DNA of 64,000 bases from Nemertoderma westbladi (lineage: Eukaryota; Animalia; Xenacoelomorpha), in the NCBI GenBank assembly GCA_032718475.1, contig JAUCBJ010005597.1, forward strand, positions 389 to 64,388, in the 5' to 3' direction. The notes below the pieces were generated by a model. It searched no databases and was not told the origin of the DNA. It saw only the letters and a list, made by a program, of their open reading frames with translations. This document shows positions 1 through 64,000 of the stretch, piece after piece. Position 1 is the first letter of the stretch. Every line of letters begins with the position of its first letter. The translations under genes and the position numbers were made by a program.

Positions 1-310
1 TTTGCTCATTTTTTATAAGTCTTTGTTTTTCTCTCATTCCGAAGCCCACAGTATCGCAAGCAAAGGCGTTGGCGATAACGTAAGTGAATGGACAGACGAT
101 GACTTCCGGTATAGATACGAATTCGCGGACCTCCATTCCTGGAGCATTGCTATTTTCTGAACCACTTTTAATGATGTCATATCGCTTTAGAATGCGTCGG
201 ACTTCTGCCTCAGCAAAAACACTCGTCTGCAGTAAATAATCGAGTTCCTCTTTAGTTAACTGTGATTCATCGGTCGTCCCATTCTCTTCTATATCTCGTT
301 CGTTATCCAT
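1..310 (-). CDS. Calcineurin B / CHP / CIB-like EF-hand protein, N-terminal part (runs off the window edge)
   Basis: Manual translation from the ATG at 310 is open to base 1: MDNERDIEENGTTDESQLTKEELDYLLQTSVFAEAEVRRILKRYDIIKSG...MEVREFVSIPEVIVCPFTYVIANAF. This resembles the CHP1/CNB N-terminus (EELEEI...FS..QITRLYSRF...DFQRIPELAINPLGDRIINAF). It is absent from the ORF track because there is no stop inside the window. Confidence 0.6.
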   Translation of the reverse strand, partial: MDNERDIEENGTTDESQLTKEELDYLLQTSVFAEAEVRRILKRYDIIKSGSENSNAPGMEVREFVSIPEVIVCPFTYVIANAFACDTVGFGMREKQRLIKNEQ

Positions 311-846
311 CCTGATTTGTTACACATAAATTGATTTCAATTTATTATAATTGAGTGTTTCAGACCATTATGTATAAACTCAGATGTATAAACACAATAA
401 TAAATTAACTAATATAATACTTGTATAATATATAGTATTATATATTTATTGGCAACATGTCCGACCGCCTCAAGTTTTCTAATTATTGAATACCGTATAA
501 TTTTGGTGGTAATACATTTTATTAGAATTAATTAATTATGAACAATATTATTAATAAATACGTTTTAGATACCAATGATTAAAATATTATACATAAATTA
601 GAGCGTCTCAAACCTCCTAATTCATTATACAGTACTAATGTACAACACACTTTTTGATTTGTATTTTACTTATCCTAAAAATAAACAAATTTCATTTTCA
701 AAATTTCAACATTTAGTAGAACTTAGTTATTGTAAAGTTTGACATGCAAAGAACATTACAAAATTACTATTTGCTCTTATAGACTTCACTACTTTTTCGA
801 TAGTGTACAGTAGACATGGAGATGCTATTTACACTTCTCAAAAGTA

Positions 847-2630
847 ACTACTACTACTACTAGGATCGGCATGCTGCATTGCAGCTGCATTTTTAAGAAT
901 GCTGTGCCGGCTTATCGACAAAATTGCACCGCCACAACTCCCTATCACCCATGACATTTGCTAGATCATCCGCATCTTCAAGGCCAGTGTCCTTTAAGAT
1001 GCGTCTAAAGAAAGTCATGGGCTGTCCACCATGCTTATTCACTCCATGAGGCTGCCAAAGTACAAGATTATGCACTGGCTGGTCCTCACGGCGAAAGCAA
1101 TGTCCTGCAGAGCGGAGGCGATTTTGTTCTAGTGTCAAGCTTGGGGGAACCAATGAGACACCTCCATGTTATATAGTGTCTGGTTGGAGATGTGTGCATT
1201 GTACTTGACACAATGAACCCGGCGTAGCATTCTTGTGAATGTGCCATCCAGAGATTTGGTGTCCTCAGCAGTTAGAGCCCAGCATGGACTCCCATAGAGG
1301 AGTACTGGAACTACTGCTGCTCTAAATAATCGGACCTTAAGTTTCCGATTAATTCTCGGCGACTTCCAAATCCTGGAAAGCCTATTCAAGGCAGCCCATG
1401 CCTTTCCCTTACGTATTCGAAGGTCCTCACCTGACTTCCGGATCCATGATCCCAGGTAACAGAAGTCATCCACATGCTCAAGCATACCATCTTTTGAGCT
1501 TATGCTCATCCGATCAGAGACTTGCTGAGGACTTCAAAAGTTAACTGTCAAAATTTTGGTCTTTCTGGAGTTAATAAAAAGACCAACACTAGAAGCAGCA
1601 TGTTCTAATGAGTTGAGGAGCCGTTGGGCTCCCTCTAGTGATTCTGAGAGTACTCCTAAGTCATCAGCAAAGTCTAGATCAGTTAGGTACTTGGCAGGAT
1701 TTCCTCGACTTCTGGAGCCAGTAGGTGGAGTTATCCTCACCCCATCATCATTATGATGATCTAAGGACATGCGTAGAACATAGTCAACAACAATTATGAA
1801 CAAGAATGGTGCAAGTGTGTCTCCCTGGAGGACGCCCCATAACACTTCAAATGGTTCTGTGTCACCGTCAACAGTAGACACAAATGTTGTCGAACCATCG
1901 TATACTGATCTGATTGCTGCAATAATTTCATCAGGAATCCCATATACTGAAAGTATGCTGAACATACGTGAGCGAGAGACTGAATCAAAGGCCTTGAAGA
2001 AGTCAACAAAGATAACAGCCAGATGCCTGTCTTTCTTTTTTGATAACTCTTCAATTATCCTTCTAAGTGCCAAAATGGGCTCCATGGTCCCACGACCTTT
2101 ACGGAACCCATTCTGATTTCCACGGAGCAGTCTCTCAATGGGATCCCTGATGCGATTTAATAGAATTCTATTGTATAGCTTTGCAGCAATCGAGATCAAT
2201 GAGATTCCCCGAAAAGAACCATAGTGTTAGGTTGCCCTTCTTGGGAACTGGCACCAACTTATTTGTTTTCATTTCTTGTGGGACTCTTGTTGTTCGGTAC
2301 ATGTCTACTATGATGGGATAGATGAGCTTTAAACACTCAGGTATTTTAAAGACCTCAGGGGGAACACCATCTACTCCACTGGCACGATTGGTTTTAATGC
2401 TCTTTGCAGCAGCCTTCACTTCTGCAAAGGAGATATCACCAATGGGAATATCTGGGAGTACAGACTCAGACACTTTTACTTCTATAAAGTTATCAGGCAA
2501 TACCCTGTCATTATTGAGGAGCTTTTCAAAGTGGGCCTTCCAACCATTGAGGCGATCGGCTGGTGATTCAGCCTTAACCTTGGTGGTTGGTTGGCTTTTT
2601 CGACCAGCAAGCAAGCAAGCAAGTTGATCA
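847..2630 (-). mobile_element. RTE-clade non-LTR retrotransposon, 5'-truncated and frameshifted
   Basis: Overlapping ORF pieces carry RT motifs (QNGFRKGR, FVDFFKAFDSV, GVLQGDTLAP, LDFADDL, FCYLGS) and the RTE-type C-terminus (LLYGSPCW, RLRSAGHC). A (TAG)n 3' tail lies at ~847-862. Confidence 0.9.
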
Positions 2631-3784
2631 ATCAATAAATTCCTCAAAGTACAATGAGATGCTTTGCGCTTGTCTAGATGAGCGTTCAAACACTTGAGAG
2701 AGGGGAATGCCAAACCCCGAATGTTACATCGAAGAGCATCAAAACGTTTCCTCACTTCAATGTTGGTTTGCACGTGGCCTACGTCATAGCAAGCCTTTAA
2801 TTTTGCATTAAAGCTTAACAACAGGGAAGCTGATGTATCCATGGCAAAGACGATAGAGCGGCTTCTAGAACACCAAAATACTACAGCGCGTTTCTATAGA
2901 GAAGCAAAATTGTGAATTTTGTCATTCTGCGGAATCGGCTATAAAGTCTACTCGGTGAAAAGCTCACAAATGCGATCACCTTGATCTGGCCGATGCTCGC
3001 AAGTGTCATCTAAGCGATCTGAATTATTAGTATTAATTAATAACAAGAACCGCAGCGCACAGAACAAAATGCCCCTTATCAATGAGGCGGTAAATTATAC
3101 CCAAACGATGCTGGTAATGTAACAAGGAGTAATTGTTGACCCAAACGATGCCGGTAATGTAACAATTGTTGACCCAGCATTGAAAATGAATTTTATAAAT
3201 TAGGCAGCAGCTTATTTTTAGCCATACTCATGCGGTGTTGCGTGATGTTAGGCTTATTCAGTAAAACATTATAAACAAGTACCGGCATGTAAAGAGTTAA
3301 TCTCGAGATTTGAAACTTTATTTAACTCTATTACTTTTAATAAAAAATAATGTTATAAAATTTATCAGGAATTATGTTTGTGTACAAAGTAGGCGGGCCT
3401 TAGTGAAGATTACCATTATCAATTAGCTATTTGTGTTGAAAGCCAACTACTCAGTTGTCCACAACCCATCAAGCAGAACTAATTTGGCAAAACGATGCAA
3501 TGAGAAATGTGCCAACAAGCACAATGATACATTATAGTCCGAACAACTGCAACTAGAGCAACCTGTCAATCAAACAAGCGCAATCCTTTGATTGAAGTAC
3601 ATTTGGGAACGACTGTACTAATACTGCAGAAAGAACGCAACTAACGCACGACACAATCATAAACCTTTTACCTAACTATCGAAGAATCCTCCAATAACCT
3701 CTCAAAGTAAGAATTTCCTACGACGTATAACGATGTACCAGACCACGAACTTAAACATACGATTGAACTGCTATAGAATTACGA

Positions 3785-4020
3785 GACGGGGAGGGGATAC
3801 TGGACGCAAAACCCGCCCTGGCGACTTAATATCCCGCCTCAATGTTAAATTCTCAATTTAGGGAAAGGAGCAGGTTACAGTGGCACGTTATATTAACCAA
3901 AACAATAAACTATACACAATAGATCAGGTTACAGTTTTATTTTTGCTCATAAACAGCTGTTGTTTTCGTCGAATTTCCCCTGGAGAGGAATTAACTTTTA
4001 TTGCATCCAGTTTCCCCCCC
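3785..4020 (+). repeat. Dispersed ~240-bp repeat; inverted copy at 43975-44225
   Basis: Shared text gagcaggttacagtggcacgtta..ttaaccaaaacaataaact; the short ORFs 3880+ and 43949- are near-identical. Partial relatives at ~12030-12100 and ~46005-46050. Confidence 0.75.
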
Positions 4021-4622
4021 TATCTGAGAATTATTGTACATATTATTATAGTATTTTTCTGCTGTATGGTTCTACAAATACTGCTAGCATATTTAAACAG
4101 TGGGAAACATAACAAGACTTTCGGACTAGACAACAGACGGGATGTAGTATTACAATTAATACCTGCATGATATTTCTATCCCCCCGTATTGGTACTAACT
4201 AATTTACTTATCTGCGTCGCTCCTTGATCAGTTAGTTACGTTTTTATCAGTCAGGTAAAATCAGCTGCCATTCACTGGCATTTGGGAAGAATTGAACAAG
4301 ACGAAGCTGATTAATTCTACACTGGGGCGTAATAAAGGTATGCATGATAATCTACCATTGGCGATAATAATAATATAAAAGAATAACCACGCGTTATTTC
4401 CTGACAAATGCAGAACCTATATGGGTAAGCTGAAAATGAGTTGAATGTGCAGGTAGTCGAGTCCGATAGTTTCAGAAGCCTAATTTCATTTCATTTCCGG
4501 TATTGCTCCATCAACAGATAAAGTAACTGTATAATTAGTACAAATCACTAAAATGAAGATCTATAATTTTTAACATCGAGATTTGTCGCAAATGTTACCT
4601 CGGATACTGTGGCCTTCATGCT

Positions 4623-4808
4623 ACATGCTTCTCATCTTGTCATTTATTTATAATTTTTGGAGGATATTGAATGCATAGTGCAATTTTATCGAATTTTGCG
4701 GTGTCTAGAACTAGCGTAGAATAGCTTTACAGTGTCGTTGACATGCTTCTCATCTTGTCATTTATTTATAATTTTTGGAGGATATTGAATGCATAGTGCA
4801 ATTTTATC
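4623..4808. repeat. Local direct duplication of ~68 bp
   Basis: acatgcttctcatc...gcaattttatc occurs at 4623-4690 and again at 4741-4808. Confidence 0.85.
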
Positions 4809-6149
4809 CCCATTGAAGTCGACTATTTATGTAGCTTACTGTTATAGACATACTCTGTATGTGATGATAACGTTGGCAAGTTTTCCTCCCATGCTGACAT
4901 TTTAATAGACCTTGAGAATATTGGACAATCCCGAAAAAAACTTACTTGCATCATTACTGAATGAAATAAGTACAGCTAATATGCTGTAAACGTTAAGCCC
5001 ACAACCGTTGACAGACACCCGAAAAACTGTTTTTACAAACAAAAATGAAAATGGAACTTAGGCTCTTGACTCTCGTTTACTGTTTTGGTTAGAATAAACA
5101 GGTTGCGAATGATACGAGTAAAACTGTGCTGATATAGTTCCCACATCTGGACCAATTTAGCAATACCTTACAAATTTAAATATGTAAATATTTGCTTTGC
5201 ATCCAGCTGATAAATATTACAGCATATATAGAGTATTGACGGTTGACAAAAAGCGCCTCAATCTCAGCTGTGATCTGGGGTTTGTCTTCATATGGCCTTC
5301 ATCATTAGAACTGTCTAACTTAAAGATCACTCGAAGATAAGTTTACTGTGAGAAGCAAAGGTCGGGAAATGTAACTATCTATAAATTCTTAAGGATTTAC
5401 TAACTGACTAACTTACTTACTAACTTACAACTAATTAACTAAGTACTAAATAGCAAAGAAGAGAGTACCGCAGTACCACACCACAGGCAGACAGGATATC
5501 ATAAATAAAGCTACTAGAAGATAGGTTGTCAGAGAAACGCCGAGAAAAACTACAATTCCAACTACCGGTAAGCGAATTAAATATACCAATCGATTCGGAA
5601 ATGGCTAACTATACAACATGTGTCCGAAGTGGCTAGTGGATGCATTGTGAAGTACGACCACTTGGTCACTCACTACTTTGTGCCATTCGAAGAGCATTAA
5701 TTATAATGAGCACACTCTGGATAATATAAAAAGAGCATGAGAGAAATTTTCAAGTACTGAGCAGCTGAGTAGGGTTTGTCTGGACGTTGTGAAATTCTTG
5801 TGAGTGATCATGATCCCTCATCCCATTTTTTGTGATTTAGAATAACTGACGAAGAAGTCCATTATATATATTCGAATCCGAATCCGAAGTACCGCATTGA
5901 CGTCCTCCCCCAGTGATGATATTGGCAGTCGATATTACCTGTATCGGAAGTACAGTCAATGTCAGTGTTGACCAGACCGTGGGATTCAATTCAATAAGGA
6001 ACTTGAAAAGCGAGATCTAGAGCTTAACTTAAACAAAAGGTTATCTTGTGTACAACAAGGTCTTACGGGATTAAGCGGGATAATGGAAAGGTTGAGCCTG
6101 TTACAGTGGAAGAGTTTGTATCCGGTACCTTCATTAAGTACATCAGCAA

Positions 6150-6690
6150 TACTACTACTAGCATCGGCATGCTGCATTGCAGCTGCATTTTTAATAATGC
6201 TGTGCCGGCTTATCGACAAAATGGCACCGCCACAACTCCCTATCACCCATGACATTTGCTAGATCATCCGCATCTTCAAGGCCAGTGTCCTTTAAGATGC
6301 GTCTCAAGAAAGTCATGGGCTGTCCACCATGCTTATTCACTCCATGAGGCTGCCAAAGTACAAGATTATGCACTGGCTGGTGCTCACAACGAAAGCAATG
6401 TCCTGCAAAGCGGAGGCGATTTTGTTTTAGTGTCAAGCTTGGGGGAACCAATGAGACACCTCCAATGTTATATAGTGTCTGGTTGGAGATGTGTGCATTG
6501 TACTTGACACAATGAACCCGGCGAAGCGCTCTTGTGAATGTGCCATCCAGAGATTTGGTGTCCTCAGCAGTTAGCGCCCAGCATGGACTCCCATAGAGGA
6601 GTACTGGAACTACTGCTGCTCTAAATAATCGGACCTTAAGTTTCCGATTAATTCTCGTTGACTTCCAAATCCTTGAAAGCCTATTCAAGG
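6150..6690 (-). mobile_element. 3'-terminal ~540-bp fragment of the same RTE family as 847-2630
   Basis: Nearly identical to ~850-1390, including the (TAG)n tail. It translates to RLSRIWKSTRINRKLKVRLFRAAVVPVLLYGSPCW. Confidence 0.92.
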
Positions 6691-8198
6691 CAATTCAGTA
6701 ATGATGGGACAATGATTCCAGATCCAGATTATAAAGATTGTCGAGATTGCGGAAGCTCTTGCTCATTTTTCATATGAGCACACAAAGAAAGCGATCGGTC
6801 ATGCTGTTGGATATACAAGGTAGGATCATGCAGAAGGAATTCTGTATGATCCTGAGAAAGTACTGATCCTTACGCGATCCTCATATAGGAATGAGCTCAA
6901 CTATTGTGCAGGAAATAGTTCCTTAGAAGGGATACAATCCTTCACAAAATCGCACATTTGTAGTATTGCAGGATCGCTCTTGGGTGTAAATATATAATTC
7001 ACCATTCCCCTGATGAATAAACTCTAAATGACTATTAAGATTCGATGCTACAAAATAAACAGTTTCGTTATTTTATTTTCATTTATCTGGATAGATATTT
7101 TGTAAGTAAAGGTCTATTGTAAAGTGTTTCATTACTTTAATTTTCAATGGTTTTCAACAAATTAAATAGTAGTGACAAGGTTCGTTCATGAACATTGAAC
7201 CTAAAATCTCATGGTAAACACCTCGGTGTCAGCAATGGTCAGTTTTACTCGGATGGATGAAGGATATAATAATTATGAGGATATTTATAATAATTATTAT
7301 ACTGATGATGATGACAGAGAACATTATATTGACCAATGTTATGGGGGGTGATGAAATAGTTGATAGCTATGATGACAATGCCTACCCTTTAACCGCTTTG
7401 GAGTATTGTAAGAATTCATCTCCTCAAGTTCATAGACAGATAATGCAGATTTCCAAGATTCACTTGATCGGGTTCATCAAGTTACTAATAACATTTTTGA
7501 TGATGTGACAATTCATGTGGAAATTAATAACATGAACGTTTGGGTCAAAATAGACTCGGAATATATCAGATAATATACTTATCTTCGGGAAACAACTGAA
7601 GCACACAATATTGCTTTAAAACAAGTGTTTGAAGATAAGGTCCATTACGCAGAGGTCGATTAGCTAAGTTTGAATACGGAACTAACTGATCAGGCTGGTG
7701 TGGTGATGACTATAACCGCTAATGCACCAAAATATGTCGCGGAGATTTACGTCAACTTGGATTCAACCTTTGTTCAACCTCTCTCACTAGCGGTGACGGG
7801 AGTGGCTTGTAAATGGCCTGTCGAGTCGATGCCCCAACTGTTTATCCTTTTCAGTACATGGTTCATTCACATTCTATCGGCGAAGTAATCTCGGGGTATA
7901 TCGTCAGAAATGGTATTTTGAATGAAAATAGAAAGAAAAGCGCAAAATTACCTCAACGATTTTAACGCACCGCCATCCAAGGAATTTCCATTACATCCGT
8001 CGATTACTTACTTAGCAGGAAGGTGTACCTATTACAATAACAAGAATGAACGAGTAGTAACTGGTTGGGGAAAGAAGAATGAAATGTGTGACATCTTTAT
8101 TTATATCTACTATGAATATAATACAAGCAATAAAATCCCCAGCGATCTATGAAATTTACTTCGAATAAAGGACTCTGGGATAAAACCTTTGGAGTGGA

Positions 8199-8525
8199 CA
8201 TTGAACAACCATCTGGATGACCTAGCCGAAGTACTACATCATTGAACAACCATCTGGGTGACCTAGCCGAAGTACTACATCATTGAACAACCATCTGGGT
8301 GACCTAGCCGAACTACTACATCATTGAACAACCATCTGGGTGACCTAGCCGAAGTACTACATCATTGAACAACCATCTGGGTGACCTAGCCGAAGTACTA
8401 CATCATTGAACAACCATCTGGGTGACCTAGCCGAAGTACTACATCATTGAACAACCATCTGGGTGACCTAGCCGAAGTACTACATCATTGAACAACCATC
8501 TGGGTGACCTAGCCGAAGTACTACT
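8199..8525. repeat. 41-bp minisatellite, ~8 copies
   Basis: Unit cattgaacaaccatctgggtgacctagccgaagtactacat. Confidence 0.95.
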
Positions 8526-8856
8526 TCAGGAAGACGAAATTAATCTAAACTCCGCAGTTTTGGTATTGCTTTCTACAATGAGATGCCCAATAACTGTAAC
8601 CTAACCTAAAACAAATATGTAACCTATAATGTAACCTAATAAAACAAGGAAATCACAACTAAATATTAATTCGAAATGTTTTAATCAATTTATTTATCAC
8701 TAAAAACAGTCAAATAACGACCCCGTTTCTGTTTTCTCCTACATAATATATAGCAATCTCTACAGTACTCCTAAAGCTCAAACAGATGATCTGGGATACT
8801 AACAGTATCCCAATAGTATACACATTATTAACATTATATTACAATAACTGACAGCT

Positions 8857-8935
8857 TGATAGTATTACAGTGCATAGTGCTGCGTGAAGGCTGTTAAACA
8901 GCCTTGACGCAGCACTATGCACTGCAATACTATCA
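8857..8935. repeat. Near-perfect 79-bp palindrome/hairpin
   Basis: tgatagtattacagtgcatagtgctgcgtgaaggctgtt-a-aacagccttgacgcagcactatgcactgcaatactatca, with 2 mismatches. Confidence 0.9.
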
Positions 8936-11900
8936 CTAAGACAATTTGTTTAGAAAGCCAGTCACCCCTGTTGGAATAAATTACCTCGAGCTGAGGAATA
9001 ATGGCGATAAGTGGGAAATATGAGAAATGAAACTGGCTCCCTTTAAATCTCTACAACATAATATGGGATGTCTAGATGAATGAATTCCCCTGGGACCCTG
9101 TGATGGAGATAGGGTGACTGAATGCTGGGGAACCTGGAGTGATGGGGCTGAAAATACAGGAAGCCAGCCAGTAAGACCATCTGTCATGCCAAACCTGTTG
9201 CATAGCACTGCATTCTGACAATGATATCCATATAACTCCCTTCATGCCATAGGGATAAAATGTTCCACCGACCAGAAATGCAATGTATGCCTACCTAATG
9301 CGACCCACATAAAGAATATTGAAAAAACTGAATGTCTTGCATCCATTCACTTAAGGGTTTCGATTGAATGTCGCGCAAAGGACTATTTATAGTAAGCCTA
9401 CTGAATTCTTCATTCAAGATGCGGTATCTGCCAGCCATCGATTGATAGAGGAGATTTCATAGATAAAAATTTGACATCACCTTGGCACACCTTAACTACC
9501 TTATCGAAAAAGGCACGATTGAATTCTGGTGTAATAAATAACTGAATTTGAGAGAAATTCAATGATATGAAGGGGCATCACAAAAACATAATCGGAAGAA
9601 GGGCACTCGAGATTTGTTAGCTGCGAGCTATCACATGGAAGATACAAAGTACATCATATCCCCTTAAAGAATTTAAAGCCACTGGTTGGCATATTGTATT
9701 GTGTAAGTAACCCGCAGATCCATCTAACTATATTGTGTAAGTAACCCGCAGATCCATCTAACTATAAAATTGATTAAATTTCTACAGGCACTGAATTTGT
9801 TTTCCATATTTTTGTGTTTCTCGCCACTACTATTAATCTCAATTGGCACCTTATTTTTTGAAAGAATGGTCCGCGATTACAGTTCCTATACCATGAATAA
9901 TGATGCATAACAAAACAAACTTGACTTTTATTGTGCACGTCTTAAGAACCTGACCAGGTATAATATGGTGTTCATATCGCTGACAGTGTTTTTCGATTTC
10001 ATGACAAATCTTCCAAAGAGACAACGATTCTACAGGGCCAAAGGTTCTACATCTACGCCTAAGCTTCAACAAAAAGTGTCAAATGTCCCAGAGTTGGGCC
10101 CAAGGTTCACAAACCTACATTATAATGTAGGTTTGTCCGAAAAATACTAATATCAAGCAGTTTTGTGTAAAAAAAATGTCAGGTGGGCCTATGATTTTCG
10201 ACCAAAAAGACCCACAACATTCAATTTTTGCCTCCGAGAAATCAAAATGTAAAGTTCCATTTGGGAAGACTTAACCCTCCACACCCCTAAATCAAAATGT
10301 TACAGCGGCGCACCCAATGTTGACGTTGTACAGTACATATCGCATACACCGTCACCATAATATACCTTTTATTCCTGTTAATAATTTTAATTTTAACAAT
10401 AATTATTCACACAAATTGTGATAGGGAACACAACGCATTTGTCATTAATAGACAAGAAGAGTAATATGTTAGGTATGTATGTGTACGATATGCCTCATAA
10501 ACTACAAAGGTATTTAATAATTGAGCAAGTCGTATACTTACTTACCGTCCGTGACTTATTACACATATTATTGCAGTTAATTCAGTTTTAACCTTCCGCC
10601 TTGGATTTGGATATACAGCGCACATAAATTTAAGTAATTAAGTTGAACGTCCACTAATAATATATCAAACAGGTGCCGTCCCTACGCCATAGCAATCAGC
10701 ACACCGCAACGCCTAATGAAACCATTTCAATGCAAGCATTAGCTGACGGAATCAGTCGCATCCTACTCAATCAAACTAATGGAATAAATAAAATCAAATA
10801 AAAATTTTATTTTAAATATGCACCGTTTAGAATGAGTGGTGGATAAGAATGCACGACACAACTAAGACAAACCAAATTGACATTTAGGATAAATTAAACA
10901 TTTTCTTGACATACATTTTTGACAATTCCAGGAAATGCTCAACGCAGATGCCATATGAGTTAATTTCAGTAGGGTACCGATAGTGTCATGAAGAGGAATT
11001 ATTTGTTACAGAGATCTCGAAATACGTCAATAAATCCGAATGATGTTGTCAATTAGCGATTTGACTTGTGGAGTAGGGACTATGCCGGAAACATTGAGTG
11101 CAAGCGCGCTGCTAATTATACTATTAATGGAGGTTAATCAACCTGAATATCGCATCTATTAATTTATCACGCCGGATCGATCTATTCCCAATATTGCATG
11201 TGATGGGTGCGCTATCAATAATATTTCTAAGAAGGAAATTTACCCGAAATGAAAGAAATTGTGTTAAAGTTTTTAAAGGCAAACCATAAGTAAGCTAATT
11301 AGAGTCCAAATTCAATATGTGTAAGTTCATCACCGCCCATCGATTTGACTGAACATAACTGACCTTGTATCAATCATATCATGATGGGACATTAGTGTTC
11401 GAAATAGACGAGGTGGGTGAACAAATTTTATAATAAAAATAAACCAGGAAACGTATTAGTGGCATAGTTTCAGATATACTGATTATTAACGGATTAATAA
11501 AATTATATAAGAAAACAAAACATATCAAAGTTAGAATCGATAATAATTATTAAAATTAATAGTTATCGACATTTCGGAAACGACCGGTCAAGGTAAAGTT
11601 ACGAGATTCCACCGGGCATTCATTACATTATATCATCACATTATATTGGGCCCTTACAGTTAGTTCGGTTGGGTTGGACTAGTTTTATGGTGATATTATG
11701 ATAGGAAGATGATAGGAACATGGATTATGATTAGCACAGACACTGTTATTAAAATATGCTGTGTGGTGAAGCAAGGAATATATGGAAATTTATTAAAAAA
11801 ATTAAATATAACAATAAATATAACTGATATATATTATTCCACTAGAACAGAAATAGGCATACTGCAGCAATGATAGAACAATTTCATCAATTAACTAATT

Positions 11901-13543
11901 AAATAATCATGACAAAGGAGCAACACAACAATTATTATAGAATATGGAATACATACAATCAATGGGTGTGAAAGCTAAACAGGCAGCAGATAAATATCAA
12001 CCACTGCTGACGACATGTAATGTTAGGTGAGAAGAGCAGATTACAGTGACAGTTAATCTAATCAAAACAATAAACGGGAGTCAATAACGCAGGTTCCAGT
12101 ATTATTGCATTCGGCATAGCGTTTACACCCAACTTTAAAGTAATAATAAGACCGAAAATTTACCTTGGTAAACTGCATCCACAGTAGGAGACTAAATTCT
12201 AGCAATTACGGTCGAATAGGCTAGGCTATAAGGCAATATTAGGGATCCATTCTATGGCTTTTAGTTAAAATAACACCCATAAAATGAAATATTGCTCCAA
12301 AGGTTTCATCGTTGGTTTGATAATTATCAGTTTAAACTTTTAGTGTGATAACTTTACACATACGGCTCGAAACTTTATTCCCCCGGGTGATAAACACGAA
12401 GCAACATTAATTGAGTCTGATGTTAGATATGCCACTCAGTACATTACAACAGTAGTTTCATTTCTGACAGTCGATTAGCATATGTCCGAGTAATACTAAC
12501 AATGCTGAGCTGATGATATCAGCATTGTTTATTGTCTTCACTTGTTTATTGTCTATAGACAATAAACAAGTGACAATCATCTCTTTCAAGAAACCGCTTT
12601 CACTTTCATTGTGTCAGAATTATTACTTCCAAGAATATTCTTAAGAAAAAATCGCACGTAATTATAAAATAAATTCAGTTTAATTGAGCTGAATTAAACT
12701 CCGAACTTTAATTTAACAATACTGTCAAGATAGACCCCCTATTTTACCGTTCTAGTAACATATAATATCATCTGAAGTGTAAAATTGATCATCTATGCTC
12801 AAATAAATATTACATCATAATATCTCGAAAAACTCAGCTTTGATATATGACTTAAACTTGACAATATGAGAAAAAATGTTGTTATTTAAACCTGAGCCAA
12901 AAAGTATTGTTAAAAGTGATTTTCGGGACCGTTCATAAATAACTTTACTAATAATTGGATTGGAAGGGGGGGGGGGGGGGGTTGTTTAACAAATTCACCA
13001 ATAGTATTACATAATTATGGGTGAGGTCGTGGAGGGGTATTACACATGTATCTTAACACACGATCACTAAAACATTATAATTAATTATTATAATTATAAA
13101 AAACACAATAAACAATGTCGCAATTTTCACTATTGTCTGAGAAATCCATTTCAGGTTTTGGTGTAATAAAGTTATTGGTCAGAATCACCAAAGAGCTGCA
13201 CAATTTAGGTTGAAAATGAGCACATCGAAAGAAAACTCATTAAATGGTTTTGGGGTTACAAAAATTAACTGAAAGAGACATGATGTCATTATCTATGAAT
13301 GACCCATTAACTAAATACTTACTGTAATAATAACTAGATGATTAATAATTTTAGTTTGATAATCTGTGGAGAGATTATATCTTTACGGATAAATGGACCA
13401 GAGATTTCAAACAATACAATCTTCTATCAAATTAGTCCGAAATTGCCGCATTTCTCAAGTTTGGTAAGTTAACGAAGTTTTTACGACACCAACATTGCGT
13501 TACTCTCATATCCGGATCCATTTCGACAAACTTCACACCAACG

Positions 13544-13609
13544 TCACGTCCGCACCTGGAAGTTTCCTGCTTTTGTAATGTACTTGACACCTTTAAATGG
13601 TTTGTATTT
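13544..13609 (-). CDS. AP3M1: AP3M exon 10 (terminal)
   Basis: tttttag|KYKPFKGVKYITKAGNFQVRT-TGA. Confidence 0.95.
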   Translation of the reverse strand, partial: KYKPFKGVKYITKAGNFQVRT

Positions 13610-16600
13610 CTAAAAATAAAATAAAACCATGCAGAGTAAGAGACATAATACTCTTAATTCGTTAAATCCGTTAAAAATCCGTTAGTGTTAACGCAATAAC
13701 GCCAACTATTGCATTTAGTCCATAATAACTGCATGGAGAGGACAACTAACAGATCACTATACACCTACATCCAAATGGTATGCCTAGTTAACAGTTCTAG
13801 GCGTGTTCTTTACAAATAGTGGACCTGCAACTTTGTAATATGTCAGTTTTAACTGATTATAAGACTTAAAAATAATTCAACATGGCCTAAACAAATTCTA
13901 CATTTGCTATATGCTACCACATTGCTATCCTGCTATACGTAGTCAAAACATCTTCAACGAATGGCCTGGTCGATAAATAAATTTATATACTTAGCTAGAC
14001 TTTAACTAGCAGACTTTACCGTGTAATTTGCTAATATTAATAATTCTAAAACCTACCAATTTCGTGCTCTATCGATCCCCATGATAAAATTTGGAAAAGA
14101 AATTCCACCAAATAATTATATATTACATGGGAAAAAAAGTAGAACTTTCTTTCACTATTCTCGAGGCATTTTATTTACGAGCGTTAGCGACGTTAATAAA
14201 CGGTCGAGAGAATATTGAAAAAAATGTTACGTTTTTTCCCATGAATACGTAATTTTATTCTTAAATTGGAACGTTTTTGTTGCTCAATTATTTAATAAAA
14301 GTTATAGAGCGGTATAGTGTTACAAGAACTGTAATATTAATATTTTACTATATTGCTTTGGCTTCCATAGTTACTCCTGGTGCCGCCTTAACTCGCTGTT
14401 AAATAATTTAGTGTTCTCGAATATTTATTACGTAACTAGATAGCCGGTTAACTACAGAAACTAATATTGGATATTGAGTTCTGTTTTGGAATTCGCCTTG
14501 CAGACACTAAAGTTGCAATAACTTTTTGAGTGTGTGCATGGATTTTGCAGAAATTACGTACTATTCCAATTCGATGCTCTTTCGATATGTAACAAAATTT
14601 AAAAAATTTCACCGAAAATATTTTATTTTACCTTTTTCGCCGGGAAAAAAGTAAAATCAGTGCAATCCTTTGGGTTTATTTTTTTCCCTAGGGAAAAAAA
14701 TAACTTTTTCCCCGAGTTTGGGGTATATATTCGAGCAAAAAGTAACAATTTAAGAATAAAATAATTTTATTTATTATAATATTTTAACAGTAAAAACTAA
14801 AAAGTACCATATGCGATATTTGTAACCGGTATCGGTATACAGTTTTGGTTCATTACATATTATTTATGTGTATTAAATTGGATTGCACGATAAAACTTAC
14901 CTCCCCATACATATCTAAACGATTAACCCGCAATCCCGACACTGCTAATTGTTCGATCTTAAAGTGAACAGTTACAATTGGATTGGAATCTGGTAAGGGA
15001 ACGCCGTGCTGTAAATTAATCTAAAAAACAATTAGGATTGTTAAATGCACCAAACTGAAGTGACTTCCGGGAAACGCTCCGTCCTATAATTAGACTAGCT
15101 ACTACAACAATATACAATATATTACCAGTTGGTTGGCCAACCGTGAAGGCAGTGATAGTGTTCGGCTGGTCACTCATGGAGAAACAACCGGGTATAGAAT
15201 ATTATACTAAATTAATATATTTAAAACTAATAAAGGATAAAGTGGACAAATTTAATGTAGAATAATACAAAGTTAAGGAAACAGATACATCGTGATGGTT
15301 TAGACATAAATTACAGAAAATATAATCATTATCAAAGCATCTTGTGGGGCGAGCCACGAAGTACGCGAGCTTAGCATACGGGTACCGCCGTCTGTGCTTC
15401 GTTTTGTTGTCGAATGATTGAGGTTACAGACTATCACAGTTGAGATGTCAACGATACACCGCTGGGGGGAGATAACTTCGGGCCTAGGTTGAACTTCTCA
15501 ACGATACACCACTGGGGGGAGATAACTTCGGGCCTAGGTTGAATTTCTAAACGACACGCTACTGGGGGAGAGAACTTCGGGCCTAGGTTGAACTTCTCAA
15601 CGATACGCTACTGGGGGAGAGAACTTCGGGCCTAGGTTGAACTTCTCAACGACACGCTACTGGGGGAGAGAACTTCGGGCCTAGGTTGAACTTCTCAACG
15701 ACACGCTACTGGGGGAGAGAACTTCGGGCCTAGGTTGAACTTCTCAACGATACGCTACTGGGGGAGAGAACTTCGGGCCCAGGTTGAACTTCTCAACGAC
15801 ACGCTACTGGGGGAGAGAACTTCGGGCCTAGGTTGAACTTCTCAACGATACGCTACTGGGGGAGAGAACTTCGGGCCTAGGTTGAACTTCTCAACGACAC
15901 GCTACTGGGGGAGAGAACTTCGGGCCTAGGTTGAACTTCTCAACGACACGCTACTGGGGGAGAGAACTTCGGGCCTAGGTTGAACTTCTCAACGACACGC
16001 TACTGGGGGAGAGAACTTCGGGCCCAGGTTGAACTTCTCAACGACACGCTACTGGGGGAGAGAACTTCGGGCCTAGGTTGAACTTCTCAACGATACGCTA
16101 CTGGGGGAGAGAACTTCGGGCCCAGGTTGAACTTCTCAACGACACGCTACTGGGGGAGAGAACTTCGGGCCTAGGTTGAACTTCTCAACGATACGCTACT
16201 GGGGGAGAGAACTTCGGGCCTAGGTTGAACTTCTCAACGACACGCTACTGGGGGAGAGAACTTCGGGCCTAGGTTGAACTTCTCAACGATACGCTACTGG
16301 GGGAGAGAACTTCGGGCCTAGGTTGAACTTCTCAACGACACGCTACTGGGGGAGAGAACTTCGGGCCTAGGTTGAACTTCTCAACGATACGCTACTGGGG
16401 GAGAGAACTTCGGGCCTAGGTTGAACTTCTCAACGACACGCTACTGGGGGAGAGAACTTCGGGCCTAGGTTGAACTTCTCAACGATACGCTACTGGGGGA
16501 GAGAACTTCGGGCCTAGGTTGAACTTCTCAACGACACGCTACTGGGGGAGAGAACTTCGGGCCTAGGTTGAACTTCTCAACGATACGCTACTGGGGGAGA

Positions 16601-19600
16601 GAACTTCGGGCCTAGGTTGAACTTCTCAACGACACGCTACTGGGGGAGAGAACTTCGGGCCTAGGTTGAACTTCTCAACGATACGCTACTGGGGGAGAGA
16701 ACTTCGGGCCTAGGTTGAACTTCTCAACGATACGCTACTGGGGGAGAGAACTTCGGGCCCAGGTTGAACTTCTCAACGACACGCTACTGGGGGAGAGAAC
16801 TTCGGGCCTAGGTTGAACTTCTCAACGATACGCTACTGGGGGAGAGAACTTCGGGCCTAGGTTGAACTTCTCAACGACACGCTACTGGGGGAGAGAACTT
16901 CGGGCCTAGGTTGAACTTCTCAACGACACGCTACTGGGGGAGAGAACTTCGGGCCTAGGTTGAACTTCTCAACGATACGCCACTGGGGGAGAGAACTTCG
17001 GGCCCAGGTTGAACTTCTCAACGACACGCTACTGGGGGAGAGAACTTCGGGCCTAGGTTGAACTTCTCAACGATACACCACTGGGGGAGAGAACTTCGGG
17101 CCTAGGTCGAACTTCTCAACGACACGCTACTGGGGGAGAGAACTTCGGGCCTAGGTTGAACTTCTCAACGACACGCTACTGGGGGAGAGAACTTCGGGCC
17201 TAGGTTGAACTTCTCAACGACACGCTACTGGGGGAGAGAACTTCGGGCCTAGGTTGAACTTCTCAACGACACGCTACTGGGGGAGAGAACTTCGGGCCCA
17301 GGTTGAATTTCTCAACGACACGCCACTGGGGGAGAGAACTTCGGGCCTAGGTTGAACTTCTCAACGACACGCTACTGGGGGAGAGAACTTCGGGCCTAGG
17401 TTGAACTTCTCAACGATACGCCACTGGGGGAGAGAACTTCGGGCCTAGGTTGAACTTCTCAACGACACGCTACTGGGGGGAGATAACTTCGGGCCTAGGT
17501 TGAACTTCTCAACGATACGCTACTGGGGGAGAGAACTTCGGGCCTAGGTTGAACTTCTCAACGATACGCCACTGGGGGAGAGAACTTCGGGCCTAGGTTG
17601 AACTTCTCAACGACACGCTACTGGGGGAGAGAACTTCGGGCCTAGGTTGAACTTCTCAACGATACACCACTGGGGGAGAGAACTTCGGGCCCAGGTTGAA
17701 CTTCTCAACGATACGCCACTGGGGGAGAGAACTTCGGGCCTAGGTTGAACTTCTCAACGATACGCTACTGGGGGAGAGAACTTCGGGCCTAGGTTGAACT
17801 TCTCAACGATACGCCACTGGGGGAGAGAACTTCGGGCCTAGGTTGAACTTCTCAACGACACGCTACTGGGGGAGAGAACTTCGGGCCTAGGTTGAATTTC
17901 TCAACGACACGCTACTGGGGGAGAGAACTTCGGGCCTAGGTTGAACTTCTCAACGATACGCTACTGGGGGAGAGAACTTCGGGCCTAGGTTGAATTTCTC
18001 AACGACACGCTACTGGGGGAGAGAACTTCGGGCCTAGGTTGAATTTCTCAACGACACGCTACTGGGGGAGAGAACTTCGGGCCTAGGTTGAACATCTCAA
18101 CGACACGCTACTGGGGGGAGATAACTTCGGGCCTAGGTTGAACTTCTCAACGACACGCTACTGGGGGAGAGAACTTCGGGCCTAGGTTGAACTTCTCAAC
18201 GATACACCACTGGGGGAGAGAACTTCGGGCCTAGGTTGAACATCTCAACGACACGCTACTGGGGGGAGATAACTTCGGGCCTAGGTTGAACTTCTCAACG
18301 ACACGCTACTGGGGGAGAGAACTTCGGGCCTAGGTTGAACTTCTCAACGATACACCACTGGGGGAGAGAACTTCGGGCCTAGGTTGAACATCTCAACGAT
18401 ACACCACTGGGGGAGAGAACTTCGGGCCTAGGTTGAACTTCTCAACGATACGCCACTGGGGGAGAGAACTTCGGGCCCAGGTTGAACTTCTCAACGATAC
18501 GCCACTGGGGGAGAGAACTTCGGGCCTAGGTTGAATTTCTCAACGACACGCTACTGGGGGAGAGAACTTCGGGCCTAGGTTGAACTTCTCAACGATACGC
18601 TACTGGGGGAGAGAACTTCGGGCCCAGGTTGAACTTCTCAACGATACGCCACTGGGGGAGAGAACTTCGGGCCTAGGTTGAATTTCTCAACGACACGCTA
18701 CTGGGGGAGAGAACTTCGGGCCTAGGTTGAATTTCTCAACGACACGCTACTGGGGGAGAGAACTTCGGGCCTAGGTTGAATTTCTCAACGACACGCTACT
18801 GGGGGAGAGAACTTCGGGCCTAGGTTGAACTTCTCAACGATACACTACTGGGGGAGAGAACTTCGGGCCTAGGTTGAATTTCTCAACGACACGCTACTGG
18901 GGGAGAGAACTTCGGGCCTAGGTTGAATTTCTCAACGACACGCTACTGGGGGAGAGAACTTCGGGCCTAGGTTGAACTTCTCAACGATACGCTACTGGGG
19001 GAGAGAACTTCGGGCCTAGGTTGAACTTCTCAACGACACGCTACTGGGGGAGAGAACTTCGGGCCTAGGTTGAATTTCTCAACGACACGCTACTGGGGGA
19101 GAGAACTTCGGGCCTAGGTTGAACATCTCAACGACACGCTACTGGGGGGAGATAACTTCGGGCCTAGGTTGAACTTCTCAACGACACGCTACTGGGGGAG
19201 AGAACTTCGGGCCTAGGTTGAACTTCTCAACGATACACCACTGGGGGAGAGAACTTCGGGCCTAGGTTGAACTTCTTAACGACACGCTACTGGGGGAGAG
19301 AACTTCGGGCCTAGGTTGAACTTCTCAACGACACGCTACTGGGGGAGAGAACTTCGGGCCCAGGTTGAATTTCTCAACGACACGCCACTGGGGGAGAGAA
19401 CTTCGGGCCTAGGTTGAACTTCTCAACGATACGCTACTGGGGGAGAGAACTTCGGGCCTAGGTTGAACTTCTCAACGACACGCTACTGGGGGAGAGAACT
19501 TCGGGCCCAGGTTGAATTTCTCAACGACACGCCACTGGGGGAGAGAACTTCGGGCCTAGGTTGAACTTCTTAACGACACGCTACTGGGGGAGAGAACTTC

Positions 19601-22600
19601 GGGCCTAGGTTGAACTTCTCAACGACACGCTACTGGGGGAGAGAACTTCGGGCCCAGGTTGAATTTCTCAACGACACGCCACTGGGGGAGAGAACTTCGG
19701 GCCTAGGTTGAACTTCTCAACGATACGCTACTGGGGGAGAGAACTTCGGGCCTAGGTTGAACTTCTCAACGATACGCCACTGGGGGAGAGAACTTCGGGC
19801 CTAGGTTGAACTTCTCAACGACACGCTACTGGGGGGAGATAACTTCGGGCCTAGGTTGAACTTCTCAACGACACGCTACTGGGGGAGAGAACTTCGGGCC
19901 TAGGTTGAACTTCTCAACGACACGCTACTGGGGGATAGAACTTCGGGCCTAGGTTGAACATCTCAACGATACACCACTGGGGGAGAGAACTTCGGGCCTA
20001 GGTTGAACTTCTCAACGACACGCTACTGGGGGAGAGAACTTCGGGCCTAGGTTGAACTTCTCAACGACACGCTACTGGGGGATAGAACTTCGGGCCTAGG
20101 TTGAACATCTCAACGATACACCACTGGGGGAGAGAACTTCGGGCCTAGGTTGAACTTCTCAACGATACGCCACTGGGGGAGAGAACTTCGGGCCCAGGTT
20201 GAACTTCTCAACGATACGCCACTGGGGGAGAGAACTTCGGGCCTAGGTTGAACTTCTCAACGATACGCTACTGGGGGAGAGAACTTCGGGCCTAGGTTGA
20301 ACTTCTCAACGATACGCCACTGGGGGAGAGAACTTCGGGCCTAGGTTGAACTTCTCAACGATACGCTACTGGGGGAGAGAACTTCGGGCCTAGGTTGAAC
20401 TTCTCAACGATACACCACTGGGGGAGAGAACTTCGGGCCCAGGTTGAACTTCTCAACGACACGCTACTGGGGGAGAGAACTTCGGGCCTAGGTTGAATTT
20501 CTCAACGACACGCTACTGGGGGAGAGAACTTCGGGCCTAGGTTGAACTTCTCAACGATACGCCACTGGGGGAGAGAACTTCGGGCTTAGGTTGAACTTCT
20601 CAACGATACGCCACTGGGGGAGAGAACTTCGGGCCTAGGTTGAACTTCTCAACGATACGCCACTGGGGGAGAGAACTTCGGGCCTAGGTTGAACATCTCA
20701 ACGACACGCTACTGGGGGGAGATAACTTCGGGCCTAGGTTGAACTTCTCAACGACACGCTACTGGGGGGAGATAACTTCGGGCCTAGTTGAACTTCTCAA
20801 CGACACGCTACTGGGGGAGAGAACTTCGGGCCTAGGTTGAACTTCTCAACGATACACCACTGGGGGAGAGAACTTCGGGCCTAGGTTGAACATCTCAACG
20901 ACACGCTACTGGGGGGAGATAACTTCGGGCCTAGGTTGAACTTCTCAACGACACGCTACTGGGGGAGAGAACTTCGGGCCTAGTTGAACTTCTCAACGAC
21001 ACGCTACTGGGGGAGAGAACTTCGGGCCTAGGTTGAACTTCTCAACGATACGCCACTGGGGGAGAGAACTTCGGGCCTAGGTTGAACATCTCAACGACAC
21101 GCTACTGGGGGGAGATAACTTCGGGCCTAGGTTGAACTTCTCAACGACACGCTACTGGGGGGAGATAACTTCGGGCCTAGTTGAACTTCTCAACGACACG
21201 CTACTGGGGGAGAGAACTTCGGGCCTAGGTTGAACTTCTCAACGATACACCACTGGGGGAGAGAACTTCGGGCCTAGGTTGAACATCTCAACGACACGCT
21301 ACTGGGGGGAGATAACTTCGGGCCTAGGTTGAACTTCTCAACGACACGCTACTGGGGGAGAGAACTTCGGGCTTAGGTTGAACTTCTCAACGATACACCA
21401 CTGGGGGAGAGAACTTCGGGCTTAGGTTGAACTTCTCAACGATACACCACTGGGGAGAGAACTTCGGGCCTAGGTTGAACTTCTCAACGACACGCTACTG
21501 GGGGAGAGAACTTCGGGCCTAGGTTGAACTTCTCAACGATACGCCACTGGGGGAGAGAACTTCGGGCTTAGGTTGAACTTCTCAACGACACGCTACTGGG
21601 GGAGATAACTTCGGGCCTAGGTTGAACTTCTCAACGACACGCTACTGGGGGAGAGAACTTCGGGCTTAGGTTGAACTTCTCAACGATACACCACTGGGGG
21701 AGAGAACTTCGGGCTTAGGTTGAACTTCTCAACGATACACCACTGGGGAGAGAACTTCGGGCCTAGGTTGAACTTCTCAACGATACACCACTGGGGGAGA
21801 GAACTTCGGGCTTAGGTTGAACTTCTCAACGATACGCCACTGGGGGAGAGAACTTCGGGCCCAGGTTGAACATCTCAACGATACGCCACTGGGGGAGAGA
21901 ACTTCGGGCTTAGGTTGAACTTCTCAACGACACGCTACTGGGGGAGAGAACTTCGGGCTTAGGTTGAACTTCTCAACGATACACCACTGGGGGAGAGAAC
22001 TTCGGGCTTAGGTTGAACTTCTCAACGATACACCACTGGGGAGAGAACTTCGGGCCTAGGTTGAACTTCTCAACGATACACCACTGGGGGAGAGAACTTC
22101 GGGCTTAGGTTGAACTTCTCAACGATACGCCACTGGGGGAGAGAACTTCGGGCCTAGGTTGAACTTCTCAACGATACGCCACTGGGGGAGAGAACTTCGG
22201 GCCCAGGTTGAACATCTCAACGATACACCACTGGGGAGAGAACTTCGGGCCTAGTTGAACTTCGGCAAGAATGTTTTGGATGTACTAGGCAGGGCGCATC
22301 TATAACATAAATGGTCGCTAAAAATAAACTCAGGTTATTCTGGAGAGTATTAGTTTTGCGGAGACATTGTCGGATATCTTCGGATCAGCTGTTTGTAGAT
22401 GTAAATTACTTACAGTTCCGGATATCTTTGGGTCAGCTGTTTGTAGATGTAAATTACTTACAGTTCCGGATATCTTTGGGTCAGCTGTTAGTGAATGAGA
22501 TTTACTTACAGTTCCGGATATCTTTGGGTCAGCTGTTAGTGAATGAGATTTACTTAAAGTTCCGGATATCTTTGGGTCAGCTGTTAGTGAATGAGATTTA

Positions 22601-25600
22601 CTTACAGTTCCGGATATCTTTGGGTCAGCTGTTTGTGAATGAGATTTACTTACAGTTCCGGATATCTTTGGGTCAACTGTTTGTGAATGAGATTTACTTA
22701 CAGTTCCGGATATCTTTGGGTCAGCTGTCTGTGAATGATATTTACTTACAGTTCCGGATATCTTTGGGTCAGCTGTTTGTGAATGAGATTTACTTACAGT
22801 TCCGGATATCTTTGGGTCAGCTGTTTGTGAATGAGATTTACTTACAGTTCCGGATATCTTTGGGTCAGCTGTCTGTGAATGATATTTACTTACAGTTCCG
22901 GATATCTTTGGGTCAGCTGTTTGTGAATGAGATTTACTTACAGTTCCGGATATCTTTGGGTCAGCTGTTTGTGAATGAGATTTACTTACAGTTCCGGATA
23001 TCTTTGGGTCAGCTGTTTGTGAATGATATTTACTTACAGTTCCGGATATCTTTGGGTCAGCTGTCTGTGAATGATATTTACTTACAGTTCCGGATATCTT
23101 TGGGTCAGCTGTTAGTGAATGAGATTTACTTACAGTTCCGGATATCTTTGGGTCAGCTGTTAGTGAATGAGATTTACTTACAGTTCCGGATATTTTTGGA
23201 TTAGCTGTTAGTGAATCAGATTTACTTACAGTTCCGGATATCTTTGGATTAGCTGTCTGTGGCTGCAGCTTTCCAACATCCCAGATCATTCGCTTGTTCT
23301 GCTGGTCGAAGTTGTATGTGCCTTGTGTCGCATTCAGGTTGACATTTAGAACAGATTTAGGTAACTGGACGGAAAGTTGCAACAAGTCAACCTGAAAATT
23401 GTAAGTAATAACTATTTACACACTTGTGTGTAAAGTAGCACATTACAATGCGATGATCCGAGTGGCTTTCTTACACGAACGAACGTTAGTGAGTGAGTGA
23501 AAATAAAGCCACGAGGATCAGAACACTGTAAAGTACTTTGCAACAAGTATGTTATGTAGTTTTATTCCAGAATTTTAACATTACGAAATGATTGTATATA
23601 TATTATAAGTGATAGAAACTGCACAAATTATATTAGTTGCTGTATAAATAAATGTAAAAATGACATAAATTATGTTATAAATAAGTTAGCTTATATTTAT
23701 GGTGGCGTTTGGAACCATGTTATAATGATATAGCTAGGCCCTACTGGATATTAATAGCTATACCCCGCCTACCGGTAGATATTGCAGTAGGCCTATCTGG
23801 CTGTCAGACAAATTCCCACCTATTGTTTACGTGGTATCCAATGACGGCGTTAGTAATCTCCCCTTAGTGGATATTACTTAACACCGTCATGGGTTACCAC
23901 GTAAACAATAACACCAAATAAAATACTAATTGGACAGGCCAATACAATGCTGTAATGTCCTCTAAAGTTGTAAAGTTCTAAATAACAACTCGCTGTTAAT
24001 ACTAACGGCGTTGAGTAATGTTACAATTTTGGAATAATATAATATCATTTATTGCTCGGTGAAAAATACATCCTATCCAACCATTCTAGATAAAATATAA
24101 AACAGCACATTATCAGCTAAAATCTACGATATTTAGGGTTTTCGTGGGCGGTGATTTCATTTCCGATGTCTATTTTGTCTGTTTACATGTTTGGCTGATT
24201 GCTTTCTGTATGTCTGTAAGTCTCTCGGGTAAATATTTAAAAGCCCATTTCTCGGCAGTTTAATTTTATCAAATAACTGATTTACGACAATTTTAACTAA
24301 AACATTAAAACCATGATAATTTGTAGTTTCATACAATTTAGTAATTCGTAGTTAATTTGATGTTATTTCAACAAGAATCACTAAGTTAATGATTCAACCC
24401 CTGTCTTCTTTTGGACGGTTATACGGGCGCACCTTCGTTGCTCACAGCTACGACGTCGTCCACATTCTAAATATTAATTGGAATAATCCCAAATACCACA
24501 AACCAATTGTTATTATCATAATTATTAATACAGTAGTTATCTTAAAATGAAACTCACCGTTTTCCCCATAGATTGCTTAGAACCAACGGATATGTCAAGT
24601 CTGCCTCCGCTATCACGAAATGATATTGAGGGTTTAACGAAAACTGGAATTGCAACCATACTAAATAAGAAATAAGATACAGGGAATGTAAATGTGTGTG
24701 GTGAACTGAGTTGAAGATTTTTTTATGCTCTAATGCAAATGACAAATGTAAATAGTTAGTGTTGTTAAGTACAAGACATCAATTCAGAAAAGAAACCAAT
24801 ACCAGTGACAAACTGAACTCATTCAGACTCACACTAATAAATTACATTCCCGATAACAGGTTCAAACCTAATTTTGCACCCCAATATTCTTTAAACCTAC
24901 TTTTGCACACGATATTGTTTAAACCTATAACTTTGCCCCCGAAATGGTTTAAACCTACTTCTGAGCCCCGATGTGGTAAGTCATTAGCCGAAAGTTGCCA
25001 TCAGGGGGAACGAAAGAGAGCAGCCGTTCAGATTCCCAACGCTTGTATCGAACGCAGGGGTGGAAGGCTACGTCATCCAGCAGCCGGGGGTTAACGAAGG
25101 TCAACGTTAGATCCGGCATACCAGACAGACGGATGGAACAGTCGATGACACCGGTAATCTCAGCTGATACAGTAGACCCCTAAAATGGGAATCAAATAAG
25201 TCAGATAAGTTGGTTAAATAAGAATTTATACAAGTGAGACTGTATAGGAACTATCATGGTTTTGCATTTGTAACGATTTAAATAAAATGAAAATATTTCA
25301 ACATTTCCTAAGCGGTTCAAATAAAGTTATCCCAATAGCATTGATGAGTTGTCTTTGTTTAGTAAGCGTAATAGCTTCCTACGAAGTCGAAGATGGTACC
25401 GAAACATATGGCAGGTAATAATAGATTTAATGAACAAAAAAACGAATTTATAATGGGACTTACTAGGTTGTCAATAATACAATCTAGACTATCAATGATA
25501 TCAACCAGCGCCTCGTTACTAGTGTAGGACACATTAGCCCGTCGCCATGGCACCGGTGAGAACAGCTGGCCGGCAGGTAAACGTGCTGATAAACTAATCA

Positions 25601-28600
25601 CCAACATAACATGCGAGAGAGAGAAACAATGCAACAATAATAATTAGCAGCAATTAATTAATTATTATTAATTAAGCAAGAGAGAGGAAAGTGCCAATAT
25701 CAATGAAGTACCGATCACATACTTTAGGACCATGTTACAGAAATTAGGGACCGTGTACAAAATAATGTCACGCCATTTTTGACGATTTTTGACCCCCCCC
25801 CCCCCCCCCCCCCCCCCCATCATCAATGTCACAATCTGTGACTAATTTTGTAATCCCCCTCCCCCCTTGAACATCACGTCACAAAAATAACCAGTATAGT
25901 TAATAAAAAAAATGTTAATACTAACTAGTTCTGCTACCGATATATTTAGTAATATTTTATTATAATATTAAATATATTACAGTATTAGTATTATAAATAT
26001 TATATTATAAAATAATATTTCTCTATTAGTTCTGGAGGATTTTAAAACATAAAATGGATAGGATATTATTACATTAATATGAGTTAAGCAAAAAGATACG
26101 ATAAATTCTATATTATATGATGAGCTATCAGACGATTTTTGAGCGCTGGCAAAAACCTGTTGGTAAAAGGCCATAGTGGCTCATTTTGAAACCGGATCGA
26201 AAGAAAGAATACAAGAGAAGAAAATAAGAATAAAAATCATAATAGGGTTATACAGTTTAGTATATACAGACAGACACACATACACTCCGCCCCTCCCCTA
26301 CCGACCGATAAACAAACAAACAAACATAGTAAAAATAAACCAAGTAATCGCGGCTGTAGTGCTGAGAATAGCCTAGTTAATGATGTTGTTTGTTGTACCT
26401 GTAATATACTTGTATACTACTAGTCTAGTTACCGGTAAATAAAATATTTACTCCTCTATGGCATGGTACTCGTTCGAATAAATACTTATTATTTTAGAAA
26501 TAATATATTTTATTGTAATAAGTTTTGTATTTGCAAAATGTATTTTATTTGTTCACACAAAGTGCAATTGTGACGTCACAAGTATAGCTACCCCCCCCCC
26601 CCCCCCACTCCCCTATGCCACAAATTGTCACAAAATTGCAAACCCCTTCCCAGCCCTTCGACCGTGACATAATTTGTGCACGGTCCGGCCCCTAAGGCAA
26701 TAAAAACATAATTTAGTAAATTAATAATTATAATACCTCGAAAACATCGTGCAAATTACAAACATTTAAAATATAAGATGAAATGAAAAAAATTAACACA
26801 AAGACAATTTATAGCGCGGACAACTAATACCGACACTGCGACACAGACAATAAATATGATATTTCTAACACCAACTTCATGTTAGATTTATTTTATTTTT
26901 CATGTCCCCTTAAGTAAAAAAGTAAAAAAAACATAAACTTATAAATTAAATTTAGACCGAAAATTGAGTCACGGAAATGGGCACAACTTAATTATAACAT
27001 ACTGTAATTGTTTTAAGAGAATAATTAAACGATTCGACTCCTAGTATATTAGATAAACAGAATTTGTAATATAAAGTTTTTAACAATTAATTAATTATTA
27101 ATTATTTCGCAATTTTAATTGGTAATTATACTTTATTGTGAGCAATTAAAAGCTCAATGAGATTCAAGTTGATTAAGGAAGCAAGGAAAATATTTGATAA
27201 TATAAATAATATTATCAATATTCGCATTATAATAGTCATACCGCCACCAAAAGCATAGCAGTTAAAGGAAACTAACAAGTATAGCGCCACCAGTTTACAA
27301 TCAAAACATTTCGTTAAGAAACAATTAATTAAGCGGAAAGCAAAAAAACATCAAAGGTTATTTCGCGAGAAGCATGCCGATCGATTACTCACAGACTTAT
27401 CGATTATAGTGTCTATCTCTTCAACACAATCAAAATAGGCCTCATTATTAGTATAGCGAACACCAGTCCGACGCCAGGGTACGTTGGATAACTGGCCGGC
27501 AGGTAACTGGTCGCTTACGCTAGGGGGCGCAAATAAACATTGGGGATGTAAATAAACGATGACGGTAGCCGACAGAACGGGGTGCGGTTAATGTAAATAA
27601 CCAAATCCGTTAGTATATAGAATATAGGGGATATTTGATAAAATACAAATTCTTCATGTAAAATGTGAGGATATCAACGCGATCTGTTAAGTGCAAGCGG
27701 GTACCATTGGTTTAGTGTACGTTGGACCCACAGTTAGCTGCGGGTACCATTGGTTTAGTGTACGTTGGACCCACAGTTAGGTGCGGGTACCATTGGTTTA
27801 GTGTACGTTGGATCCACAGTTAGGTGCGGGTACCATTGGTTTAGTGTACGTTGGATCCACAGTTAGCTGCGGGTACCATTGGTTTAGTGTACGTTGGTCC
27901 CACAGTTAGCTGCGGGTACCATTGGTTTAGTGTACGTTGGATCCACAGTTAGCTGCGGGTACCATTGGTTTAGTGTACGTTGGACCCACAGTTAGCTGCG
28001 GGTACCATTGGTTTAGTGTACGTTGGATCCACAGTTAGCTGCGGGTACCATTGGTTTAGTGTACGTTGGTCCCACAGTTAGCTGCGGGTACCATTGGTTT
28101 AGTGTACGTTGGATCCACAGTTAGCTGCGGGTACCATTGGTTTAGTGTACGTTGGACCCACAGTTAGCTGCGGGTACCATTGGTTTAGTGTACGTTGGTC
28201 CCACAGTTAGCTGCGGGTACCATTGGTTTAGTGTACGTTGGATCCACAGTTAGCTGCGGGTACCATTGGTTTAGTGTACGTTGGACCCACAGTTAGCTGC
28301 GGGTACCATTGGTTTAGTGTACGTTGGACCCACAGTTAGCTGAGGGCACGATTGGTTTAGTGTACGTTGGATCCACAGTTAGGTGCGGGTACCATTGGTT
28401 TAGTGTACGTTGGAACCATTACAGTTAGCTGCGGGTACCATTGGTTTAGTGTACGTTGGACCCACAGTTAGCTGCGGGTACCATTGGTTTAGTGTACGTT
28501 GGACCCACAGTTAGCTGCGGGTACCATTGGTTTAGTGTACGTTGGACCCACAGTTAGCTGAGGGCACGATTGGTTTAGTGTACGTTGGATCCACAGTTAG

Positions 28601-31600
28601 GTGCGGGTACCATTGGTTTAGTGTACGTTGGAACCATTACAGTTAGCTGCGGGTACCATTGGTTTAGTGTACGTTGGACCCACAGTTAGCTGCGGGTACC
28701 ATTGGTTTAGTGTACGTTGGATCCACAGTTAGCTGCGGGTACCATTGGTTTAGTGTACGTTGGATCCACAGTTAGGTGCGGGTACCATTGGTTTAGTGTA
28801 CGTTGGAACCATTACAGTTAGCTGCGGGTACCATTGGTTTAGTGTACGTTGGACCCACAGTTAGCTGCGGGTACCATTGGTTTAGTGTACGTTGGACCCA
28901 CAGTTAGCAGCGGGTACCATTGGTTTAGTATACGTTGGAACCATTACAGTTAGCTGCGGGTACCATTGGTTTAGTGTACGTTGGAACCATTACAGTTAGC
29001 TGCGGGTACCATTGGTTTAGTGTACGTTGGACCCACAGTTAGCTGCGGGTACCATTGGTTTAGTGTACGTTGGAACCATTACAGTTAGCTGCGGGTACCA
29101 TTGGTTTAGTGTACGTTGGACCCATTACAGTTAGCTGCGGGTACCATTGGTTTAGTGTACGTTGGACCCACAGTTAGCTGCGGGTACCATTGGTTTAGTG
29201 TACGTTGGACCCACAGTTAGCTGCGGGTACCATTGGTTTAGTGTACGTTGGACCCATTACAGATAGCTGCGGGTACCATTGGTTTAGTGTACGTCGGACC
29301 CATTACAGTTAGCTGCGGGTATCATTGGTTTAGTGAACGTTGGACCCATTACAGTTAGCTGCGGGTACCATTGGTTTAGTGTACGTTGGACCCACAGTTA
29401 GCAGCGGGTACCATTGGTTTAGTGTACGTTGGAACCATTACAGTTAGCTGCGGGTACCATTGGTTTAGTGTACGTTGGACCCACAGTTAGCTGCGGGTAT
29501 CATTGGTTTAGTGAACGTTGGACCCATTACAGTTAGCTGCGGGTACCATTGGTTTAGTGTACGTTGGACCCACAGTTAGCTGAGGGCACGATTGGTTTAG
29601 TGTACGTTGGACCCACAGTTAGCAGCGGGTACCATTGGTTTAGTGTACGTTGGACCCACAGTTAGCTGCGGGTACCATTGGTTTAGTGTACGTCGGACCC
29701 ATTACAGTTAGCTGCGGGTACCATTGGTTTAGTGTACGTTGGACCCACAGTTAGCTGCGGGTACCATTGGTTTAGTGTACGTTGGACCCACAGTTAGCTG
29801 CGGGTACCATTGGTTTAGTGTACGTTGGACCCACAGTTAGCTGCAGCGGGTACCATTGGTTTAGTGTACGTTGGACCCATTACAGTTAGCTGCGGGTAAC
29901 ATTGGTTTAGTGTACGTTGGACCCACAGTTAGCTGCAGCGGGTACCATTGGTTTAGTGTACGTTGGAACCATTACAGTTAGCTGCGGGTACCATTGGTTT
30001 AGTGTACGTTGGACCCACAGTTAGCTGCGGGTACCATTGGTTTAGTGTACGTTGGACCCACAGTTAGCTGCGGGTACCATTGGTTTAGTGTACGTTGGAC
30101 CCATTACAGTTAGCTGCGGGTACCATTGGTTTAGTGCACGTTGGACCCACAGTTAGCTGCGGGTACCATTGGTTTAGTGTACGTTGGATCCACAGTTAGC
30201 TGCGGGTACCATTGGTTTAGTGAACGTTGGACCCACAGTTAGCTGCAGCGGGTACCATTGGTTTAGTGTACGTTGGAACCATTACAGTTAGCTGCGGGTA
30301 CCATTGGTTTAGTGTACGTTGGATCCACAGTTAGCTGCGGGTACCATTGGTTTAGTGTACGTTGGATCCACAGTTAGCTGCGGGTACCATTGGTTTAGTG
30401 TACGTTGGACCCACAGTTAGCTGCGGGTACCATTGGTTTAGTGTACATTGGACCCACAGTTAGCTGCGGGTACCATTGGTTTAGTGAACGTTGGACCCAC
30501 AGTTAGCTGCGGGTACCATTGGTTTAGTGTACGTTGGATCCACAGTTAGCTACGGGTACCATTGGTTTAGTGTACGTTGGATCCACAGTTAGCTGCGGGT
30601 ACCATTGGTTTAGTGTACGTTGGACCCACAGTTAGCTGCGGGTACCATTGGTTTAGTGTACGTTGGATCCACAGTTAGCTGCGGGTACCATTGGTTTAGT
30701 GTACATTGGACCCACAGTTAGCTGCGGGTACCATTGGTTTAGTGTACGTTGGAACCATTACAGTTAGCTGCGGGTACCATTGGTTTAGTGTACGTTGGAT
30801 CCACAGTTAGCTACGGGTACCATTGGTTTAGTGTACGTTGGATCCACAGTTAGCTGCGGGTACCATTGGTTTAGTGTACGTTGGACCCACAGTTAGCTGC
30901 GGGTACCATTGGTTTAGTGTACGTTGGATCCACAGTTAGCTGCGGGTACCATTGGTTTAGTGTACATTGGACCCACAGTTAGCTGCGGGTACCATTGGTT
31001 TAGTGTACGTTGGAACCATTACAGTTAGCTACGGGTACCATTGGTTTAGTGTACGTTGGATCCACAGTTAGCTGCGGGTACCATTGGTTTAGTGAACGTT
31101 GGACCCACAGTTAGCTGCGGGTACCATTGGTTTAGTGTACGTTGGATCCACAGTTAGCTACGGGTACCATTGGTTTAGTGTACGTTGGATCCACAGTTAG
31201 CTGCGGGTACCATTGGTTTAGTGTACGTTGGACCCACAGTTAGCTGCGGTTACCATTGGTTTAGTGTACGTTGGACCCACAGTTAGGTGCGGGTACCATT
31301 GGTTTAGTGTACGTTGGAACCATTACAGTTAGCTGCGGGTACCATTGGTTTAGTGTACGTTGGACCCACAGTTAGCTGCAGCGGGTAACATTGGTTTAGT
31401 GTACGTTGGAACCATTACAGTTAGCTGCGGGTACCATTGGTTTAGTGTACGTTGGATCCACAGTTAGCTGCGGGTACCATTGGTTTAGTGTACGTTGGAC
31501 CCACAGTTAGCTGAGGGCACGATTGGTTTAGTGTACGTTGGACCCACAGTTAGCTGCGGGTACCATTGGTTTAGTGTACGTTGGATCCACAGTTAGCTAC

Positions 31601-34600
31601 GGGTACCATTGGTTTAGTGTACGTTGGATCCACAGTTAGCTGCGGGTACCATTGGTTTAGTGTACGTTGGATCCACAGTTAGCTGCGGGTACCATTGGTT
31701 TAGTGTACGTTGGACCCACAGTTAGCTGCGGGTACCATTGGTTTAGTGTACGTTGGACCCACAGTTAGCTGCGGGTACCATTGGTTTAGTGTACGTTGGA
31801 TCCACAGTTAGCTGCGGGTACCATTGGTTTAGTGTACGTTGGACCCACAGTTAGCTGCGGGTACCATTGGTTTAGTGTACGTTGGACCCACAGTTAGCTG
31901 CGGGTACCATTGGTTTAGTGTACGTTGGAACCATTACAGTTAGCTGCGGGTACCATTGGCGTAGTGTACGTTGGACCCACAGTTAGCTGCGGGTAACATT
32001 GGTTTAGTGTACGTTGGACCCATTACAGTTAGCTGCGGGTAACATTGGTTTAGTGTACGTTGGACCCACAGTTAGCTGCAGCGGGTACCATTGGTTTAGT
32101 GTACGTTGGAACCATTACAGTTAGCTGCGGGTACCATTGGCGTAGTGTACGTTGGACCCACAGTTAGCTGCGGGTAACATTGGTTTAGTGTACGTTGGAC
32201 CCATTACAGTTAGCTGCGGGTAACATTGGTTTAGTGTACGTTGGACCCATTACAGTTAGCTGCGGGTAACATTGGTTTAGTGTACGTTGGACCCACAGTT
32301 AGCTGCGGGTACCATTGGTTTAGTGTACGTTGGACCCACAGTTAGCTGCGGGTACCATTGGTTTAGTGTACGTTGGACCCATTACAGTTAGCAGCGGGTA
32401 CCATTGGTTTAGTGTACGTTGGACCCACAGTTAGCTGCAGCGGGTACCATTGGTTTAGTGTACGTTGGACCCATTACAGTTAGCAGCGGGTACCATTGGT
32501 TTAGTGTACGTTGGACCCACAGTTAGCTGCAGCGGGTACCATTGGTTTAGTGTACGTTGGACCCACAGTTAGCTGAGGGCACGATTGGTTTAGTGTACGT
32601 TGGACCCACAGTTAGCAGCGGGTACCGTTGGTTTAGTGTACGTTGGACCCACAGTTAGCTGCGGGTACCATTGGTTTAGTGTACGTTGGACCCACAGTTA
32701 GCTGCGGGTACCATTGGTTTAGTGTACGTTGGACCCACAGTTAGCTGCGGGTACCATTGGTTTAGTGTACGTTGGACCCACAGTTAGCTGAGGGCACGAT
32801 TGGTTTAGTGTACGTTGGACCCACAGTTAGCTGCGGGTACCGTTGGTTTAGTGTACGTTGGACCCACAGTTAGCTGCGGGTAACATTGGTTTAGTGTACG
32901 TTGGACCCATTACAGTTAGCTGCGGGTACCATTGGTTTAGTGTACGTTGGACCCACAGTTAGCTGCGGGTACCATTGGTTTAGTGTACGTTGGAACCATT
33001 ACAGTTAGCTGCGGGTACCATTGGTTTAGTGTACGTTGGACCCACAGTTAGCTGCGGGTACCATTGGTTTAGTGTACGTTGGAACCATTACAGTTAGCTG
33101 CGGGTACCATTGGTTTAGTGTACGTTGGACCCACAGTTAGCTGCGGGTACCATTGGTTTAGTGTACGTTGGACCCACAGTTAGCTGCGGGTACCATTGGT
33201 TTAGTGTACGTTGGACCCACAGTTAGCTGCGGGTACCAGTGGTTTAGTGTACGTTGGAACCATTACAGTTATCTGCGGGTACCATTGGTTTAGTGTACGT
33301 TGGACCCACAGTTAGCTGCGGGTACCATTGGTTTAGTGTACGTTGGACCCACAGTTAGCTGCGGGTACCATTGGTTTAGTGTACGTTGGAACCATTACAG
33401 TTAGCTGCGGGTACCATTGGTTTAGTGTACGTTGGACCCACAGTTAGCTGCGGGTAACATTGGTTTAGTGTACGTTGGACCCATTACAGTTAGCTGCGGG
33501 TACCATTGGTTTAGTGTACGTTGGACCCACAGTTAGCTGCGGGTACCATTGGTTTAGTGTACGTTGGAACCATTACAGTTAGCTGCGGGTACCATTGGTT
33601 TAGTGTACGTTGGACCCACAGTTAGCTGCGGGTACCATTGGTTTAGTGTACGTTGGAACCATTACAGTTAGCTGCGGGTACCATTGGTTTAGTGTACGTT
33701 GGACCCACAGTTAGCTGCGGGTACCATTGGTTTAGTGTACGTTGGACCCACAGTTAGCTGCGGGTACCAGTGGTTTAGTGTACGTTGGAACCATTACAGT
33801 TAGCTGCGGGTACCATTGGTTTAGTGTACGTTGGACCCACAGTTAGCTGCGGGTACCATTGGTTTAGTGTACGTTGGACCCACAGTTAGCAGCGGGTACA
33901 ATTGGTTTAGTGTACGTTGGAACCATTACAGTTAGCTGCGGGTACCATTGGTTTAGTGTACGTTGGACCCACAGTTAGCTGCGGGTACCATTGGTTTATT
34001 GTACGTTGGAACCATTACAGTTAGCTGCGGGTACCATTGGTTTAGTGTACGTTGGAACCATTACAGTTAGCTGCGGGTACCATTGGTTTAGTGTACGTTG
34101 GAACCATTACAGTTAGCTGCGGGTACCATTGGTTTAGTGTACGTTGGACCCACAGTTAGCTGCGGGTACCATTGGTTTAGTGTACGTTGGACCCACAGTT
34201 AGCTACGGGTACCATTGGTTTAGTGTACGTTGGAACCATTACAGTTAGCTGCGGGTACCATTGGTTTAGTGTACGTCGGACCCATTACAGTTAGCTGCGG
34301 GTACCATTGGTTTAGTGTACGTCGGACCCATTACAGTTAGCTGCGGGTACCATTGGTTTAGTGTACGTTGGACCCACAGTTAGCAGCGGGTACCATTGGT
34401 TTAGTGTACGTTGGAACCATTACAGTTAGCTGCGGGTACCATTGGTTTAGTGTACGTTGGACCCACAGTTAGCTGCGGGTACCATTCGTTTAGTGTACGT
34501 TGGAACCATTACAGTTAGCTGCGGGTATCATTGGTTTAGTGTACGTTGGACCCATTACAGAACATACCGTTACATCGCACTAACTTGGATTTCCCAGTGA

Positions 34601-37600
34601 CTGTATTAACCACTGAACGAAGTATATTTGGGGGTCTGATGAGTTCTTGAAGAATGTTCGACTCGGTTGCCAGGGGAAACCCATTGTCTAGCATTTCCTC
34701 TAAAAGCTAAAATATTTTTAATTTTAATAATATTAATTTTATACAGGAGTGTATCTAGTCAAATAACATTATATATTAACTTGATTATGGTGAACGGCTA
34801 CGCAATCAGATAGATTTGGTTGGATTGATTGCTTATATACAAACAGAACTGTAAAGATACATCCACCGCCACCAATATAATTATTAGGAACCGCAGGTTA
34901 CTTGCTGTAACAAGTCTACCCTGAAATGAATCTATGTTGGTTGATAGATTGAGTTAGTGTGATAGATTAATTAATTATTGAGTGATCAAATTGAAAACGG
35001 CTCTAACAATATTCAAAATATTTTCAACAAGGGTAGATACATTTAAAGTCACTCGAAAATTTTCAGACTAAGGGGGTCAGGGGTCTAGCAATGCGATGCT
35101 CTGATTGGCTAATACTGAACCTCGAAAAAACTCGACTACTGGTAATCAAAAACGAAATTTTTCAATTCTCGCTAGGAATATCCCACACCATTTATCAGCT
35201 GTATCTGTATGTATACTTTGGGAGGGTCGAGACCAGATAATATGAACTAACTATTATAAAACCAAATGAAATATGCTAGAATTTCAGTTTCTTTACTGCC
35301 AAGGTTGCAAGGTTCCACCTTGGTGTGTAGTAGTTGCATTGAATTCACATCTCCCATAGGTCGTGGGTTCGATCCTCGCATTGGCCAGGGCAGTTTTCGT
35401 TTCGGCACGAATGCTTTGAAGGGACCAGCCAGGGCGCATAGCTGCCTTTCATCCTTAAATGGTTGCTAAATGTGTACTGGAGTTTCCTCTGGAGAGTATT
35501 AACTGTTTTAGGTAGCTAAATGAGTACTGGAGTTTACTCTGGGGAGTATAGTTCTTGGGGGACCGCACTGGAAATAAGTCGTCAGAGTTTGTGCGTAATC
35601 CCTGGCCTAACGGCCAAAGAGAATTTATTTTTTTACATTATACCGCATCGCGGTGTGTCCAAGTAGTTTAATTACAAACAGACTCAACTCGCCTCGTAAA
35701 CGACAACTAAGTTGTCCTTTATTGTAGTCTCATTGCATTCTTGGAAGTAATCGTTGAAGGTATCCACCACGCGGTAGAGAAACTCCAGAACGAAAAGTGG
35801 AGGAACTAGAAATAAATTATTAGTTACGAATTAATGATAAAATGTTCTATTTAGATAAAAGAGTTAGTATTGTTGGCTGGACCTGTGCTGTGTGCTCGTG
35901 TGAAATAAATGTTCTATTTCAGAGGAGGCGGGAGGGGGTGAATGCGGAGGCGGGAGGGGGTGAATGTGGAGGCGGGAGGGGGTGAATGCGGAGGCGGGAG
36001 GGGGTGAATGTGGAGGCGGGAGGGGGTGAATGCGGAGGCGGGAGGCGGTGAATGCGGAGGCGGGAGGGGGTGAATGCGGAGGCGGGAGGCGGTGAATGCG
36101 GAGGCGGGAGGCGGTGAATGCGGAGGCGGGAGGGGGTGAATGCGGAGGCGGGAGGGGGTGAATGTGGAGGCGGGAGGGGGTGAATGCGGAGGCGGGAGGC
36201 GGTGAATGCGGAGGCGGGAGGGGGTGAATGCGGAGGCGGGAGGCGGTGAATGCGGAGGCGGGAGGCGGTGAATGCGGAGGCGGGAGGGGGTGAATGCGGA
36301 GGCGGGAGGCGGTGAATGCGGAGGCGGGAGGCGGTGAATGCGGAGGCGGGAGGGGGTGAATGCGGAGGCGGGAGGCGGTGAATGCGGAGGCGGGAGGCGG
36401 TGAATGCGGAGGCGGGAGGCGGTGAATGCGGAGGCGGGAGGGGGTGAATGCGGAGGCGGGAGGGGGTGAATGTGGAGGCGGGAGGGGGTGAATGCGGAGG
36501 CGGGAGGCGGTGAATGCGGAGGCGGGAGGGGGTGAATGCGGAGGCGGGAGGCGGTGAATGCGGAGGCGGGAGGGGGTGAATGCGGAGGCGGGAGGCGGTG
36601 AATGCGGAGGCGGGAGGCGGTGAATGCGGAGGCGGGAGGCGGTGAATGCGGAGGCGGGAGGGGGTGAATGCGGAGGCGGGAGGGGGTGAATGTGGAGGCG
36701 GGAGGGGGTGAATGCGGAGGCGGGAGGGGGTGAATGCGGAGGCGGGAGGGGGTGAATGCGGAGGCGGGAGGCGGTGAATGCGGAGGCGGGAGGGGGTGAA
36801 TGCGGAGGCGGGAGGCGGTGAATGCGGAGGCGGGAGGCGGTGAATGCGGAGGCGGGAGGGGGTGAATGCGGAGGCGGGAGGCGGTGAATGCGGAGGCGGG
36901 AGGCGGTGAATGCGGAGGCGGGAGGGGGTGAATGCGGAGGCGGGAGGCGGTGAATGCGGAGGCGGGAGGCGGTGAATGCGGAGGCGGGAGGCGGTGAATG
37001 CGGAGGCGGGAGGGGGTGAATGCGGAGGCGGGAGGGGGTGAATGTGGAGGCGGGAGGGGGTGAATGCGGAGGCGGGAGGCGGTGAATGCGGAGGCGGGAG
37101 GGGGTGAATGCGGAGGCGGGAGGCGGTGAATGCGGAGGCGGGAGGCGGTGAATGCGGAGGCGGGAGGGGGTGAATGCGGAGGCGGGAGGCGGTGAATGCG
37201 GAGGCGGGAGGCGGTGAATGCGGAGGCGGGAGGGGGTGAATGCGGAGGCGGGAGGGGGTGAATGCGGAGGCGGTGAATGCGGAGGCGGGAGGGGGTGAAT
37301 GCGGAGGCGGGAGGGGGTGAATGCGGAGGCGGGAGGCGGTGAATGCGGAGGCGGGAGGCGGTGAATGCGGAGGCGGGAGGGGGTGAATGCGGAGGCGGTG
37401 AATGCGGAGGCGGGAGGCGGTGAATGCGGAGGCGGGAGGGGGTGAATGCGGAGGCGGGAGGGGGTGAATGCGGAGGCGGGAGGGGGTGAATGCGGAGGCG
37501 GGAGGCGGTGAATGCGGAGGCGGGAGGCGGTGAATGCGGAGGCGGGAGGGGGTGAATGCGGAGGCGGGAGGCGGTGAATGCGGAGGCGGGAGGCGGTGAA

Positions 37601-40600
37601 TGCGGAGGCGGGAGGGGGTGAATGCGGAGGCGGGAGGGGGTGAATGCGGAGGCGGTGAATGCGGAGGCGGGAGGGGGTGAATGCGGAGGCGGGAGGGGGT
37701 GAATGCGGAGGCGGGAGGCGGTGAATGCGGAGGCGGGAGGCGGTGAATGCGGAGGCGGGAGGGGGTGAATGCGGAGGCGGGAGGCGGTGAATGCGGAGGC
37801 GGGAGGCGGTGAATGCGGAGGCGGGAGGGGGTGAATGCGGAGGCGGGAGGGGGTGAATGCGGAGGCGGGAGGGGGTGAATGCACTATCAATTAAATTCGG
37901 TTCGGCTTTGCATCAAAAATTGTCGTATTTTCATTTGTATTTTTGCTGTTTATAGTAGATCCAGTGCAGATCTTGGGCGCAACTTTAAACGTTTACGTAT
38001 TTAGTACGCAGCCCCAGAGAAACCCAAGGTAGACATGTTTGGGTTTTATGTTTTGAAGAGACAATATGAAAATTAGGTTCAGGACATAAACTGTCACTGG
38101 AAATATGAGGTTGAAAAAAGGGTTTTCTCAAAAAATATTACCGAACTTTAAAGGTTCACAGTTAATGGTAGATTAGGTAGGTCTAGTGGCACAATTACGA
38201 GCCCATTTTGATTGTATGCTTTCTATATAACCAATTGATGTGACCACATCATCTCCTACAGCGAAGCTATTGCCAAGAATCGAAGAATGTAACACCAACT
38301 CCGACAAAAACATAAAAATGTAGATCAAATTAATATTTATTGCAGCAAATCCATATTCATCAATATATAGTAACACGAAGTGGGGCCTTCGCGCAGCACG
38401 TGAAATGAGTTAATGCTAAGTATCAACTCGAAAGGATTATAAAAACATAGGAGAAGATTTTCCCGGAAAACGTTAACCCTCTAGCGGGAGACTGGGTAAC
38501 TGAAGAAGGAAGGATTAGTTTCCCTACAAAGCCACAGCCTATGGTCTATTACATATCTGCCAAATTTCAGCATAAATGGATTAAAAGCAAAGAAATGGGA
38601 GGACATTTAACGTTTAGACATGTGGCCCTCTAGCAGGAGACTATTGCTCTGATGGTGTCTGAAAGTCTCTCAAACGTCTCAACTTTTGATCATATTGATG
38701 CCTACAAATTTTCAACTTGGCAGCTTTAAATTCGACAAAGTTATAAGCATGTCAATATCATAACGACGACAACGATTTCACTTTCAGACATTTGGCCCTC
38801 TAGCGGCAGACTGGAGAACTGCAGATGGATTCGCCTCATTTGAAAGTCACAGCTAATGGTCTAATACATATCTGCCAAGTTTCAGCTTAAACGGATTAAA
38901 AGCAAAGAAATGGGAGGGCATTTAATGTTTAGACATGTGGCCCTCTAGCGGGAGACCATTGCACTGATGGTGTCTGAAAGTCTCTCAAAAATCTCAACTT
39001 TAGCTCATATTGATACCTACAAATTTTCAACTTGGCAGCTTTAAATCCGACAAAGTTATTAGCATGTCAAAATCGTAACGACGACAACGATTTCACTTTC
39101 AGACCTTTGGCCCTCTAGCGGCAGACTGGAGAACTGCAGATGGATTCGCCTCCTTTGAAAGTCACAGCTAATGGTCTAATACATATCTGCCAAGTTTCAG
39201 CTTAAACGGATTAAAAGCAAAGAAATGGGAGGGCATTTAATGTTTAGACATGTGGCCCTCTAGCGGGAGACCATTGCACTGATGGTGTCTGAAAGTCTCT
39301 CAAAAATCTCACCTTTAGCTCATATTGATACCTACAAATTTTCAACTTGGCAGCTTTAAATCCGACAAAGTTATTAGCATGTCAAAATCGTAACGACGAC
39401 AACGATTTCACTTTCAGACCTTTGGCCCTCTAGCGGCAGACTGGAGAACTGCAGATGGATTCGCCTCCTTTGAAAGTCACAGCTAATGGTCTAATACATA
39501 TCTGCCAAGTTTCAGCTTTAACGGATTAAAAGCAAAGAAATGGGAGGGCATTTAATGTTTAGACATGTGGCCCTCTAGCGGGAGACCATTGCACTGATGG
39601 TGTCTGAAAGTCTCTCAAAAATCTCAACTTTTGCTCATATTGATACCTACAAATTTTCAACTTGGCAGCTTTAAATCCGACAAAGTTATTAGCATGTCAA
39701 AATCGTAACGACGACAACGATTTCACTTTCAGACCTTTGGCCCTCTAGCGGCAGACTGGAGAACTGCAGATGGATTGGCCTCCTTTGAAAGTCACAGCTA
39801 ATGGTCTAATACATATCTGCCAAGTTTCAGCTTAAACGGATTAAAAGCAAAGAAATGGGAGGGCATTTAATGTTTAGACATGTGGCCCTCTAGCGGGAGA
39901 CCATTGCACTGATGGTGTCTGAAAGTCTCTCAAAAATCTCAACTTTAGCTCATATTGATACCTACAAATTTTCAACTTGGCAGCTTTAAATCCGACAAAG
40001 TTATTAGCATGTCAAAATCGTAACGACGACGACGACAACGACGACGACGACGACAACGACGACGACGACGACGCGACAACTATTTGCATAAATTGACCCA
40101 CCCCCTAACAGTGTCAATTCGCTAAGGCTCCGCCAACTTCGTGGCTCGCCCCACACGATAATTATTATAGCTATTAATTTCAACCCTCTAGGGGCCCTCT
40201 TCAGGCAAACTAAGATATAGCAGTAAGGTTACTAAAATATATAGACAACAACTGACGAACTGGGTGAGCCTTATAAACTTACCGGTAGATATGTATGAAC
40301 GTTATGAACGACTGAATAGACTTGCAAATGAATTGTAGGACCGTACTCTATTAATAAAGGAGTGCGCACAATACAATAGAGTACAGCCCAACAAGTCATT
40401 TACAAGTCTATTTAAGTCGTTATTCATATTCGTTATATCTTAGTTTGCCTGAAGAGGGCCAGGGTTGAAATTAATAACTATCAATAATTATATATACCGT
40501 TTTACTATATTGATTAATATGATTTGCTGCAATAAATATTAAATTAATCATTATCATCAATCTAACTCAGTTGATTATTCTTTCATTGTTAAAAATGTAG

Positions 40601-42259
40601 ACCGTGAACGCCGTTATCGAGGTGCTATAAATTTTGGTAACGTTGACGTGTTTATATTGAGTCACCACTAATTTAAATACTTCCAAGGTTCTCAACAATG
40701 AAAAAATCACATTTTATAAAAATCGACTGTTTGTTCCACGTCGAACCTAAAATCAGTCGACTTTGGATAAGTTTGTAGACCGCGGAAAATGTAGAGTTTG
40801 GAAAAACTCACAGAAACATCACCCAATATCTACAAAATGTTTATCCAAAGTCTAAAATTCAGTTCTATTCGGAATACGTTTTATAGAGCGGAATAGAGCT
40901 GAATACGTTTTATAGAGCGGAATACGTTTTATAGAGCGGAATAGAGCTGAATACGTTTTATAGAGCGGAATACGTTTTATAGAGCGGAATACGCTCCAAA
41001 GGATCAGGGATTATTACGCAATCTCAAAGACCCCCCATCTATTAATAGTCTGCAGCAGTTCAGTTGTGCCCGACCCTTGACGGCCCCTCACTCGATATAT
41101 CACCGCTAAACAGGACAAAAGCACTAGACTCTAACCATATTCAGGGAGCTGTTATTCTTTAACCTTATAGCGATTTGTTGACAGTTATATTGAGACTGAC
41201 TGAGTGATAGCGTTATTCTGTTTTAAGCATATACAACAATAACTTATTTAGAATATACTATCTAATTTGGAAAGTACTAAACCAACCTTCTGTTAGCACA
41301 ATAGCGACAAAGTAGATATTTTTCCGGGTAATGTTTATGAGGTAATGGTGGGGAGTGGAAATTACCGGTGGGATATCCTCAGGGGTGCTCGCCTTCTTCT
41401 GAGCCTCAAAGAAATAGTCGCATATCGATCTATTTATAACACTCTTCCAATGTTTCTCAAGGAAAATATCACTGCAATAGAATACAAAATGTAAGACTTT
41501 TTTTTAATTAGTGTACGAGAAGTTCTATTTACGACCGACTTTATATTAAAATTCAAGTTTTGGAGTTGAACAAATGGTATTCCATTGTATAATAATTATG
41601 ACATACAGAGGTAATTAAATACAGAAATAGGTCTAATAAATACCAGTACCGTAGTATTTCAGCCAATTTCCAAATGTAATCTACGATGCCCGGTGGCTGA
41701 ATTGTGCCAATTAAAAAATAATAATAATTTATGGTCGACCATAAATTAATAAGCGGATAAGTGGTCGACCATAAATTAATAAATGGTCGACCATAAATTA
41801 TTAATTTTTTTCAATTGGCACAATTCAGCCAATGTAGTATGAATAATGGTAAACTTGAAATGGTAAAAAATAAGTAATCCCAAAGATGAAAGTTTTTATT
41901 CCATAGGTAATGAGGGTTAATTTTTCGAGTTACATCCCTGCATCCATAAAAACACGCCTTCTGTAATGTCTTGGGGGCCTTCTGCTGTCCTGGGCTTCCT
42001 TCCATTTTAGAGTTGAATTTACAACTTAAAATGCAGAAATGTCCGGAAATAAATATTATTATATTCTACATTTATTGCTGTATTGATAATACCGAAATAA
42101 TCACAGCGACCGTGATCGTTGGGTTGGTAATAAATTACTAAATTATTAAAGAAAGGATCGCAATATACGGGTGCGGTGCAAGGTCAGACTGACTAAAGGT
42201 CGATACGGTAACTTCTGAACTTACCCAGTGGAATTAATTATAAACAAGCTGCTTATCAT
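13544..42259 (-). CDS. AP3M1: AP-3 adaptor complex mu subunit (mu3), whole multi-exon CDS span
   Basis: Exons joined by hand with consistent phases: 42225-42259, 41287-41471, 35693-35805, 34585-34706, [27393-27519 or 25464-25593], 24959-25179, 24558-24660, 23230-23391, 14901-15020, 13544-13609. The total is 1254 nt (417 aa), colinear with vertebrate mu3A from MI.SLF.IN..GDIFLEKHWKSV to KYKPFKGVKY.TKAG.FQVRT*. Confidence 0.96.
14901..15020 (-). CDS. AP3M1: AP3M exon 9
   Basis: ttttag|INLQHGVPLPDSNPIVTVHFKIEQLAVSGLRVNRLDMYGE|gtaagt. Confidence 0.95.
15448..22266. repeat. 49-bp minisatellite array, ~139 copies, in AP3M intron 8
   Basis: Unit ttctcaacga(c/t)acgctactgggggagagaacttcgggcctaggttgaac, head to tail with no spacers. 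Confidence 0.98.
22370..23258 (-). repeat. 48-bp minisatellite derived from the AP3M exon 8 / intron 8 junction, 18 full copies plus a partial
   Basis: Unit is the last 27 exonic nt (TANPKISGT) plus gtaagtaaatctcattcacta/aa. It is stop-free, translating as TADPKISGTVSKSHSQ repeats. Confidence 0.95.
23230..23391 (-). CDS. AP3M1: AP3M exon 8
   Basis: ttttcag|VDLLQLSVQLPKSVLNVNLNATQGTYNFDQQNKRMIWDVGKLQPQTANPKISGT|gtaagt. Confidence 0.92.
24558..24660 (-). CDS. AP3M1: AP3M exon 7
   Basis: tttag|(N)MVAIPVFVKPSISFRDSGGRLDISVGSKQSMGKT|gtgagt. Confidence 0.95.
24959..25179 (-). CDS. AP3M1: AP3M exon 6
   Basis: ttttag|GSTVSAEITGVIDCSIRLSGMPDLTLTFVNPRLLDDVAFHPCVRYKRWESERLLSFVPPDGNFRLMTYHIGAQ|gtaggt. 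Confidence 0.96.
25464..25593 (-). CDS. AP3M1: AP3M alternative exon 5B (divergent duplicate, putative mutually exclusive exon)
   Basis: Pyrimidine tract then tgattag|(N)LSARLPAGQLFSPVPWRRANVSYTSNEALVDIIDSLDCIIDNL|gtaagt. It is 130 nt, stop-free, and has the same phases (2/0) as exon 5A. Confidence 0.8.
25748..26693. mobile_element. Non-autonomous TIR element (MITE, PIF/Harbinger-like ends) between exons 5A and 5B
   Basis: tta|gggaccgtgtacaaaataatgtcacg ... cgtgacataatttgtgcacggtcc(ggc)ccc|taa. Related single ends at ~12925 and ~49497. Confidence 0.7.
27393..27519 (-). CDS. AP3M1: AP3M exon 5A (canonical)
   Basis: ccctag|(N)VSDQLPAGQLSNVPWRRTGVRYTNNEAYFDCVEEIDTIIDKS|gtgagt; 127 nt. Confidence 0.95.
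27697..34560. repeat. 43-bp (46-bp variants) minisatellite array, roughly 155 copies, filling AP3M intron 4
   Basis: Unit gctgcgggtaccattggtttagtgtacgttggacccacagtta, with +tta and +gca variants. Confidence 0.98.
34585..34706 (-). CDS. AP3M1: AP3M exon 4
   Basis: ttttag|LLEEMLDNGFPLATESNILQELIRPPNILRSVVNTVTGKS(N)|gttagt. Confidence 0.95.
35310..35615 (+). mobile_element. tRNA-derived SINE
   Basis: Pol III-like A box (tggtgtgtagtag) and B box (ggttcgatcc), with a T-rich tail. A second copy lies inverted at 44865-45137. Confidence 0.75.
35693..35805 (-). CDS. AP3M1: AP3M exon 3 (GC donor)
   Basis: tttctag|(V)PPLFVLEFLYRVVDTFNDYFQECNETTIKDNLVVVYE|gcgagt. Confidence 0.92.
35922..37882. repeat. 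22-bp G-rich minisatellite, ~89 copies, in AP3M intron 2
   Basis: Unit ggaggcgggagg(c/g)ggtgaatgc. Confidence 0.97.
38372..40158 (+). mobile_element. Helentron/HINE-like non-autonomous element with an internal 315-bp tandem array (~5 units)
   Basis: The period is 315 (taacgacgac at 38761, 39076, 39391, 39706, 40021), followed by (gac)n. Short subterminal inverted repeats cacgaagt / acttcgtg. Related ends in reverse orientation at ~15340-15370 and 47740-48070. The family assignment is inferred from architecture only. Confidence 0.6.
40157..40495. repeat. ~340-bp imperfect foldback with hammerhead-like cores in both outer arms
   Basis: 40160-40222 is the reverse complement of 40432-40492, and 40305-40352 pairs with 40376-40426. 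Confidence 0.75.
40870..40995. repeat. Short tandem repeat (cggaatacgttttatagag)
   Basis: About 4-5 imperfect copies of a 19-bp unit. Confidence 0.8.
41287..41471 (-). CDS. AP3M1: AP3M exon 2
   Basis: ttgcag|(G)DIFLEKHWKSVINRSICDYFFEAQKKASTPEDIPPVISTPHHYLINITRKNIYFVAIVLTE|gttggt. Confidence 0.96.
42225..42259 (-). CDS. AP3M1: AP3M first coding exon
   Basis: ATG-ISSLFIINST(G)|gtaagt; matches the mu3A start MIHSLFLINCSG. Confidence 0.92.
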
Positions 42260-43974
42260 CTTAACTCTGTAACTGCTAAACTGTTTAACGTTTAGGTTCA
42301 GAGGTTAGGCAGTTAGGCTACCTGCTACCGGTACCGTTCCGTTAGACTAAATCCTCCTCCAGCCCTCTTTCAGTGTCAATCTGTCAAGTGTTCAGTCTTT
42401 TCCAGTTTTCTTCTTTTTCAATTCTGCAATTTTTGTTTTAAGATTTAGATTTAGACAGTCCTGACAGTCGACAGTGTGTTAGAACTCACGGGCTTCACTG
42501 GCAGACTGGTAGTGCTGGCCCGTGGCCCTGGCAGTCTGGCAGTGTGGTGTGCGTGGCCTGACCGGAGGGCAGAGGGAGGAGAGCAGAGAGGCTATCCAAT
42601 TATTCCTGAATTCACAATTTCCGCATTTAGCAGTTTCTGAGTTTAGCTGTTTTACCAGGATTACTGGATTACCAATTACTGCTGTTCGTACGGTACAGCG
42701 GTACCGGTACTGGTTTAGATTTTCGCAGTTCTACAATTCCGATTCCTAGGTCTGTCTGTAGCAGTGCTGCAGTGTAGTTTAGCAAGCAATATGCGAACAG
42801 TACTAGTCAGCCAGTGGCGGGGCGGTAACGAACTTAGATCCCACTTTCTTAACGGCCTTTTAGCAACCAAACCACGTTTTCAAATGTAGTTTTGTAACTT
42901 AGGTAATCCCCGCTCCTCCGCTCAAGAGGCGAAGCGAACTTTAATTCTACACATGTATTGTACACGGTACTTCCAGAACTACTGTATATGTGCTAAAAAT
43001 TGATTTCCAATAGTAAAGAAACATTTATACAGTATTTCTGAATTTTTATTATAAATTGAGGGCCATATTATTTAATGTTTATAGGCCTAATAATAGTAGT
43101 TCTAATACCAGAATACTGTATTAACTAGTTAATAGTAGTCCTACTATATTAGTCCTACTATTATTATATATTAACTGTAGGTACAGTATATAAAATTCAA
43201 GGAATTGATGTGGGGCTGGTATTCATGAATCCGTTATTTATTCCCAAATTGAATCTATATGGGCTATGTATGCCCGGATTAAATATTAATAATAATAATT
43301 CCGAACTACACGTAAGTCCAAATAAGTGCGAAGCCAAGCAAATATTGAGCAATGGCGCCTATTTGCAGTAGCACCAAGGCGTAGGCCTACTATATTACGC
43401 CACGCCTGAGTAGCACCGAATTGTAATGGTATTCACTGAGCCTGATAGTTCCGGAAAAGTCGGATGTCAGTATAATGGCATAATTATAATCACCTAATTC
43501 AAGCCTATATGATTGGCTGATTGGCAGGCCATTTGTCTGGCCAATCAGTGGCTGCTTGAAATTGGGATGTTTTAATGTCTAATATTATAGGCCCTAAACC
43601 GTCACCATCAGACCTTGTAAGAAAAATAGTTTCAGTTTATTTTAATTCTACCGCGGTAGGTTGAGCTTGAGCTTCAGGTTCCCAGAATATGATACACGTT
43701 TGTATAGGGAATACGCAAATATTGCGACCCCTTACAAATAATCAGCTTCGAGGAATATTAAAACATTATGAAGTTGTAGAAGTTTCGGTTAGAGATTATT
43801 TGCCAGACAGTGGCCGACGGATAAACTGAATAAAGTATGCCTGTATATGTAAACTTTCTGATCTCTTCTGGCGCCTACGTCTGTACCGGTATGTGGCGAC
43901 CACTTTTTCTGTGATATATAGAAATATGTTTTGCATTACATTTTGGAATCAATTTAAAATAATATAACCAGATA

Positions 43975-44225
43975 GGGGGGATGGGAGGGGGGTGGGGGAA
44001 ACTGGGCGCAATAAAAATTCATCCCTCTCCAGGGGATATTGACGCAAATAACAGCTGATTACTCTCAAAAATAAAACTGTAACCTGTTCTATTGTGTTTA
44101 GTTTATTGTTTTGGTTAAAATAACGTGCCACTGTAACCTGCTCATTTTCCTAAATTGATAATTTAACATTGAGGGGGAATATTAATTCGCCAAGATGGGA
44201 TTGGCGTCCACTTTCTCCCCTGTCT
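43975..44225 (-). repeat. Second copy of the dispersed repeat at 3785-4020
   Basis: Reverse-complement similarity over ~240 bp. Confidence 0.75.
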
Positions 44226-44864
44226 CCATATTACATATTCTACGGAGCATTTTTGTAATAGTAATTGGCAGTCAAGCTACTGTAATACCTTAACCTTATA
44301 CTGTAGTCCATATTCAGATATTGTACAGTATATTCTAATAATGGTTTCTAGAGACGACGTTTGCAACAATCAACCATCCAGTTATGAAAAGGTGCAGTAG
44401 TGTAAGTCTACCGTGGTGTAGGGTCTGTACACCATACAGTAGTAAAGATGATTTCTATTCGTTATTCTATAGTATGTCGTGCATATTATCTTTGGTAATA
44501 CAGTACTTTGATAGAATATACGAGTCTGCAAGTATAGGGCCTAACAAAAGTGATTTCCCCCAACCGACACCCGTTGTGGAAATTAGGCCGAACACCTATG
44601 GGAACAGTGTTCAGTGTTAGCCAATGAGGGGAGCTTATTTAAGGAACAGCCAATTAAAAGCCCAGAAATACTTCCATATGCTGATTATAATAATTGCTAT
44701 TTCATTATACAAATTTTACACTATATAATTACTGAACTGTCAGACAGACGTTTTCATCATGACTGTGGTAAAACATTTATAATTGTTGATTTCTGATCTG
44801 CTGTCTACCGTGGCTGATTGTCAGACTCAGACACCCTTTCAAATTTACCCTGCAAAAAGTAAAA

Positions 44865-45137
44865 AGTAAAGTAAATTTTCTTCGGCCGCTAGGCCAGGGA
44901 TTACGCACAAAGTCTGACGACTTATTTCCAGTGCGGTCCCCCCAGAACTTTACTCCCCAGAGGAAACTCCAGACTCACTTTAGCTACCACTTAAGGATGC
45001 AAGGCAGAGATGCGCCCTGGCTGGTTCCTTTAAAGCATTCGTGCCGAAACGAAAACTGCCCTGGCCCATGTGAGGATCGAACCCACGACCTACAGGAGAT
45101 GTGAATTCAATGCAACCACTACACCAAGGTGGAACCT
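44865..45137 (-). mobile_element. tRNA-derived SINE, second copy
   Basis: Reverse complement of 35310-35615, lacking an internal duplication; (tttac)n tail. Confidence 0.75.
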
Positions 45138-45405
45138 AATTTTTGATTTAAGGGAAGGAACCAGGTTACAGAGGAGGGCTTTTCTATCCAAAACAATACA
45201 CGAACATGCTAGCAATAGATGGAAAGGAGCATCTTTCAGATGTGGGTTAAATTAGCTATTTAATTACCATCATTTACGACAGTAAAACACAATACATATC
45301 GCAGAACTGCCGTATAATTCTTTCTCGGGTTTACCTATACAGTATAATACTGCACTATACTGTTACCGATACTGATGTCCTAAGAGACTTAGGAGCAGAG
45401 GAGAG

Positions 45406-46309
45406 CCGGTGTAACAGCGGATTCTGTCCCCCCGCGGATATGGTCCGGGGGGACCGAATCCGCTAGCGGATTGAGTCCGGGGGGACCGAATCCGCTAGCG
45501 GATTCTGTCCCCCCTCCGCAGATTGAGTCCCCCCCTTAAATTATAATTTTACAGTACAGTCAGACAGTGCTGAGTGCAGCAGTACTGGTACGGACATAGC
45601 AACGTAGGCGTAGCTTATGCATTAAATTATCGGTCAGACCTGCAGACTGATTAAAATTCAACATTATAGATTCATTATGGATGAGGGATGATTACATGAT
45701 GAGGAGGAAGATACTGTACTGTCCCTATTACAGTAATAAACATACTGTAGTTCGAGTTGTCAGGCCTCATTACCTAGGCCTAATATATGTACTGATAGTA
45801 TTTTCGGGGTGAGGGGGGGGGGGGGGGGGGGGGGGGGGTGGTATATTCAGTTCAACTGTTACACCTAAACCCAACTGAGTAACAGTTATTCATATTCATT
45901 CATATTATTAGTTTGCAGGTGGGGAGGATATATTTTCTAATAATAAAAAGGCTAAAACAATATAACCTCATTACAATAAATTTATCGTACTACGAAATTG
46001 GGGAGGAGCAGGTTACACAGACAAGGTTTTCAAACCAGAACAATAAACGATACATACTGAATAACCGGTCTGCCAGTACTGTAACCATTGACAATAAGGA
46101 AGGGAACGGAGCAGTCTGGCAGTGTATTTTGAATTTATTGCAATAACATTGGGGGGACCAAATCCGCGAACGAGGACCCAATCCGCTAGCAGATTTGGTC
46201 CTAGGGAGACCAAATCTGCTAGCGGATTGGGTCCGGGGGACTAAATCCGCTAGCAGATCCGGTCCGGGGGGACCGATTCTTCGGGGGACTGAATCCGCTG
46301 TTACACCGG
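45406..46309. mobile_element. Non-autonomous TIR transposon (MITE) with subterminal repeats
   Basis: TIRs ccggtgtaacagcggattc.gtcccc / ggggactgaatccgctgttacaccgg, with repeated gggggacc.aatccgctagc motifs at both ends. No clear TSD. Confidence 0.85.
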
Positions 46310-46678
46310 TATACAAGAATACACCAGTCCGCCAGTAGTGATACCGGTACCGTGGAACATATAATCGGAAATAAAAACGGACAAATGGACCTAATGAGTG
46401 ATGTAAACGGACAAGAAAATGTATTCTGATTACCGGGTATTAATTATTTCTGTATGTCACACACGGTTCGGCAGTTCTGGCATCTGGCTGTCTGGTGTTA
46501 TCAAAATGACTGAATGATATCGATATCACACTGTACAGCTGTATCTCTGTGTGCAGTAATACTCACAGCTGTTAGGTACGGTACTGAAGTCAGGAAGTAG
46601 GCCTACAACTGTAAGTTATTATTCATACCGTCAGCTAGAACCCTTTGAAAAGAAACTAAGAAACAGGCAAAGAACTAC

Positions 46679-47317
46679 ATGACTAACTTATTTATTATCC
46701 CGCGATTCCATCGATATATAATTAAACCCCGGTCTGAGAATCTCATATACCGCGTACATGCAGCTCCACGATCAACACTCGGATCTAAAACGATAACTAC
46801 CGGTAGGCCCCCAACCTATTATCATGGGAACTCTAAAGTTCTATACGATGGATTGTATCAAGTTTATCAAGGAGAGAGTAAACGTATTATTGTCTGGTCT
46901 AAACTCATTTCTTTGAGCTCCAGTATAGCCGGTAGTCTTGTACTCTACGCAATAAGTAAAGGCTCGTTAGCCTCCGCTCCAATTCTGGGCGGCGCATTGG
47001 CTTCCTTGGCGTTTATGTTTACGTGCGGAACTCCATTTCTCCTCCATTTATTGTGTATGCGATACGTCGAAGAATTGCATTACAACCCAGACGATCAACT
47101 ATTTACCGCTGTAACTTACAATCTGTTTATGATAAGGAAGATACATTTATTTACGGTGTCACAAGTTAAATATCCCCAGACTCCTGGATTGTTCACTACC
47201 TTCTATGTTGGTTGGCGACCGTTTGTTCTTGACATTGAGAAGGTTGAACCGGAAACTTGTTGTATTCTAATGAGATTCGGTGAGAAAATCACTCAACTCA
47301 ACGACAAACGAAACTAA
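46679..47317 (+). CDS. TMEM70: TMEM70 (mitochondrial ATP synthase assembly factor), single coding exon
   Basis: Arg-rich presequence-like N-terminus, VYQG...SKLISLSSS, two hydrophobic segments, then TPFLLHLLCMRYVEELHY...FTAVTYN...VKYP...LFTTFYV. Compare human TPVLLHFITKGYVIRLYH...YKAITYN...VKIP...VFTTFYA. Confidence 0.88.
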   Translation: MTNLFIIPRFHRYIIKPRSENLIYRVHAAPRSTLGSKTITTGRPPTYYHGNSKVLYDGLYQVYQGESKRIIVWSKLISLSSSIAGSLVLYAISKGSLASAPILGGALASLAFMFTCGTPFLLHLLCMRYVEELHYNPDDQLFTAVTYNLFMIRKIHLFTVSQVKYPQTPGLFTTFYVGWRPFVLDIEKVEPETCCILMRFGEKITQLNDKRN

Positions 47318-47739
47318 AACCTACGAAATACAAACAGGTACGTTTCTAGGTGAAACCCTAATCAGTATTCATTCAATGAATAGTTGTGTTGATTTGATAT
47401 GCGTACGTATAGGGTTAAACATTTATGTTTCATAAAAGGCTGGTTCTTAAAGTATAACAGTACAGCAGTACAGTAACTCCAGATATATTTGGTGGAGTTG
47501 GTTCTAGAGTACTTTTAGCTCTAGGTCCTAAACCGAATATCTGCGTGATTAGTTCCAACGGAATACTGCAGTTTTTTTGTGGGGAATTTTAATAAAATCG
47601 GATATAAATAACAAGTTAGTAAATTTAAATGATTATTTTATTTGATTATTATTATTGATGATAATTACTAGTCAGCTAGTAGTTAAAAGTACAAGAAGCC
47701 AATGTTTATTCAATCGAACAAGTTTGCTAAGTATCCTGC

Positions 47740-48075
47740 AGCTCGTGGGGCGAGCCACGACACGAAGTTGTCGGATAAGTGGCAATGTTAGCGGGGTGGG
47801 ACTATATTTGCAAGTAGTTGTCGTCGTTACGATTTTGACATGCTAATAACTTTGTCGGATTTAAAGCTGTCTAGTTGAAAAGATTGTAGGCATTAATAGG
47901 TACTATAGTTTAGATTTTTAGAAACCATCAGTGCAACATTCTCCCGATAGAAAGCTAAATATTCAGCAGATATATACTAAACCATTACCATTGCCCTTAA
48001 TTTGAGGCTAATCCTTGAAATAATATTTGAAAGTGAAAACATTCTCCCGTTTCCTTGATTGTAATCCGTTTAAGG
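47740..48075 (-). mobile_element. Decayed copy of the 38372-40158 element (3' end plus about one unit)
   Basis: gtggggcgagccacga...gtcgtcgttacgattttgacatgctaataactttgtcggatttaaagctg is the reverse complement of sequence at 39980-40155. Confidence 0.8.
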
Positions 48076-48959
48076 TCAGGTCAGCCTCTCATTTTTGTCA
48101 AATTTAATTTGTTAATAATTTGAAAAATTATACTAGTTTGTAAAACGCTGGACTTTTGAGGTGAACATTTTGGATAATCAGAATATGTTTGGTAAAGTGC
48201 CCTCATCACTTGGGAGAACACTTATTATGATTGGACCGGTAAACACTGATATGTTGCTATTTAACAAGGCCACCTATAATTATAGGTGGCCTTGCTATTT
48301 AACCATTTTGATTTTTAAAATTCTCCAAAAACTGTGTTTTTTTAACATGAATTGAAATGTTAAATTAATCGGGCTAATATAATTTGATCCAAAAACCTTT
48401 TTCTACCAACTGACAATAGTTCGTATGTTTGCAACATATGGGGGGCAGAGACGGTAGCCACATTTAGATTTAGACAACAAGAGTGCCACCAATATCACAA
48501 TTATACACGTAAAGGATGTAGAAAGTACTGTAGTAAAACTTAAAGTAGCAGATATTTGTATCACTTTGCCCATGATTTGCAGTTGCACTATGTTTGAGGT
48601 ATTGATATTGTATACATAAACAGCCTTACATCATTCATAAAATTAACCTAAACAAGTGCTGGAAACTCTGCGATTCCTACATCCGTTACGTGTGGAATTA
48701 TTACACTTTCGTATTATTGTTTATAATCCTTTCGACGTGATTTCTACCTGGCACATATTTTTTAGGCCTCATAATTTTTGTGAGGAATTAAACAGTCTGC
48801 TGTTACCCAGTCCGTCGCTAGAGGTTGATAAGTATAAGGATTGTATAATAGGCACATCAACCAATTAAGGCTATTTTAGTGACCGCACAATTAATTGCAC
48901 AAATAACTACAAGGATATAATAAACACAAAGAAAATCCACTAATATAAAATAAATTTTA

Positions 48960-49330
48960 GGTTTGAAAAATAAACTGACGAAAGCAAATACTGTATAATT
49001 CCCACAAAAATAATTGATATGAATATTATATGGAACGACATTGCATAATGTTCTAACCCGAAAAGCCTCATTAAGGTAACGGCCTAACTTCAGTAGTTTT
49101 TCCCTGGTAGTTGCCCCCATTAGCTCGTGGTATTTAAATATAGTGGGGTTCACATTGTAGCGCCCAGAGAAGTGCTTCATGCGCAGATCTCGATAACTAT
49201 CGATAACAAGTAAATAATACTCCCAGATACGTATATTCACCCACCACTTTAACATTATGACCCTTATATTTCCATTTTTCATGGGAGGCCACTTGTCCCC
49301 CTTTCCTAAATACAACAACGTTAGATTTGT
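48960..49330 (-). pseudogene. Degraded 3' remnant of a CR1/L2-group LINE
   Basis: YRDLRMKHFSGRYNVNPTIFKYHELM...LLKLGRYLNEAFRVR resembles LINE ORF2 C-termini; a shifted frame gives YTYLGVLF. Confidence 0.45.
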
Positions 49331-49859
49331 CAAGGTTAACCGTAAGAGACCAATAGTCAAAAGCTATCAGCGGAAATCCGCTATGTTTTGCTGTTTTCTT
49401 TCGAGTTGCAACTTAACATAAATGTATTGCATTGTATTGTAACTTTACGATTTACTATATTGAATTTAGATGTACTGACGTTTGCTTTAGAACTAAGGGG
49501 GCGTTCATAAAGTATGTCACGCAAATATTTCGGATTTTTGACGTAATATTCTTAGCCAAACATGAAAGTAAGAGTTCTAATATTGAATATGAATATAGTA
49601 TTACTTAAACTAAACATTGTTTTTTTTCAAAAATGTTGAAAACTTATGCAGTTAGAACTGTTTTCACTTTGCCATTGAATGATGACTGGGGATATTATTT
49701 AGTGTTTACTACTACTGTATACTACCGCCCCTTTATACTTTCAGACATTACGACTGCAAATCCCCTAACAACGTAAATTATTTTCTTACTTTAGAGTTTA
49801 ACAGACTAAATTTGTACCAAGTTTGGATACATTTCATTGATGATTGATGGAGATATTAA

Positions 49860-52800
49860 CCCTATTACCACTGGGGGGGGGGGGGGGGGGGGGGGAATCA
49901 GCCCCTTCCTAGTTTTAATTGCTGTATCTATGCAACCGCATTATGTACCTTCCCAATTTTTTTACGAGAATTAGTCAAATTTAATGGCGCATCATTGCAA
50001 AAAACGGCGTTGCAATTAGATTTATACTTTTCTATGTGGGTGACATCTCAAAATTTGATCCCCAGCAGAAATATGTTTTTTTATTTTTATTTATGTTGGG
50101 GCTTTTTTTATTGATTCTGATTCGTATGGAGCACTCTACGACTCTATATAAGTACTACTACTACTAAAAGGTCGAGCGAACTCGGACAGTGGAAATGAGA
50201 TCCTTCCAGGCTTCCCGATTCTCCATAGTTGTCGCAATTTCGTTTCTCCCAAGTTCAGTATCCCTTTCAAGTTGATCTATATATGTTATGGCCGGTCGTC
50301 CACGACTATGCTTTCCATGAGTTGGTTGCCAGAGAAGTAGATCTGGTATGACCTCGTCTTTACTTCGCCAGCAGTGCCCACTGAATCTTAATCTGCGTTC
50401 ATGGAGGGTGGTTGATACAGGTGGTATTGTACCATAAAGCTCGGCGTTTGTCATGTGTTGTCTCCAGCTGATGTTTAGGACTGCCCTTAGTAGTCTTGTG
50501 TAGCAACCATCAATTCGTTGTTCAAGTGATTTAGTCAGTGTCCAGGTCTCACCCCCGTATAAAAATACACTTTCCACTGTGGCTCGAAAGAACTTAGTCC
50601 TCAGGTGCCTGGAGAGATCTTATTTCCAGATGGTATCCATTTTTGATAGAGCTACCCAAGCCTTTGCTTTCCTTACTTCTATGTCCTTTTTGCTACTCTC
50701 TACCCATGATCCAAGGTACTGGAAGTCATCGACCTTCCTTAGTTGATTATTATCAATGGTTGTCAAGTTTCCATCAACATTAAAGGTCATGAATTCGGTC
50801 TTTGTAGCATTTATATGTAATCCGACCTCCTTAGCAGCCCTCTCCACTTTATTTAGTAGAAGCTGTGCATCTGCTAGCGTATTAGAGAGCAGGGCGATGT
50901 AATCCGCAAAGTCGGTGTCTGTGACTGTTGTTGCCGGATATCTACTACTTCTGCGTTCTTGAAGTATGAATCCCAGATCTTCACCCTTTGTGGCCGTCCT
51001 CATTGCGTAATCCAGCACAATTACAAATAGTAATGGTGCTAATGTGTCACCTTGCAGTACGCCAGCCAGGATTGAGAACAACTCAGTTTCACCATCTGGT
51101 GAGAGTACCTGCGCTTCTGTGTCACAATATAACAATCCAATGCCTGCAACAATTACTTCTGGTATTCCATAAGCTCTTAGGATTTCAAGCCTTTTACCTC
51201 TATGAATGGAGTCGAATGCCTTCTTGAAGTCCACAAAAGTCATGACTGCGGGGAGATTCTTTGACTTAATTCCTTCAATCAGTCTCCGTAGTGCAAGTAT
51301 CTGAGCTATTGTTGATCTACTTGGTCGAAATCCGTTTTGGCTCTTACGCAGTAGTTTCTCTATGTAAGGCCTATTCCTATATAGAATCATTTTATTGTAT
51401 ATTTTGGCAGCTACCACAAGCAGACAGATCCCACGATAGTTTGTTGGTATGCCGAGATCTCCTTTCTTGGGGAGAGGCTTTAGTTGACCTTTAGTCCAAA
51501 TTGGTGGTGGCTTTTCCCCTTTTAACATCCGGTTGCAAACGTTCAATAATGGTCTGTTTTGCACTCCGGTTTTCCATACCTCCGCTGGGATTTCATCTAA
51601 TCCACTCGCTTTATTATTGGACATGCTTTTAATGCTTCTTTTGAGTTCGGCAGGTGTGAAGTCCCCTGTTTCTATAGGTAGTGTCTTGTCATATATTTTC
51701 CTTGTAGGACTGACCTCGATGTTTGGTGGCTGCCCAAGCAAGTTGCTGAAGTGATTTTTCCACTTCCCAACACGTTCTTCAGGACTATCGGCTTTGAGGC
51801 GCCCCTTTGCACAACTTTTCCGACCAGATACCTCATTTACAGTTTGCCAGGTAAGTCTTGATTGTTGCTGTATGTGATCAGTTGTAATTGCTTCAGTTTT
51901 ATCCTGTATGTACTTTTCCTGGCTGATGTTGTAGGCCAATTTAAGATCGTCCTTAGCTTTCTCAACCTTGTTAATGTTTTCGGTTGTTGGTTGTTCGGTT
52001 TTAACTTTGTAGGCTATCTTAAGATATTCTCTCTTACAAGTAACCTCAGAGTTTTGCCATGGCACATACTGTTTTCGTTTGGGTTTCTGGGGGATATGCC
52101 TCTTAGCTGCTTCCTTGTGGGCTGTTATTATATTCTGGTATATTGAATTGGTGGATTGGTCTTCATCCATTGACTGAAGTGCTTCAAAGCGGTTTTGAAC
52201 TTCTACTGTATAAGCATCCTTTACAGCATTGTCAGTTCTGAGTTTCTCCCAGTCATATTTGATTTGCTTGCTTGTCCTGGGTTTGCTGGCTCTCAAACTG
52301 AGTCTGATCTCTGCAGTCATAATTCTGTGGTCCGAACCAATTAGGTTGAACGAGCTGTATGCCTCGCAGTTGATCATGCTGTTTCTCCACTTTTTGTTTA
52401 AAAGGATGTAATCCAGTTGTGCTTTGGTTCCATTATGGTATTGAAAGGTCCATAGCTTCTTCCCCTTACTCTTTTCGAATGTGTTGTTTGTTGGTATCAA
52501 TTCACATTCTGCCATTAGGTCTAAAAGTAAGTACCCATTTCTGTTAGAACTGGTGTTATAGGTGTAACCCTTGATGTCTTCTGGGCCAATCGGCAATGAC
52601 TTTAACATTGTGTTTCGGAATGTCCTTTATAAGTCCAGTCAGTTCTTCATAAAACTTGACTGCTTGTTCTGGCTCTGAGGCATTGGTTGGACTGTAGCAA
52701 CATATAACTGTTGCCTTGGGATTCCCATCAGATGTTGCGATCATAACTCTGGAATTTATTGATTCGATGTTGTTTAGGGTCTTAAGTGCAAATGGGCTTA

Positions 52801-54494
52801 GCAGAATTCCCACTCCACCAATTGATGCATTGGCCGAGTTTCTTACGTCTGGGCTTGTTACTAACGTTCATCCATTTCCAATGTCATTGTACTTCATGGC
52901 AGTGTCTTCATGACAAATCCGATGTTCTTGGATGCAGATGATGTCGATGTTATATTCCATTGTCAGAGCGTCAGAGCAACCATGTTGGTATGTGTTTTCA
53001 GCGTGCGTGCGTTCATTGTAGCAATCTTTAGTGTCTTTTTACATTTCAACAGGTTGGTTCTTCTTTCTTCTCTGTCTTCGGTTCCAGAAGCCAATTTATC
53101 GACCCCAGCCTGGTGTACCACTGAAGGACGCGGTCCTTATTGACCCGGGCGACGACCGAGCCGGTATTTCTCCTGGAGGGTTCTCATACTCATATCTTTC
53201 AGTTGCGGGAGTCAACCGCTTGAGGTGGCAACTCCTACAAGCGTCTTCGCAGTAGGTCGCCGTTGGTTGATTACCTTACGCCGACCTTGTCAGCATGTCT
53301 AGCTTTTGTTTGATTACCTTCCGCCTATCCATGACCTACAGCCCTGCTGCCGACTGTAGGGGTCCATTTGTTACACCCTGAACCAAGTGTGCCTCCTGGG
53401 TTAGGTTACCTAACACTGGTAGAGGAGCATCCAGTATAGACAGGGCGGGGCGTGTATCATCTCTAATGCAGATGCGTATCAAGCCTTTGCCTTCAATGGT
53501 GCCCTAGGCGCTATAGCCCTCACTGACTTATTTAGTTTACGGGGCTAAACCAACCCACTCTTGATCAACTAAATAATGAATAGGCTATGCTTATCGGGCC
53601 TGCCCTACTGGGCTGACAGCTACAGGTAGTACCACATTCCCGCCATAGTGGTAGCAGGATCTGGGGACCTGACCTGACCTGACCTTAGTTATATAAGACC
53701 TATAAGTATGTAAGTGTAATGGTACGTCACATTTTGGTGCACCAAAATTAGGGCGTGGCACATCAAATTTTCAAAATTGCAATATTCGTAAAATACTCAA
53801 AAGTTATGATTTCAACGCAATTTTATGGGTTTTCTGGCCTGCTGAATCGATTGAAAGTAATATGGAACGTAGAAGATTAGTGATAGGCCTACGTCATTAT
53901 TGGTACACCAAAATTAGGGCATTTCTCTTTTTTAAAATTAGAATAAGTGCCACGCCCTAATTTTGGTGCTCCAAAATTGACGAACCACTAATTCTTCCGG
54001 GCTTCTATAGTATTTTCAATCGATTCAGCGGTCCAGAAAACCTATAAAAATGCGTTGAAATCAAAACCTGGGGTCATTTTCCGAATATCGTATTTTTCAA
54101 AATTTGAAGTGCCACGCCCACTTCTTAGTTGCACGAAAAATAGCATCCAGTTCAATTTTCGGAAATTGAATACAATCGCATTCGATTCAACGTAGTGAAA
54201 AATCTACTAACGCTAGCCAACAATGCCACACTATTAGTTTTTAGAATATCAAAACATTTTATATTTTGTCCTGGGACTACTTTTATTTTTCTTGAAAATT
54301 ATTATACCCACCTTATGGAAGTTTCATTTTTTGGATTTGAAAATGTTTTTTGATAATTTTTTCACCTACAGCCCAAATTTCGTAGGATTTCATTGACTGC
54401 TTACAAAAATACATTGGGGGGGGGGGGGGGGGGGGGGGGAAATCGGCCTCCCGCCAGTGCTGCTAATAGTCTAAACACCCCAGTGGTAATAGGG
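49860..54494. mobile_element. Non-autonomous piggyBac-type element, interrupted by the RTE insertion
   Basis: TTAA|ccctattaccactgggg ... ccccagtggtaataggg|TTAA: perfect 17-bp TIRs with a TTAA target duplication. Confidence 0.85.
50152..53700 (-). mobile_element. Near full-length RTE LINE (APE endonuclease + RT), inactivated
   Basis: Endonuclease motifs LKIATMNARTL, ICIQEH, CYSPT, QLDYIL, GSDHR. RT motifs QNGFR, DFKKAFDS, GVLQGDTLAP, DFADY (second catalytic Asp lost). Frameshifts, a stop at 50620, a (TAG)n tail and a ~550-bp 5' UTR. Candidate TSD tataagta at 50147-50154 and 53701-53708. Confidence 0.93.
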
Positions 54495-54976
54495 TTAACG
54501 TTTAAATATTCGGATCGACAGAACTGCAGACCACACTTTATTCTTTATTACTGGTGCCTCTATGCTAAGACTCTCCTTACTTCGTGTCTCTAACTTATTT
54601 CCATTGGCCGAAAGGGTCAATTTTAAGGTCCGAAATTCAACAAAATTTCTTAAAATAAATGAAAGCCTCTTGACTTAGGGTTTAATTACTGCCTTAAGGG
54701 TTTGGGCCGCTACTCTTGTAACCTGGGAGGCCCAGAAGTGCGAGAAAATGTGGGCGCCTCTATAGGATATGAATAATACCTCTTGTATGTGGATCAACAA
54801 TAAAGTATATAAAGGTAACTGTTACATTAAATCTATTTATTTGTGCCAGAAGGCATTAACTCGACAATATATGGATAGTTCTATAATATCAACAAAATTA
54901 TATTAACTTAATCTTTAATCTGCCAGTCAAGTTAGCCAATATTATGTTTCTTTAATTTGTTTTCAATACCACCAAG

Positions 54977-57067
54977 TTATATGGGGTTGGGGAATTGTAG
55001 GTTGGAAGCCGATTTGGCCCGCTCTCTAGCCAAACCTGTAGGTTTAATTGCAGGTAGATTATTCCCACTTTCTTCCGCAGTCACAAATTCATCTTCTTCT
55101 TCAGGAATTGTCATTAACAAATACTTCGCTTCAAACTCAGTCAAATTTTTAACACGGAGGCAGTGGACGTCTCGAAGCTTCTTTTCGGGGAATTCGGAAT
55201 AATCCACCAGCATCTGAAACTTATCGAGATACTTTTTGTGGTACAAACTCCCCAGAATCGGTACCCACATAAACACGAAAATTGGAAAGAGATACCCGTA
55301 GAATTCAGCCCATAAAGGATATTTTCCACTTACCTGTTCATTTAGAATGAGATCGGTTGTACCATGAGGTGTGTATGAATGGGCTGTATTTAAATCTACA
55401 ATAATTTTGTTCATGGTAATCAATGTCAGAATGATAGGTGACATATATCTCCAATTAATCATAAAAAATTTACTCGGTTTTTCTCCGGTCATAGTTTCGA
55501 AGTCAAACATGAGTTTACTGAAAAACCCCGGTGTTAATGAAGCAGTCACTGATATCAGCATAGTATTGATTGTTCCGGACAATTCGATTACGAAATATGT
55601 CCCAATCTCAGAAAGATAAGTTCCAATTCTCAAGGTGAACATCAAACTAATAATCCAGAAAATTATGCATACAATTAGTAGGGCCAGATTGAATGATATC
55701 GGCAGTCTTGATTCTCGTATTAGACTACCCACCACGTACATCCTTGTTATCATTGAATTCAGTCCAAGGACTGCTATAATACTGAAGTATGCGGCAGCCC
55801 ACAGTTGTGACATATCCATCACCACAAACACGTCCGACATTCTCATTATCATGAACTCTACGGAGTCTTCCTTACTAGCGTTGGCTGCAGAAATTATTAA
55901 TAGAGCACTAACATTGGTCTCGCAATCCGTAGTATTGACAAGGTCGTCTTTTTCTTTTTTACAAATCTCCGAGTCCATAACAGCCTTTCTACCAAGATGT
56001 GCATAGATGGTTACAGCGCAAAGTATGGACATTGCATAATCAGCAAAAGCGATAATTCTGGCGTCGGTATAAAATATGTTTGTCCTTGGTAGGAAACTAG
56101 ATAGACAAAGATGACCACCTAATCCTACCCCTGAGCTAACTATCGCCTGAGCTAAAGCAGCATACCAGGCTGTCAGGTCAACTATTTTGCCAAAATCAGG
56201 CTGAAACAGAAATTCTACACCAGCTTTACCACCTTCAGAAGAAACTGCATGTATAAGCAAAGCTGTGGTCATTAATACCCAGTAGGGAACTGTGAATTTT
56301 AGGATATTTAGCGAGGAACGAATGCCCCCAATCATACATGCGTACAATATGATCCATACCACTGTATTTGAAGCTAATACATTTAAGGCAAAATATGGTT
56401 TCTTGAAATCATTTAGGTCTGTAGCTACACTAAGTGAAGTGTTGTAATAGAAATATGCACTCGCTGTTTTCCCTTCAGAACACCCGCTCTTAAATGTTTC
56501 ATTTACATGCCACGAATCATCTTCAAATTGTTCAGTTTTTTCTATCGGGCAGTTGCTCCAAGGTAAGGGATTTTGAAATGACAACAACAAATAATAAAAA
56601 CAGTGGGAAACATTTACAAGTTGAATCACTATAGTTAGGGCGCATGCTAATAAAGTAGCAGCACCAATTCCGGTGAGATAAGGGTTTACCTGATACCACG
56701 TTAAAACGGTGCTACGACGAAAACGTTGGCCAAGTCCCAATACCAAAGCCATGAATGGCGTCACTATGAAGAAGTACCAAATAGTGAATTGAGCGAGAAA
56801 AACAATTCCACCGTGTTCATCCATTGTGAGTGGAAATTTCGACATGTTTGAGAGTCCCACTGCGTAGCTAATTGGTAACAGGAAATATCCCATTTTCGAT
56901 GTAAATAAGTTTCTCGCACTTTCATTATGTGCGTCTTCTAAAACAAACTCTGATACCCTAATATTAGACTGTTTCCTTAGCAACTTCCTCGATATAACTG
57001 GTTGATATTCAACCAGGTCCAACTCATTCATATAGGCATGATACTTACTGTCATCAGCGGTTCCCAT
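54977..57067 (-). CDS. SLC6 / neurotransmitter:sodium symporter family transporter, divergent, single coding exon (696 aa)
   Basis: YAVGLSNMSKFP..HGG.VFL...LGLGQRFRR...NPYLTGIG; SFQNPLPWSNCP; AWYAALAQ; LGLNSM; FFMINWRYMSP; YPLWA; about 12 hydrophobic segments. By eye it is closest to the SLC6A15-20 amino-acid branch. Confidence 0.9.
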   Translation of the reverse strand: MGTADDSKYHAYMNELDLVEYQPVISRKLLRKQSNIRVSEFVLEDAHNESARNLFTSKMGYFLLPISYAVGLSNMSKFPLTMDEHGGIVFLAQFTIWYFFIVTPFMALVLGLGQRFRRSTVLTWYQVNPYLTGIGAATLLACALTIVIQLVNVSHCFYYLLLSFQNPLPWSNCPIEKTEQFEDDSWHVNETFKSGCSEGKTASAYFYYNTSLSVATDLNDFKKPYFALNVLASNTVVWIILYACMIGGIRSSLNILKFTVPYWVLMTTALLIHAVSSEGGKAGVEFLFQPDFGKIVDLTAWYAALAQAIVSSGVGLGGHLCLSSFLPRTNIFYTDARIIAFADYAMSILCAVTIYAHLGRKAVMDSEICKKEKDDLVNTTDCETNVSALLIISAANASKEDSVEFMIMRMSDVFVVMDMSQLWAAAYFSIIAVLGLNSMITRMYVVGSLIRESRLPISFNLALLIVCIIFWIISLMFTLRIGTYLSEIGTYFVIELSGTINTMLISVTASLTPGFFSKLMFDFETMTGEKPSKFFMINWRYMSPIILTLITMNKIIVDLNTAHSYTPHGTTDLILNEQVSGKYPLWAEFYGYLFPIFVFMWVPILGSLYHKKYLDKFQMLVDYSEFPEKKLRDVHCLRVKNLTEFEAKYLLMTIPEEEDEFVTAEESGNNLPAIKPTGLARERAKSASNLQFPNPI

Positions 57068-57469
57068 TGTATTGCTATTTATAACTGTACTGCATAACGT
57101 TATATTTAATCTGCAAACAGTAGATCAAGTACCGGTACTCAACTACGGATAGCACTGGATTACACCATATCTCCTAGAATATATTATCTTAATTCATATC
57201 ATAAGGGCCTATAATTTGTGTACCTACTATTTTAGAATGAAACTTTGGTTCTTACCCTGCAAACTAAATTAAAAAACACAAAAAAACGCACAAAACCGCA
57301 CAAAAATGTGCAAATGTATAATAGGAACTCGTCCACTCATCCCATAATACACTTCATGGCCTTGCCTGGGCCCAACAACACCACACTACCTCCTCCCCTT
57401 GTTGTATTTTTTGTGTTTTTTGGTTTTAAACTTCTGTGTTCTAGAACATAGTTGGACCATGGCCTACTA

Positions 57470-58370
57470 TATTTATACGGCCTAACAGGTCACTTGAAGT
57501 GGCATCTTAAAAAGAGGCCAGTTTTTTTTTTACACTATTTTGATATGGGGAGAGTTCTATAAATTTTCATTTGCTGCAATTTGGTCAACGGTCGTAATTG
57601 AAGCCTCCTCGTTAAGTAAGATACTAAATTTTATGGTAGCTAGTGTTTTAGGTAGGTTTAGCTAGTAATTTCGACCCTGGCTCAGACATCCTACTCCCTT
57701 CTATAAATATTTTGTAGTAGCTAGTTCTTATTACTATTTGTATAGAAAATGTTCCAGAACATGTTAGCTATTCATTTTTAAAAAAAATTATGTTCTAGAA
57801 CAAACATTTTTTGTTCGAGAACATTTTTTAGAAAAAAATCTGGATTCTATTTAAAACGCATGGAATCGTTCTAAAACGTGTTTAAAATGAATAAAAAAAC
57901 TTGTGAAAAAAAATATTGTGAAAAAAAAAATTTTTTCTTTTTTTTATGGATTTTAAACACGTTTTAGAACGATTCCATGCGTTTTAAATAGAATCCAGAT
58001 TTTTTTCTAAAAAATGTTCTAGAACAAAAAATATTTGTTCTAGAGCATAATATTTTTTAAAAATGAATAGCTAACATCTTCTGGAACATTTTCTATACAA
58101 ATAGTAATAAGAAGTAGCTACTACAAAATATTTCTAGAGGGAAGTAGGATGTCGGAACCAGTGTCGAAATTACTAGCTAAACCTATCTAAAATACTAGCT
58201 ACTATAAAATTGAGTATCTTGATGAACGAGTCTTCGATTACGACCGTTGACCAAATTGCAGCAAATGAAAATTTATAGAACTCTCCCCATATCAAAATAT
58301 CAAATTATTGTAAAAAAAAACTGGCCTCTTTTTAAGAGACCACTTCAAGTGACCTGTTAGGCCGTTATAA
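57470..58370. repeat. Large inverted repeat (~440-bp arms, very short spacer)
   Basis: 57479 ggcctaacaggtcacttgaagtgg...ttaaaa pairs with 57953-58363 ...ccacttcaagtgacctgttaggcc. Confidence 0.92.
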
Positions 58371-60422
58371 GTCATGGTTGGACCTTCACACAATATTATG
58401 GTAGCTATTAAATATTTTGGGAACAGTTCCGCCCGTGCCAACATTTTCGTTGTTTTTTTCAACAAATTTTCATGCTTTTTTGTCAGTTTTTTTCTTGATA
58501 AATGTTCTAGAACGTATATTGAGTGTTATAGAAATTTGAAAAAAGTTATAGAACTTTTTAATTATTAATTTTCGAGAAAATAATTTCTTTTAAAAATAAA
58601 ATTATTAAAACAATTTTTAAATTTTATTATTTTTTATGCTATTTTGCCTGTTTTTTTTCTATTGATAAGAGTTCTAGAACATTTATTAAATGTTCTAGAA
58701 CATGATCCAAATGTTCTAGAACATTTTTATTAACAATATCCGATAAAAAAATTCCAGAGTTATTTGTTCTTTTAAAAAAAATATTAAAATGATTGTTTAA
58801 TTTAAAAAAATTGGAATACAGAACAACTAACCATAACGATAGCATTCTAGAACATTTTTTAAAATGTTAGCTAGGGCTAGTATTGAATACATAGGCCTAC
58901 ACTATAATGGCATCAATATCAATCGTCGACATCTATCGACATATATTTTTACTAGCTATAATTATAAATTATTTCTTGAGTACATAAAATTACTAGATGT
59001 TAATTATACAAAAAAAAGTGTTAAAAAAAACTAAAAATATAATTTTTTAAAAATGTTCTAGAACAAAAAATAATATGTTCTAGAACATTATTTAACAAAG
59101 AAGTAATTTGAAATATCCTAGAATACTTCACACTAACATAAAAAAGTAGTAGCTAGTAAACTATACACATTTTAGAGCAAAATGAAAATGTTGGCACGTA
59201 CGGAACTCTAGCCAATATTTTTATGGCTAGTATTTTATGAAAATATTGCAAATAATAATTGTATAATAATAATAATAATAATCTAGCTACCATTAACCTA
59301 TGATAAAGAAAAATAATAATAATAGAACAGTGATAATCATAATAGAACAGTTAAAAACACACATTTAAACAATACAGATTTGGTGTACATGAACAGAAGT
59401 GATACCGTTTTATATACCGTATTGTATTGTCTGTTCATCGTTTATGCAGAAAGAGCTACGTTATAATAAGATTAAATGGGATAAACAAAATCTTCCAGAA
59501 TACGATGTATTTATTAAATAGAACAAAATCGCGCAGATGCAAAACCATGCAACTTTTGAAAGCCCATATCTCAGCTATTTCCGAATCAAATCCAAATATT
59601 TGTACATATTTGGAATCCTTGCACGGTCAGCTTTCTAACAGTACCAACAAATTACTGTAAGGTTGGAGAATAAAACTGCGGTGTAACTGGTGCAATATCG
59701 ACTTCTGACTCACCCAGCAAGGAGGAGAGAAGTGAAACAATACCTCTGTTTCAAATTTGATGTAATCTCATTAAGATTTGTAGAAAAATTTGGAGGGGGA
59801 CCAGAATACCTGAAGAGGGTACCTGAATATAGACACTATATTCAGGTACATTCAAACAGTTACTAGATATAATAAATGATGTGCTACTAGCTAAAATAAC
59901 GATGTTCTAGAAAAAATGTTCCAGAACACTAAAAATAACAATTTGGACTACGTAAAACTCATAAAAAAAAACGGGAACAGTTCCGTATGCAGTCGCATTT
60001 TTAAAACATAAATCATTGCTACCAGGGCAACAATGTAGAGTTCTATAACAAAATATAATTATTGAAATCCACTATTCTAGAACATAAATAAAATAAAAAA
60101 TATAATGTTCTAGAACATATAGCTAGTCATTTTTCATATTTAAAATGGCTAGTAATAAAAAATAACTACATTTTTTTAAACATAATCATTGTTACCATGC
60201 AAAAAATATAAACTGTTATAATATCATCAATATTTTTGGTCATTTATTCTGCAACCGATTAAACCTGAAGTATCAATGTTTTCACATTTTTTTATAATTA
60301 CAAAAATACTAGCTAGTAAAAAAACACTAGCTACCATAAAAAAACATATCTACTAATGGGCATTAGTATAGTATCTATGCCCAAATTTTTGATTTTTTTT
60401 TAGATCAAAAGATTTTTTAATA

Positions 60423-62849
60423 GGGAGGGGTGGGGTTGGGTTGAATGGGTCGTTGGGCTAAATGGGCCTATTCTATATTTTCTGTCATATTTCGAAAAAT
60501 ACGTACGATGACCACAATAATTTAATTGTTTCTCGTACCGGTCCGGTAGTCTAATAAATTTCCTTTTTATTGACCTATAATATGTTGGCATTTGAAGTTT
60601 ACTTCATGTAAATTATTGCTGGTACCGCCATAAAAACAGTCAATTTTGCTAAGCGATTTTCTGTGTTCTGGTTGGTGTGGGACGTTGAAGAATGGATTGT
60701 TGAGGTTCCCCATTTACCAAGCTATCGTTTCATATACAGTAGTGTATCATGGAGCGTTTTAAACGAGGAGAAACGATCAATTTGTAAAACGGGGGGAAAT
60801 GGGTCTATCTGAATTTTTTAGGGCTAGAGTTCCGTATAGAACTGCATTTTTAAAACATATGCCATTGTTACTATGGCATCATTGAAGAGTTCTAGAACAA
60901 TAGAAAAGTATTATATACTATTCTAGAACATAAATAAAGTAAAAAATATAATGTTCTAGAACATATAGCTCGTTTTTTTTTTAATTTTAAAATAGCTAGT
61001 AAATTTAAAAAAATATCCAATTTGGTAGATAAATTTTATAATAAATAAATAATATAAATAAATACATTTTTTTGTATTACTAGCTTTTTTAAATTTGAAA
61101 AATAACTAGCTATATTTTCTAGAACATTATATTATTTGTATTATTTATATATATAAAAAATATATATATTTATATAAGTTTAAATTAAGTTAAGAAAGTT
61201 AGGGAATATGACTGTAGGGTGTGAGATGAAGTTGTTTTAGTATAATAATATTTTAAGAATTCAAAAGGTGACAACTTATATGATCAATCACTAAAAATTT
61301 AATTTTTTATTATTAGCTTTCGATAGCTCTCTATATCTTTTTCAAATAAACGATATTCTAGAATTATTGCACTACAAATAATAATACTACCCTAGCAACT
61401 AATGTTTGTTAAATCTGTGAATCTTTAATCTTTATAATTCTTAAGGATTGAAAACATCAAGTCCAAAGTTATTGATCACCACCTCGTTGAGAACATTCAA
61501 ACCCGTTGGTTGTAAAGTTTCCAACCGACACTGCCATTCTCCTTCTTGGGAATGGCAGTGCCGGTTGGAAACTTTACAACCAATGGGTTTGAATGTTTTA
61601 ATTAACGGTTATCCTTTAAAGTTTGGATCAGGCCAGAGTACGGTACTAACAGTTGAAGAAGAAAGGCAAATCGTGGAAGCGATTTTGTTCATTGGAAAAT
61701 GCGGGTTACCGGTGGATATAGAAGTGACGTTAAAGGTATGGTAAAGTCTTTCGTAGTTGCCTTTGGAAGAAAGAATCCTTTTAAAGGATTGGGCAAAGAT
61801 TGGGTTTTGCAGTTTGAAGCGAGAAACCAGGAGCTATTCCGTCGTAAATCCGAGCTATTGACCAAAGCAAAAGCTAAAGCGGTTTCTAATGAAATTTTAT
61901 CTGAGTTTTTTTACTAAATTTGAAGATATTTTGAAGGCTAATGATTTGTCGGATAAGCCTGCCCGTATCTTTAATCTGGATGAAATCGGATTGAACACAA
62001 ATCCTTGTGACGGAAAGGTTTATCTCCAGTCGGGTTCTCGAGATTGTTATCAAATGGCGCCAACTTGGACTGGGACTTGTACAACTGGGACTCTGGATGT
62101 TAGTCGAGGTGGCCGGAAGTCGTGGAGGATCAAATAATTATGTTTCTAAGGTTATTGAGGTAAATAATGATAACATGGAGATTACTGTACATTAGGCATC
62201 GCGTGTAAAAGCTTGCAACAAGATTGAAGTTAGTGTTACGGTTGTACTAGCGGATCCACCGGAGTATGGTTGTCATTCATTCTCGGAGATTAGGAGAAAG
62301 TTAAATATACCAGTTGCGTCAGTAGGTAGGCCTACTAAACGTGTGCAACGCACGTTTTGCTTTGAAATAAACACCTTCGGAGAAGAAGACCTTCATTGTT
62401 TCTGCCTTGAACTTTTAAATAATATTTAGGACTCTTATTTAGGAGAACATTATTAATATTAAATTTAATATTTTGAACTTACATTTTGACAAAATATAAG
62501 TTAAAATGTATACAATCTATATATCAAATTTTTGCAAATTTTGTTCTGCTTTTCAACGACCCATTCAACCCGCTTTAAATCCCACAATATATAGCTAATT
62601 TTGCCAAAGATTCAACAGTCCCATTTAACCCCACACTTGACCCATTTTTCCAGACGATTCATTACTTCTAAAAACTGAAATATCTTTCCATAGAATAGTT
62701 CTCTACTGTCGATTCTTATAAATTCAGAAACTAGAATAATACAATGTTACGTTAGATAATGTTTTTATTTCATAATGAAAGATCAAAAGCAAAAAATAGT
62801 CATTAAAAAAATGATCCATTCAACCCCCTCCCCCCCCCCCCCCCCCCCC
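60423..62849 (+). mobile_element. Decayed pogo/Tc1-mariner-superfamily DNA transposon
   Basis: TA|ggg...gggttgaatgg ... ccattcaacccc...ccc|TA ends. Frameshifted transposase at 61600-62070: GQSTVLTVEEERQIV..I..CGLP, NPFK.LGKDWV..F..RN, RIFNLDEIG (CENP-B HTH plus the first catalytic Asp of DDE_1). Confidence 0.8.
61492..61597. repeat. Near-perfect ~106-bp hairpin
   Basis: aacattcaaacccgttggttgtaaagtttccaaccgacactgccattctc-cttctt-gggaatggcagtgccggttggaaactttacaaccaatgggtttgaatgtt. Confidence 0.9.
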
Positions 62850-64000
62850 TAGGTTGTTTGGCTTTGTATTATTCATTTTATTCTATAATTATATATTTTT
62901 GTTGCTATGGTTAGCAACATAAATAAAATAAATTTCAATTAATTTCAATTCTTTCTTATTGTAATGATTATTTATTTCTTATTCTTATTGACAAATATAT
63001 TTGAGGATTAAATTACATTTTTATTTTTTTACTATGGCTAATAAAAAGTACTAGCTAACACAAAATCAAAATTACTAGCTACCATCTTTTTGTCAGATGG
63101 TAAAATATTTGTTCTAGAACAAAAAACGTAATAATAAAAGCAGACATTTTACAAGAAAAAGTTAGTCCATTTTTTTTTTAATTTTTCAATTATGATTTTT
63201 TCACTAGGTAATATAAAGTACTAGCTAACACAAAATCAAAATTACTGGCTACCTTACTGTCAGAATGTCTAATATTTGTTCTAGAACAAAAAACCTCATG
63301 ATATAAACCGATAATCACTAATAATTTTATCATTTTTTTTTAAATTTTGGCATATATACTATACTAATGCCGTACTAATGTTCTAGAACACAAAAAAGCA
63401 GTATTTTTATAAATAAAAAAACAATATGTAGGGGCTAATATATACCGTAATAAATCATGTATCAAAAAATTAAAACAAAAAATAACTAGCTAGTCGATTA
63501 GCTAATGTTCTAGAACACAATATTTTTTTGAAAATTAAGTTGCAATGAAGTCGTTGGTAATATTACTATGCAAAAAGTACATAATTTCATTAATTACTAT
63601 CAAATGCGACTGCATACGGAACTTTAGCCAAAAAAACGCACATAAAACGCATACAAAAAAATCAACATTTGAGCTACTAATAAAGCTAGTAATAAAAAAA
63701 GACATGCCGCCGCAGTGTTTTACTTTTTGTTTCCCAAATATTCCGACGCAGTCCTATTTCCACTTCCCAAAGACAACTCGTTATGAGTCAGGATACAACA
63801 ACATAGACAAGGACACTACACTCTACTAAATCGAGTTTTAAGTTAGTTTATGTGTATATAATTATTATTAGGTAATTTAATTATAATTCTGGAACGTTTT
63901 AATCATAACAACAAATTATGAGTAATACCAGTGTACTAAATAACTTACACTACCCTTATAAAAATTCGCATATTAAGGGTCCCATATTACCGTGGCAACA

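Follow-up and report, generated by a model that had tools for sequence, protein, structure and literature searches.

The 64-kb window (the whole stretch of DNA that was analysed, 64,000 nucleotides) holds a gene for the mu subunit of AP-3 with two copies of exon 5. Does this gene make two mu3 proteins by splicing in one copy or the other, and would both bind the same YxxPhi cargo signals? We consider it probable that the divergent copy, 5B, is an old tandem duplicate that is spliced instead of the canonical copy, 5A, giving a second mu3 whose YxxPhi binding is predicted to be weaker or shifted.

Two copies of exon 5 that each keep the reading frame

The gene (AP3M), probably that of an invertebrate, encodes a longin domain and a mu-homology domain. 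Its top PDB matches are mu3, PF00928 is matched, and the matches to exon 6 that carry names are nearly all AP-3 mu, with one labelled AP-1 mu. The coding exons are arranged as follows:

42225..42259, minus strand: exon 1, coding part, with the start codon at 42259
41287..41471, minus strand: exon 2
35693..35805, minus strand: exon 3, with a GC donor directly after it
34585..34706, minus strand: exon 4, upstream of both copies and common to both isoforms, ending in phase 2
27393..27519, minus strand: exon 5A, 127 nt, the canonical copy, with the pocket motif Y-F-D
25464..25593, minus strand: exon 5B, 130 nt, the divergent copy, with L-V-D replacing Y-F-D
24959..25179, minus strand: exon 6, downstream and common to both isoforms, starting in phase 0
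24558..24660, minus strand: exon 7
23230..23391, minus strand: exon 8
14901..15020, minus strand: exon 9
13544..13609, minus strand: exon 10, coding part including the stop codon

Both copies that a sequence-only reading of this DNA had described are present at these positions with the peptides it reported, each preceded by AG, followed by GT and free of stop codons. All four of their splice sites are thus of the ordinary GT/AG type, and the 5B donor is the consensus GTAAGT. The intron between the copies measures 1799 nt, in agreement with the spacing of about 1.8 kb given before. The phases are also as described: exon 4 stops two bases into a codon, 5A and 5B each finish an Asn codon, and exon 6 starts in phase 0. 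With exactly one copy included, the frame is open to the normal stop and encodes 417 residues (5A) or 418 residues (5B). The claim that including both copies or neither shifts the frame was borne out, with a stop at codon 214 when both are joined and at codon 176 when both are skipped; these premature stops precede the last junction by 676 nt and 533 nt, respectively.

The sole indel between the copies is, as had been noted, a whole codon, inserted in 5B. The peptides are identical at 24 of 42 residues, with 18 replacements, and DNA identity is 60%. The likeness of the copies is not due to chance, because both peptides match residues 153-194 of human mu3A (E 3.5e-18 for 5A and 8e-9 for 5B). 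Their flanking introns have no mutual similarity. An assembly artefact joining two haplotypes was ruled out by the 60% DNA identity and the unrelated flanks. No third copy of exon 5 and no whole duplicate of any other exon was found within the window. Being adjacent, homologous, of similar length and of the same phases, and keeping the frame when used singly, the two copies have the layout of homologous mutually exclusive exons.

Acceptor zones and the choice between copies

Each copy is preceded by an unusually long stretch without AG:

27522..27651, minus strand: AG-free zone of 130 nt before 5A; branch-point-like motifs lie at -94 and -72
25596..25721, minus strand: AG-free zone of 126 nt before 5B, with two CU runs and GCAUG at -21

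Both exceed the length of at least 100 nt expected of the AG exclusion zone of a distant-branch-point exon; at the eight other acceptors of the gene the AG-free length is 18-58 nt. In the background, 3 of 1055 gaps between AGs reach 117 nt, and 49 of 20,985 windows of 126 nt lack AG. The 5B zone contains several branch-point-like motifs, from -54 to -110. The GCAUG motif is also found before the single-copy exon 10.

In human genes, according to the available text of PMC1431707, AG-free zones are a mark of distant branch points, and alternative splicing is over-represented among the exons that have them, with chance explaining about half or more of the long zones. The exons described there, in alpha-tropomyosin and PTB exon 11, likewise combine an AG-free zone of more than 100 nt with CU runs. 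Unlike them, the two copies here are separated by a 1.8-kb intron and their branch points are motif-like candidates. Because of the length of this intron, steric hindrance is unlikely, and exclusivity cannot be explained by a branch point too close to the upstream donor. A search for docking-site and selector pairing gave nothing convincing: the 25 longest of 62 inverted repeats are AT-rich or intron-internal.

The choice of 5A or 5B would instead fall to splicing factors bound between the distant branch point and the exon. PTB binds CU runs of the kind seen before 5B and may repress this copy through them; since these runs suggest PTB repression, 5B would probably be a minor, cell-type-restricted form. 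Transcripts with both copies or neither would be cleared by nonsense-mediated decay.

Selection on the divergent copy

A dN/dS estimate had been proposed as a check, and we ran it as a comparison of 5A with 5B. It revealed purifying selection on invariant columns, with weaker results for the whole exon. In an alignment of 114 homologues chosen by exon 6 alone, 25 columns of the exon 5 segment are near-invariant. 5B retains 19 of them, and 11 of these 19 codons differ synonymously from 5A. The best omega for the invariant columns is 0.05-0.15, and omega = 1 is rejected in all four models (p 0.0013-0.0061). Changes are found at 6 of the 25 invariant columns (10.7 expected under neutrality, P 0.003-0.005) versus 12 of the 17 variable ones. 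In neutral simulations, the combination of 24 or more identical residues, 14 or more synonymous differences and an absence of stop codons arose with P <=0.005 in all 20 settings.

Synonymous divergence between the copies is close to saturation. The whole-exon omega is 0.28 with a bootstrap range of 0-0.77, and a uniform omega gains about 0.8-3.1 log units of likelihood over omega = 1. All 14 hydrophobic positions remain hydrophobic in 5B, a borderline result (P 0.02-0.07), and a BLOSUM test of conservativeness for 5B was not significant (P 0.11-0.20). These comparisons indicate that 5B evolved under purifying selection, although past selection alone is no proof of present use. The invariant-column selection, the AG-free acceptor zones and the frame logic together support the proposal that 5B is maintained and mutually exclusive with 5A.

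The weaker whole-exon tests are what one would also see if 5B were a pseudoexon, once used or tolerated and now silent and decaying, with its odd pocket residues as early decay. 5B has a residue other than that of most animals at 18 positions, compared with 9 in 5A, and R173S, Y180L and E185D are absent from all of the 114 and 148 homologues. However, neutrality since the duplication is rejected, and the frame, the AG, the GTAAGT donor and the 126-nt AG-free zone are intact despite unrecognisable flanks, so that only a recent loss fits. We regard such decay as unlikely.

No transcript or junction read with 5B was seen; a search of sequencing runs with 23240-27690 turned up no RNA run, an outcome that carries no information on expression. 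We found no 5B orthologue in another species, with no close relative among the matches (best full-length identity 74%). Word-index searches of proteins of 77-2000 and of 23-76 residues returned no 5B-type protein. The same collection also lacks the window's TMEM70-like and SLC6-like proteins and the read-through frame of 5B (0 of 3), and its blanks therefore say little. A HMMER search of cluster representatives gave no 5B-like sequence among the 150 of 191 matches listed, which are canonical or distant mu3 and two repeat-protein artefacts, and the ESM Atlas gave no usable 5B match. A metagenome scan recovered 13 loci, of which one is a chance match and 12 are single-copy mu3 genes with Y-V-D; these 12 were picked up by an 8-residue pattern in common and hence are a sample skewed in favour of 5B. 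We infer that the 12 genes are fungal. We take their likeness to 5B to reflect residues tolerated in both, and not transfer, because 5B has the exon borders of 5A and a 15-nt stretch identical to it. Isoform models of octopus and lancelet were rejected as examples of the same switch: they differ elsewhere, and every octopus row shown and the lancelet representative have the canonical exon 5.

The cargo pocket and the AP-3 cargo code

The segment encoded by exon 5 comprises the end of the mu linker and the first strand of the mu-homology domain. Alignment to mu2 and mu3A, together with the pocket residues of mu2, places the YxxPhi pocket strand in it, as the sequence-only reading had held, and its residue numbering stands: Y180, F181 and D182 align with F174, L175 and D176 of mu2. 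The exchange of YF for LV with the Asp retained is likewise confirmed, as Y180L and F181V. Asp at mu2 176 / mu3A 182 is therefore found in both copies, and the aromatic position (mu2 174 / mu3A 180) is Tyr in 5A and Leu in 5B. In mu2 the tyrosine pocket is lined by F174 and the Phi pocket by L175, according to the available text of PMC2133128. All 274 sequences scored, in sets of 114, 148 and 12, have Tyr or Phe at position 180, which is aromatic also in yeast mu3 and in mu2.

Isoform B is predicted to bind YxxPhi signals more weakly or with a retuned preference. The aromatic wall of its tyrosine pocket would be lost (Y180L) and its Phi pocket would be roomier (F181V), with the hydrogen-bonding Asp182 kept. 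The predicted effect of Y180L is extrapolated from mu2, where the binding data come from the double mutant F174S/D176A. Since Y180L removes an aromatic residue present in every homologue scored, weaker binding is, judged from these alignments, as plausible as a new specificity. Isoform B is expected to retain assembly and membrane binding, since shared exons encode its longin domain, its amphipathic linker helix and the last strand of the pocket. By alignment, the helix, mu3(139-148), lies within exon 4, and exon 10 carries the last strand, which forms the second half of the pocket; both are present in either isoform.

A live, mutually exclusive 5B might also leave cargo binding little altered, and differ from 5A in linker shape or beta3 packing or be functionally equivalent to it. 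Isoform B retains D182 and has its last strand in common with the 5A form, F181V is the natural state in yeast mu3 (Y-V-D), and the inserted codon and N164P sit in the linker part. Moreover, 15 of the 18 residues replaced in 5B are found in some natural mu3, in a set partly picked with 5B and hence biased. The aromatic residue at 180 in every sequence scored speaks against this, as does its mu2 counterpart, which contacts the signal tyrosine, and we hold this reading to be rather improbable.

It is very improbable that 5B is a poison exon, included alongside 5A so that the frame is lost and mu3 levels fall through nonsense-mediated decay. The early stop at codon 214 would suit it, and PTB exon 11 and other exons linked to decay also have long AG-free zones in the available text of PMC1431707; yet such a role needs no protein-level constraint, and the selection is seen in a frame that works only without 5A. 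Hardly more credible is a promoter within the intron, the shorter transcript of which would yield a free mu-homology domain from an in-frame ATG 15 nt upstream of 5B (at 25607, with no stop through 5B), as an in-frame ATG nearby would be common by chance and a right-phase acceptor with a 126-nt AG-free zone is needed only if 5B is spliced to.

The proposed substitution of 5B for 5A in a second mu3 resembles the homologous mutually exclusive exons, derived from tandem exon duplication, of genes such as SNAP25, DNM1 and ACTN1, which are neighbouring and homologous, of near-equal length and of the same phases; in this class the swap keeps the fold and alters binding-site residues, according to the available text of PMC7954323. 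The likeness would extend to such a fold-keeping swap; AP-3 mu 5B is known here from genomic sequence. In the available parts of two human catalogue supplements (PMC8373072, PMC5740500), AP3M1, AP3M2, AP2M1, AP1M1 and AP4M1 have no matches, and DNM1, SNAP25 and ACTN1 are found. The sequence-only reading knew of no described case, and our literature search likewise found none for AP-3.

AP complexes diversify by gene duplication. The vertebrate genes for mu3A and mu3B (AP3M1 and AP3M2) give the AP-3 complex a choice of two mu subunits, in the ubiquitous AP-3A and the neuronal AP-3B, as described in the available text of PMC10235903 and PMC2133128. The analogy drawn with this pair is loose: alternative mu3 subunits are common to both cases, but mu3A and mu3B are separate genes that differ at only 4 of 42 exon 5 residues and keep Y-F-D, whereas 5A and 5B have 18 differences and an insertion, pocket included, with the remaining protein shared.

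It is possible, though doubtful, that splicing switches the AP-3 cargo code, isoform B in a given cell type (neuronal or secretory) reading a non-canonical signal or favouring dileucine cargo by damping tyrosine sorting. Binding of tyrosine cargo reportedly makes AP-3 rigid and licenses assembly of the coat, so that 5B, if this is true, would serve as a natural switch, operated by splicing, that acts on cargo choice and coat assembly alike. The reach is limited, as mechanisms of this kind are familiar and this case may be specific to a single lineage. In the vertebrate mu3 paralogues the pocket strand is untouched; the spliced swap, if true, is a natural, fold-compatible mu3 variant. Without an aromatic residue kept from yeast to human, isoform B could show how far YxxPhi recognition is retunable and whether splicing provides an invertebrate with a cell-type-specific AP-3.

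Gene structure and splice signals of the exon 5 pair

The gene for AP-3 mu (mu3), the YxxPhi cargo-binding subunit of the AP-3 adaptor, was built from the window; its ten coding exons span 42259 to 13544, and exon 5 is present twice. The sequence-only reading had proposed two homologous copies, 5A (127 nt) and 5B (130 nt), both with AG/GT borders and open frames, and the window sequence confirms this at the coordinates listed below. The protein has 417 residues via 5A and 418 via 5B, with a common stop codon. Human mu3A 153-194 is the best match for both peptides, and both match the start of Pfam PF00928. As had also been claimed, including both copies or neither breaks the frame: the first stop falls at codon 214 or codon 176, respectively. 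Since these stops lie far upstream of the last junction, such transcripts would be targets of decay. A tblastn search with every exon from 2 to 10 found no third copy of exon 5 and no other whole duplicated AP-3 mu exon in the window. Intron 3 starts with GC (35691-35692) and is a GC-AG intron.

Features of the window
42259 to 13544, minus strand: AP-3 mu gene
27393-27519, minus strand: exon 5A, the canonical copy
25464-25593, minus strand: exon 5B, the divergent copy
15465-22263: intronic satellite, 49 bp x 139
22371-23261: 48-bp tandem repeat, 18.6 copies, the unit comprising the end of exon 8 and its GTAAGT donor
25748-25857 and 26591-26686: a pair of short, related elements in the intron separating 5A from 5B, marked by G tracts and inverted ends
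27697-34554: intronic satellite, 43 bp x 156, filling intron 4
35924-37882: intronic satellite, 22 bp x 90
38528-40035: intronic satellite, 315 bp x 4.8
46649-47317, plus strand: TMEM70-family ORF, head to head with AP-3 mu
50164-52867, minus strand: interrupted LINE-like reverse-transcriptase ORF, labelled from reading its translation
54977-57124, minus strand: sodium:neurotransmitter symporter ORF, 715 codons, intronless

The two short elements are probably remnants of a small transposon. Both exon 5 acceptors are preceded by long stretches free of AG (130 nt for 5A, 126 nt for 5B), whereas such stretches measure 18-58 nt at the eight other acceptors; the 43-bp satellite ends 177 nt before 5A, just beyond this zone. 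In the non-repeat background, 3 of 1055 AG gaps are at least 117 nt long, and AG is missing from 49 of 20,985 windows 126 nt in length; given local composition, the P values are 0.017 and 0.006. In human genes, AG-free zones of this kind indicate a branch point far from the acceptor and are found more often at alternative exons; about half or more of them are due to chance, and the few cases studied are PTB-regulated (PMC1431707). As the sequences flanking 5A are unrelated to those flanking 5B, use of the exon is the best explanation for the persistence of the zone before 5B. Two CU runs lie upstream of 5B and at none of the nine other acceptors (6 occurrences in 22,381 background bases), and GCAUG is found 16 nt after 5A, 21 nt before 5B and also 23 nt before exon 10. 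By their motifs these may be PTB and RBFOX sites, respectively, a reading put forward as a hypothesis. 5B has a consensus donor, GTAAGT, and an acceptor with 9 pyrimidines in 17 positions (range across the gene, 7-13).

Age of 5B and selection on its sequence

The introns flanking 5A and 5B have no similarity above that of shuffled sequences, so the duplication is old. The copies differ at 15 first, 12 second and 23 third positions of 42 codons (dS 1.47, dN 0.42). Synonymous sites are near saturation except in a run of 15 identical nucleotides (27492-27506 and 25566-25580), whose five matching codons have a chance of about 0.002 under the codon usage of the gene, calculated post hoc for that run; it may reflect a short tract of gene conversion or an exonic splicing element common to both.

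A neutral 5B beside a constrained 5A served as the null model. Whole-exon tests reject it only weakly, with omega ranging over 0-0.77 in the bootstrap and a flat likelihood surface under uniform omega, and site-aware tests reject it. Homologues chosen via exon 6 alone (114 of 120 usable, 6 without the region) yield 25 near-invariant columns; 5B has a change at 6 of these (neutral mean 10.7; P 0.003-0.005) versus 12 of the 17 variable columns. For these 25, where the ancestral residue is known, the best-fitting omega lies between 0.05 and 0.15, and a value of 1 is rejected (p 0.0013-0.0061). Forward simulations arrive at the combination of identity, synonymous change and freedom from stops that is observed with P at most 0.005, with a statistic picked after the data were seen and with intact splice sites and frame not yet required. 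Of the 18 replaced residues, seven are seen in the exon 6-chosen set (null 2.5-2.7; P 0.006-0.008), and 15 once 148 hits retrieved partly with 5B, a biased set, are added; part of this overlap stems from changes on the 5A side. All 14 hydrophobic positions remain hydrophobic (P 0.02-0.07), and a BLOSUM test of conservativeness on 5B was not significant. We conclude that 5B is a real, old and selected duplicate exon, and consider its present-day mutually exclusive use with 5A likely. The arrangement has the sequence characteristics of homologous mutually exclusive exons, a class in which the residues that vary are concentrated at functional sites (PMC7954323).

Relatives of the gene and of 5B

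A rapid tree built from 76 full-length rows places AP-3 mu, on a long branch, together with lancelet, sea urchin and two vertebrates (SH-aLRT 96). This placement is weak, since no row is named xenacoelomorph, cnidarian or sponge; the best full-length identity among homologues is 74%. Searches of the protein collection found no 5B-type protein, and two other window proteins and the 5B read-through frame were also absent there. Three of 139 scorable fragments (P0126, P0209, P0218) read through a border after residue 194 that resembles the one in this gene, and P0209 and P0218 carry F-L-D at 180-182 plus S176; the fragments may represent alternative copies or exons used constitutively in early-branching animals. 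Among the openly accessible papers listed in literature searches, none was found to describe mutually exclusive exons in AP-3 or other mu genes. AP mu genes are absent among the entries listed in the supplements of two human catalogues, where control genes are present. In the accessible text of an AP-3 review, the isoforms named are all gene-encoded and the string 'splic' is absent (PMC10235903).

The cargo pocket

Residues Y180, F181 and D182 of mu3 (human mu3A numbering) align with F174, L175 and D176 of mu2, where F174 forms the wall of the tyrosine pocket, L175 is part of the lining of the Phi pocket and D176 makes the bond to the hydroxyl (PMC2133128). D182 of mu3A has the same hydroxyl-bonding role, and the pockets are built from strands 1 and 16 (PMC3912200); the corresponding role of Y180 is inferred by alignment. 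In mu2, F174S/D176A abolishes one two-hybrid interaction, whereas D176A alone does not (PMC11638888). The Y-F-D of 5A, replaced by L-V-D in 5B, is present in 114 of 114 homologues of the exon 6-chosen set and in 138 of the 148 usable hits (of 150). An aromatic residue, Tyr or Phe, occupies position 180 in every one of these 114 and 148 homologues, at 12 of 12 mu3 loci and in yeast mu3, whose motif is Y-V-D. F181V is therefore a natural state, and Y180L is the unusual change. R173S and E185D of 5B are likewise absent from the homologues scored. The amphipathic helix mu3(139-148) (PMC13178560; bioRxiv 10.1101/2024.06.05.597630) maps to exon 4 and is common to both isoforms.

The suggested parallel with vertebrate mu3A and mu3B holds for the outcome and not for mechanism or site, since these differ at 4 of 42 residues of the exon 5 segment and both retain the pocket. 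The isoform carrying 5B is predicted to fold as a mu3 whose binding of YxxPhi signals is weaker or shifted, and it seems fairly probable that 5B is used with altered cargo binding.
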